DNA of 64,000 nucleotides. Source: Macrostomum lignano. Its lineage: Eukaryota. Location of the stretch: positions 310,001 to 374,000 of the forward strand of contig NIVC01000838.1 in NCBI GenBank assembly GCA_002269645.1, read 5' to 3'. The position numbers and the translations under genes are program-made. The notes under the pieces were generated by a model. That model was given only the letters and a program-made list of their open reading frames with translations, made no database searches and was not told the origin of the DNA. Shown piece after piece: positions 1 through 64,000 of this stretch (positions are counted from its first letter, which is position 1; every line of letters begins with the position of its first letter).

Positions 1-32
1 ATTAACCTGCAGTTAATTAACCTGCTTCGTCA

Positions 33-155
33 CACGTGCAGCTCCCGGTGTGCCAGCCAATCAGAGAGCTCGGCTTTCTACTGGCCTTTGGTTTGGCGCT
101 AGCAATGGAGGGCGAGAGGTGCGAACTCGAGAAAGAGGGAAGAAGATTATAAAAG
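33..155 (+). promoter_or_regulatory. Putative promoter of the 96-aa ORF: E-box CACGTG (33-38), CCAAT (57-61), TATAAAAG (148-155)
   Basis: Motifs seen upstream of ATG 237 and mirrored in the right arm. Function is inferred. The AG|GTAAA at 155/156 plus CGCAG| at 227 could alternatively define a 72-nt 5'UTR intron. Confidence 0.4.
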
Positions 156-236
156 GTAAACCCTGCTACCCGTTGATCTACTTGAGATTCGAAAGCCAAA
201 TAAGATAACTAATTAGTCATATCGCAGGTAATCAGC

Positions 237-527
237 ATGGCTTGCAGAAGAATCAGCTTTGATGGCTTCAGGCCCAGCAGCAGCGTGGCGGTGCTGCGGG
301 AGCGACTTCAGAGCTTAGCGTCGGGAACTTCAACGAGTGTTGTGATCGAACTTGGTGAGACTGAGGTGAGCTGCCATCTGCCAGAGTTCTACCATAGACA
401 ACCTCTGCAGCTCAAGAACATCGCGGCTCCTGCTCAGGATTCAACTGGCTGCGTGCTCAGGACCCACTACCCGCTGGCGAAGGAGAACCAGTCAGGTCTG
501 GCACTGGCTGACTCATCAAATCGATAG
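237..527 (+). CDS. 96-aa small protein, copy A; possible divergent ubiquitin-like fold
   Basis: ATG..TAG ORF identical in protein to copy B, with the 3 nucleotide differences all synonymous. Manual alignment to ubiquitin: [21 protein letters not shown] ~ [35 protein letters not shown] ~ NIQKESTLHLVLR. Confidence 0.6.
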   Translation: [96 protein letters not shown]

Positions 528-928
528 ATCATATGAGCCTCTGAACGTTTTGTATTTACGTTTTGTATTTGCATAGAAACTGTTTCGTATATCTTGTATA
601 CTGTGCATGCTTTGTGTTCCAGAGCTCATATTGGGCTGTGATAACTCTTGTGAATAGTTTCATGTACTTTCCATGCTGCATGTACTTTTATGCAAATATT
701 CTTTTAATCTCAAAGTGACAGCAATACAAATTTTATAAATATACTTGCAAAAATGATTTGTCATTTTTAACATAAATTCACATTGACTTAAAAATTTGTT
801 AAATTTTGCCGGCAGTGGTGGAGAAAGTCAGCAATTCGGAGCACAGTGCATTGTACTAAACGTATCAGAGAGAGCTGAATTATTTTATGTATTTGCGCAG
901 GTTCAGCTAACATACAAATTTTCCCTTG

Positions 929-1378
929 ACAGGGAGGCAGGGAGAGACAGGGAGAGACAGGGAGAGACAGGGGGAGATATATAGAGGCAGGGAGCGGAGA
1001 GAGGCAGATTCAAGCACTGAGGGAGAGGCAGATTCAAGCACTGAGGGAGAGGCAGATTCAAGCACTGAGGGAGAGGCAGATTCAAGCACTGAGGGAGGGG
1101 AGAGAGGCAGATTCAAGCACTGAGGGAGCGGAGAGAGGCAGATTCAAGCACTGAGGGAGCGGAGAGAAGCAGATTCTGGCACTGAGGGAGCGGAGAGAGG
1201 CAGATTCAAGCACTGAGGGAGCGGAGAGAGGCAGATTCAAGCACTGAGGGAGCGGAGAGAGGCAGATTCAAGCACTGAGGGAGCGGAGAGAGGCAGATTC
1301 AAGCACTGAGGGAGAGGCAGATTCAAGCACTGAGGGAGAGGCAGATTCAAGCACTGAGGGAGAGGCAGATTCAAGCAC
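929..1378 (+). repeat. Minisatellite: short AGGGAGAGAC run, then 24/31-bp unit GAGGCAGATTCAAGCACTGAGGGA(GCGGAGA)
   Basis: Direct tandem copies visible. Confidence 0.92.
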
Positions 1379-2029
1379 ACACAAGCCTATTCAATGCCAC
1401 GCATATTTGGATTGTCAAAAAAATGTCTTCGGCTTGCAAATTGTGAGTAGTTATTCTGTAAATTTTGAATTTATTGAATTATCATTAGTACAAAAATGCA
1501 CACGGACCTGCGTAGTGCTACTTAAAGTATGATGAAGTAGATATTTCCCAAACGCGGTTGCAGATAAAGTACAATTACTAAAGATCAAAGGCACAGAGAA
1601 TTTACATTCGTACTTAAAAACTAGAGCTTTGGACAGTAAGTAATTACAAATCTGAATATTTAAAATGAAATGCATAAAAGACATGAGTACGATCTCATTT
1701 ATATAAATTTAAAGTACAAAAGTTATTAATTTAAGTCATGTACTACTTGCACTAATAGTTAGTTAGATAAGCAGAGCTTGTCACTCAGTGCGGGCGTCAA
1801 CAATTTGTTAACTGAGGAATCTCAGCCAGCGCCTACTAACAAGTAGCGCATAAAGAATATGTAGCGAATCTCTTACAGTTTGTGTGGAAACTTTTGCACA
1901 GTGAAAATTAAATAAAAACGTTCAATGAGGAATTTCATAAGCCCTAAACTTTATAAAGACTAAACCTTATCCCTAAGTCTAGACTTCACTGAGCTCACAA
2001 ACCATTCAATTCAAAAACACTTCAATTCA

Positions 2030-3860
2030 CAAACTCTAAACTACTTAAACCATAAACTACACAAACCCTAAACTTCACAAAACATAAACTTCACAAACCA
2101 TAAATTTCACAAAACATAAACTTCACAAACCATAAACTTCACAAACCCTAAACTTCACAAACCCTAAAATACACAAACCCTAAACTTCACAAATGCTAAA
2201 CTACAGAAACCATAAACTTCACAAACCTCAAACTACACAAACCATAAACTTCACAACCATAAACTACACAAACCTTAAACTTCACAAACCCTAAACTACA
2301 CAAACCTTAAACTTTACAAACCTTAAACTTTACAAACCATAAACTTCACAAACCCTAAACTTCACAAACCCTAAACTTCACAACCATAAACTACACAAAC
2401 CCTAAACTACACAAACCCTAAACTTCACAAAACATAAACTTCACAAATCATAAACTTCACAAACCCTAAACTACACAAACCCTAAACTTCACAAACCCTA
2501 AACTACACAAACCCTAAACTTCACAAATGCTAAACTACAGAAACCATAAACTTCACAAATGCTAAACTGCAGAAACCATAAACTTCACAAACCTCAAACT
2601 ACACAAACCATAAACTTCACAACCATAAACTACACAAACCTTAAACTTCACACACCATAAACTTCACAAACCCTAAACTACACAAACCATAAACTTCACA
2701 AACCCTAAACTTCACAAACCATAAACTTCACAAACCATAAACTTCACAAACCATAAACTTCACAAACCATAAACTTCACAAACCCTAAACTTCACACACC
2801 ATAAACTTCACAAACCCTAAACTACACAAACCATAAACTTCACAAACCCTAAACTTCACAAACCATAAACTTCACAAACCATAAACTTCACAAACCATAA
2901 ACTTCACAAACCATAAACTTCACAAACCCTAAACTTCACAAACCATAAACTTCACAAACCATAAACTACACAAACCTCAAACTACACAAACCCTAAACTT
3001 CACAAATGCTAAACTACAGAAACCATAAACTTCACAAACCTCAAACTACACAAACCATAAACTTCACAACCATAAACTACACAAACCTTAAACTTCACAC
3101 ACCATAAACTTCACAAACCCTAAACTACACAAACCATAAACTTCACAAACCCTAAACTTCACAAACCATAAACTTCACAAACCATAAACTTCACAAACCA
3201 TAAACTTCACAAACCCTAAACTTCACACACCATAAACTTCACAAACCCTAAACTACACAAACCATAAACTTCACAAACCCTAAACTTCACAAACCATAAA
3301 CTTCACAAACCATAAACTTCACAAACCATAAACTTCACAAACCATAAACTTCACAAACCCTAAACTTCACAAACCATAAACTTCACAAACCATAAACTTC
3401 ACAAACCCTAAACTTCACACACCATAAACTTCACAAACCCTAAACTACACAAACCATAAACTTCACAAACCCTAAACTTCACAAACCATAAACTTCACAA
3501 ACCATAAACTTCACAAACCATAAACTTCACAAACCATAAACTTCACAAACCCTAAACTTCACAAACCATAAACTTCACAAACCATAAACTACACAAACCT
3601 CAAACTACACAAACCTTAAACTTCACAAACCATAAGCTTCACAAACCATAAGCTTCACAAACCATAAACTTCACAAACCCTAAACTTCACAAACCCTAAA
3701 CTTCACAAACCATAAACTTCACAAACCATAAACTACACAAACCTCAAACTACACAAACCTTAAACTTCACAAACCATAAGCTTCACAAACCATAAGCTTC
3801 ACAAACCATAAACTTCACAAACCCTAAACTTCACAAACCATAAGCTTCACGAACCCTAAA
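2030..3860 (+). repeat. 16-bp minisatellite AAACC(C/A)TAAACTTCAC, telomere-like (contains CCCTAAA)
   Basis: Long tandem array. The same family is on the opposite strand at 40138-41345. Confidence 0.96.
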
Positions 3861-3965
3861 ACATCAATCCAGTTTTGAGTTTGTTATACGATAATTAAGT
3901 TTACAATCCTGCCCAATAGCCAAATTTGAGCCTGACAATTATTAGAAGGCCGAAAGCTTCCAGAA

Positions 3966-4703
3966 TCACCGAACAGTCAGCGCCCTGTCCAAGAAGCTCT
4001 GCAGCCGGTCAAGCCGGGCGTCAATCTGCAGCACGTCTTCTTCAACGCCGCCCAGACCGGGCCCGCTGGACGCCGGCTGCAGCGGCTTCTTCGACTTCGC
4101 CTTCTTCGCTGACGAAGCCGCGGACCTTTGCGGTCGCCTTCTGTCGTCGTCGGCGCTTGTCGGCCGCCGCTGCCGGCGCTCCGTCACGTAGGCTGTCGGA
4201 TCGAAGCGCGGAGTGCAGCGCCGCGGAGTCGACACTCGCGAGGCGACAGGGGACGCGTTTGCGGAGACAGCCGCCGGACCGTGCACCCGAGCCCGCTTGT
4301 GCAGCGCCAGCTCCCGCAGCACCTGACTCAGCCGGAGCTGCAGCATCCGCTCCATGGCTCGGAGCTCGCGCGCCTCCGACTGCAGCTTCTTCATCGCCGA
4401 CGAGGACGCGTTGCCGACGGCTCCGCGTGGCGAGGCCGACGCGGTCACGGAGCTTTGCAGCTCGGCTTCCAGGCCGCGGGCCGCCTCCCGCATCGCCGCA
4501 ACCTCGAGGCGCAGCTGCGCCGCCGAACTGGCAGCTGGGCGCAGTTGGGCGTTCTCGCGACGCAGCCTGGCGTTCTCCTGCTCCAGCTGGCGGGCCGCCT
4601 GCCGCAGCCCTGCGGCATCCAGCATCCGATCTTCATCGTCAGCGTCGGTCTCGGTCCGGGCGCTGTCGGAGCGCTGGCGATTCAGCGGCAGGCGACATTC
4701 GAT
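3966..4703 (-). CDS. CCDC61: CCDC61/VFL3-like centrosomal coiled-coil protein, exon 2 (last)
   Basis: Acceptor TTTGATCAG|ATC, phase 0. Encodes IECRLPL, a coiled coil, ELALHKR, RFDPTAYV and IDARLDRLQSFL, matching recalled CCDC61 motifs IHYPLPL, ELALYKR, RFDPTAFV and IDARLKALQEYM. Confidence 0.88.
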   Translation of the reverse strand: MECRLPLNRQRSDSARTETDADDEDRMLDAAGLRQAARQLEQENARLRRENAQLRPAASSAAQLRLEVAAMREAARGLEAELQSSVTASASPRGAVGNASSSAMKKLQSEARELRAMERMLQLRLSQVLRELALHKRARVHGPAAVSANASPVASRVSTPRRCTPRFDPTAYVTERRQRRPTSADDDRRRPQRSAASSAKKAKSKKPLQPASSGPGLGGVEEDVLQIDARLDRLQSFLDRALTVR

Positions 4704-4805
4704 CTGATCAAAGATTGGAGTTGCTCGTACAACTTAGCTCATGTATTTTGGCACAATAGATACTACTTATATCAGTAGCTAAAGTTTCAAGGGGGCTTTT
4801 GGCAC

Positions 4806-6619
4806 TATAACAGTTTTTATTCCTGCTATCTTCTGCTCACAAGTCAGAAAGAATTTCTAACACACTGGCCTCTGAGGGCCCTGTTATGAGTGTGAGGCTC
4901 ACATCTCCGAATCTCTCTCTGTGCCGCAAATTATTCAAGACAGTGTATTTTATAGTCAAGCAAGCAAACTGGTTTAGTTGACAAAATGAAGAGCAATGCA
5001 TAGTTTGAGCGGGGCAGGGTTATCGCTCGAGCATTTTTCTCTGTCCCGTTGTTAGGCAACCATATCACCCCCCCCAAGCATTGCTGCGAGTCTACTGTGT
5101 CACGCGTTCGCAGGCTGCTGGCTTGGCCTTCGAACCTCAGCTTTGTTATCTGCCCTTTAGTGTAGAGCTGGTCTGGCTGGATAGAACCGGTTGAGACGAG
5201 AGGAGGCCGTTGTTTTTTCGCTTCGATGTAAGCACAATTCCAGTGCTTACATATCTTCCCCTTTTTGGAGACTGACACTCGTGTCAGTCTGACACGAAAG
5301 TGTTGCTTCTCGATGTGACTTCGTCCTTGTAATAAGCAGTTTCATACTTGAATTCGTCACTAGTTGTTCTGGCTGAGCTAGTTAGTCGGCTGATTGGTTG
5401 TGCGTCGTAGTTGAGTCGGTTTGGGCGGGGTGCGTTTGTCAGAAGTTACAAACCAGCAAGTCCCTTATGTTTGCAGTACAGTTTGAGTTTGTGTTTTTCA
5501 TGGGGCTCTTTTACCCCGAAGTAGTCGTCAGTAGTTACTCAATTTTGAATTCGCGGATATCTTGATATACTGTTGCTGCAGAACTCCATCAGGCTTGCCT
5601 GGTTGCACGTCCAGTGTCGCAATCTGGCAGTGTTACTAATTGAGTTTAAATTCTCACTTGTTCAATTGATCCGTTTTGTACGCCAAGTCGTAGGCCAAAA
5701 ATTCGAAGAAATGACTGCCAAATGTTTTATTCGATCCAAAGTTGTGCCTTGACCGACTTAAGCACTACATGCATAGAAGATAAATAGGTTTTGTACCGAT
5801 ATCTCTTGGATTGCCATTTAACGCATCGAGTAGAGCGGCGGCTGCACATTTGTAACGGCTTGGTGCGTCACAGTTGCGTCTTAATGTCGTCAAGCATACC
5901 ACGTCGATAATTGTCTCTTGGCTCTCTGGAGAATCTCGGTTAATTGAGGACGAATTAGTTATGTTGGGCCTCCGATTTCCGATGATGTTGAAACACGTTG
6001 CAACTTGCTCTTCTTGCTTGCTTGATGAGATGAATCGTTGACTTTACACTGACCTTGATCGAGCACGTTCTTTCTGACCTGTGGCAGGATGATGTTGTCT
6101 AGCGATGGAGAAGGCTTGTTGCACTCACCCCAGTCAAGTTGGCGGAACTGGGTGACTCACTCTCAGGGAACCAGATATAACAGTTTTTTCCTGTTATCTT
6201 CTGCTCACAAGTCAGAAAGAATTTCTAACACACTGGCCTCTGAGGGCCCTGTTATGAGTGTGAGGCTCACATCTCCGAATCTCTCTCTGTGCCGCAAATT
6301 ATTCAAGACAGTGTATTTTATAGTCAAGCAAGCAAACTGGTTTAGTTGACAAAATGAAGAGCAATGCATAGTTTGAGCGGGGCAGGGTTATCGCTCGAGC
6401 ATTTTTCTCTGTCCCGTTGTTAGGCAACCATATCACCCCCCCCAAGCATTGCTGCGAGTCTACTGTGTCACGCGTTCGCAGGCTGCTGGCTTGGCCTTCG
6501 AACCTCAGCTTTGTTATCTGCCCTTTAGTGTAGAGCTGGTCTGGCTGGATAGAACCGGTTGAGACGAGAGGAGGCCGTTGTTTTTTCGCTTCGATGTAAG
6601 CACAATTCCAGTGCTTACA
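4806..6619 (-). mobile_element. Non-autonomous LTR retroelement (TRIM/LARD-like), 1814 bp, in the CCDC61 intron
   Basis: LTRs 6176-6619 (5') and 4806-5251 (3'), identical except near one end; TSD GGCAC (4801-4805, 6620-6624); PBS TGGTTCCCTGA (6173-6163); PPT AAAAAGGGGAAGA before the 3' LTR; no long internal ORF. Confidence 0.93.
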
Positions 6620-7012
6620 GGCACCGCCGCAAATTATGGCGATAGTCCACACGCGAAGCCAGAAAAGAGACAAGCAGTCATGGACCACTCAAAAATGGTG
6701 CAATTATTTAAGAGGCCGATTTCCTGGAAAAAATACGAGCTACACTGCAGAAAAAAGGAGAAATCAGTTTTTCATCACATGCCCCAGATCAAATGCGATA
6801 ATTGATTTGTGATAGGAAAATCCACATACTAAATCTTTTTCTAAGCTCCACAGTGCATTTTTCCAGGAAATTGGCCTCCAAAAATTGCACGATCTTTGAG
6901 TTTTACGTGCTGTTATACTACAGTGGTACTTGGGCCAATCATTGTACACGAGCCCCAAATTTGCACAGAAGCAAACCCTGGGACTACCGAATTCTACTGA
7001 AGATCTTCATAC

Positions 7013-7357
7013 CTGTTCGAAGCGAGTTCTATAGGTGAGCACCAGGTGCTGCAGATCAGGGTGCTCTATAGTCGGCTTGTCTAGATGAAGCCGCAGGTCG
7101 CTGGATGGCCGGTTTCGCTCAGCGATGGCGGCTTTGAGCATCTGCAGGAATGCGCTGTAGGGCCGGCCTGGAAGCAGCTTGGCAACTAAATCCGAGCTGT
7201 AGTGCCCAGTCCAGGACTCACCTGTCTTTGGCCAGACAAGACTGAGATCAATGCTATCTGACTGGCTGGAATCAACTGTGGCCATGGCCATTTGGCCATT
7301 CAAGCAGATGGGAACTGTCTGCAGTGAATGCTGCGGCACCTGATGCTGCTGCTGCAT
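7013..7357 (-). CDS. CCDC61: CCDC61/VFL3-like, exon 1 (N-terminal head domain)
   Basis: ATG 7357. DLSLVWPKTGESWTGHY..AFLQMLKAAI..HLVLTYRTRFEQ resembles ELEVEDRMTADQWRGEF..IFCHMLESAL..YLILIYSVEFDR. Donor CAG|GTATGA, phase 0. Spliced CDS is 1083 nt (360 aa). Confidence 0.85.
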
Positions 7358-7852
7358 CCTACTGGCAGATGCCTTGGAGCGCCTTGGAGTTGGCTGCGAA
7401 TTTAAGTTGACAGCAAGGCAATAGTTTGTAAACTATGAGCCTACAATTAAAAGCCAGGTAGGTGTAAGTTCAATAAGGTAAATGTGAAAACCAAAAATAT
7501 ATTTCGTTAAACCAAAGTTATAATAGGAGCAAAAGATTTATATAATGCCAATGAAATTTGTTTAGCTTAAAATAATATGAAAAGCAAGGAGCAATAATAA
7601 AGAAATTCAAGATTAAATAAATTTATATTGAATTTTAAAAAAGGTAGACCTAAACCTTTACTTATAAATAGCAGACATTGATATGAATAATAATTAGAAA
7701 ACAGTGGATTCCATCTAAATATACCATGGTTTTATATTTACTGAAGAACTATAATAGCCACTCCAATCAAATCGAAAGTACTATATTTAGAAGTTCTTCT
7801 ATCCATATGAAGGGTGTTAATGGAGCAAGAGAACTGTTCACATAGCCTGTGC

Positions 7853-8048
7853 CAGGGGCATAGCCAGGAATTTCCTATGGGGGGGGGATACACCAAGGTG
7901 AATTTTCTATGGGGGGGGATACACCAAGGTAGAAGTGCTATGACAGAGTCACATGGTAGCATGAATAGCAACAAAGGGCAACAAAAAAGTTTTGGTCAGG
8001 CTCTTTGGGGGGATACACCCCCCCCCTATCCCCCTCCCTACACCCCTA
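7853..8048. mobile_element. Degenerate hAT-type MITE (~196 bp)
   Basis: Imperfect TIR CAGGGGCATAG / CTACACCCCTA; flanking 8-mers GCCTGTGC / GCCTGTGG (7/8 match); internal G-run duplication. Confidence 0.6.
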
Positions 8049-9478
8049 GCCTGTGGTAGTCTAGAAAACTAAGTTTACAATAAATAAGTAGAGAAATGAC
8101 AGCTGTGCCACGACACATGATGTATATTCAAGCTCATCGTTTTCGTTAATATTTTTCATTCAGAAAATCAGAGTCAGAAGTACGAAAATTTGATAGTTAG
8201 GTCTACAATTCTTACTGCTATGGAATTAGAAAAACAAAACAAATTGTATAAATAATAAAATTACAAAACTATTTTGTTCAACCCAAAATTTGAGTCTATT
8301 AAGTATACAAGTGAAATTTTTATACTACCATAAAATGCTTGAAGTTGAAGTACAAAGCAAACCATGCTGGAGTGGTTACTTGTTGCCAGTCCAGTTGTAG
8401 TTAGGCCTACTAAATAATCACAAGGTAGTGAAGGGAGGCAGAAAGCTTTCACTTTTTTTACAGATCAACAAATCGATCACTAAGTACAAATTTTTAAATA
8501 CTTTTCGAGCTGTCGGTTCGTGACTTGTAAGGGTTATGTGGTTATATTTTTATAATGTTGTTTGGCTGACCATGGTGAAGTAAAATTGAAAAACATTTTG
8601 TGTCAAATTGGTTCGAAAAAAAAGCTTCCTTAATTATCGTAGCATAACGAGGTAATCTGAACTGTCAAACAATTTATGTATATCATTAATTTTGAATTCG
8701 TAACTTTTAAAATGTTTCTGATCAAGTAAATTTCGAAATTGAAAACTTTTTTACATGGAAAAAAATTCTAAATACGAATTTCAATTCAGGGTCCATCCAG
8801 ATCCACAGAAGAACTACTTTTGTTGTTTAGCAGAGCTAGAGCAGCTAGCTAGGCGGCCTAGGCCTAAGGGCTTATCGAACCGAGGTAGGTGATTAACTGA
8901 CTGACTGCCCGGTTGGGTCAGATTACATTAAATGCAGTCCTAAACAGTGTAATAAGCAATGCTTTTTTATCTGTCATCTACACCATAACGGCATAACCTT
9001 GTCTTCTGTCTCTGACCATACCACAGTCCACGATACCAAAAACGGGCGTAGCCAAGGGGGTCATCATGGGGGTCATGACCCCCCCCAGCCGGCTGATCCA
9101 GGCCAAATTTTCAACACCCCCTCCCCCGTTGCCCTGCCCCGGCCCCGCCCTATCAGTGACTGACTATAGTGTCATTAGCATTAGCCCTTTTGAGTCTGAC
9201 CCTCCTCTTTCCTCTGTTGACAAGTTCAGGTCTATCTATACTAGGCCTAATTGTTGCATTACTGAATTATTATTACTATTACTGCCAGAGCCAGTCTGCC
9301 ATCTCTATAGGCCCTAGCCCTAGTCTATAACATAGTGTACACTGACACTGTCTATATCTCTGATTAGTGATTGGTACTAGCCATTATATGAATTTATTAT
9401 GGATATGATTATGTATGATTAATTGTATTTATATTAAATTATAACATATATATTTCTTGACTTTACCTATGGCTCTAT

Positions 9479-9678
9479 CAGGGGTAGTGGAGCCTAATAT
9501 TTTAGGGTAGGGGGCACTGGGCATAGGGCAAGAAGGGCATAGTTACCTTTATGGCTTTATAAGCTATTAATTAGGGCCTAAAATCAGAAAAAAGCACTAA
9601 AAATTACCACATAGACTCATTTTCTTAGGGGGGGGGGCATGTGTCCCCAGTGCCGCAAGCAAGCTCCCACCACCCATG
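9479..9678. mobile_element. Degenerate MITE (~200 bp)
   Basis: TIR CAGGGGTAGTGGAGC / GCTCCCACCACCCATG; flanks GGCTCTAT / GGCTAATA match only partly. Confidence 0.45.
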
Positions 9679-10189
9679 GGCTAATATTAATATCACAAGT
9701 AGCCCTCCCTTTATTAATATTTATGTGAGTTCTAGCTAGAAATATAAAATAATTTTATTTTACTTTCTATATAGCTTAACTTAGCCATTCTACAATCTAC
9801 TTATTTTTTGTATTTTGTAGATTTTGACAATAGGCCTATAAAAATAAAACTCAAGCTAATAATAAGGCCAAAGCCAAGGAATAAAGAATGTTTAAGTAGA
9901 AGGATAGAAAACTATATGTCATAGGGGTATTCCCGTACGGTACAAAATCCTACCGCTGTAACCAAAGTTGTGACAGGGCTGATTCCTCTGTCTAGAAATC
10001 TCAGCCACTGATACCAAAGTTGTTGCAGGGCTTACTTTTGTCCCTACAAATTATCCCTCTATTGCCACCAAGTTGTAACAGGGGTTATTTCTGTTTGCCA
10101 ACTATAGTTATCCTGATTATACTTGTTTTTACTCCCTAACTATTTCTTAGAATTTCATTTAAATATTTCTGGGTAGCATTCTTAGTAGC

Positions 10190-10290
10190 GTTTCTGGTAG
10201 CGTTCTGGTAGCTTATGGCCTGCTTTCTGGTAGCGTTCTGGTAGCTTATGGCCTGCTTTCTGGTAGTGTTCTGGTAGTTTATGGCCTGAG
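10190..10290 (+). repeat. ~38-bp unit, about 3 copies (TTCTGGTAGCGTTCTGGTAGCTTATGGCCTG)
   Basis: Direct copies visible. Confidence 0.8.
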
Positions 10291-11737
10291 CGGTCTAGTA
10301 CTGGTATATGTATTGGTGAATAGTCCTAATCGGGCGTTACTGAGACTAGAGGGTCACGGCCCCTCTCTTAGTATATCTCCAAGAATTAGTCCCAATTCCC
10401 TTCTCTTAGCAAATTTCTTAGAATCGTTTCATAGGTTTTGCAAATGAATAAGTCGCTATTTAGCTCAAAGACTTTGAAATGATTTAGATTGAACTGCTTA
10501 TTCTGTTCGCAATTATTTGCTCACGGGTAAAAGACAGTTAGAGTATATTTGTCGCAAAACCGCTCCTATATATAGTGATTTCCCCCCCCCATACGATTAA
10601 AACAAAAAAATAATTCTCCAATTTATTTCGCGCATTAAAACAAACTATTATTTGGCGTTCGCGTAGATTCAGTTTCCAAGAAAGATTCGAATATACAGTT
10701 ATTACATTGAAAGAACATTCGAGTATACTATTATAAAGGCATAGCACTAGTACATATATTTCTTAGAGTTTCTTAGAAAAATGTTTTAAAATAAACATTT
10801 TTGAAATAAAAAATGAAGTTAAGCCTAATGTTTTTTTAATTTAAAATAGAAAAAATATGAGATTATTAGATATTGAACATTTTTATATAATAGTACTATA
10901 AAAAAATAGCAGTAGGCAAAAAATGGTTAAGTAGAATTTGAGCTATAAGGCAAGTATAGCTATGTATCCTTTATTGCAAAGATCCTTTGAATTTTAATTT
11001 CATGCAATAACTAGATTTCTTTAAGAATACTTTGTAGTTCCATTATTATGGCTCTTCTAATGGCTTTTACATTAAGAACATGAGTTCTTTTGAGTATCTC
11101 TGAGTTTAAAGAATAAAAAATATAGAACTAGGTTAGGCAAATTTAAAGGCTATTTTAAGTATAACAATATTATTGTTTGCAAGATACTACTTAAAATTTC
11201 TATATTGTATAGTAGCATGTTGATAGAACTATAAGTGTATCTTTTAAAAAATCTTATTTAGAAAGAAACAGTAAATGCAAGATCTTTTTGTTTATATGCT
11301 AATTGATAGTCTATCTTTGAACTAAAAACTTTATATGTATAATATCCCTTATATCAAATAAAACAATGAGCATTAAGCTTCACTTATGACTTCTATTGCC
11401 ATGTCTTTATTGGTCTTTGTAATCCTGGTTGCATCTATTCAAGGCTTTAGGGAATAGTAAATTAGTAATATTACTATTTTAAAGTAGCCTTTATATTTGC
11501 CTAACCAAACCTATCTCTATGTATTTTTTTAAGCTTAAGTCAAGGTGCTTGAAGCAACTAATTTTCTTGATATAGAAGCCATCAAGAAAGCCACAATAAT
11601 GGAGCCCTAGAATATTTCTGAAGAAGCCTAGTACCATTTGGAGGCATTGTGCAAAAAGATAGCTAAGTGTATTCAACTCATGGGAGAGTATTTTAATAGG
11701 GCAGCTCAGATTCTACTCAGATTTTCAATTCAAGTTG

Positions 11738-12537
11738 AACAAAGTTTTAAGTCAAAGTGGATTTATGTTAAAAATGACAAATCATTTTTTCAAGTATATT
11801 TATAAAATTTGTATTACTGTCACTTTGAGATTAAAAGAATATTTGCATAAAAGTACATGCAGCATGGAAAGTACAGGAAACTATTCACAAGAGTTATCAC
11901 AGCCCAATATGAGCTCTGGAACACAAAGCATGCACAGTATACAAGATATATGAAACAGTTTCTATGCAAATACAAAACGTAAATACAAAACGTTCAGAGG
12001 CTCATATGATCTATCGATTTGATGAGTCAGCTAGTGCCAGACCTGACTGGTTCTCCTTCGCCAGCGGGTAGTGGGTCCTGAGCACGCAGCCAGTTGAATC
12101 CTGAGCAGGAGCCGCGATGTTCTTGAGCTGCAGAGGCTGCCTATGGTAGAACTCTGGCAGATGGCAGCTCACCTCAGTCTCACCAAGTTCGATCACAACA
12201 CTCGTTGAAGTTCCCGACGCTAAGCTCTGAAGTCGCTCCCGCAGCACCGCCACGCTGCTGCTGGGCCTGAAGCCATCAAAGCTGATTCTTCTGCAAGCCA
12301 TGCTGATTACCTGCGATATGACTAATTAGTTATCTTATTTGGCTTTCGAATCTCAAGTAGATCAACGGGTAGCAGGGTTTACCTTTTATAATCTTCTTCC
12401 CTCTTTCTCGAGTTCGCACCTCTCGCCCTCCATTGCTAGCGCCAAACCAAAGGCCAGTAGAAAGCCGAGCTCTCTGATTGGCTGGCACACCGGGAGCTGC
12501 ACGTGTGACGAAGCAGGTTAATTAACTGCAGGTTAAT
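11738..12537. repeat. Right arm of the ~800 bp inverted duplication (partner 1-~800)
   Basis: Reverse complement of 1-800; ORF-track pairs 17..199/12339..12521 and 237..527/12011..12301 mirror exactly. Confidence 0.97.
12011..12301 (-). CDS. 96-aa small protein, copy B; possible divergent ubiquitin-like fold
   Basis: Same protein as 237..527. Synonymous changes AGA>AGG, CAA>CAG and CTG>CTA. Confidence 0.6.
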   Translation of the reverse strand: [96 protein letters not shown]

Positions 12538-12924
12538 TGAGACCACTTCACGGTGTGGGGGACTGGCGGGCAGTGAATAAAAAACTGACTCTAAAGAGAG
12601 ACAGGCAGGTGAGCTAATTAATTAGCTATATCAGGAGGTGCGATAGCGGCCGGATTTTCTTATCTGTCTGTCGGCGACTGCCAGAGCGCAATGGCAGCCT
12701 CCTTTGAAGTTTTGCCGACTATAGGCTGCGCGTCTGTTGGTATCAGGCGTGGCAGATTGTTAGCACTTCGGTGTCTGGGTTAAACTGGGTTGCACGATAT
12801 TAATTTGTTTTGTTTGTTCTTCTGCTTGTATACTCTGTTTTATTTGTTTGTAAAGTGAGTTTGTAACTTTGTTTGTTGACTTTGAGGATTAGTTTCAAGT
12901 CTTGGCAACTTAACACCAGATGAT

Positions 12925-13437
12925 AAATCAAACAAGTGGCCCCATTAAAGTTCAGGGGTGGGGTAGCGGCCCCATTAAAGTTCAGGGGTGGGGTAGCGGC
13001 CCCATTAGAGTACAGGGATGGGGTAGCGGCCCCATTAAAGTTCATGGGATGGGGTAGCGGCCTCATTAAAGTTCATGGGATGGGGTAGCGGACTTATTAA
13101 AGTTCAGGGGATGGGGTAGCGGACTTATTAAAGTTCAGGGGATGGGGTAGCGGCCTCATTAAAGTTCAGGGAATGGGGTAGCGGCCTCATTAAAGTTCAG
13201 GGGATGGGGTAGCGGCCTCATTAAAGTTCAGGGGATGGTGTAGCGGCCTTATTTAAGTTCAGGGGATGGGGTAGCGGCCTCATTAAAGTTCAGGGGATGG
13301 GGTAGCGGCCTTATTAAAGTTCAGGGGATGGGGTAGCGGCTTTATTAAAGTTCAGGGAATCAGAGATGGGGTAGCGGCTTTATTAAAGTTCAGGGATGGG
13401 GTAGCGGCATCATTAAAAGACAGGGGATGGGGTAGCA
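12925..13437 (+). repeat. 30-31-bp G-rich minisatellite GGCC(C/T)CATTAAAGTTCAGGGGATGGGGTAGC
   Basis: Tandem copies; lies in the inferred 5'UTR intron of the qvr-like gene. Confidence 0.94.
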
Positions 13438-13606
13438 GACCAATAACTAAGTAGACATCTTTTGCCTTTTATTAACCTAGTTATGTTTGGAAATGTGCAA
13501 TTTATTCAAATATTCCAATCATTTACGTATGTCCATGCTCGGCAAGCAATATTAAGTTTAATTATTGGAATGAAAATTAATTCAATTCCAGCTCTTATCC
13601 CAGCCA

Positions 13607-13706
13607 ATGCACTGGCTTGTAGTCTTTGTGATAGTATCTTTGTTTGCTCTGCTGATTGGCCCGTCAACATCGTCATTTTCTGCTGACCAAGATCACTATT
13701 GTCGGG
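13607..13706 (+). CDS. qvr: Quiver/sleepless-like Ly6/uPAR protein, exon 1 (signal peptide)
   Basis: MHWLVVFVIVSLFALLIGPSTSSFSADQDHYCR; hydrophobic leader; donor CGG G|GTAA, phase 1. Confidence 0.82.
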
Positions 13707-13778
13707 GTAATAATTAGTATATTGTGATTAAATTTCTGACGCGCTTGGTGATTAAATATGTATTTTACCTAACTGTAG

Positions 13779-13922
13779 ACCAGGTGACCGACTGTGTTGA
13801 ATGCGACACGCAGCAGGACAGCCGCTGTGCTGATCCATTCGATACAGACTTATTGACCAGCGGCGCCTTGCAGTCTGTACGCTGCAATGGCGTCTGTTCG
13901 AAATTGGTGCAACGAAGTCCAG
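13779..13922 (+). CDS. qvr: Quiver/sleepless-like Ly6 protein, exon 2
   Basis: CVECDTQQDSRCADPF..CNGVCSKLVQRSP vs recalled Drosophila Qvr CYECDSWTDARCKDPF..CNGCCVKMVRHQRSP; phase 1-1. Confidence 0.9.
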
Positions 13923-13963
13923 GTGTGCCTTATTAATATATTTGCCTGCATTATCTGAGAACC

Positions 13964-14257
13964 CGAGAATCTGACCCACCTAAGAATCTGACCCGCTTGA
14001 GAATCTGACCCACCTGAGAATCTGACCCACCTGAGAATCTGACCCACCTGAGAATCTGACCCACTTGAGAATCTGACCCACCTGAGAATCTGACGCACCT
14101 GAGAATCTGACCCACCTAAGAATCTGACCCACCTGAGAATCTGACCCACCTGAGAATCTGACCCACCTGAGAATCTGACCCACCTGAGAATCTGACCCAC
14201 TTGAGAATCTGACCCACCTGAGAATCTGACCCACCTGAGAATCTGACCCACCTGAGA
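13964..14257 (+). repeat. 17-bp minisatellite GAGAATCTGACCCACCT
   Basis: Fills most of qvr intron 2. Confidence 0.95.
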
Positions 14258-14296
14258 AAATGACAACAGACAGGTGAGCTGTCCCCCCCCCCGCAG

Positions 14297-14514
14297 ACTC
14301 AACTAGAGTTCGGCGGACCTGCTCTCAGAATCTCCGGCTGCAGAAATTGTCCCCCTATTTGGTCTGCATCGACGAATCGCGCGGCAATGGTCAACTCTGC
14401 TTTTGCGAAGAGAAAAACTGCAATTTTGCGCCGCCTGCTACTGGCGAAGCGGCTGGTCGTTTAGTGCTGCTGATGATTGCAGTCGGCAGAGCGACTGCCA
14501 TGCTGTGTTGCTGA
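14297..14514 (+). CDS. qvr: Quiver/sleepless-like Ly6 protein, exon 3 (CFCEEKNCN plus hydrophobic, GPI-type tail)
   Basis: VRRTC..VCIDESRGNGQLCFCEEKNCN vs VRRMC..[21 protein letters not shown]; TGA at 14512-14514; total 153 aa. Confidence 0.9.
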
Positions 14515-15575
14515 CTAAATTTACCTGCTATTTTTTGCAAAGTTCGTTTTTTTCAGCAACAGTTTTGGCTGTGAAGTTTGTTCTTTTTTGCTGCTTCAAG
14601 GACAGTTAGGGTTAGGTAGTTTGCAGGAGGGCAGTTGCCGTCAGCGCTGGTTATCTGGGACGATGTTGTTGATCCCTGAAGATGCACATGGATGCGTACG
14701 CAGGCACACGCTCACTGAGGGTGTACAGCAGCCCTGACTTTCTTCTCATCGTCACACGTGTACACTCTGTGCCTTTGGAGGTGGGATGGATAAGTAAAAA
14801 GTAATTTCAAAATGCGAGTAATACGCTGCTGCATAAATCATATCGTTATCAATTATGCTTAGTTTTTTATACATTGCTGAGCACCCTTATGCTGCTTTAC
14901 ACAAAATATGAATCATTTTTTGTATCGCGCACCTGCTATTTGAATTATTAATTTTGCTGAGTTCAGTATTTAATAATTTTTCTATACGCGCACACTTGCA
15001 ATTCCAGAGTTATATTTTAATGCCAGTTGTCGAAGACTTTAATTGTTGGAATTACAATCTATTTGTAGAACAGATATTTATTAGCATATTTTCCCATGTA
15101 TTATTAATGATTAACCTTGTACATAATTTTTTGCTTTTAAACAGTAGAATTTTCTTTTTTTCTAACTTTGTAGTTTATTTGGCGGCATTTTTCCTATTCG
15201 CCTGTTTAAAAGTGTTCTTACAGTTGCTGACTTATCAAGCTGAATGCTTTTTTATTCTGATTAAAAATTCCTGTATGCTTTTATTGGTTTCAACCTTCAT
15301 TGATCGTAACTGTTGTAATAGATTATTTATCAGTTTGCCTTGATTAATAATCATAATGCTAAATACTTGAACACACCAGTTTATGTGCAATCCAGTCGGC
15401 TGTTCTATGCCATTTTTGTTTTAATCTAGTCTATAATTCACCCGTGTCGAGTTTTCAACTCGGGTCGCGGAATTTTTCATTATTTAAGTATCAATTTTTG
15501 ATAAAAGTTTACATGATACTTCCTTTAAAGTTAAAGGAAGCTCTAATAAACCAGAAACTTAGCTCTAACGTTTAT

Positions 15576-16445
15576 TCTTTCCACCTACCTCACTCCCTCA
15601 GTGTACACTTTCTCCCCGCTAAACCAACCTCACTCCTTCAGTGTACACTTTCTCCCCGCTAAACCAACCTCACTCCTTCAGTGTACACTTTCTCCCCGCT
15701 AAACCAACCTCACTCCCTCAGTGTACACTTTCTCCCCGCTAAACCAACCTCACTCCCTCAGTGTACACTTTCTCCCCGCTAAACCAACCTCACTCCTTCA
15801 GTGTACACTTTCTCCCCGCTAAACTAACCTCACTCCCTCAGTGTACACTTTCTCCCCGCTAAACTAACCTCACTCCCTCAGTGTACACTTTCTCCCCGCT
15901 AAATCAACCTCACTCCCTCAGTGTACACTTTCTCCCCGCTAAACCAACCTCAATCCCTCAGTGTACACTTTCTCCCCGCTAAACTAACCTCACTCCCTCA
16001 GTGTACACTTTCTCCCCGCTAAACCAACCTCACTCCCTCAGTGTACACTTTCTCCCCGCTAAACCAACCTCAATCCCTCAGTGTACACTTTCTCCCCGCT
16101 AAACCAACCTCAATCCCTCAGTGTACACTTTCTCCCCGCTAAATCAACCTCACTCCCTCAGTGTACACTTTCTCCCCGCTAAACCAACCTCAATCCCTCA
16201 GTGTACACTTTCTCCCCGCTAAATCAACCTCACTCCCTCAGTGTACACTTTCTCCCCGCTAAACCAACCTCAATCCCTCAGTGTACACTTTCTCCCCGCT
16301 AAACCAACCTCAATCCCTCAGTGTACACTTTCTCCCCGCTAAACCAACCTCAATCCCTCAGTGTACACTTTCTCCCCGCTAAACCAACCTCACTCCTTCA
16401 GTGTACACTTTCTCCCCGCTAAAGCAACCTCACTCCCTCTGTGTA
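15576..16445 (+). repeat. 40-bp minisatellite CTTTCTCCCCGCTAAACCAACCTCACTCCCTCAGTGTACA
   Basis: About 21 near-identical contiguous copies, no spacers. Confidence 0.96.
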
Positions 16446-17072
16446 CAGTCTCCCTTTTCTGGTAAAGTACAAGCAGAACTTAATTGTTGTTTTACTAAAC
16501 CTAAACCTACATTTTATAGTTGACCCAAGTCCCAAAGCTATTTTCATCTGGTTTTCGCATTTTTACGATACCAAAAATATTGTTACATAAATGTTTTCCT
16601 CCCGTGTTTCCAATTTTTACTTAAACATATTTGTTTATTTAACTTAAGAACACTTAGTGTACTGCATAATTTTTACTTGTACAGGTGATATTTTTATCTT
16701 GCATCAGATATATATTATAATTTTTATTGTTCCCCTAGCTTTTGACTAAAATTCCGGCCTCGATTACATGCGGTTTATTGCCATTAATTTGTTTATAACT
16801 GCTGTAGCTATTCTTAACTTTTAATTACACTGATTAAAATATGCAAGGAGAGCTCCTCGTTTTTTAGAGTTGTTACTTTGATTTTCCTGTATTCTCTTCT
16901 ATATTGTTTTTCTACCACATTAGTTTTAAGGCTTTGTTGGGAATCGAACCAAGGACCTTTTAAGAAACAGAGCGGTATTAGTTAACTCTGTCCAGGTGAT
17001 GTCTCTTGATATTCTGTCTTTCTACTTTAATAAGTAGTCTAATTTGCCTATACATTGCATGTACAAAAAAGC

Positions 17073-17259
17073 ATGGCGGAGCTCAACGTGAATGGAAGCT
17101 CTGGCGGCGACGCTAACGATGACGTGTTGGCTGGGACTCACACTGAGGCAGTCAGGGAGATGCAGAAACAGGCGACTAGCTTGGACAGCAGCACCGGCGG
17201 AGGCGGCGGCAGTGGCGGATCTTCAGCTGCTACGGCTGCGGCTTCTGCACCACCACCAG
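17073..17259 (+). CDS. ARFIP: Arfaptin (AH/BAR domain), exon 1
   Basis: ATG 17073; low-complexity N-terminus; donor CCAG|GTTTGG, phase 1, compatible with exon 2. Confidence 0.7.
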
Positions 17260-17927
17260 GTTTGGATTCTGTTTATAGTACCTTCACTTTGCCGATATGT
17301 ATCGAGAATAGTTTTACAAGATTTCCTTTGTCTATAGTATTTTTATGTAGCCGATATGTATCGAAAATAGTTTAACAAGATTTCCTTTGTCTGTAGTATT
17401 TTTATGTTGTCGATATGTATCGAAAAATACGGTCAAGAATTGTAAATTTTCTTTTAAAAAATCGGTAAACATGCCCTCATAAAGCTTAAATATCTCGATA
17501 AAGCGACAAAAATCGTATACTGTTTTGCTTGAAAGAATTGTTAACAAATATTTCCTTCAGTTTACCCAGGAAGCGAAGCAGTCAGTCACGGCGGATTTTG
17601 GAGTACGAAATTGAATTATCAAATCGTTTAATTGAAATCAGTTTTAGACCCGCTGCTAGTTTCTGTTTTTCGCAATTGTTGTTATATGAATTTTTTGACT
17701 GAGTTGATTCCTTTCAATATAAGATATCAATATATTTGCTAATCAGTTCTTATTGTAATTTGGTTAAGTAAATTAATCTTAGCTACCATTTTAGAATAGC
17801 TTCTACGAATTTTATCGTGCTTTTACGTCTGTCTACTTTAAGTACACCAAAAGCATTATTCTTAAAAAAGTTTTAGTCGTAAAAAAGTGCTACTGGTCTG
17901 CATGAAACCTATTGTTTCCACACGCAG

Positions 17928-18172
17928 ATCGGGCCAATCAGATTTTATCCGCAGCCGGGCTGACCGGTAGGCAAGACAACACCCTGGATCACGTGCGCCA
18001 GTGGAGTGTCAGCACCTACAAGTGTACCAAGCAGCTCGTGTCCGAACGGCTTGGCAAAGGATCGCGCACCGTTGACACGGACTTAGAGGCGGCAGTTGCC
18101 AATCTGCGTGACAGCCAGAAGCGATATCAGGCGCTGCTCAACCTTGCTGGCGGTCTGGCTCGGCACTTTCAG
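17928..18172 (+). CDS. ARFIP: Arfaptin, exon 2
   Basis: [25 protein letters not shown] vs human [33 protein letters not shown]|GTGAG. Confidence 0.95.
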
Positions 18173-18189
18173 GTGAGAATTTTACTGTA

Positions 18190-19022
18190 GCCAAAATCCC
18201 CATCCCGTATTCAAAATCCCAATCCCATATTCAGAATCCCATCCCATATTCAGAATCCCATCCCATATTCAGAATCCCATCCCATATTCAGAATCCCATC
18301 CCATATTCAGAATCCCCATCCCATATTCAGAATCCCATACCGTATTCAAAAACCCGCATCCCATATTCAGAATCCCCATCCCATATTCAGAACCTCCATC
18401 CCATATTCAGAACCCCCATCCCATATTCAGAATCCCAGCCCATATTCAGAATCCCCATCCCATATTCAGAATCCCCATCCCATATTCAGAACCCCCATCC
18501 CATATTCAGAACCCCCATCCCATATTCAGAACCCCCATCCCATATTCAGAATCCCCATCCCATATTCAGAACCCCCATCCCATATTCAGAATCCCATCCC
18601 ATATTCAGAATCCCATCCCAAATTCAGAATCCCCATCCCATATTCAGAATCCCCATCCCAAATTCAGAATCCCCATCCCATATTCAGAATCCCCATCCCA
18701 TATTCAGAATCCCGATCCCATATTCAGAATCCCGATCCCATATTTAGAATCGCATCCCATATTCAGAATCCCATCCCATATTCAGAATCCCCATCCCGTA
18801 TTCAAAATCCCCATCCCATATTCAGAATCCCGATCCCATATTCAGAATCCCCATCCCGTATTCAGAATCCCGATCCCATATTCAGAATCCCCATCCCATA
18901 TTCAGAACCCCCATCCCATATTCGGAATCCCCATCCCATATTCAGAATCCCCATCCCATATTCAGAACCCCCATCCCATATTCGGAATCCCCATCCCGTA
19001 TTCAGAATCCCCATCCCATATT
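18190..19022 (+). repeat. 19-20-bp minisatellite CAGAATCCCCATCCCATATT
   Basis: Tandem array starting within ~20 nt of the exon 2 donor. Confidence 0.95.
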
Positions 19023-19137
19023 CCATATCCTCGAACCCATTCCATCTCCAGCCCATACTCAAAGTCGTCTCGTGATCGAAGGTTCCAATGCCTGGCAGTC
19101 TTTGCTAAGTGGTAGGTTAAATACGATTCAACTGCAG

Positions 19138-19432
19138 CATACATGCGCAACCTCCGAAATTCGGTCGGCCATGCGACTTAGTTTTAACAAGAATGCGACG
19201 TAGTTTTTGGCCAAAAATGCGACTTACATGTAAAAAAAACCCTAAAGCAAAGTTAACGCAACTTTGGGTAAACGGCAGGAGTAACTATGTCTTATTAGGC
19301 TAAAATGCCTCGTCAGCTACTTAGTACTACTACTTGGTCATTTTTTTGGGTGGGCATTTTTGCGACTTCCTTGGTTGGCCGCCAAATCAGTCGGCCGGAT
19401 CGGCCGACTCGGCCGACTGTTGCGCATGTATG
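19138..19432. mobile_element. hAT-type MITE, 295 bp
   Basis: Perfect 14-bp TIR CATACATGCGCAAC / GTTGCGCATGTATG; perfect 8-bp TSD AACTGCAG (19130-19137, 19433-19440); subterminal GTCGGCC/GGCCGAC and repeated TGCGAC. Confidence 0.9.
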
Positions 19433-19468
19433 AACTGCAGCACCCAATCCCGCCTTTCCTGACTGCAG

Positions 19469-19698
19469 GCCGTTCTGGACACTCAGCGAGTTCTTGGCGA
19501 AGCCTTTCGCGACCTGGCCCGCTCAGACCGCGACCTCTCGAACGAATTTGGCTACAACTGCGAGACCCAGCGAGCTCTGGCTGCCAACGGCGAGCGGCTC
19601 ATGTCAGCGCTGAACTTCTTCTGCCAGTCCCTAAATACCTTGGTTACTAAAACATTCGAGGATACCCTGATCACCGTGAACAACTATGAGTATGCCAG
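19469..19698 (+). CDS. ARFIP: Arfaptin, exon 3
   Basis: [44 protein letters not shown] matches the AH domain; phase 0-2. Confidence 0.95.
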
Positions 19699-19719
19699 GT
19701 GAGTTCGACGTTGGGGAGA

Positions 19720-20082
<363 letters not shown>

Positions 20083-20111
20083 ACTCAAGCAGCCCCTCCC
20101 CCGCCGCGCAG

Positions 20112-20277
20112 AGTGGAGTTTGACGCCTACCGCGCCGATTTGGAGGCGGCCAACGCAGGCGGCGGCGGCAGCGCTAAACTGGACGAATTGCGCTCAAAAT
20201 TCGAAGCCCAACGAACCAAATACGAGCGACTGCGCCAGGACGTGCTGGTTAAGATCAAGCTGCTGGACGAGAACCGG
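20112..20277 (+). CDS. ARFIP: Arfaptin, exon 4
   Basis: [31 protein letters not shown] vs [31 protein letters not shown]; phase 2-0. Confidence 0.95.
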
Positions 20278-20494
20278 GTGAGTGTGCAGGTGCTGCTCAC
20301 AGGCTGCTCCCTCGTCCTCACGCGCCAACCACTGTGTAGCAGGGTGTGTGCATGTCTGACGATTCGAAAGTCAGGGCTTTCAGAAATCAGAATTAGGCCT
20401 CCAAAGTACACTGCTTCTTGATTAGAAAAATATGGGGACAATTTTATATTTTTATTCCCTTAGCGCATTGCAAATCCCAAACTCACCTACTCAG

Positions 20495-20695
20495 GTGCGC
20501 GTGATGCAGAAGCAGCTGCTGCTCTTTCACAACGCTGTGTCGGCCTATTTCTCCGGCAATCAGACTGCTCTAGAGGCCACCCTGAAACAGTTCTCTGTCC
20601 GACCAATGTCTGGCAGTTCGGAGCGGCAGGCCTTCCTGGAGCAGCCGGGTCCCCAGCAGAAGCAGAAACAGCAGCAAGAACAGAAGAGGCCTTGA
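20495..20695 (+). CDS. ARFIP: Arfaptin, exon 5 (last)
   Basis: [21 protein letters not shown] vs [21 protein letters not shown]; TGA ends at 20695; total 342 aa. Confidence 0.95.
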   Translation: [66 protein letters not shown]

Positions 20696-21589
20696 ATTCA
20701 ACATAACTTAACGCCTGATTTCCCCTATCTAATGGCCAGTATGTTTTGAAAATTAACTTTAAGCAGATTTTTACTTACTACTACTAACTTGTCTACTAAT
20801 AGTAGCATCGAACGTAGATTTAATCAAAATTTAGTGAAGCTGAACTATATTAGCTATTAATTACCAACTCACACATCAGAGACATTCCGATGGTGTTTGA
20901 ACATTTGAGTGTATTTGCTGTGTAGCTCACTTTCATTTCATTGCCTGCTAGCCTATATATTCTACTTTCAACTGGCAATCCCATGACCTGCAGTCTGGTG
21001 TATTCGTTTTCTTTGTCGGAATTTTATTTAGCAGTAACACGGCTGCTGTTGCTACTAATGTTACTACTAACAGCCGCACGTGCGCACATGATGATGTTTT
21101 TCTGATTTATTTATTCAGCTGAGTTTGACCCCGTCGCTTCATATATTTTTTTTATTAAATAATATATATATATATACACTCATTTTTCTATACATTGCTA
21201 TCATTTTGTTTGTTCGTTTGCGTCGTAAATCTCTCTTGCCTAGGAGGGCCTTAGAATGCAAGACAGGCAACCCCCCGTATGCCCTGGATACCGCCATTTT
21301 TTCTCTGAATAGCCATGCACTGACGACAGCCAGACAATGGGAGATCTGGGACACCTGCCTTAACCCCCAGCCCCCTTACACCTATGACACCTGCTTTCGT
21401 TAAGATTCTGCTTTTGTTGACTTGGATTTTTTGTTGGTTGCCAAGCGGCTGTCGTATTGCATGGCACCTGTCTGTCAATTTTATTAACTGCCTGCGTCTT
21501 CTTGTTTCCAGTTCCTGCCCATCCTTAACCTCTTTTTTTCGATTCAGTTCTGTTCTATTCTGCTGCCTATTGTTCCTCTGACCTTAGAT

Positions 21590-21757
21590 CTCCCCTGACC
21601 TTAGATCTCCCCTGACCTTCGATCTCCCCTCATCTCTGATCTCCCCTCACCTCTGATCTCCCCTCCCCTCTGATCTCCCCTCCCCTCTGATCTCCCCTCA
21701 CCTCTGATCTCCCCTCCCCTCTGATCTCCCCTCCCCTCTGATCTCCCCTCCCCTCTT
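21590..21757 (+). repeat. 17-bp minisatellite TCTGATCTCCCCTC(A/C)CC
   Basis: Tandem copies visible. Confidence 0.9.
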
Positions 21758-22244
21758 GAACTCTCATCTGTTCTCAAAACTCCTCCCAGCTCAACACTTC
21801 TTTCCTCATCTTACACAATATTTCCAGTAAAGTTCTGATGACCAACATGTCATATTCTCAGCATGCCCACACAGTTCTCAAATTCAAAAATGGGAAAGCA
21901 TGTGTCCCTAGCTACCATTAGCATGGTGTGTGCAATGACATTTAATGTTGCTTTCTGATTATATTTTTTAAAAGTTGGGGCAACCCGTTATTGTTTTTTT
22001 GTTGAAAATTGCGCTTCCTCGCCGATTTTTCCTTTGTTTCTTTTGTTTCAAAGCATATTGTGCAGGCAAGATTATTGTTTAATTGATGGATTTGTATTTA
22101 TAATTAATTCTTAAGGAATATGAGAGAGGCTGTGACGGTACTGGGCTTGTAGCAACAGCATATTACTGTTGAGTGCCTTTTTCTAATGCTATTCTGCGAG
22201 CTCTTGTGTCACTCTTCTGGATACGAATTTATCACTTATTTATT

Positions 22245-23363
22245 TTTGACGCCATCTTTGACATCAAGGTGTGTCAGTCTGACGCCATCTTTGACATCAA
22301 GGGAGTGTCAGTCTGACGCCATATTTGACATCAAGGTTTGTCAGTCTGACGCCATCTTTGACATCAAGGGAGTGTCAGTCTGACGCCATCTCTGACATCA
22401 AGGGAGTGTCAGTCTGACGCCATCTCTGACATCAAGGGAGTGTCAGTCTGACGCCATCTCTGACATCAAGGGAGTGTCAGTCTGACGCCATCTCTGACAT
22501 CAAGGGAGTGTCAGTCTGACGCCATCTCTGACATTAAGGTGTGTCAGTCTGACGCCATCTCTGACATCAAGGGAGTGTCAGTCTGACGCCATCTCTGACA
22601 TCAAGGGAGTGTCAGTCTGACGCCATATTTGACATCAAGGGAGTGTCAGTCTGACGCCATCTTTGACATCAAGGGAGTGTCAGTCTGACGCCATATTTGA
22701 CATCAAGGGAGTGTCAGTCTGACGCCATCTCTGACATCAAGGGAGTGTCAGTCTGACGCCATCTCTGACATCAAGGGAGTGTCAGTCTGACGCCATATTT
22801 GACATCAAGGGAGTGTCAGTCTGACGCCATATTTGACATCAAGGGAGTGTCAGTCTGACGCCATCTCTGACATCAAGGGAGTGTCAGTCTGACGCCATAT
22901 TTGACATCAAGGGAGTGTCAGTCTGACGCCATCTTTGACATCGAGGGAGTGTCAGTCTGACGCCATATTTGACATCAAGAGAGTGTCAGTCTGACGCCAT
23001 ATTTAACATCAAGGGAGTGTCAGTCTGACGCCATCTTTAACATCAAGGGAGTGTCAGTCTGACGCCATCTTTAACATCAAAGGAGTGTCAGTCTGACGCC
23101 ATCTTTGACATCAAGGGAGTGTCAGTCTGACGCCATCTTTAACATCAAGGGAGTGTCAGTCTGACGCCATATTTGACATCAAGGTGCGTCAGTCTGACGC
23201 CATCTTTGACATCAAGGTGTGTCAGTCTGACGCCATATTTGACATCAAGGTGTGTCAGTCTGACGCCATATTTGACATCAAGGTGCGTCAGTCTGACGCC
23301 ATATTTGACATCAAGGGAGTGTCAGTCTGACGCCATATTTGACATCAAGGGAGTGTCAGTCTG
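22245..23363 (+). repeat. 34-bp minisatellite TGACATCAAGGGAGTGTCAGTCTGACGCCATCT(C/T), internally palindromic
   Basis: Period 34 measured (22381 to 22415); contiguous, no spacers. Confidence 0.96.
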
Positions 23364-23989
23364 CTTTAAGAACTGTCGTGCAGCTATTTAACGAAAATGG
23401 CAATGTTAATCCAATCCGTTTGTTTGCTTCAAGCCTTGATTAAATTTAGCACAATGATTGCGCATAAATATTGCTGATCTAATTTCGCTAATCTGTTAAT
23501 ATTTTAATTTATAATCTTCTGCTAATTTTAAAGTCAAATTTATCCTAATATTTTAAGAATTGTGCTAACCGGGTCACCTGCACTCGCGCACAATGTCTTT
23601 TGAAATCTAATATTCTTTTCTAGCAGAATTTTCACTGAATAATGCAAACAATTATTGTTTATTTGGATAAATGATTTATAACTGGCAGTGACATACAGCG
23701 GTTGTTGTTGTTTTGGAATAAAATACGACGGAAATTAAATGGCTTTATTGTTTCTTGTCTCAGTGACACACTTTACACACATAATTTTCAAAAACCATTC
23801 TATTTTTATATTCTATTTCTATAGAAAACGCGTTTTATGTTACTGAATTCAGTAGTTGAGTATGGTATACAAAAAAGTAATGTTGATTTAAACCCAGGGT
23901 TCAACGGAAACCTCCAAACCGCTCGAATGGATGCACTATTGGTTTATGTTCCAAGTATTTACGTTTTTAACCTCTCGCACTTTCTTGCT

Positions 23990-24212
23990 CTATTCTCTCC
24001 CTTCTCCTCTTCTCTCCGATCAAACCTTTCCCTCCTCTCTCCCCTCCCTCTCTTTCCTTCTCCCCTCTCCCTCTTCTCTCCCTACTCCTCTCCGCTCTCA
24101 TCTCCTCCCCCTCTCCATATCCTCTCCCGTCTCCTTTTCCTTCTCTCACTTGCTCTCCCTCCTCTCTCCCCTCCCCTCTTCTCTCTTCTTTTTTCACTCC
24201 TCTCCTTTCTCT
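23990..24212 (+). repeat. CT-rich low-complexity tract
   Basis: Polypyrimidine composition. Confidence 0.85.
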
Positions 24213-25085
24213 TCAATAACAACACCATCCCGACACTGCCGCAAGTATAAGCTGGGATTATCTATCTGCCTGGTTTAAGCCCATCCCGGGCCTTCATAGC
24301 AGAACAAATCCAAAGTTATAACAAAGAAAGTCGTCTGGCTTTACAGACAAGATAAATATAATTCTTAAACTTTCTTGGCCCGCCCACGTAGGCCCAGAGC
24401 TCAGCGAAGTCTTTGTTGTCTATGTAAATATCGAATGACAATGGCAGGTTGACTTTTTTGTGGGCTCGGATATTGTGAGAAATACAGGGGTGATGATGCT
24501 GGCGGGGCGGGTTGAGTGGCCTCGGTCGGGGCTGTTATGTAATTTGTTAAATAACAATAATAAAGGACAGCGGAGACTGCGAGTCTGCAGGCTGTGTTTT
24601 GTATTGAATCCTACGCGCGACAAAGACTAGCTCTGTCGATATATAAAGTTGCAGTCTCTGTGGGAGGAAAAAAGAAGAAATTCTTTGTTTAAACTTCATC
24701 TCTGGAGGCCTGCAATTCGAGACGAAGACCCTCTTCTATTGTGCATAGGTGTCAAGACTTCAGGCCTCTCAATGGTGTCGGGTTCTTGATCTTGGTCTCG
24801 CGCTGCATGAGGAACTGAGGGTGTGCCGTGTCAAAGTTTGCTTTGCTCTATTATCCAAGTTGAACTCATCCCATTCGATTCTATATGTACTGCTTCGTAT
24901 TATATCATTGGATTTGCTGTTGTCAATGGCTTTATAAAATCCAAACTGTAACAGATTAGCTGTTAAAGTTAAACAACAGAATTATAAACGTTACGTGCGT
25001 TGAGCTCTGTATATCGTATGGCATATGCAATTGGTAATGTAGATTACTCATGACTAGCTGCTAAATTTTGTTACTAGTTGCTAAA

Positions 25086-25482
<397 letters not shown>

Positions 25483-27556
25483 TATAGGTGCACGGATTTT
25501 GATCAACCAACTGTAACAAAGACTCATTAGACTTGAGTAGCCCGTGCACACCATAAACCTTTTTCAAGCCGTTATAGACGTGCAGCTCAGCCGCTGTCCC
25601 GGGGGAGGAAGGCGCTCAGTCGAGCAGGAAGGCGAGGCAATCAAGGGGGTCCCGAGCGTGAATAGCAGGCAGCAGATGTTCAACCAGGCTAATTTGAGAA
25701 CTTCTCAATCGCCGCCGGTCCCCCTCTCTGTCTCAGGCTCAGCTCGCAATATTGAGCATTTTCATGAAGAAAGGGCTTGCGCCATTCGAAACTGCGGTGG
25801 GATTTTCTTCCCCAACTCCTCGGAGTCACAGCACGAGGCCCCACGCGACCGCGGAGTCGTCTGACATCTGGCCGACTGTTTCGATTCGCACCTGGCATTA
25901 GGCAGAGCCGTCAATTCTCTATATGCAACCGGCCTTCCTCTCGGGGAGCTCAACCCTTTTTACTGTGCTTCTTGCCTGTCTCTCGTGTGCTCATTAGTGC
26001 GGAAAATCCCCACCTTCTCTTTAAAATAGACCAAGCCTTAGTGTTGGTTCCTGAATCCCAATTCTCGTTTAAGAAGCGCCTCTAAGACCTGCACCTTAAT
26101 AGTTCAAACGGTATATATAATTATATTAACTATATGTTAACTATATCGAACATATCCGTGATGCTGTTTATCAGTTTTTGCTTGTAAACACTATATTTGA
26201 TCTGGTGTTGAGTCTAGAGACATAGTATTTCACAAAGATTCGGCCTGTTCCTAATAACTTCCTTGGAAATGCCGATAAGAGATAAGAGAAGAGCAAGGCT
26301 GCTTTTGCTGAATTTCTACTCTTCTTGTGCTTCTAACTTCTTGGTCGGCAATTCTTTCTCTGTCTACAGTCAGTCTATGGTAGAAGGCCCCACATGAAGG
26401 CCGCTCGCACAAGAACAGGATTCGAATGAGTCACGCGTGCCGTCTTCTGTCGGTGAGGGGGGGGGGTTTCTTGATGAATTTGAACAGCTGCGAGGCCCCC
26501 ATATTGTTCCCATTTTCCTCGGGGCCCCCAAGGCTTTGCATGCAGCCTAGCTCGTGTTCAATATTTTTCCATTTATGGGAACAAAGAAGGGGGCCAGCCA
26601 AAACTATAAGGGGAACGAAGAGCCACCACCATCTTTTACGGCCTCCCTCGAAGCCCCTTCACCCCCCCCCCCACTCTCGAGGGAAGCACACAGCGCATAC
26701 TCGTATGAGAGAGAAGGGCGCACGCGCTCCTGTCGAACAAAATTAATGAGGCCACCGTGGGGCCCCAAATTCTAAAATCCGAACCCCCCGCCTCGTGCCT
26801 GGCTGGCTGGCTATATTGGGTTGTAAAACCAACACCCCACGCTTACCCCGTCTAGGCCTGTGCTTGTCTGTGCTGTGGTGGTGTGGAGCTGAAGGGGTTT
26901 CCCTCTGCCTCACTGCCTGCCCGTTTTACCCTGGCCCTGAAATCGATTAAGTCGCGTGGCCCAGGCCCGCTAGCCAAGACGCAAACCTTCGTCCTTGCCC
27001 CTCCACTCCACCCCACTATGCACGCGACTAACTATAAGCTGTGTAAATAGACACACATAGCTTAGTTTCTTGCTTAATGTTTAATGATTCCTATTGTATG
27101 TACATTGGCGCTCTTCACTCTTCGAATGCTTTACTATATGCAGCAATTATGCTCCAAATAAAAGACGATCAAAATGAGCTGATGTAGAATTAAACAAGTT
27201 TTTTACGCATTATATTTTAAAGTGCAAGTAACTTATTGGTCAATCGAGTGAATCGACGATATTATGTTTTTTATAAATATGATTATTATAAAAGAACAAT
27301 AATGCTGACAGAAAGGAGAAACAAAATAGTTAATTAAATAAAAAACAGTATATACATTGATTGTACTTTTGTAATTTTGCGCATGTAAACTTTGACGGAT
27401 TTGAAACATTGAGCCATAATGTTGAATATTAAATATAGAAATGGCAATGTTTTTACAGAGCATGTAAGAGAAAGTGCTGGATTCAGATTAACGGTCAAGC
27501 AACATAATGCACTAACTCTGTCTCTTAGGTCAGGATGTTAGAAATCAAAATCCTTT

Positions 27557-27657
27557 TTAATTGCCGCTCCCAGAAGAAGAGGAACTGCCGGCCTTCTTTG
27601 CTCCATTGATTGCAGTTTCGTCCAGGGTCAAACGTCTCTTCTTTAGCGGGAAGATGT
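27557..27657 (-). CDS. CIP/KIP (p21/p27/Dacapo-like) CDK inhibitor, exon 2 (completes the PIP degron)
   Basis: Acceptor CCATTTACAG|AC, phase 1; the spliced junction reads QAQIT/DIFPLKKRRL, cf. p21 QTSMTDFYHSKRRL; TAA at 27559-27557. Confidence 0.78.
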
Positions 27658-28289
27658 CTGTAAATGGAGATTTAAGAAAGATTGGCAGGCTTAAAAGGTG
27701 ATTCTACAAAATGTTAAGTCTTATCTGTCGAATCGAATCCCAATTCTCGCGTTTGGGGGATTTGGGGATTTCTATTCTCTAGCCAATGGACATGGCAACC
27801 CAAGTGATTGCGTAATCGAACTTGATATATTGACCGATAGATATCGTTAAATGTTTGGCTCCGTTTTGTCCCGACCTTCACCCGACTATTTTGGTTGCTA
27901 TGCTAACATGGCGGCGGGCCCCCATGGGAGCTTGAAGAAGGTTGAACAAAGACTTGCGGGGCGCCGCGCCTTCCCATTCCCCATTTGGACGTGTACACAG
28001 TAAGAGCTTTGGGTGCCATGTGGGCTGTCTCAGGGTCTGGCACTTTGCCAATACAATTATCGCCATGGGCACATAATACTAAGCCCTCATAGTCTAACCA
28101 AAGTCTCATTTTAGAATTATTATTAATCTAAAATCAGAATGGTTCCCAAGGCCTCAAAACCCACGCGGCCACGCCTTAGTGTTATTGTTGGCAAGATGCC
28201 AGAAGCAGGTCTTTTATGAGTATGAATTCAGGCAACTGCTCAGGTGAGACTACTGCTTATTAGTATTAGTGTTGATATATCTGAAAATG

Positions 28290-28790
28290 CCTTCTCTCCC
28301 TATCATTATCTATTCTCTCATCATGGACATCTTACTTCTTATGCCGTTATAGATATCTATTTTCTCCTTATAGAATATTAATTTTCTTTAAGTAGGTATA
28401 CTCTTCTCACACATTTCTATTCTCTCCTCATGGATATCTATTCTTTCCTCATAGTTATCTATTCTCTCATCGTGGATATCTATTCTTTCCTCATGGATAC
28501 CTTATTCTCTCATCATTGATATCTAGATTCCATTCTCTCCTCATGAATATCTATTCTCTTCTCATTGATATCTATTCTCTCCCCATTGATATCTATTTTC
28601 TACTCATTGATATCTATTCTCTCATCGTAGATATCTATTATCTTCTTATTGATATATTCTCTCCTGTCTCCTCATGTATATATATTCTCTCGTCATTGAT
28701 ATATATTCTCTCCTTATTGATATATCTATTCTCTCCTCATGGATGTCTATTTTCTCCTCATTGATATCTATTCTCTCCGACTTCTCATAG
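28290..28790 (+). repeat. Degenerate ~21-22-bp AT-rich minisatellite (GATATCTATTCTCTCCTCATT-like)
   Basis: Imperfect tandem copies in the CDK-inhibitor intron. Confidence 0.8.
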
Positions 28791-28958
28791 ATTTATTCTA
28801 GCCGTTATCTTTTAGTTATATATAATATTTTAGTTATATATAAAGTCACAGCATTAATTATTCAGCCTCATCTCTCGTGTGTGCATGGGTATAGGATACC
28901 AAAATATCAGATTTCAATGTAGTCAAGTCAGCTCCCTCCTCAGTCCTCAGCCTCTCAC

Positions 28959-29544
28959 CTGTAATTTGTGCCTGCTGCGAACCAGAAAGCCTCGCTCTGC
29001 ACGTCCTCGAGCTCAGACTCAGGCTCATACTCGTAGAGGAATTGCCGCCCGCAGAATAGCTTGATGAAGAAGTGGGAGTCTGCTGCTTTTTAATTGTCAC
29101 CGGCTGTCGGATGCGCCGCCGACTTTTCTTGCTTGCAGTCGAAGAAGAAACTAATGCTGCTGCTGCTGCAATAGTCTGCTGCTCCCGGCGCGGCTTCATC
29201 TGGCGCTGGAGGCTCTGCTCCCTGTCTTCTTGCGCTTCGTCTTCCTCTACTAGGAGACTGTCGTGGCAGCAGCTGCAGCCTGAGCTGTGACAACGATAAT
29301 AGTCCGGCAGTTGATCGGCGCTCGCCAAACGCCAACTAAGACAGCCATATTTAGCTTTAAACCTGTCCGCATCTGCAGCAATGCACAGCCGCATGCTAGC
29401 TAGAAGAGCCTGGACAAGCTGCTGTTGACTTGAACCAGCAGCAACTGCCTGCTCTGTGTCGCGTGGCGGTGAGGGTGACTGCGTTGACGGTGGAAACAGG
29501 GCGGAGCTATTGCTGGTTGATGACGAGAGCTTGCGTTGCAGCAT
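28959..29544 (-). CDS. CIP/KIP CDK inhibitor, exon 1 (divergent CDI domain)
   Basis: ATG 29544; RKL..ALFPP; DADRFKAKY..SWRLASADQLPDYYR vs p27 EWQEVEKGSLPEFYYR; donor ACAG|GTGAG, phase 1; spliced protein 228 aa. Confidence 0.75.
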
Positions 29545-31044
29545 TTTGCTGGTTTTTAGCGAATATTAGAATTCAGATCCACCGGATTGATTGGGAATTG
29601 GACTGTGAACCTTGATTTCAGTTTTCCAAGCTGGTTTTATAGTTCCCTCGCCATAACAGTTTAGCCATGAAGGAGGAGGGTGGGGTGGGTGGTGGGTCCT
29701 GGGCCAGCCAATAGCGGCTGAGTGGGGCCAACCCCCCAGTTCTTGGAAACTTCATGTGCAGTTCAAAACACCGCCCTCCAACCCCCAATCCCCAACCCCC
29801 CCTGCAATAAACCCGGGCCTGCAGTCTGTGCATATGGAATAGAAACGTGGGGAAGGGCGGAACGGGGAAGTGTTATCTGACTTTGGGTGCCAGTTAAGGG
29901 ACCTTTGTTGAACTATTTAAAATTTAAATTAGGTCTCGCTTCGCTAGAGGCGTTACTTTTGTGTATGCCGTATAAGGGATGAAGTGGACAGGACAGGAAA
30001 AGTGATCCTTGTGTGCTTGAAATTCAATCGCGTGGACCAACGCAGTATGAAAATTACTTGACCAAAGCAAAACAAATTACAAATTAACAATTCAAGTTTT
30101 TATTTCGACAGATTTCAGATTTGCAACATCTTCAAAAATTGGAGTTGAATTTCTTTCCGAGAAGCTCCAACTATAACGGTCAAAAATTATATGCGTAATC
30201 GCGAATCCTACCTTAATTGTAGGCGGTTTCAATGTGCTCTTTATTTTGAGTTTGCCTGGACTTGCGCGTGTATATAATTTTGCATTTTATATCAAAGGCC
30301 TGGTTGCACTGGTCATTTGCTGACACTAGAATAATCTCCTGTTTCCAACTACTCACTGAAATTCCTATTCACAGAAATTGGTATTCATGGAAAATACTAT
30401 TCACAGATAGATAGCCCTTGCTCACAGAAATTCCTATTCGATGAATCCATCCTCACTGAAATCTCCTATCCACTGAAATCCTTCATCACTGAAATCTCTA
30501 ATCTCAGAATTATTTCTTGCAATTATTCACTTTTCCTTACAGGTTTCCAGGTTTTGTAAACAAAATATTCAGTACAACCCGTAATACCCTACTGTGAGTA
30601 GAAATATACAGAAAAGGCAACTATTTTCATCGTTAGCAGCTGCCTGCCTCGGCTGTCTGCACATGGTGAAAATTCGAAAAAAAATTCACGTTAATTTTTA
30701 CACACTGAAAGCCGAACGGCAAAAACGAAAACTTTGGCTTTAGAAAAACTGTTAAGTTAAAAATTGAGTTTGTGTTTTCATCAAGGCGTCCAGGTTCGCA
30801 GCCCAATGCGCAAAAGTGTATCACATGCTTCGAGTGAACGCAGTCCCTGTCTGGCCACAACAAGAGAAACAACAAACTCAAAGTATAACTGCGCAATTGT
30901 TAACGAGGATCTACATGGCAAACGGAATAGCAACAGTAGTTTTTGAGGTACCAGGACTTAGGGATTGGACACAGTGAGGTGCTGTCCTCTCAAGGACCAC
31001 TGGTGGAGATGTGATAGTACTAAAGTACTAATAAAACTTCCAAA

Positions 31045-31895
31045 TGCTAATATCTAGTGTCAGATGCTAATATCTAGTGTCAGACGCTAATATCTAGTGT
31101 CAGATGCTAATATCCAGTATAAGATGCTAATATTTAGTGTCAGATGCTAATATCCAGTGTCAGATGCTAATATCTAGTGTCAGATGCTAATGTCTAGTGT
31201 CAGATGCTAATATCCAGTGTCAGATGCTAATATCTAGTGTCAGATGCTAATATCTAGTGTCAGATGCTAATATCTAGTGTCAGATGCTAATATCCAGTGT
31301 CAGATGCTAATATCTAGTGTCAGATGCTAATATCTAGTGTCAGATGCTAATATCTAGTGTCAGATGCTAATATCTATAGTCAGATGCTAATATCTAGTGT
31401 CAGATGCTAATATCCAGTGTCAGATGCTAATATCCTGTGTCAGATGCAAATATCCAGTGTCAGATGCTAATATCAGTGTCAGATGCTAATATCCAGTGTC
31501 AGATGCTAATATCCAGTGTCAGATGCTAATATCCAGTGTCAGATGCTAATATCCAGTGTCAGGTGCTAATAGACGCTAATATCCTGTGTCAGATGCTAAT
31601 ATCCAGTGTCAGATGCTAATATCCAGTGTCAGATGCTAATATCCTGTGTCAGATGCTAATATCCAGTGTCAGATGCTAATATCCAGTTCAGGTGCTAATG
31701 AATGCTAAAATCCAGTGTTAGATGCTAATATCTAATCTAGTGTCAGATGCTAATATCCAGTGTCAGATGCTAATATCTAGTGTCAGATGCTTATATCTAG
31801 TGTCAGACGCTAATATCCTGTGTGAGATGCTAATGTCTAGTGTCAGATGCTAATATCCAGTGTCAGATGCTAATATCTAGTGTCAGATGCTAATA
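31045..31895 (+). repeat. 20-bp minisatellite GCTAATATC(T/C)AGTGTCAGAT
   Basis: Tandem array. Confidence 0.95.
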
Positions 31896-33037
31896 CCGGG
31901 TATCATTGTTAATTAAAAGAGTCTGGTGCTGTTCTCTAGTGTCCGAAGTTAGCTTCAGCCACGCCTAAGGAGTGGCACACCCAGACGCTGTCTTGATAAA
32001 AAATGTTACACACGCAGACAGAAATAGTCTGCCCAGGTTAATAATTTGCTATTCGATATCGCTACAGACGCTAAAACTTAGTCTCTCTCTCCACATGCTC
32101 TGCCAGTATTCTTGCACCAAATATCAAATAACACGTTTTCACGACTTGGAAAGGGTTTGTTTTACAAAATACAGAAATATCAACTTAAAAACTTCCCACG
32201 AATTAAAGAGTTCGCAGACGGCGCCCAAGGCCCCTGTGTGTTGTCAGCACACTTGTGCTATAGTTGCATTTCACTCAATGCAGTTGCTGACGGCTACACA
32301 AAATAGAGTTCATGTTAGTACCTACGTGTTGATCATTGGCCATTGGGTTAAATGTACTCGACTTTGGATCAGTCAAATCAGTCATGATTAGCTGTGCCGT
32401 GTTATTCGCAAACTGGATACAGGGCGCCTGAGGGTTTTAATTGGCGTTGGAGTGATTGAAGCGTTGTATATACAAAGGTAGTGAAGTACTTCTCCTTCTC
32501 GGGTTCTTGAAGATGTTCCTAGAAAATAGAACCCGCTGCTCCTGAAGAAGCTAGATAGCACCGCAGTACTACCTATCGATTTGCCTGAAAATGAACCTAA
32601 AACGTTAGCCGTGACTTAATAGGGTTGCTGCCACCTTGGTGTGCGGACTCGACGCGTCGGCAGAGTTGTCTATCCGTCACTTGAAAGAAAAATAACAAAG
32701 TCGCTCGGAGCAAAGGCAAATCTGAAAAATGTCTCGACAGTCGATCGTCTTAGTAGAATGCTGCTCGAACCTGAAAACCTGTAAACCTGAAATGAGAGAG
32801 AAGAGCTCGGAGGCAGAGAGGCAGCTCCGGTCGAGCCCAGACAGGACGACGCGAATCTGGAGAAAATGGCTCGCAGATGCTCCGTATTTATAGCCGAGCA
32901 GACCCCCAAAAGTCACGTGAGTTTCATGCGGTGAGCGCGTGAAACTTCCTTATTTAATTGGGCATTGGAATCATGCGAGCGACGCGTGATCCAAGGCCAA
33001 CTTCCAAATAAGGCAACCCTGTCACGCAGCAGTGGCG

Positions 33038-33248
33038 TGACTCAAGGTCAGTGGCCACGCACAGAGTGCGTGCACAGTCACGTGCTTAGTCTGTGCTAAA
33101 AATAGAATCGTGGGTGGATGAGTCATCCTGTTTACTCCCTCTAGGTAGACACTCCGCGCAGGTGATGAGTCATCCTGCTACGCCTCCTCAGCGCAAGTGG
33201 GAAGACATTGAGTGTGGCTGCCCGCGCCTGCTCAGGCGATGAGTCATC
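33038..33248. promoter_or_regulatory. Cluster of AP-1/TRE sites: TGACTCA (33038) and three GATGAGTCATC (33117, 33164, 33238), plus E-box CACGTG
   Basis: Motifs seen directly; enhancer function is inferred. Confidence 0.5.
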
Positions 33249-33439
33249 GGGCAGTAAACACTTAGGCCCAGCACAGGGTATCTCTCTCACTAGATCAGGT
33301 GGACTGAGCTACTGTGCAGCGGATCACAGCACTCATAGGGAAAGCTAGTGAATGCTGCTGAATAACCAGTTAGCAGCCAGTCACAACAGTAGCTTAAATT
33401 TTGTAGGCATCCCTAGTGAAAATTATCTCCTCTACCCTC

Positions 33440-34775
33440 TCCTCTCCTCTCCCGTTTCTGGTGCATATCCCCTCTCTCCTCTCCAGTCTCTCCTCTCCAG
33501 TCTCTCCTCTCCAGTCTCTCCTCTCCAGTCTCTCTCCAGTCTCTCCTCTCCAGTCTCTCCTCTCCAGTCTCTCCTCTCCAGTCTCTCTCCAGTCTCTCCT
33601 CTCCAGTCTCTCCTCTCCAGTCTCTCCTCTCCAGTCTCTCCTCTCCAGTCTCTCTCCAGTCTCTCCTCTCCAGTCTCTCCTCTCCAGTCTCTCCTCTCCA
33701 GTCTCTCCTCTCCAGTCTCTCCTCTCCAGTCTCTCCTCTCCAGTCTCTCCTCTCCAGTCTCTCCTCTCCAGTCTCTCCTCTCCAGTCTCTCCTCTCCAGT
33801 CTCTCCTCTCCAGTCTCTCCTCTCCAGTCTCTCCTCTCCAGTCTCTCCTCTCCAGTCTCTCCTCTCCAGTCTCTCCTCTCCAGTCTCTCCTCTCCAGTCT
33901 CATCTCTCCAGTCTCATCTCTACAGTCTCACCTCTACAGTCTCATCTCTACAGTCTCACCTCTTCCTTCTCTCCTTTTCTATCTCACCCCTACCCTCTCT
34001 TCTCTCCAGTCTCATCTCTCCAGTCTTTCCTCTCCAGTCTCTCCTTTCCAGTCTCTCCTCTCCAGTCTCTCCTCTCCAGTCTCTCCTCTCCAGTCTCTCC
34101 TCTCCAGTCTCTCCTCTCCAGTCTCTCTCCAGTCTCTCCTCTCCAGTCTCTCCTTTCCAGTCTCTCCTCTCCAGTCTCTCCTCTCCAGTCTCTCCTCTCC
34201 AGTCTCTCCTCTCCAGTCTCTCCTCTCCAGTCTCTCCTCTCCAGTCTCTCCTCTCCAGTCTCTCCTCTCCAGTCTCTCCTCTCCAGTCTCTCCTCTCCAG
34301 TCTCTCCTCTCCAGTCTCTCCTCTCCAGTCTCTCCTCTCCAGTCTCTCCTCTCCAGTCTCTCCTCTTCCTTCTCTCCTTTTCTATCTCACCTCTAGCCTC
34401 TCTTTTCGCCTGTCTCACCCCTACCCTCTCTCCTCTCCAGTTTCACCTCTCCAGTCTCTCCTCTCCAGTCTCTCCTCTCCAGTCTCTCCTCTCCAGTCTC
34501 TCCTCTCCAGTCTCTCCTCTCCAGTCTCTCCTCTCCAGTCTCTCCTCTCCAGTCTCTCCTCTCCAGTCTCTCCTCTCCAGTCTCTCCTCTCCAGTCTCTC
34601 CTCTCCAGTCTCTCCTCTCCAGTCTCACCTCTCCAATCTGACCTCTCCAGTCTCACCTTTTCCGTCTCTCCTCTCCTGTCTCACTTCTTCCCTCTCTTCT
34701 CTCCTGTGTCACTTCTTCCATCTCTTCTCTCCTCTCCTGTCTCACTTCTTCCATCTCTTCTCTCCTCTCCTGTCT
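33440..34775 (+). repeat. 14-bp minisatellite TCTCCTCTCCAGTC
   Basis: Long tandem array with a repeated internal variant block. Confidence 0.96.
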
Positions 34776-35397
34776 CACCAGGCCGTCAAAGTCTCCAGAC
34801 ATAGCCTAATCGAGCATGTCTGAGCCTGTCCAGAATTGTTGTTGATCAGGATGCCACGGAGAATCGATGGCTCAATTAATTGCAGTGTGAACGAGCCTTA
34901 GAGACCAAAAAGCAACAGGTGAAATTTATTTCAATTTCTATGCATCATATATTTATGAATATGCATGTATATTAATAAATAAATATATATATATAATATT
35001 GAGGGCATTCATTTAGTGCAGAAGCAGAAGTCACACAGAGGCGAACAGTGTGTGTTTGTATTGCTTTTGCGCGACTAACTGTTCTGATAGCTTGTTCTCG
35101 CTAGTGCGAATTCAATTGAGAAAAAACGCACACCGCATTGGAGCAAGTGCACCAAAGATGCGGTAAGTCGGTAAGTAAGGGGCTTCTTCGAGGGTGGCGG
35201 GGCATGCAGGCTGTAAAAAGCAGAAGAACAATTCTCTAAAGTTCTGTTCCAGTTTGTTTGCCTGTCTGCCGGTTGCTGCTCGGGTAAGGGGCAGAGAAAA
35301 ATAATAAGCATAGCGAAAGTGAACTCCAGCTGAAGGGGCCGGCAGGGAGGCAGGCAGGGAGGGAATGCCACGAGATGACGAATCAGACAGAACGTGC

Positions 35398-35809
35398 TCA
35401 GACAAAGATCACAGATGCTGGCTCCAGTTGTTGTTGTTGCTGCTGCTGCTGCTGCTGAGCAGCTCGTCTCCCGGTTCGCAGCAGGTGCCGCTTCCGTTCG
35501 TGACGCGGCGCCCAGCGGCCCAGGCAAGAGGCCGCATCATCATCCGTGGTGAGACCCGCCCGCTCCTGGGCCACCTGGGCTGCTCGGGCCTTCAGCAGGC
35601 GCGACAGCACCGGGCGTCTGGTGACGTAGCGGCTGCCGTCCGCTCGGCGCTTCACTACCCACTCCATGGGTGGCTGAGCCGCCTGCTGCTGCTGCTGTTG
35701 TTGCTGCGGCTCCTCCCAGTGCTGCACCGGCTGATGCCGGGCCATTGATGTGAAGGACGTGCCGCGCATTGTTGAAGATTGAACATTGGCCGCAGCTCGG
35801 ACTGCGCAC
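35398..35809 (-). CDS. PDZRN3/4-PDZD4/Slip1-family protein, last exon
   Basis: MEWVVKRRADGSRYVTRRPVLSRLLKARA..ERAGLTTDDDA vs PDZRN3 [40 protein letters not shown]; ends SVIFV*; acceptor TTTGCAG|G, phase 2. Confidence 0.92.
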
Positions 35810-36190
35810 CTGCAAATGGGATTTGAAGAGTCGGGCAATGTAACCTCGTTGATTCTGTGGGGAAAATTGGTCCAGGGACGGTCACGCGGTTCGCAACCGA
35901 TGAGGGCCGCCAGCTCCCAAGTCACAGAAAGTGTACACGCCTGACGATTAGAAATACTGGTGACAGGACCATGTCACCGATAAAGCCGTTGTATTCAGGG
36001 GTACCCGGAGCCCTCCGGCCAATATATTTCGCAAATATGACAGAAAAAACCGCTGCTTTAAGAGTGCTCTTCCATGTTTTCCAACTAAGTTGGCGTAGAC
36101 TTTCTCAAAGCAGCAAGATTCATGTCTGTCATTATAGATGTCTTAGGATTTGAAACTTCCTATAATTGAGAAGACATTCGCTGAGCTCAC

Positions 36191-36921
36191 TTGCTGAGCC
36201 GCTGTTCCCTTCTCTGCGGATGCTGCTGATTCTGGCATCGTCTGTGAGCATCAGGGCGACCTTCGACTGCTTCAGCTGTGCCGACTGTTTGACAAGCTGC
36301 GCTTCGAGAAGCTGCTGCTGTTGGTGCTGGCTGCTGCTGCTGCTGCTGTTTCGGTTGCGGCGAACCTCGCTGAAGTCGAGTGCCCATTCTTGGCACACAG
36401 CGAGGCTGCTGCTGCTGCTGCTGCTGCTGTTTTCGCGCATCCGAAGGACTGGCGCTGCTGCTCCTTGTTATCCGCGTCAGCGCCGCGGCCAGCTCTTCGA
36501 CTTCCTGCTCGGAGCTCTGCGTGCTGCTCACCCCGGAGTCCTGCTGCTGGTCCCGGACGCGATTCTTCAACGCCTCCTTCTTAGCGTCATCGTCCTGTTC
36601 ATTCTCGTCGATTCCGCCAAATCGTTCGTCGACTTCGTCAATCTCAGCTGGAGTCTCCAGCATCATGAGCTCCAGGTGCAGCTCGTCCAGGTTGGCCGGC
36701 GCCGCCGCCGCCGCCGACGATGAGGAGCTGCGCTCGGAGCCGCCTGTGTCGGACGTGGTGGCCGTTGACGGTCGCGCCACAAGGAGGGCAACCCGACGAT
36801 CGCCAGCGCCGAAAAGGCGGACGGCCTGATCGCGCGTCCGCACCGGGTGGCCGTTGATGCGCAGGATCTGGTCGCCTGGCCGGATCCGGCTGCTGGCCGC
36901 TGCGATGCCGCTCGGCTCCAC
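36191..36921 (-). CDS. PDZRN-family exon: second half of PDZ-B plus linker
   Basis: VEPSGIAA..RIRPGDQILRINGHPVRTRDQAVRLF..LLVARP; DSGV..SSEQE motif; phase 0-2. Confidence 0.88.
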
Positions 36922-36949
36922 CTGTCGAATGCGGTGGAGGAAGCGATGT

Positions 36950-37820
36950 GAGGCATTAATTATCTATGTGAAGCACTGATTATCTATGTGAAGCACTGAT
37001 TATCTATGTGAAGCATTGATTATCTATGTGAAGCATTGATTATCTATGTGAAGTATTGATTATCTATGTGAAGTATTAATTATCTATGTGAAGCATTGAT
37101 TATCTATGTGAAGCATTGATTATCTGTGTGAAGCATTGATTATATATGTGAAGCATTGATTATCTATGTGAAGCATTGATTATCTATGTGAAGCATTGAT
37201 TATCTGTGTGAAGCATTGATTATATATGTGAAGCATTGATTATCTATGTGAAGCATTGATTATCTATGTGAAGCATTGATTATCTATGTGAAGCATTGAT
37301 CATCTAAGTGAAGCATTGATTATCTATGTGAAGCATTGATCATCTATGTGAAGCATTGATTATCTATGTGAAGCATTGATTATCTATGTGGAGCATTGAT
37401 TATCTATGTGAAGCTTTGTTTGTCTATGTGAAGCTTTGTTTATGTGAAGCTTTTTTGAGCTATATGAAGCTTTGCTGAGCTATGTGAAGCTTTGCTGAGC
37501 TGTGTGAAGCTTTGCTGAGCTGTGTGAAGCTTTGCTGAGCTGTGTGAAGCTTTGCTGAGCTGTGTGAAGCTTTGCTGAGCTGTGTGAAGCTTTGCTGAGC
37601 TATGTGAAGCTTTGCTGAGCTATGTGAAGCTTTGCTGAGCTGTGTAAAGCTTTGCTGAGCTATGTGAAGCTTTGCTGAGCTGTGTGAAGCTTTGCTGAGC
37701 TATGTGAAGCTTTGCTGAGCTGTGTGAAGCTTTGCTGAGCTATGTGAAGCTTTGCTGAGCTATTTGAAGCTTTGCTGAGCTATGTGAAGCTTTGCTGAGC
37801 TATGTGAAGCTTTGCTGAGC
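36950..37820 (+). repeat. Two abutting 20-bp minisatellites: TGATTATCTATGTGAAGCAT (~36950-37430) and TATGTGAAGCTTTGCTGAGC (~37430-37820)
   Basis: Shared core TATGTGAAGC; together they fill the intron. Confidence 0.95.
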
Positions 37821-37858
37821 TTCAAAGAACCATATGAATCCATCGCGGCACTGGTTAC

Positions 37859-37969
37859 CTCGCTAACAAAAACTTCAGTCGGAGATTCCGAACTGCCGCC
37901 GTCCATCGAGCTGTAGCACAGGGTCAGGCCGAGCTTCTCAGCGGCCGAGCTGCGGCACAGGACGACCTC
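37859..37969 (-). CDS. PDZRN-family exon: first half of PDZ-B
   Basis: EVVLCRSSAAEKLGLTLCYS..EVFVSE vs [26 protein letters not shown]; phase 0-0. Confidence 0.92.
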
Positions 37970-38051
37970 CTGTAGGTGCACAGGTTATTCATGATGTGTG
38001 CTGCAAGCAATATTGCACCCAGCACCCAATAATATTTATTCGCAGCCTCAC

Positions 38052-38127
38052 CTCGTAGTCGAATTCGTCATCAACATTGTTGTAAAATTCATCATCCTCT
38101 GCGTCTGGGGTCTTCGCCTCGCTGGAA
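38052..38127 (-). CDS. PDZRN-family exon: acidic linker
   Basis: TTTCAG|T..DDEFDYE|GTGAG; phase 2-0 links the flanking exons. Confidence 0.82.
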
Positions 38128-38154
38128 CTGAAAGTAGGCAGACCAATTTTACAG

Positions 38155-39719
<1,565 letters not shown>

Positions 39720-39732
39720 GCCAGCTTCTCAC

Positions 39733-40127
39733 CTGCTGGCCTGAGTGAACAGTCCGCAGCGCATCAGCTGGGCTGGGAACGGCGGCACCGGCGGTGGCGT
39801 TAGCTGCGGCGGAGCGACGTGCTGCAGGCTGGTCGTGGGGCACCTGGCCTGAGCAGCAGGCGGCTGACTGCGCTGCGATGTTGGCAGTCGGCAGCAGGGC
39901 GCCGCTTCTCCATCAGCCGGCTGTGGCACTCTGGGCAGCGGCTTCGTTGGCGGCGGTGGAATCATTGTGGGGCCGCCGACCGTCGCCTGCCGGTGCATGG
40001 TCGCCGTCGTCGTCTGCTGGTTCAACGCCGACTGGCGCACCACCTGGACGATGATTGGCTCCTTGGCCTGGCGGAAGGCCTCCACGGCTTCATTGTGACT
40101 GGCGCCGCTGAGGTCGAGGCCGTTTAC
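39733..40127 (-). CDS. PDZRN-family exon: C-terminal part of PDZ-A plus Pro-rich linker
   Basis: [31 protein letters not shown] vs [31 protein letters not shown]; phase 0-2. Confidence 0.92.
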
Positions 40128-40137
40128 CTGCAATGAT

Positions 40138-41345
40138 TTGTGTAGTTTAGGGTTTGTGGAGTTTAGGGTTTGTGGAGTTTAGGGTTTGTGTAGTTTAGGG
40201 TTTGTGTCGTTTAGGGTTTGTGTAGTTTAGGGTTTGTGTAGTTTAGGGTTTGTGTCGTTTAGGGTTTGTGCATTTTAGTGCTTGTGTAGTTTAGGGTTTG
40301 TGTCGTTTGGCGTTTGTGTAGTTTAGGGTTTGTGTAGTTTAGGGTTTGTTTCGTTTGGGGTTTGTGTAGTTTGGGGTTTGTGTAGTTTAGGGTTTGTGGA
40401 GTTTAAGGTTTCTGTAGTTTAGGGTTTGTGGAGTTTAGGGTTTGTGTAGTTAAGGGTTTGTGTAGTTTAGGGTTTGTGTAGTTTAGGGTTTGTGTAGTTT
40501 AGGGTTTGTGTCGTTTAGGGTTTGTGTAGTTTAGGGTTTGTGTAGTTTAGTGTTTGTGTCGTTTAGGGTTTATGTAGTTTAGGGTTTGTGTAGTTTAGGG
40601 TTTGTGTCGTTTAGGGTTTGTGTAGTTTAGGGTTTGTGTAGTTTAGTGTTTGTGTCGTTTAGGGTTTGTGTAGTTTAGGGTTTGTGTAGTTTAGGCTTTG
40701 TGTAGTTTAGGCTTTGTGTCGTTTGGGGTTTGTGTAGTTTAGGGTTTGTGTAGTTTAGGGTTTGTTTAGTTTGGGGTTTGTGTAGTTTAGGGTTTGTGGA
40801 GTTTAAGGTTTCTGTAGTTTAGGGTTTGTGGAATTTAGGGTTTGTGTAGTTAAGGGTTTGTGTAGTTTAGGGTTTGTGTAGTTTAGGGTTTGTGTAGTTT
40901 AGGGTTTGTGTAGTTTAGGGTTTGTGTCGTTTAGGGTTTGTGTAGTTTAGGGTTTGTGTAGTTTAGTGTTTGTGTCGTTTAGGGTTTGTGTAGTTTAGGG
41001 TTTGTGTAGTTTAGGGTTTGTGTCGTTTAGGGTTTGTGTAGTTTAGGGTTTGTGTAGTTTAGTGTTTGTGTCGTTTAGGGTTTGTGTAGTTTAGGGTTTG
41101 TGTAGTTTAGGCTTTGTGTAGTTTAGGCTTTGTGTCGTTTGGGGTTTGTGTAGTTTAGGGTTTGTGTAGTTTAGGGTTTGTTTAGTTTGGGGTTTGTGTA
41201 GTTTAGGGTTTGTGGAGTTTAAGGTTTCTGTAGTTTAGGGTTTGTGGAATTTAGGGTTTGTGTAGTTAAGGGTTTGTGTAGTTTAGGGTTTGTGTAGTTT
41301 AGGGTTTGTGTAGTTAAGGGTTTGTGTAGTTTGGGGCTTGTGAAA
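40138..41345 (-). repeat. 16-bp telomere-like minisatellite GTTTAGGGTTTGTGTA (same family as 2030-3860, inverted)
   Basis: Tandem array; a rare variant recurs at 40401, 40801 and 41217. Confidence 0.96.
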
Positions 41346-42839
41346 GCTTTGATTTGAAAAGTCCAAGGAATTTGAAGTTCAAGAAAGTCTGGGAAAGTTA
41401 AACCTCAAAGTTAAAATTAATCTGCTGCACTGAAACCCCTGCAGATGCTCAATCAGACTCAGGATGGGGAGGCCAACCAGCGGTCCTTGAGTCATGGCAG
41501 ATTAGAGCACCACTTGATTTACAACCTGCTTCTCTACCCCTAAACAACTGCTCGCTTCCCAACGTATTTTTTATCCGCATTCAGATCCCATCTCAGAGCC
41601 ATGAGCAGCGGAATGAATAATTGAGGAATCTTGTCTTAATCGGATTGGGACTGAGCAGTGTGGCCTCTGCAGTAGAGGCAATAGCTCATACAGCTCGTAG
41701 TTGCTATCTGTTGTCTGTCTTGCACAGACTCGAGACTGATAAACGAGTAATGTGAAATAATGCGAGTTTGTGCGCTAGCGAGGGTCGAAAGCAGTTTTTT
41801 TAAAAACGCCCAGTTCTTTGAGTACTTTTCCATGCTGGCATGGGAGGCATTGCTGGCTTGCGAGTGTTGACTCAGCGCTCACCCATGGGCGACTGGGACC
41901 GCCAGATGTAGAGAAAGTGAGAGTTATGAAAAAAGCCCCGAATTTTGCATAGATAATATTAACACGCGTCTCATTTCATTTCTTTTTTCAGTCTAAATTT
42001 TGCCCTACCTTTGCCCGCATAGCTGACAAGTCTGAGACTAAATTTAGCAGTTCAAAACTGAGCGACTCAAATAGGACTCAAAAGATAGATGGATAGCTGA
42101 GATGGATGGATGACAGAGCAAACGCCCTATGACAGCTATATAAGCTTGATGGGTCGTTAAGAATGGCACCCGCAATGCAGCAGTAGCTCGTAAGTCGGTG
42201 TATTGAGAGACCCCCGTTAAGTGCGTGGGAGGCGAGACAAAGCCCAGCTTCGGAGCTTCGAAACTTCGAAAGCCCCCTGGCGGGGGGGAGGCTTTTGTAT
42301 TGGTCCTGCTCAAACTCAAGCAGCCTGCGGCTTGAGAGTGGTATTGTGCCTTTTTTCTTTCAAACCCGGTTCGGCTGTCCAACACCCCCACTACTAGAGA
42401 GGGCAGACTGCCTAGTCAATCGAGGACACCCAATTTCAAGCCGGTGCGAGCAGCTGAGACCTCGGGAGAGAAAGTCTGACTCGAATCTGGGGAATACCTC
42501 ATCTAATTGGCTGTCCGCCCACGCACTTGGCTGGCCCCAGAATCCGATGAGGTTCAATGGGGAGGGGGTTTCTTCTTCTAGCTGGTGCAGCCTAACTGGG
42601 TGCAAGAGCGAAGGGGATTCTGGGCAGGTAGTCGGTGGGTTGCTGCTGTTGCTGCCAAAATCAGGTTGGCCACGTATTTTCCTGGTACTTGCTTACTAAT
42701 GTGCTGTTTATTCTTGTCTGGTGTATTTGTGTGTCCTATCTCATAGCATCGGGTTCATTGTGTCTGCCTTGGTGGCTCTCTTGGTGTCTTTGGTGTCTTA
42801 ATGGTTTTTTTATTAATCTGAAGTCACGTCTTATTGTCT

Positions 42840-43890
42840 GCATAAGTGTCTTATTAGTGTCTGTATTAGTGTCTTGGTTTCTGCATTAGTGTCTGCAATA
42901 GTGTCTGTATTAGTGTCTTTATTAGTGTCTTAGTATCTGCATTAGTGTCTGCATTAGTGTCTGTATTATTGTCTTATTAGTGTCTGTATTAGTGTCTTGG
43001 TTTCTGCATTAGTGTCTGCATTAGTGTCTGTATTAGTGTCTTATTAGTGTCTGTATTAGTGTCTTGGTTTCTGCATTAGTGTCTGCATTAGTGTCTGTAT
43101 TAGTATCTGCATTAGTGTCTGTATTAGTGTCTTGGTTTCTGCATTAGTGTCTGCAATAGTGTCTTTATTAGTGTCTTAGTATCTGCATTAGTGTTTGTAT
43201 TAGTGTCTTATTAGTGTCTGTATTAGTGTCTTGGTTTCTGCATTAGTGTCTGCAATAGTGTCTTTATTAGTGTCTTAGTGTCTGCATTAGTGTCTGTATT
43301 AGTGTCTTATTAGTGTCTGTATTAGTGTCTTATTAGTGTACATGTATTACTGGTATCTGCATTAGTGTCTGTATTAGTCTTTATTAGTGTCTTAGTATCT
43401 GCATTAGTGTCTGTATTAGTGTCTTATTAGTGTCTGTATTAGTGTCTTATTAGTGTCTGTATTAGTGTCTTATTAGTGTCTGTATTAGTGTCTTATTAGT
43501 GTACATGTATTACTGGTATCTGCATTAGTGTCTGTATTAGTCTTTATTAGTGTCTTAGTATCTGCATTAGTGTCTGTATTAGTGTCTTATTAGTGTCTGT
43601 ATTAGTGTCTTTATTAGTGTCTTAGTGTCTGCATTAGTGTCTGTATTAGTGTCTTATTAGTGTCTGCATTAGTGTCTGTATTAGTGTCTAATTAGTGTCT
43701 GCATTAGTGTCTGTATTAGTGTCTTATTAGTGTATTATTAGTATCTTATTAGTGTCTTACTGTTTGCATTAGTGTCTGCATTAGTGTCTGCATTAGTGTC
43801 TGTATTAGTGTCTTAGTGTCTGCAATAGTCTTATTAGTGTCTGTATTAGTGTCTTAATGTGTATTAGTGTCTACATTAGCATCTTAGTGT
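42840..43890 (+). repeat. 11-12-bp minisatellite ATTAGTGTCT(GC/GT/T)
   Basis: Tandem variants. Confidence 0.93.
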
Positions 43891-45294
43891 CGTAGTGCCT
43901 ACCTCAGTGGCCCCTTAGCGGACAGCCAGCCTGTCCGTCCTTCTTTTATCCACCTCTGCCCCGACATGCGGCACAATACCAGCGATAAACAATGGCCGAA
44001 TTCTAGGAATTCGCGAATAGTAAACAGAATCTGGCAGACTCCGATTGCAATCTGAATTCAAGCCCGGGCGCCTGTCAGTCATTCAGACTGAAACTGTTTG
44101 GTTAAAGTCTGTACAGATTGCCGGATTAAACCAGGGTCCACATCCGGGTATTGGCAGGTTTACATACTGGATATTAGCCAGACACCGCTCTACAATGCAC
44201 CTATAGATATCTATCAAGTTATCAAGCATTTAAAAAACTTTTAATGAAGCAAAAAAGGAGTCTTCCTGACAGACCATTGCAGTCTAACTATAATGACTAT
44301 AAATTCATGACACCCAAGAAGGCCATGGCGTTGGCTTCAGGCCTCAAATCAAGACTCGTTCACAGTTCCACATGTTGCGCAAAAGCCAGCGAAACAAACC
44401 TTCGTGGGTGGTGGCTGCTCGGCAAGTGTTACTATATCTTCTCCTGGAAGAAGAAGGAGGAGACCAACCCCCTTTCTGGATGGGCACTAAGAGTTGCTAC
44501 AGGCGGGCCTCTAATTTTATCGTCTCCTCTCTTTAGCCGCTATCAATAGTAATTTCCCAATATTTTATTGATTCCGTGTGCTAACTAACAGCCTCAGCCT
44601 AGGGTTGCTTTTGCGTTTGCTTGGGCTATGCCAGGATGGAGGGCAGCCGGTTCAGCTAGGCTGGATATTAGCGCTGACTCACCTTGGATCATAGATTCTC
44701 CATCCATCCCCCACAGATCCCTACACTATACGCTATATAGCCGTTGGGAAAATACCAACGCGCCAAAAAAAAATTTTTTTCAAGCGATTCACCTCTCCCT
44801 ACCCCCTCAGCGGCCCGGGCGATCTACCATGGCGTAACCGGCATCATCATCGAAGGCCCGCCCCCAGCCTCCGTAGCAGCCTCTACGCGTCTGTCTCGCT
44901 ACCACTCGCTGGGGGGGGGGGCTACAGCTGGGGTTCGCAGGCAGCGGGCAAGGATTATATGCGTTTTTTCTCCGGCCTCCTCCCCAGCAGCTTCATCCCT
45001 CTTCGCCTCCACCTGCACCATTTTACAGCTTCAGAAGTCAGCCACGGCTCCAGACAGTCAGTCTGTTATCTGCGAGCCCGCCGCTGGCCCGACCTCCCCC
45101 CCCCAAGAGTTCCCCCTGAGGCGGCATCTGACCAGGCTCGCTACGCAAAGTCGACGTCGTTAGGGTTTTACAATAAGCCATGCTAATCCCGCAGGGCCTT
45201 TGCCTGGGCCTTTCTAAGTCAGAATGAAACTCTTGAATTAGTGCCAGACTGAGGGGCCAGGGCTACCCTCACGGGCTGCCGCAGACTCTTCTAA

Positions 45295-45670
45295 CTCCAC
45301 TCACTCTCCTCTCACTCTCCCCTCACTCTCCCCTCACTCTACCCTCACTCTCCCCTCACTCTACCTCACTCTACCGTCACTCTACCCTTACTCTACCCTC
45401 ACTCTACCCTCACTCTACCCTCACTCTCCCCTCACTTCTCCCTCACTTTCCATCACTCTCCCATCACTCCTCCCTCACTTTCCCCTCACTCTCCCCTAAC
45501 TCTAACCTCACTCTACCCTCACTTTCCCCTCACTCTCCCCTAACTCTAACCTCACTCTACCCTCACTTTCCCCTCACTCTCCCCTAACTCTAACCTCACT
45601 CTACCCTCACTTTCCCCTCACTCTCCCCTAACTCTAACCTCACTCTACCCTCACTTTACCCTCACTAGCT
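45295..45670 (+). repeat. ~13-bp minisatellite CTCACTCT(C/A)CC(C)T
   Basis: Tandem copies. Confidence 0.9.
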
Positions 45671-46789
45671 CTCCCTTACTCGCCCACATTCCCTCTTCAA
45701 ACTCTCTCCAATATCCACAAATGTTAAATTTTATAGTCCTAAGAAATTTATAGACGCAAAAATGGCTCACCTTGAGAATGACGAAGTCCATTTTGCTGCG
45801 GCAAATCAAAGACTTATTTCAATATCCAATTATTTATTTTCAAGATTTGCTATGCGTACGAATGTTTATTCCGTAGTGAAATATTTCATTGTCAAAAATT
45901 CACTTAATGTCGATTAAAAGCAGTTCAACAGGCGCACTTTCGCTGCGGTTCTTTCAATGTGGCAGCCAATGTCTGACGCGCTTCACTGGGCCGGTTTTAA
46001 ATGCAGACTGCTAACCCACAAAACTGGCCGTCCAATAGCGGGCAGCCTATTAAACCATTGCCAATATTCATACGCTTAGCGTCTACTGTCAGTAGCCAAT
46101 TAGCGAATATTAAATGCGCAATTTAAAAATTCTTTAATTTATAACGGGAAATTGGCTTTGAAAATTTCAGAATAAATTGTGCGTGGCGGAGAATAATTGC
46201 CGAATATGCTCCGCCCCCCGCGGCCCCCCGCTGAGACCACTTGCGTGAGCGGTATTGACATTTCCATTGATAGAGATTGAGCTCAGCTGGGTCTCTGGCG
46301 AGATAATGGACTGCGGCAAAGTCTGGCGCCCATTATAGCCAGGCAACTGTCTTATCTGACAAATCAAGACTTTCAGGCATTTATCAGCCAGTTCCAATCT
46401 ACGCCAGTGTCCCGCCTTGCTGAGCTGCTGACAGGGCAGCAATGCAAAAGCAGCCTTGCAGCGCCAAGCCTCAATTCCAATCTCTGCATTATTTGTCATT
46501 TAAATAGTCATTTCTTGGGACTTGGCTTTGCTTCGGCTGTCAGCGATCATAAATATAGATTTTAATTGAAGTTTCTCAGCCCCGCAGTTTTTCTGTCCAC
46601 AAATCCGGTGTGCAATGAATTCAATGGCCAGGGTTTATGGGATTGTCACCAGCTCTGGGCCCGCCTGCTTCCGCCTGCTTCAGTTCCCGTCTTAGTCCAC
46701 AGGTTCAGCTGGGCCTGAATTTGCTGCCTCTCTGCACACTCCGCTGCAATGGGGGACTGCTTCCCGTCCGACTCTCTTTTCTCTCCTCT

Positions 46790-48880
46790 TTGACTCTCCC
46801 CTTTGACTCTCCCCCTCTGACTCTCCCCCTCTGACTCTCCACTTTGACTCTCCCCTCTGACTCTCCCCTTTGACTCTCCCCTCTGACTCTCCCCTTTGAG
46901 TCTCCCCTTTGACTCTCCCCCTCTGACTCTCCCCTCTGACTCTCCCCCTTTGACTCTCCCCCTCTGACTCTCCCCTCTGACTCTCCCCTTTGACTCTCCC
47001 CCTCTGACTCTCCCCCTCTGACTCTCCCCTCTGACTCTCCCCTTTGAGTCTCCCCTTTGACTCTCCCCTTTGACTCTCCCCTTTGACTCTCCCCTTTGAC
47101 TCTCCCCTCTGACTCTCCCCTTTGAGTCTCCCCTTTGACTCTCCCCCTCTGACTCTCCCCTCTGACTCTCCCCCTTTGACTCTCCCCCTCTGACTCTCCC
47201 CTCTGACTCTCCCCCTCTGACTCTCCCCCTCTGACTCTCCCCCTCTGACTCTCCCCTTTGACTCTCCCCCTCTGACTCTCCCCCTCTGACTCTCCCCTCT
47301 GACTCTCCCCTTTGACTCTCCCCCTCTGACTCTCCCCCTCTGACTCTCCCCTCTGACTCTCCCCTTTGAGTCTCCCCTTTGAGTCTCCCCTTTGACTCTC
47401 CCCTTTGACTCTCCCCTTTGACTCTCCCCTTTGACTCTCCCCTTTGACTCTCCCCTTTGACTCTCCCCTCTGACTCTCCCCTTTGACTCTCCCCCTCTGA
47501 CTCTCCCCCTCTGACTCTCCCCCTCTGACTCTCCCCTCTGACTCTCCCCTTTGACTCTCCCCCTCTGACTCTCCACTTTGACTCTCCACTTTGACTCTCC
47601 CCTCTGACTCTCACCTTTGAGTCTCCCCTATGACTCTCCCCCTCTGACTCTCCCCCTCTGACTCTCCCCTCTGACTCTTCCCCTTTGACTCTCCCCTTTG
47701 ACTCTCCCCTTTGACTCTCCCCTTTGACTCTCCCCCTCTGACTCTCCCCCTCTGACTCTCCCCCTCTGACTCTCCCCCTCTGACTCTCCCCTTTGACTCT
47801 CCCCCTCTGACTCTCCCCCTCTGACTCTCCCCTCTGACTCTCCCCTTTGACTCTCCCCCTCTGACTCTCCCCCTCTGACTCTCCCCCTCTGACTCTCCCC
47901 CTCTGACTCTCCCCCTCTGACTCTCCCCTCTGACTCTCCCCTTTGAGTCTCCCCTTTGAGTCTCCCCTTTGACTCTCCCCTTTGACTCTCCACTTTGACT
48001 CTCCCCTTTGACTCTCCCCTTTGACTCTCCCCTTTGACTCTCCCCTTTGACTCTCCCCTCTGACTCTCCCCCTCTGACTCTCCCCTCTGACTCTCCCCCT
48101 CTGACTCTCCCCTCTGACTCTCCCCTTTGACTCTCCCCTTTGACTCTCCCCTTTGACTCTCCCCTTTGACTCTCCCCTTTGACTCTCCCCTTTGACTCTC
48201 CCCTTTGACTCTCCCCTTTGACTCTCCCCTTTGACTCTCCCCTCTGACTCTCCCCCTCTGACTCTCCCCCTCTGACTCTCCCCCTCTGACTCTCCCCTTT
48301 GACTCTCCCCCTCTGACTCTCCACTTTGACTCTCCCCTCTGACTCTCCCCTTTGAGTCTCCCCTTTGACTCTCCCCCTCTGACTCTCCCCTCTGACTCTC
48401 CCCTTTGACTCTCCCCCCTGACTTTCCCCCTCTGACTCTCCCCCTCTGACTCTCCCCCTCTGACTCTCCCCCTCTGACTCTCCCCTCTGACTCTCCCCTT
48501 TGACTCTCCCCCTCTGACTCTCCCCCTCTGACTCTCCCCTCTGACTCTCCCCTTTGAGTCTCCCCTTTGAGTCTCCCCTTTGACTCTCCCCTTTGACTCT
48601 CCCCTTTGACTCTCCCCTTTGACTCTCCCCTTTGACTCTCCCTTTGACTCTCCCCTTTGACTCTCCCCTTTGACTCTCCCCTTTGACTCTCCCCTCTGAC
48701 TCTCCCCTCTGACTCTCCCCTCTGACTCTCCCCTCTGACTCTCCCCTCTGACTCTCCCCCCTCTAACTTTACCCTCTGACTCTCCCCCCTCTAACTTTAC
48801 CCTCTGACTCTCCCCCTTCTAACTTTGCGCTCTGACTCTCCCCGCTCTGACTCTCCCCGCTCTGACTCTCCACTCTGACT
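46790..48880 (+). repeat. 13-14-bp minisatellite GACTCTCCCC(C)T(C/T)T
   Basis: ~2.1-kb array; source of the GES/RVR-repeat ORFs. Confidence 0.96.
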
Positions 48881-49429
48881 CCCCTTATAACTCTCTCCTT
48901 ACCTACCCCCCTACCTGCCCAGGTTCATACTTAACAGAAAATATCTGGAACGAGTGTATATAGCATTGTTATGAACTATTTACAGCTCTACTGAAGAAAA
49001 AAACAAATTAGAATACTGGCATTGACTCTCCGGTCTGATTTTCCCCTCTGACTCTCTGACTCTGACTCAAGTTATTGATCATAATTGCTGCTGTTTGGTA
49101 CAATAAAAGCCTTGCTATATGAACCATCAGTTTATAGGTACCGGTATGTTAGATTTCGAAACAAGTTCGACCAAAGTTCGAATAAAAAAACCAGCTCATA
49201 CGGTAGTTATGGACCACGCGCTATTCGAGTTTTATAACCCAAATCATGGCCCATATGCTCCCCCATATGCCCCTCCATAAACTGGTGAGGAAGGCTTGCT
49301 TCTTGGTTTTTGTGCGCCTAAACTGTGTTGGATGAACCTGAGTGAGCATCTCTGACTGCAACTTTGTTTCCGGCTAGGATTAGCTGAGTTGAATAAAATC
49401 TAGAATATGGGATAGCAATTATTAACAGA

Positions 49430-50195
49430 AGGGTGAAAGAGGAGGGTGAAAGGAGAGAAGGGAAAGAGTGAATGGAGAGAGTGAACGGAGAGAGTGAACG
49501 GAGAGAGTGAAGGGAGAGAGTGAAGGGAGACAGTGAAGGGAAAGAGTGAAGGGAGAGAGTGAAGGGAAAGAGTGAAGGGAGAGAGTGAAGCGAGAGAGTG
49601 AAGGGAGAGAGTGAAGGGAGAGAGTGAAGCGAGAGAGTGAAGGGAGAGAGTGAAAGGGGAGGGTGAAAGGAGAGAAGGGAAAGAGTGAAGCGAGAGAGTG
49701 AAGCGAGAGAGTGAAGGGAAAGAGTGAAGGGAGAGAGTGAAGGGAGAGAGTGAAGGGAGAGAGTGAAGGGAGAGAGTGAAGCGAGAGAGTGAAGGGAGAG
49801 AGTGAAAGGGGAGGGTGAAAGGAGAGAAGGGAAAGAGTGAAGCGAGAGAGTGAAGCGAGAGAGTGAAGGGAAAGAGTGAAGGGAAAGAGTGAAGGGAGAG
49901 AGTGAAGGGAGAGAGTGAAGGGAGAGAGTGAAGCGAGAGAGTGAAGGGAGAGAGTGAAAGGGAGGGTGAAAGGAGAGAAGGGAAAGAGTGAAGCGAGAGA
50001 TTGAAGCGAGAGAGTGAAGGGAAAGAGTGAAGGGAGAGAGTGAAGGGAGAGAGTGAAGGGAGAGAGTGAAGGGAGAGAGTGAAGGGAGAGAGTGAAGGGA
50101 GAGAGTGAAGGGAGAGAGTGAAGGGAGAGAGTGAAGCGAGAGAGTGAAGGGAGAGAGTGAAGGGTGAGAGTGAAGGGTGGGAGTGAAGGGTGAGA
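49430..50195 (+). repeat. 13-bp minisatellite GAGAGTGAAGGGA
   Basis: Tandem copies. Confidence 0.94.
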
Positions 50196-50754
50196 GCAGA
50201 CTTATCTTTCGCTCCGTATGTGGGCGGCTAGGAAACTGGGGTACAAAGGACAGATAAAGCACAGCGCCTCAACACTGCAAGGCCAGCAGCCAGCATTCCG
50301 ATTGTGAAATGCGATTTAATTTCGCAGTTTTTTTCGGCACAGAAACCAGCAGCAGCATCTGGCGGCCGTGTGCGCACTGGGAGGTGTCGGGGGGTCGGGG
50401 GGGAGGAGCTGGGTTGTCCAAACACGTCAGGGGGGGTTCTGACTGTGCTCGGCGCTTGTCCTCAATAATTCTGTCTCGATTTGGAGGGCCATTTCTTTGG
50501 CGGCAGGATCAAAGAGAATTAGGGGGGTGGGTAGGGAGAGATCGTGGCAGACCCGCAGCGTCTGGCGCATAAGAATTCTGGGTTTTGCTGTTTTCGGACG
50601 AAATTGATGGCATCTTGGAGAGGAGGCAGCAGTGCGGGCCATTGCTTCAGATCTCCAATTGGCTTTTCTTTTGCAGAGAGTCGAATTTACTCCAATAATG
50701 CAGAATTCGAAGGAAATTTACAACTTTGAAATGCCTGAGACAAAGTTGAGATGC

Positions 50755-51455
50755 GAGTGAGAGTGAAGGCTGAGAGTGAAGGCTGAGAGTGAAGGCTGAG
50801 AGTGAAGGCTGAGAGTGAAGGCTGAGAGTGAAGGCTGAGAGTGAAGGCTGAGAGTGAAGGCTGAGAATGAAGGCTGAGAGTGAAGGCTGAGAGTGAAGGC
50901 TGAGAGTGAAGGCTGAGAGTGAAGGCTGAGAGTGAAGGCTGAGAGTGAAGGCTGAGAGTGAAGGCTGAGAGTGAAGGCTGAGAGTGAAGGCTGAGAGTGA
51001 AGGCTGAGAGTGAAGGCTGAGAGTGAAAGCTGAGAGTGAAGGCTGAGAGTGAAGGCTGAGAGTGAAGGCTGAGAGTGAAGGCTGAGAATGAAGGCTGAGA
51101 ATGAAGGCTGAGAGTGAAGGCTGAGAGTGAAGGCTGAGAGTGAAGGCTGAGAATGAAGGCTGAGAATGAAGGCTGAGAGTGAAGGCTGAGAGTGAAGGCT
51201 GAGAATGAAGGCTGAGAGTGAAGGCTGAGAGTGAAAGCTGAGAGTGAAGGCTGAGAGTGAAGGCTGAGAGTGAAGGCTGAGAGTGAAGGCTGAGAGTGAA
51301 GGCTGAGAGTGAAGGCTGAGAATGAAGGCTGAGAGTGAAGGCTGAGAGTGAAGGCTGAGAATGAAGGCTGAGAGTGAAGGCTGAGAGTGAAAGCTGAGAG
51401 TGAAGGCTGAGAGTGAAGGCTGAGAGTGAAAGCTGAGAGTGAAGGCTGAGAGTGA
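50755..51455 (+). repeat. 13-bp minisatellite GAGAGTGAAGGCT
   Basis: Tandem copies; related to 49430-50195 and 52920-53143. Confidence 0.95.
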
Positions 51456-52109
51456 GTGCCGCTACATTTTCTATAAACAGAGTTAGCATTCCCCAGCCTT
51501 CAGCTGAACATTAGGATGTGTTTACTCCATTTCCAAGGATCTGTCCCAATTCCATTCTTCGCAAGGAATAATTATTTTTGCCGTAGAATACAGAGCGCAC
51601 TGGCAATGTAGCAAGAGTTTCAAACAAGCAAGACAAAGACCATTTCTTTCAGTTACCAGATGGAAAAAAAAAGACTTCCAAGCCTGCCTCGCCCTGCAAA
51701 ATGGGGCCATATACTGGTTGAACTACCCGATGTTATTGCTGCTAACTGCCCACCAGCGGTGACCTCGTTTGAGGAGACAGGATGAGATGAGACACCAAAA
51801 GCGGCCCCTCGTGAACTGTCACAACACAGCTACAGTCTGCACCGCCTTGTTGGGCCTCCCCACTCCTATTCGAGCAATTAAAATTGGAAGTTGCATAATA
51901 AAAATATATTTATTTCTGATCGTAAAAAAGCCGAGCCAAAGAAAAACCTGCCGTCTTCAGATTGCGACCTAATCGCCTTCCGTCACGGTGGCGGCTAAGA
52001 ACAAAGACTAAAATAATGAGGCACCCTGACTTCGGGTAGCGCCAAGTCCTTGTTCATTGTAAAGCATTTTGTGCCTCTCTGAGCAGCGCGACTCTCCTGC
52101 ACCTCTCTC

Positions 52110-52400
<291 letters not shown>

Positions 52401-52919
52401 GTCTCTCTGCATGTTTCTCTCTTTGCCTGTGTTTCTTCTCTCCATTTTCATTCCATTCTTCTCTCCTCACATTTTTTCTCTTTTTCCCCATCCGACGATG
52501 AGCCGATGGCGGCAGTAAACAGACAGCCGCCCCGGACAAAGCAATGTCGACCTCTGCGACTCCAACAGGCAAACAAACAAACAATGGCTCGGGTTGGCAA
52601 CCCCCCAACTCTCCGTGAATTTCATAGCCGGCGGTTCCGACGTGATCCGAGGAATGGCGCTTCCCAGCATCCGCGAGGGTCGAAATGCTGGGGTTAATGA
52701 TTAAACTAACGCATTCAAATCTGCGTCTTTTGTGTGCCAAAGCAACCGGCCTGACCCAACGGCTGTTGCGGCAACAAAGAGGGGAATTTGGGTGGAGTAA
52801 ATAGCGGCAGTGTTGCTTCTTTAATCAAATTTTCCTGACCTTGGCTGTTTGGCCAACTGGACGGAATCGCCCTGGTAACTATCATCCGTCAGTGTGAGTC
52901 AGCTGGCACAATGGGAAAG

Positions 52920-53143
52920 ACAGGCTGAGAGTGAAGGGTGAGAGTGGAGACTGTGCAGGCTGAGAGTGAAGGCTGTGAAGCCTAAGAGTGAAAACTATGA
53001 AAGCTGAGAGTGGAGGCTGTGAAGGCTGAGTGGAGGCTGTGAAAGCTGAGAGTGGAGGCTGTGAAGGCTGAGAGTGGAGACTGTGAAGGCTGAGAGTGGA
53101 GGCTGTGAAGGCTGAGAGTGGAGACTGTGAAGGCTGAGAGAAA
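52920..53143 (+). repeat. ~21-bp minisatellite GGCTGAGAGTGGAG(A/G)CTGTGAA
   Basis: Tandem copies ending ~30 nt from the donor at 53174. Confidence 0.88.
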
Positions 53144-53174
53144 CTTCATGGCCCCATCAAAAGCCCGAACTCAC

Positions 53175-53267
53175 GCATAAAAGTCCGTCTCCGGGCATCA
53201 GTCCGGCCAAGTAAGCTGGCGAGTCCCTGGTAACCATGGCAACGAGTACAGTAGTTGACGCTCCGGC
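53175..53267 (-). CDS. PDZRN-family exon: middle of PDZ-A
   Basis: AGASTTVLVAMVTRDSPAYLAGLMPGDGLLC; TTTTTTCAAAG|..|GTGAGT; phase 0-0; joins to VNG of the next exon. Confidence 0.85.
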
Positions 53268-53349
53268 CTTTGAAAAAATGAGATTTACTAATTTTACACT
53301 TTTTCAAGTACATTTTTATTTACTTCAAGAAAAACCCCTTTCCAAAACA

Positions 53350-53975
53350 TAATCTCACCCTCTCCTCGCCCTTCAACTCTCCCTTGCCTCTCCCTCATTT
53401 CTCCCCCACCTCTCCCTCATCCCTCCCTAATCTCCCTCATCTCTCTCATCACTCCCTCATCTCCCTCATCTCTCTCTCATCCCCCTTATTTCCCTCATCT
53501 CTCTCATCCCTCCCTTATTTCCCTCATCTCTCTCTCATCCCTCCCTTATCTACCTCATCTCTCTCATCCCTCCCTTATCTCCCTCATCTCTCTCATCACT
53601 CCCTTATCTCCCTCATCTCTCTCATCACTCTCTTATCTCCCTCATCTCTCTCTCATCCCTCCCTTATCTCCCTCATCTCTCTTATCCCTCCCTTATCTCC
53701 CTCATCTCTCTCATCACTCCCTTATCTCCCTCATCTCTCTCTCATCCCCCTTATTTCCCTCATCTCTCTCATCCCTCCCTTATTTCCCTCATCTCTCTCT
53801 CATCCCTCCCTTATCTTCCTCATCTCTCTCATCCCTCCCTTATGTTTCTCATCTCTCTCATCCCTCCCTTATGTCCCTCATCTCTCTCATCCCCCCTTAT
53901 CTTCGTCATCTCTCTCTCTCATCCCTCCCTCATCTCTCCCTCATCTCTCCCTTATCTTCCTTATCTCCCTCATAT
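53350..53975 (+). repeat. CT-rich degenerate minisatellite (CTCCCTCATCTCTCTCATCCCTCCCTTAT-like)
   Basis: Imperfect tandem copies. Confidence 0.85.
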
Positions 53976-54409
53976 ATTTTTGGTCTCTTCCAAAAATGGC
54001 TAGTGTGATTTCCTTTGCAGCAATTCAAAATTCTGTTAAATGTCCTCGCGGTCCGAGTCTCCAGCTGCGTTAATCTCCTATCGAAAATTCGAAGCATTTT
54101 CAAGCGGTCACGATTTCCAATCAGCTGGGACACGAACTCAAAACCCGATCCCTCCAGGGGTCCGAAAACAACCAATATCTGCCCACAGGGTCAGGCTGGG
54201 GAGAAAAACCGAGGGAAGAACTGGGATTATCTTGTAGCAACTCACAAAAAATTCTCAGTTTGCTGCTGTTTCGTAATTTACCGCGAAATTTATCGGAACA
54301 TCTGTTTGAACAAACTTTTTATTGACTTGGAAAAACTTTAAATTGTTTCATTTTTGCGAGAAAACTAGCACCGCAAAATAACGAGATAAAAGTAAAAATT
54401 GTATGCGCT

Positions 54410-55892
54410 AAAATCTATTCTGTGGCACTAAAATCTTGTCTGCGGAGCAAAAATCTAGTCTGTGGCTCGAATCTAATCTCAGGCGCTAAAATCTATTCTG
54501 TGGCGCTAAAATCTAGTCTGTGGCGCTAAAATCTATTCTGTGGCGCTAAAATCTAGTCTGTGGGGCTAAAATCTAATCTATAACATCTAATCTGTGACGC
54601 TTAAGTCTAGTCTTTGGCGCTCGAATCTGATCTCTGGCGCTTAAATCTAATTGTGACCCTAAAATCTAATCTTTGACGCTAAAATCTAATCTGTGACGCC
54701 AAAATCTAATCTGTGACGCTAAAATCTGGTCTGTGGCGCTCGAATCTGATCTCTGGCGCTAAAATCTAATCTGTGACACTAAAATCTAGTCTGTGGCGCT
54801 AAAATCTAATCTCTGGCGCTGAAATCTAATTGTGACCCTAAAATCTAATCTCTGGCGCTTAAATCTAGTCTGTGGCGCTCGAATCTGATCTCTGGCGCTA
54901 AAATCTAATCTGTGACACTAAAATCTAGTCTGTGGCGCTAAAATCTAATCTCTGGCGCTGAAATCTAATTGTGACCCTAAAATCTAATCTCTGGCGCTTA
55001 AATCTAATTGTGACCCTAAAATCTAATCTGTGACACTAAAATCTAATCTGTGACACCAAAATCTAATCTGTGACACTAAAATCTAATCTGTGACACTAAA
55101 ATCTAGTCTGTGACACTAAAATCTAGTCTGTGGCGCTTAAATCTAATCTGTGACACTAAAATCTAGTCTGTGACACTAAAATCTAGTCTGTGACACTAAA
55201 ATCTAATCTGTGACACTAAAATCTAATCTGTGTCACTAAAATCTAATCTGTGACACTAAAATCTAGTCTGTGACACTAAAATCTAATCTGTGGCGCTAAA
55301 ATCTAGTCTGTGGCGCTAAAATCTAGTCTGTGACGCTAAAATCTAATCTGTGACGCTAAAATCTAGTCTGTGACACTAAAATCTAGTCTGTAGCGCTAAA
55401 ATCTAATCTGTGACACTAAAATCTAATCTGTGACACTAAAATCTAGTCTATGGCGCTAAAATCTAGTCTGTGACACTAAAATTTAATCTGTGACACTAAA
55501 ATCTAATCTGTGACACTAAAATCTAATCTGTGACACTAAAATCTAGTCTGTGGCGCTAAAATCTAATCTGTGACACTAAAATCTAATCTGTGACACTAAA
55601 ATCTAGTCTATGGCGCTAAAATCTAGTCTGTGACACTAAAATCTAATCTGTGACACTAAAATCTAATCTGTGACACTAAAATCTAATCTGTGACACTAAA
55701 ATCTAGTCTGTGGCGCTAAAATCTAATCTGTGACACTAAAATCTAATCTGTGACACTAAAATCTAGTCTATGGCGCTAAAATCTAGTCTATGGCGCTAAA
55801 ATCTAGTCTGTGACACTAAAATCTAATCTGTGACACTAAAATCTAGTCTGTGGCGCTAAAATCTAGTCTGTGGCGCTAAAATCTAATCTGTG
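54410..55892 (+). repeat. 20-bp minisatellite CTAAAATCTA(A/G)TCTGTG(ACA/GCG)
   Basis: Tandem array. Confidence 0.95.
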
Positions 55893-55984
55893 CTTCAATC
55901 TGCTTAGACGAGGAGCTGTCAATCCAGATGATCGTTCCGAAGCCTCCTTGGATCAGCCGAAGGGATCGAATCCTGATTTGAGTG

Positions 55985-55986
55985 TG

Positions 55987-56026
<40 letters not shown>
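55985..56026 (+). repeat. (GT)n microsatellite
   Basis: Direct reading. Confidence 0.95.
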
Positions 56027-56028
<2 letters not shown>

Positions 56029-56439
56029 AGCTCGCGTGTCCAAGCACGAGAACGGAGCGCGGACGCAAAATGGCGCCAACGATTTCCGATGGCAGTTCCA
56101 GCTCGATATGTCGTGACGGAATGCAATTTTTTTGTTTTGCTCCGAAGTTCCGAAATTATTTTTGGGGGTTGTTGGAAACTACTAAATGAGGCTTTGCAGC
56201 AGCTCCACATATTTGCGTGAGTTCAAGCGATTGTCAGGATAAATTCGAACTTTTTTGTAGTTTAAAGTTATTTTTTTCCTTTTCTGTAGCAACTAATTGT
56301 GGGACTTTTCAAACCACCCGCCTGGTTCTGCTTTTTCAAAAATATCTCATGGGTTGCTTCACCAGGGACAATTTTTTAATAGGGTGCGCTTTCTTGTCTT
56401 GCTTTGTCCTCTCAGACTCCCCACACTGGTTGTTCCGCG

Positions 56440-57299
56440 CTCTCTCCCTCCGTCTCCCTCTCCTTCTTTCTCCCTCTCTCCCTCTTCCTCTCTCTCACCA
56501 TCTCCTTCTCACCCTCTCCCTCTGTCTCCTTTTCCCCCTCTCCCTCTTCCCCCTCAACCTCTCACTCTCCCTCTCCCTCTCCCTCTATTTCTCACACTCT
56601 TCCTCTCCCTCTCATCCTCTCACTCTGCCTCTCAACCTCTCCCTCTATTTCTCACACTCTCCCTCTCCCTCTCACCTCTCCCTCTCACCCTCTCCCTCTT
56701 CCCCTCACCCTCTCACTCTCCCTCTCACTCTCCCTCTCACCCTCTCCCTTTTCCCCTCTCCCTCTCACTCTCCTCCTCACCCTCTCCCTCTCCCTCCTTC
56801 TCCTTTTCATCCCTCCTTCTCCTTCTCACCCTTTCACTCTCCCTCTCACTCTCCTCCTCACCCTCTCCCTCTCCCTCCTTCTCCTTTTCACCCCTCCTTC
56901 TCCTTTTCACCCCTCCTTCTCCTTTTCACCCCTCCTTCTCCTTCTCACCCTTTCACTCTCCCTCTCACTCTCCTCCTCACCCTCTCCCTCTCTTTCTCAC
57001 CCTCTCCCTCCTTCTCCTTTTCACCCTCTCCTTCTCCCTCTCAACCTCTCACTCTCCCTCTCACGCTCTCCCTCCTTATCTTTTTCACCCTCTTCTCACA
57101 CCCCTCCCTCTCCCTTTCACCCTCTCCCTCAATCTTTCCCGCTCACCCTCTCTGCCTCCCATTTGTCTCCCTCTCCGTCTCTCTCCACCTTCCTCTCACC
57201 CCTCTCCCTCCTCCCCTGTCTCCCTACCCTCTCCCTCTTTTTTCTTCTGTTCCCTCTTTCACTCTCTCCATCTCCTGCTCACCCACTCTCCCTTTCTCC
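56440..57299 (+). repeat. CT-rich low-complexity tract
   Basis: Polypyrimidine with internal duplications. Confidence 0.85.
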
Positions 57300-57358
57300 C
57301 AGCGGAGGCAAGTGGCAGCCTGCAGTTCAAGCATCTCAGCTGCCACTTGCCTCCGCTG
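57300..57358. other. Perfect 20-bp inverted repeat (59-nt hairpin), candidate pre-miRNA or cruciform
   Basis: CAGCGGAGGCAAGTGGCAGC (57300-57319) pairs with GCTGCCACTTGCCTCCGCTG (57339-57358); 19-nt loop. Confidence 0.8.
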
Positions 57359-57672
57359 CATTGTCGCCATCAGCATTCAAGTTGTGAGTGAGAGGAGAGT
57401 TTTCAGGCTACAACACGGCGGGAGCCGGTAGCCGCAGGGAAGGGACAGAGAGTTGAAGAATCAGGCCCAGAGCATGCGGTCTGTGCGAGAATGCTGAGCT
57501 GCAGATGATGGCTATAGCTGTTAGCTAAGCTGAATCCGCTTACACACACACGCGCGCACAGACCTTCATCACATGCCCTCCCTCCTTATAGTCCCCAAGT
57601 TGGCGATGACTCAGCCTAAACCCTCGCGGATCCCAAGGCAAACAGGTCTGGGAACAATCCATAGACTCCCTT

Positions 57673-57709
<37 letters not shown>

Positions 57710-57837
57710 TCCTTTAGCCACTTTTTCTCCCACAGAACACTGGAGATGCCTGCATGCGCGCGTGCGAAATATCCTATTCAGGGATTTTAAATTGGACTGC
57801 AGCAGCAGCAGGGCTACGACGCCATGGGCAACTAATG

Positions 57838-59225
57838 TTCCCCTTGTCCCCTCTACTACCCCCCTTGTCCCCTCTACTGCCCCCCTTGTCCCCTCTACTG
57901 TCCCCCTTGTCCCCTCTACTGCCCCCCTTGTCCCCTCTACTGTCCCCCTTGTCCCCTCTACTACCCCCTTGTCCCCTCTACTGCCCCCTTGTCCCCTCTA
58001 CTGTCCCCCTTGTCCCCTCTACTGCCCCCCTTGTCCCCTCTACTGTCCCCCTTGTCCCCTCTACTGCCCCCCTTGTCCCCTCTACTGTCCCCCTTGTCCC
58101 CTCTACTGTCCCTCTTGTCCTCTCTACTGTTCCCGCTGTCCCCTCTACTGTCCCTCTTGTCCTCTCTACTGTTCCCGCTGTCCCCTCTACTGTCCCCCTT
58201 GTCCCCTCTACTGTCCCTCTTGTCCTCTCTACTGTTCCCGCTGTCCCCTCTACTGTCCCCCTTGTCCCCTCTACTGTCCCTCTTGTCCTCTCTACTGTCC
58301 CACTTGTCCCCTCTACTGCCCCCCTTGTCCCCTCTACTACCCCCTTGTCCCCTCTACTGTCCCTCTTGTCCCCTCTACTGTCCCCCTTGTCCCCTCTACT
58401 GTCCCACTTGTCCCCTCTACTGCCCCCTTGTCCCCTCTTCTGTCCCTCTTGTCCCCTCTACTGCCCCCTTGTCCCCTCTTCTGTCCCTCTTGTCCCCTCT
58501 AATGCCCCCCTTGTCCCCTCTACTGCCCCCTTGTGCCCTCTACTGCCCCCCTTGTCCCCTCTACTACCCCCTTGTCCCCTCTACTGCGCCCCTTGTCCCC
58601 TCTACTGTCCCCCTTGTCCCCTCTACTGTCCCTCTTGTCCCCTCTACTGCCCCCTTGTCCCCTCTACTGCCCCCTTGTCCTCCCTACTGGCCCCCTTGTC
58701 CCCTCTACTGCCCCCTTGTCCCCTCTACTGCCCCCTTGTCCCCTCTACTGCCCCCCTTGTCCCCTCTAATGCCCCCTTGTCCCCTCTACTGCCCCCTTGT
58801 GCCCTCTACTGCCCCCTTGTCCTCTCTAATGCCCCCTTGTCCCCTCTACTACCCCCTTGTGCCCTCTACTGCCCCCTTGTCCTCTCTACTGCCCCTTGTC
58901 CCCTCTACTGCCCCCTTGTCCCCTCTACTGCCCCCTTGTCCCCTCTACTGCCCCCTTGTCCCCTCTACTGCCCCCTTGTCCCCTCTACTGCCCCTTGTCC
59001 CCTCTACTGCCCCCTTGTCCCCTCTACTGCCCCCTTGTCCCCTCTACTGCCCCCTTGTCCCCTCTACTGCCCCCTTGTCCCCTCTACTGCCCCCTTGTCC
59101 TCTCTACTGTTCCCGCTGTCCCCTCTACTGCCCCCTTGTCCCCTCTACTGCCCCCCTTGTCCCCTCTACTGCCCCCTTGTCCTCTCTACTGTTCCCGCTG
59201 TCCCCTCTACTATCCCCTCTACTGT
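57838..59225 (+). repeat. ~19-21-bp minisatellite CCCCTTGTCCCCTCTACTG(C/T)
   Basis: Tandem array; two G-runs per unit on the minus strand. Confidence 0.95.
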
Positions 59226-59248
59226 CCTGAACAAAGCCGCTGTCTCAC

Positions 59249-59401
59249 CTGCAGCTGAGCGTTGGGATTCCCTGAGATCAGACTGAATCCCCAGGATGCG
59301 CCGGGACAGCCGCGTCTGAGAATCAGCGATTTCCAGGTGTAGCCGCCACCGCGGCCGCCTCCACCGCCGCTGGGACAGCAGGCATCGCGACGATTAATGA
59401 T
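59249..59401 (-). CDS. PDZRN-family exon: start of PDZ-A (most 5' exon found)
   Basis: TTTTTTCAG|IINRR..WKSLILRRGCPGASWGFSLISGNP..|GTGAG vs [23 protein letters not shown]; phase 0-0. The seven exons sum to 1971 nt in frame. Confidence 0.82.
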
Positions 59402-59854
59402 CTGAAAAAATGTTTAATTATACCAATGAATGAATCATATCGCTTTGCAAATCTTTAAAAACCGATGGCTCCTGCGTAGATTATGGAAGGACCATTTTTC
59501 TCAGCAGGTGGTTGATTAATTAACTCGAAACTGCTTCCCTCCCTCACCGCCCGCCTGGGAGCCGAGTCCCCATATTTTTAATTGAAGACTGACACCTCAG
59601 CAATTGCCTCGAAGTTGGTCCGCTGGGCCTGCGGTCGGGCGATGGAGAAGCTCGCTGCGAGCTGGATGCTCTTTCTAGGAAAGCCCAGTGGGTCCCCAGC
59701 GGGGGGCAACTATCCCGCGTTGTTATGGGAACCAAACTGCGACACGCAATGCAGACTTGACTGCCCGCGTCTGCCGAAATCCTGACTAATAGTGTGTGTC
59801 AGATTCGCTCTGCAGGTAGTTCTGGTATTAATTATCTCTTTGTTTTGTAACATG

Positions 59855-60400
<546 letters not shown>

Positions 60401-61084
60401 CTCTACTGCGTCCCGTGCCACCCCCCCATTAGTGAGCCAAGAGTTGGCCAGCATTAATCAGTCATTCAGACAGACCCAAATTCGTGACAAAATCTCTAAG
60501 CCCAAATTTCTTCATAACTTCATAACTTCGAGTCTAGATAGAACCCAAGAGAATTTCTACATTGATATTGGTTAATTTTTTCTCTGTTAACTATCTGACT
60601 GAACTGGTGCAGCTGCACTTGATTGCGGCAGCCCACATGTTTCAGACGCAGCTCAAAATTTACTCAATTCATTGCCAAAATACCTACGGCAATTCACTTT
60701 GCGGTGGCGCAACGGGCCAGCTGGATCGGCGCATGACGCAACTCAACACGAATGTCTGTTGCCATGCAGAGCTCAGATATGATTAGATTTTATATTCTGC
60801 CCTTGCTGCGCCTCCCTCCACCTTTCACTGCTTGAGTTCGCAACGCTCGGGTGGGTCTTTGTTTTGCGCTGAGAGCTTTATCCGGTCGATAATTGAGTTA
60901 CTGGGTGGCGTTGCCGAGCCGGATTAGCGAGAGAGTGATTAGAACAGCTGGAGGGGGGTGCAGCCCGCAGACCCCGGCTATCGGATATCACTTATGAAAA
61001 TTTGGTCCCTGGCGCGTAATCATATTTTAATTCTGTCGGGCCATAAATTCTAGCGAGTTCTATATTCTAATCACTCCTTATCTA

Positions 61085-62035
61085 TCTCTCTTCCTCTCCT
61101 CCCTCTCCTCCCTCTCCTTCCTCTCCTTCCTCTCCTTCCTCTCCTCCCTCTCTTCCATCTCCCTCTCCTCCTTCTCTTCCATCTCCCTCTCCTCCTTCTC
61201 TTCCATCTCCCTCTCCTCCCTCTCTTCCATCTCCCTCTCCTCCTTCTCTTCCATCTCCCTCTCCTCCCTCTCTTCCATCTCCTCCCTCTCCTCCCTCTCC
61301 TCCCTCTCCTCCCTCTCCTCCCTCTCCTCCCTCTCCTCCCTCTCCTCCTCCCTCTCCTCCCTCTCCTCCCTCTCCTCCCTCTCCTCCTCCCTCTCCTCCC
61401 TCTCCTCCCTCTCCTCCCTCTCCTCTCCTCTCTTCTCCTCTCCTCTCCTCTCCTCCCTCTCCTCTCCTCCTCCCTCTCCTCCTCCCTCTCCTCCCTCTCC
61501 TCCCTCTCCTCCCTCTCCTCCCTCTCCTCCCTCTCCTCCCTCTCCTCTCCTCTCCTCTCCTCTCCTCTCCTCTCCTCTCCTCTCCTCTCCTCTCCTCTCC
61601 TCTCCTCCCTCTCCTCTCCTCCTCCCTCTCCTCCTCCCTCTCCTCCCTCTCCTCCCTCTCCTCCCTCTCCTCCCTCTCCTCCCTCTCCTCCCTCTCCTCC
61701 CTCTCCTCCTCCCTCTCCTCCCTCTCCTCTCCTCTCCTCTCATCCTCCCTCTCCTCCCTCTCCTCCCTCTCTTCCATCTCCTCCCTCTCCTCTCTCTCCT
61801 CTCCTCTCCTCTCATCCTCCCTCTCCTCCCTCTCCTCCCTCTCTTCCATCTCCTCCCTCTCCTCTCCTCTCCTCTCCTCCTCCCTCTCCTCCCTCTCCTC
61901 TCCTCTCCTTCTCCTCCCTCTCCTCCCTCTCCTCTCCTCCTCCCTCTCCTCCCTCTCCTCTCCTCTCCTTCTCCTCCCTCTCCTCCCTCTCCTCTCCTCT
62001 CCTCTCCTCTCCTTCTCCACCCTCTTCTACCTCTC
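61085..62035 (+). repeat. CTC/CTCTC-rich low-complexity array
   Basis: Direct reading. Confidence 0.92.
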
Positions 62036-62544
62036 TTCTCTATAAAATTCCAAACCCCCTTTAGCAACCTATTTCTCATATCCATCGCAGCTATTTCTCA
62101 TACAGTTTATTATCTATCGCAGTAACAATGCCTCATAATTTAATCAAGTTGGAACTCACAGAATCCTTGCAGACTCCGATTGCGCCATTCGAGGCCGAAC
62201 CGTTGCTAACCAGTCTGAGTTGCTCAAACAGCATAATCGCGCATGATTATAAGCTCGTTTTATTCTTAAACCCTAATCACCAAACAGTTGGTTGGACCGA
62301 ATTTCTTAGAAAATTTCTGAAATCGAATGTTTGACAGATATACTCGTAGATATTGAAGGCTGTTGGTTCTTCAATTCTGGTTCCTTTTAACCTTTGTAAA
62401 TAAGGCTCGTTTGTGGAAATATCCTTTGTCAGCCAATGGCAGCCAAGCAGCCAGTCATTGACCAATGAGAATGCTGCAATGGCTGGGCCAGGCTGCTAAC
62501 CTCATGGGACTAAACTGTGCGTTATTCGCTACTAATGCATAAGT

Positions 62545-63882
62545 AGCATTGTGATTATCATTAGGGACAGTGTGATTATCATAAGTGACAGTGTGATTAT
62601 CATTAGCGACAGTGTGATTAACATAAGTGACAGTGTGATTATCATTAGCGACAGTGTGATTATCATTAGTGTCAGTGTGATTATCATTAGTGACATTGTG
62701 ATTCTCATTAGTGACATTGTGATTCTCATTAGTGACATTGTGATTCTCATTAGTGGCAGTGTGATTTTCATTAGTGAAATAGTGATTATCATTAGTGACA
62801 GTGTGATTATCATTAGCGACAGTGTGATTAACATAAGTGACAGTGTGATTATCATTAGCGACAGTGTGATTCTCATTAGTGGCAGTGTGATTATCATTAG
62901 TGACAGTGTGATTATCATTAGGGACAGTGTGATTATCATTAGGGACATTGTGATTATCATTAGGGACATTGTGATTATCATTAGGGACAGTGTGATTATC
63001 ATTAGTGACATTGTGATTCTCATTAGTGACATTGTGATTCTCATTAGTGGCAGTGTGATTATCATTAGTGACAGTGTGATTATCATTAGTGACATTGTGA
63101 TTCTCATTAGTGGCAGTGTGATTTTCATTAGTCAAATCGTGATTATCATTAGTGACATTGTGATTATCATTAGTGACATTGTGATTGTCATTAGTGGCAG
63201 TGTGATTTTCATTAGTCAAATCGTGATTATCATTAGTGACATTGTGATTCTCATTAGTGGCAGTGTGATTTTCATTAGTGAAATCGTGATTATCATTAGT
63301 GACATTGTGATTATCATTAGTGACATTGTGATTATCATTAGTGACAGTGTGATTATCATTAGCGACAGTGTGATTAACATAAGTAACAGTGTGATTATCA
63401 TTAGCGACAGTGTGATTATCATTAGTGTCAGTGTGATTATCATTAGTGACATTGTGATTCTCATTAGTGACATTGTGATTCTCATTAGTGGCAGTGTGAT
63501 TCTCATTAGTGGCAGTGTGATTTTCATTAGTGACATTGTGATTATCATTAGCGACAGTGTGATTATCATTAGTCAAATCGTGATTATCATTAGTGACAGT
63601 GTGATTATCATTAGTCAAATCGTGATTATCATTAGCGACATTGTGATTATCATTAGTCAAATCGTGATTATCATTAGTGACATTGTGATTCTCATTAGTG
63701 GCAGTGTGATTTTCATTAGTCAAATCGTGATTATCATTAGTGACAGTGTGATTATCATTAGTGACATTGTGATTCTCATTAGTGGCAGTGTGATTTTCAT
63801 TAGTCAAATCGTGATTATCATTAGTGACATTGTGATTATCATTAGTGACATTGTGATTATCATTAGTGACATTGTGATTCTC
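62545..63882 (+). repeat. 21-bp minisatellite GTGATT(A/C)TCATTAGTGACA(G/T)T
   Basis: Tandem array; a unit divisible by 3 explains the long ORFs on both strands. Confidence 0.95.
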
Positions 63883-64000
63883 CTGAGAATTTCATCGCTG
63901 TGAATAATTTATCAAGGGAATTCTCACCAATCCCAGGAATTGCTTCCGTGTCCAAGCAGTGTGAGAGCTCCGTACCTGACTCACTCAATCGGCAATATCT

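What the first reader, a model, noticed from the sequence alone, without database searches (positions are those of the whole stretch)
237..527. Duplicated 96-aa microgene with only synonymous differences and a cryptic ubiquitin-like signature
Seen: two inverted copies (237-527 +, 12011-12301 -) differ at only 3 positions (398, 401, 506), all third-codon synonymous, while the 3' flank differs at about 7 sites. Since roughly a quarter of random substitutions are silent, 3 of 3 suggests selection on the protein, though the sample is small. Inference: the peptide aligns by eye with ubiquitin ([12 protein letters not shown] ~ [24 protein letters not shown] ~ [22 protein letters not shown] ~ [20 protein letters not shown] ~ NIQKESTLHLVLR). 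It lacks the C-terminal Gly-Gly, so it would be a non-conjugatable, lineage-specific UBL that I cannot assign to a named family.
Basis: partly seen in the sequence, partly recalled or inferred. Interest (0 to 1): 0.75.

Follow-up and report, generated by a model that had tools for sequence, protein, structure and literature searches.

The report
Unannotated duplicated flatworm microgene, not ubiquitin-like
Two mirror-image copies of a small, promoter-equipped 96-codon reading frame really exist in this flatworm (Macrostomum lignano) DNA and look like an unannotated species-restricted gene, but nothing supports the claimed resemblance to ubiquitin.

Summary
ORFs 237-527(+) and 12011-12301(-) encode the same 96-aa protein and differ only at 398, 401 and 506, all silent. 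They lie in an inverted duplication. It spans 806 nt in the window, and about 1.2 kb of unique sequence plus a 31-nt minisatellite in the source scaffold.

The window is Macrostomum lignano, NIVC01000838.1, position 310000+p. The arms flank a CCDC61-like gene. A second scaffold, NIVC01000913.1, has the same layout. One of its copies carries a non-synonymous change, G30E, so the tally is 3 silent to 1 replacement (p about 0.05-0.13).

Each arm looks like a compact Pol II gene:
- CCAAT and TATA boxes, then the first AUG in a good Kozak context.
- GC falls from 56% to 29% at the stop codon.
- Codon usage is exon-like in one frame only.
- There are no indels in any copy of the ORF.
- Promoter plus CDS diverge about 3-fold less than the neighbouring DNA.

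The product has no homologue in 1.84 billion representative proteins.

The ubiquitin reading fails every test: Pfam, PDB, BLASTP, shuffle test, AlphaFold and Foldseek.

Best reading, about 50%: an unannotated orphan small gene in an inverted segmental duplication. A spurious ORF homogenised by gene conversion remains a serious rival. Transcription could not be tested.

The parts
1..806 (+). Arm A of the inverted duplication. Only part is visible: the window edge cuts it, and in the scaffold it continues about 420 nt further left and then into a 31-nt minisatellite.
   Evidence: 806 nt, 98.5% identical to 11732-12537 in reverse complement; the extension is seen in L002 (NIVC01000838.1).
11732..12937 (-). 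Arm B of the inverted duplication. It holds about 1.2 kb of unique sequence; 11732-12537 pairs with window 1-806.
   Evidence: L002 arms 1950-2942/13868-14860 and 1716-1949/14860-15093.
12938..13436 (.). 31-nt minisatellite bounding arm B on its outer side. An inverted array of the same unit bounds arm A just left of the window.
   Evidence: period 31, 16 copies; inverted matches between L002 1314-1689 and 15587-16900.
237..527 (+). Copy A of the 96-codon ORF, stop codon included.
   Evidence: It starts at the first ATG downstream of the TATA box, with A at -3 and G at +4. Codon-usage log-odds are 0.225 in this frame and at most -0.01 in the other five. GC1/2/3 = 0.57/0.50/0.62.
12011..12301 (-). 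Copy B of the 96-codon ORF. The protein is identical; the DNA has three silent differences.
57..61 (+). CCAAT box within GCCAATCAG, an NF-Y-type consensus. The arm B equivalent is at 12477-12481 (-).
   Evidence: Read from the sequence. Identical in both arms. The functional assignment is inferred.
148..155 (+). TATA box TATAAAAG, 82-89 nt upstream of the ATG. The arm B equivalent is at 12383-12390 (-).
   Evidence: Read from the sequence. Identical in both arms. The functional assignment is inferred.
1..38 (+). Cluster of candidate transcription-factor sites: two tandem (T)TAATTAACCTGC homeodomain-type motifs (1-10, 13-25) and an E-box CACGTG (33-38). A 16-nt palindrome AGCTAATTAATTAGCT lies about 90 nt further upstream, seen in arm B at 12610-12625.
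   Evidence: Read from the sequence. A lead only, not tested.
723..776 (+). One-mismatch variants of the poly(A) signal: AATACA 723, TATAAA 734, AATATA 738, CATAAA 771. There is no canonical AATAAA or ATTAAA. Arm homology ends 30-80 nt downstream.
   Evidence: homology end.
3966..7357 (-). Context: the CCDC61-like gene between the arms, with exons 7357-7010 and 4712-3966. It corresponds to PAA74921.1 / A0A1I8I8M8 of Macrostomum lignano.

Best explanation
The feature is a real inverted segmental duplication in the genome of the free-living flatworm Macrostomum lignano (Mlig_3_7 scaffold NIVC01000838.1). Its arms flank a CCDC61-like gene.

Each arm carries one complete compact Pol II-type unit. 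From the outside in: a 31-nt minisatellite, about 640 nt of upstream sequence with homeodomain-type sites, an E-box, a CCAAT box and a TATA box, a leader of about 55 nt, the first AUG in good context, an intronless 96-codon ORF, and an AT-rich trailer of about 280 nt with weak poly(A)-signal variants.

I think this is most likely an unannotated, taxonomically restricted ('orphan') small protein gene present as two inverted paralogues. The predicted product is a soluble 10.5-kDa protein with no signal peptide or membrane segment. It has a basophilic-kinase consensus, RRIS-F, at residues 4-8. At low confidence, the N-terminal half is predicted as beta-alpha-beta-beta and the C-terminal half as disordered.

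The near-identity of the copies comes from a fairly recent duplication. On top of that there is either gene conversion between the arms, or purifying selection on the proximal promoter and coding sequence, or both.

Shown: the duplication, its architecture in two scaffolds, the intact ORF in all four copies, coding-like composition and codon usage, and the absence of homologues. Inferred: transcription, translation, promoter function and any biochemical role. It is not a ubiquitin-like protein by any test available here.
For: Identity of the locus: window 1-14000 is 100% identical to NIVC01000838.1 (L002), and NIVC01000913.1 (L001) has the same two-copy inverted layout.

All four copies have intact 96-codon ORFs. 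Variable CDS sites are three silent (162, 165, 270 from the ATG) and one replacement (89, G30E in B2). The CDS has no indels. In the B versus B2 comparison, the 5' and 3' flanks within the arm carry 5 indels.

Gene-like anatomy: CCAAT at 57-61, TATAAAAG at 148-155, no ATG between the TATA box and 237, A at -3 and G at +4.

Composition: GC is 47% in the 5' flank, 56% in the CDS and 29% in the 3' flank, stepping down at the stop codon. GC3 > GC1 > GC2, as in confirmed exons of the window.

Codon usage: the log-odds score trained on the window's confirmed exons is 0.225 in frame, against at most -0.01 in the other five frames. That equals the weaker real exons and ranks about 3rd of 38 against control ORFs.

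B versus B2 divergence: proximal promoter 0.33%, CDS 1.03%, in-arm 3' flank 2.87%, pooled non-genic background 2.2%. Four substitutions were seen in promoter plus CDS where about 13 are expected (Poisson p about 0.003, my arithmetic). One replacement was seen at about 218 non-synonymous sites where about 4.9 are expected (p about 0.045).

No structured-RNA signal: no Rfam hit, and the fold z-score is 0.18.

Non-annotation has a plausible explanation. The Mlig_3_7 annotation used TransDecoder (PMC5730564), whose default minimum ORF is 100 aa (my own knowledge).
Against: No evidence of transcription or translation could be obtained with these tools.

The ORF is not a called gene in the GenBank annotation of either scaffold, and it is not on record as a protein.

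There is no homologue anywhere. The only hit among 1.84 billion representatives is a tandem-repeat ORF whose single unit scores 10.6 bits, E = 5e4.

The silent-to-replacement ratio is not significant on its own, at p = 0.05-0.13.

The 460-nt run of perfect A-B identity (-299 to +161) includes non-coding promoter. It is what a gene-conversion tract would also produce, so low divergence need not mean constraint.

Copies A and A2 are identical by very recent descent, so only three copies are independent.

A 96-codon open frame at 56% GC has about a 2% chance per ATG (my arithmetic), which is not rare on a genome scale.

There is no canonical poly(A) signal. The structure model is of low confidence, pLDDT 44.
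Confidence: 0.5

Rival explanations
1. The ORF is a chance open frame, or part of a non-coding transcript, inside a recent inverted segmental duplication. On this reading the silent-only differences are luck. The block of identity over promoter and 5' CDS is a gene-conversion tract, not a sign of selection.
For: Differences between the arms are strongly non-uniform: none from -299 to +161, and 18 in the remaining 746 nt or so (p about 0.003 for such a run, my arithmetic). They grow denser toward the inner edge of homology, as expected where conversion decays at repeat ends. The silent-to-replacement test gives only p = 0.05-0.13. There are no homologues, no annotation and no confident fold.
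Against: The in-frame codon usage and GC3 > GC1 > GC2 pattern are specific to one of six frames. GC drops from 56% to 29% exactly at the stop codon. The ORF starts at the first AUG after a CCAAT/TATA pair, in good context. The in-arm 3' flank of B and B2 diverges at the background rate (2.87%) while promoter plus CDS do not. Conversion alone would not be expected to spare the 3' flank in both scaffolds.
Confidence: 0.3
2. The arms are two copies of a dispersed repeat, for example a solo LTR or another transposon fragment. Its promoter-like and poly(A)-like signals would belong to the element, and the ORF would be incidental.
For: LTRs carry TATA and CCAAT boxes, weak poly(A) signals and often internal minisatellites. 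LTR elements make up 21% of this genome (PMC5730564). A separate small LTR-type insertion lies 4 kb away.
Against: No further copy or fragment is found in the 64-kb window or in the roughly 28 kb of extra scaffold sequence fetched. There is no match to any transposon protein or Pfam family. The inner ends lack the TG..CA termini of LTRs. Both arms share the same outer minisatellite, as a single duplication event would give. No target-site duplication was identified, but the outer boundary lies inside the arrays, so this could not be tested properly.
Confidence: 0.1
3. The ORF encodes a divergent, non-conjugatable ubiquitin-like (beta-grasp) protein.
For: Only the by-eye alignment. The low-confidence AlphaFold model contains a helix packed against strands in residues 3-48.
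Against: No Pfam hit at E<=10 and no PDB sequence match at E<=10. BLASTP against ubiquitin gives no alignment at E<=100. The predicted order is beta-alpha-beta-beta, without the N-terminal hairpin or the C-terminal strand of a beta-grasp fold, and residues 53-96 are disordered. Foldseek finds nothing below E = 0.49 and no ubiquitin-like protein in the 50 matches listed. The protein ends in ...SSNR, with no Gly-Gly.
Confidence: 0.02
4. The inverted duplication is an assembly artefact.
For: Mlig_3_7 is a redundant PacBio assembly of a hidden polyploid (PMC5730564; PMC10468722).
Against: The arms differ at 12 of 806 positions and are separated by 10.9 kb of unique, gene-bearing sequence. A second, 3-5% divergent scaffold was assembled independently with the same architecture.
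Confidence: 0.02

Closest known systems
Taxonomically restricted ('orphan', possibly de novo) small protein genes missed by annotation length cut-offs
   Same: A short intronless ORF below 100 codons with no detectable homologue. It has its own promoter-like signals and coding-like composition, is predicted to be largely disordered, and is absent from the annotation.
   Different: Expression and translation are unproven here. The age and mode of origin (de novo or diverged beyond recognition) cannot be judged without sister-species sequence.
Inverted gene pairs in palindromic segmental duplications homogenised by gene conversion (for example Drosophila Hsp70 at 87A, or primate sex-chromosome palindromes)
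   Same: Two complete promoter-plus-gene units lie head-away in inverted orientation and are nearly identical. Identity is highest in a central tract and decays toward the repeat edge. The arrangement could also allow inversion of the spacer.
   Different: The arms are short, about 1.2 kb plus a minisatellite, and the spacer is a 10.9-kb unique segment holding an unrelated gene. Conversion is inferred from the pattern only. Both scaffolds show the same spacer orientation.
Ubiquitin-like (beta-grasp) proteins
   Same: Similar length, and a predicted helix next to beta-strands in the N-terminal half.
   Different: There is no sequence, profile or structural match. The secondary-structure order is wrong, the C-terminal half is disordered, and there is no Gly-Gly.

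Membership tests
Ubiquitin-like (beta-grasp) superfamily | Significant sequence or profile similarity to ubiquitin or ubiquitin-like families | tested here: not met
   Pfam gives no family at E<=10. PDB chains give none at E<=10. BLASTP against ubiquitin gives none at E<=100. In the shuffle test z = 1.6, and 8% of shuffles score as well.
Ubiquitin-like (beta-grasp) superfamily | Beta-grasp fold: a beta-hairpin, a helix, then further strands forming a mixed sheet | tested here: inconclusive
   The single-sequence AlphaFold2 model has pLDDT 44. It predicts E3-8, H16-27, E33-39 and E42-48, with the rest disordered. Foldseek against the PDB has a best E of 0.49 and no ubiquitin-like protein in the 50 matches listed. 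There is no support, but the model is too poor to exclude a fold.
Ubiquitin-like (beta-grasp) superfamily | C-terminal Gly-Gly, for conjugatable members | tested here: not met
   The protein ends ...LADSSNR.
Functional protein-coding gene (orphan small gene) | Intact reading frame in every copy | tested here: met
   Four copies on two scaffolds all have 96 codons, with no indel or stop.
Functional protein-coding gene (orphan small gene) | Purifying selection on the protein (dN/dS well below 1) | tested here: inconclusive
   Three silent changes to one replacement, with S = 70 and N = 218 sites, giving dN/dS of about 0.1 but p = 0.05-0.13. B versus B2 shows 1 replacement where about 4.9 are expected, p about 0.045. 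The result is confounded by possible gene conversion.
Functional protein-coding gene (orphan small gene) | Coding-type composition and codon usage in the proposed frame | tested here: met
   Only frame 1 of six scores positive, at 0.225, within the range of confirmed exons. GC3 > GC1 > GC2, and there is a GC step at the stop codon. The training set was small, about 3.4 kb.
Functional protein-coding gene (orphan small gene) | Transcribed and translated | not testable with these tools
   No M. lignano RNA-seq, Ribo-seq or proteome data are reachable. The protein collections hold only annotated M. lignano proteins.
Functional protein-coding gene (orphan small gene) | No homologue outside the lineage | tested here: met
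   There are 0 hits at E<=10 among 5.8 billion clusters. Among 1.84 billion representatives there is one spurious repeat-inflated hit.
Inverted segmental duplication with gene conversion | Two inverted arms of high identity, reproduced in an independent assembly | tested here: met
Inverted segmental duplication with gene conversion | Conversion tracts: runs of identity longer than a uniform spread of differences allows | tested here: inconclusive
   There is a 460-nt identical run among 18 differences in about 1206 nt (p about 0.003, my arithmetic). The run covers the promoter and 5' CDS, so selection explains it equally well.
Transposable element (LTR or TIR element) | Transposon protein domains, terminal motifs, target-site duplications, many dispersed copies | tested here: inconclusive
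   No transposon domains and no extra copies in about 92 kb examined. The genome-wide copy number and the outer termini, which lie inside the minisatellites, could not be examined.

The most novel reading that the evidence does not exclude
The ORF is a young gene, de novo-born or diverged beyond recognition, that is specific to Macrostomum lignano or its closest relatives. It would already be under purifying selection and doubled by an inverted duplication whose arms exchange sequence by gene conversion. If so, it is a tractable case of new-gene fixation in a transgenic, RNAi-amenable flatworm, missed by annotation only because it falls four codons short of a 100-aa cut-off.
Probability: 0.3. 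Interest if true: 0.4.

Novelty: new member of a known kind. Interest (0 to 1): 0.25.

Why it matters
If it is expressed, this would be one more lineage-restricted small gene that a 100-aa annotation threshold hides in a regeneration model organism. It comes with a compact, well-delimited promoter of about 640 nt that could serve as a reporter driver. The inverted pair, together with a second divergent scaffold, offers a small natural test of gene conversion against selection. It has no bearing on ubiquitin biology. As it stands it is an ordinary candidate gene, not a discovery.

Tried and rejected
1. The ubiquitin-like reading was rejected.

2. The single HMMER hit, P0002 (E = 6.9e-5), was rejected. 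It is a 590-aa translated tandem repeat matched six times. One unit alone scores 10.6 bits, E = 5e4.

3. A structured non-coding RNA was rejected. There is no Rfam family or tRNA in the window. The putative transcript folds no better than shuffles, z = 0.18.

4. An exact look-up of the ORF product on public contigs found nothing on record. This negative is uninformative. For this species the collection held only annotated or UniRef proteins: the CCDC61-like cluster has no Logan or other read-assembly members.

5. I tried to find orthologous loci in other species through the neighbouring CCDC61-like gene, using the C-terminal exon and then the full protein. Both searches returned only the M. 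lignano cluster, so no cross-species test was possible.

6. An internal intron in the ORF (GTGAG donors at 356 and 366, CAG at 383-385) was considered. It would be about 20-30 nt, too short to be credible, and it is not needed.

7. Trans-splicing at CGCAG|GTAATCAGCATG was considered. The M. lignano spliced leader ends in AUG (PMC8629364) and would be in frame. However, the acceptor matches the YTNCAG motif imperfectly (TCGCAG). I kept this as an untested idea only.

8. An assembly artefact was rejected because two divergent scaffolds share the architecture.

Full report
**Observation**

Window 237-527 (+) and 12011-12301 (-) translate to the same 96-aa protein. Aligned, the two copies differ inside the ORF only at 398, 401 and 506. 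All three are A/G transitions at third codon positions.

The ORFs are embedded in an 806-nt inverted repeat (1-806 and 11732-12537) that is 98.5% identical, with 10,925 nt between the arms. Nothing else in the window resembles it at the DNA or protein level.

Three details were missed or are slightly off:
- The 236 nt upstream of the ATG are identical between the arms.
- The 3' flank holds 9 differences, not about 7, and they crowd toward the inner end of homology.
- Arm A begins at window base 1, so the window truncates the repeat.

**Where the window comes from**

A coiled-coil exon between the arms (3966-4625, minus strand) matched one protein cluster at 100% identity. Its members are from Macrostomum lignano: UniRef A0A1I8I8M8, GenBank PAA74921.1 and one unnamed NCBI protein. 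Both NCBI members could be traced to scaffolds of assembly GCA_002269645.1.

Locus L002 (NIVC01000838.1) is the window itself. Window 1-14000 equals L002 14673-674 at 100% identity, so window position p is scaffold position 310000+p.

Locus L001 (NIVC01000913.1) is a second version of the same region and has the same architecture. It is 95-96.5% identical to L002 in the interior and on the copy-B side. On the copy-A side it is almost identical, with 20 mismatches in 6.4 kb.

M. lignano is a hidden polyploid, and its assembly contains many blocks that are at least 95% identical (PMC5730564; PMC10468722). L001 and L002 are therefore homeologues or haplotypes.

The dense minisatellites, PDZ exons and an arfaptin-like exon fit an animal genome.

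**Anatomy of the repeat**

L002 shows the 6 kb that the window lacks. With that sequence the arms extend to about 1.2 kb of unique sequence (L002 1716-2942 against 13868-15093). Each arm is bounded on the outside by an inverted array of the same 31-nt minisatellite.

The spacer carries the two-exon CCDC61-like gene on the minus strand, exons 7357-7010 and 4712-3966. Copy A is therefore convergent with that gene's 3' end. Copy B lies 4.4 kb upstream of its start, on the same strand.

Reading each arm from the outside in:
- The 31-nt minisatellite.
- About 640 nt of upstream sequence. It holds a 16-nt palindrome AGCTAATTAATTAGCT, two tandem TTAATTAACCTGC motifs, an E-box CACGTG (33-38), GCCAATCAG (CCAAT at 57-61) and TATAAAAG (148-155).
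- A leader of about 55 nt without any ATG.
- The ORF's ATG at 237, with A at -3 and G at +4, then 96 codons.
- An AT-rich trailer with only one-mismatch poly(A)-signal variants (723-776).
- The end of arm homology, about 280 nt past the stop codon.

So the duplicated module is one whole promoter-to-3'-end unit.

**Is it a gene?**

Points in favour:

1. The ORF starts at the first AUG after a canonical CCAAT/TATA pair.

2. GC content is 47% upstream, 56% in the ORF and 29% straight after the stop codon. GC3 > GC1 > GC2, as in the confirmed exons of the window.

3. I trained a codon log-odds score on about 3.4 kb of confirmed or probable exons from the window. It gives 0.225 in the ORF's frame and at most -0.01 in the other five frames. 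That is the same kind of frame margin as real exons scored leave-one-out. The ORF would rank about 3rd among 38 when compared with control ORFs, and the top controls adjoin a known exon and may themselves be coding.

4. All four copies (A, B, A2, B2) keep the frame open and carry no indel. In the B versus B2 comparison the flanks within the arm carry five indels.

5. Between the B copies of the two scaffolds, substitutions run at these rates:

| Region | Divergence |
|---|---|
| Proximal 300 nt of promoter and leader | 0.33% |
| CDS | 1.03% |
| In-arm 3' flank | 2.87% |
| Pooled non-genic sequence | 2.2% |

Four substitutions in promoter plus CDS, against about 13 expected, gives a Poisson p of about 0.003 by my arithmetic.

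Points against:

1. No expression data could be reached.

2. Neither scaffold's GenBank annotation calls a gene here. The annotation pipeline used TransDecoder. By my own knowledge its default minimum is 100 aa, so a 96-aa ORF would be dropped even if it were transcribed.

3. There is no homologue anywhere.

4. The substitution evidence is thin, as set out next.

**The silent-substitution argument, re-done**

In this ORF, 24% of random substitutions are silent, or 35% if only transitions are counted. Three of three silent therefore has p = 0.015-0.044. Sites 398 and 401 are 3 nt apart and may not be independent events.

The second scaffold adds a replacement, G30E in copy B2. It also shows that A and A2 are identical over at least 1.39 kb, so they count as one copy. 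On the three-copy tree there are three silent changes and one replacement. That gives dN/dS of about 0.1 with S = 70 and N = 218, and p = 0.05-0.13.

The differences between A and B are far from evenly spread. There are none from -299 to +161 relative to the ATG, and 18 in the rest of the roughly 1.2 kb. By my arithmetic, the chance of such a run is about 0.003.

That identical tract covers the proximal promoter, the leader and codons 1-53. Selection would produce this pattern, but so would a gene-conversion tract between inverted arms. The two cannot be separated with three sequences.

One observation leans toward constraint. The in-arm 3' flank diverges at the background rate in the B versus B2 comparison, while promoter plus CDS do not. 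This is not proof.

**The ubiquitin idea**

Every available test is negative:
- Pfam gives no family at E<=10, which includes the ubiquitin families.
- No PDB chain matches at E<=10.
- BLASTP against ubiquitin finds no alignment at E<=100.
- The best Smith-Waterman score against ubiquitin is 29.
- The first block of the by-eye alignment borrows 'VIS' from the 5' leader, behind an in-frame stop at 210-212.
- The AlphaFold2 model was built without an alignment, because none exists. It is poor, with mean pLDDT 44. It predicts strand 3-8, helix 16-27, strands 33-39 and 42-48, and disorder from residue 53 onward. That is not the beta-grasp order.
- Foldseek against the PDB returns nothing better than E = 0.49, and no ubiquitin-like protein appears in the 50 matches listed.

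**No homologues**

The word-indexed search of 5.8 billion clusters found nothing at E<=10.

The exhaustive HMMER search of 1.84 billion representatives found a single protein at E = 6.9e-5. That protein is a translated tandem repeat matched six times. One unit scores only 10.6 bits, E = 5e4, so it is a chance match multiplied by repetition.

**What the protein would be**

The product would be 10.5 kDa, pI 7.8, rich in Ser, Leu, Ala and Arg, and without a signal peptide or hydrophobic segment.

The only recognisable motif is RRIS-F at residues 4-8. By my own knowledge this is the classical R-R-x-S-hydrophobic consensus of basophilic kinases such as PKA. A small, partly disordered, phospho-regulated cytosolic or nuclear protein is my best guess, with low confidence.

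The homeodomain-type sites and the E-box upstream suggest cell-type-restricted expression. This too is untested.

**Rivals**

- A spurious ORF in a converted duplication remains serious, at about 0.3.
- A dispersed repeat such as a solo LTR is possible but lacks positive evidence, at about 0.1. There are no transposon domains, no extra copies in about 92 kb, and both arms share the same outer minisatellite.
- An assembly artefact is very unlikely, because two divergent scaffolds agree.
- A structured RNA has no support.

**Verdict**

The gene-like reading is reasonable but unproven, at about 0.5. The ubiquitin-like reading is not supported.

This is a candidate unannotated orphan microgene in an inverted segmental duplication of a highly duplicated flatworm genome. 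Both the gene type and the duplication type are known kinds, and its interest is modest until expression is shown.

Noticed in passing
window 4806-6619: A 1.8-kb element with 446-nt terminal direct repeats (4806-5251 and 6176-6619, 99.3% identical) lies inside the intron of the CCDC61-like gene. It is absent from the paralogous scaffold L001, which shows the empty site at about L001 11092-11096. It is flanked by a 5-bp target-site duplication, GGCAC (4801-4805 and 6620-6624). It looks like a small non-autonomous LTR-type insertion that is polymorphic between the two scaffolds.
   Followed up: partly
window 11131-11506: A 376-nt unit bounded by 28-nt terminal inverted repeats (93% complementary) lies in the AT-rich region upstream of the CCDC61-like gene. 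It is MITE-like.
   Followed up: no
L002 12447-18859 vs L001 12027-18445; L002 1243-3919 vs L001 1911-4583: The two scaffolds differ at only 20 mismatches and 8 gaps in 6.4 kb on the copy-A side. On the copy-B side and in the interior they are 3.5-5% divergent. This mosaic pattern suggests recent recombination or conversion between homeologues or haplotypes, or partial assembly redundancy.
   Followed up: partly
window 222-239: The sequence TCGCAG|GTAATCAGCATG lies just 5' of the start codon. If the AG were used as a spliced-leader acceptor, the M. lignano SL, which ends in AUG, would be in frame with the ORF and add MVIS. The reported acceptor motif is YTNCAG (PMC8629364), and this site mismatches it at one position. 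Untested.
   Followed up: partly
window 1-38 and 12610-12625: Homeodomain-type motifs cluster upstream of the CCAAT box: TTAATTAACCTGC twice in tandem, and a 16-nt perfect palindrome AGCTAATTAATTAGCT. An E-box CACGTG is also present. All are identical in both arms where both are visible.
   Followed up: no
window 13592-14514 (L002 160-1082): An annotated 158-aa Ly6/QVR-family gene (Pfam PF17064) lies just outside arm B. A 17-nt minisatellite (13961-14258) lies within its span.
   Followed up: no
whole window: Minisatellite load is extreme: 47 TRF rows at score 200 or above, with several arrays of 1-2 kb and periods of 4-40 nt. Many of them create long spurious ORFs, for example 33352-34641, 57754-59286 and 62455-63807.
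   Followed up: no
window 35075-40133 (-) and 19699-20421 (+): Exons of a PDZ-domain gene lie on the minus strand (36187-36921; 39729-40133 looks like a second PDZ exon by eye, but Pfam found no family there). An arfaptin-like domain exon lies on the plus strand.
   Followed up: no
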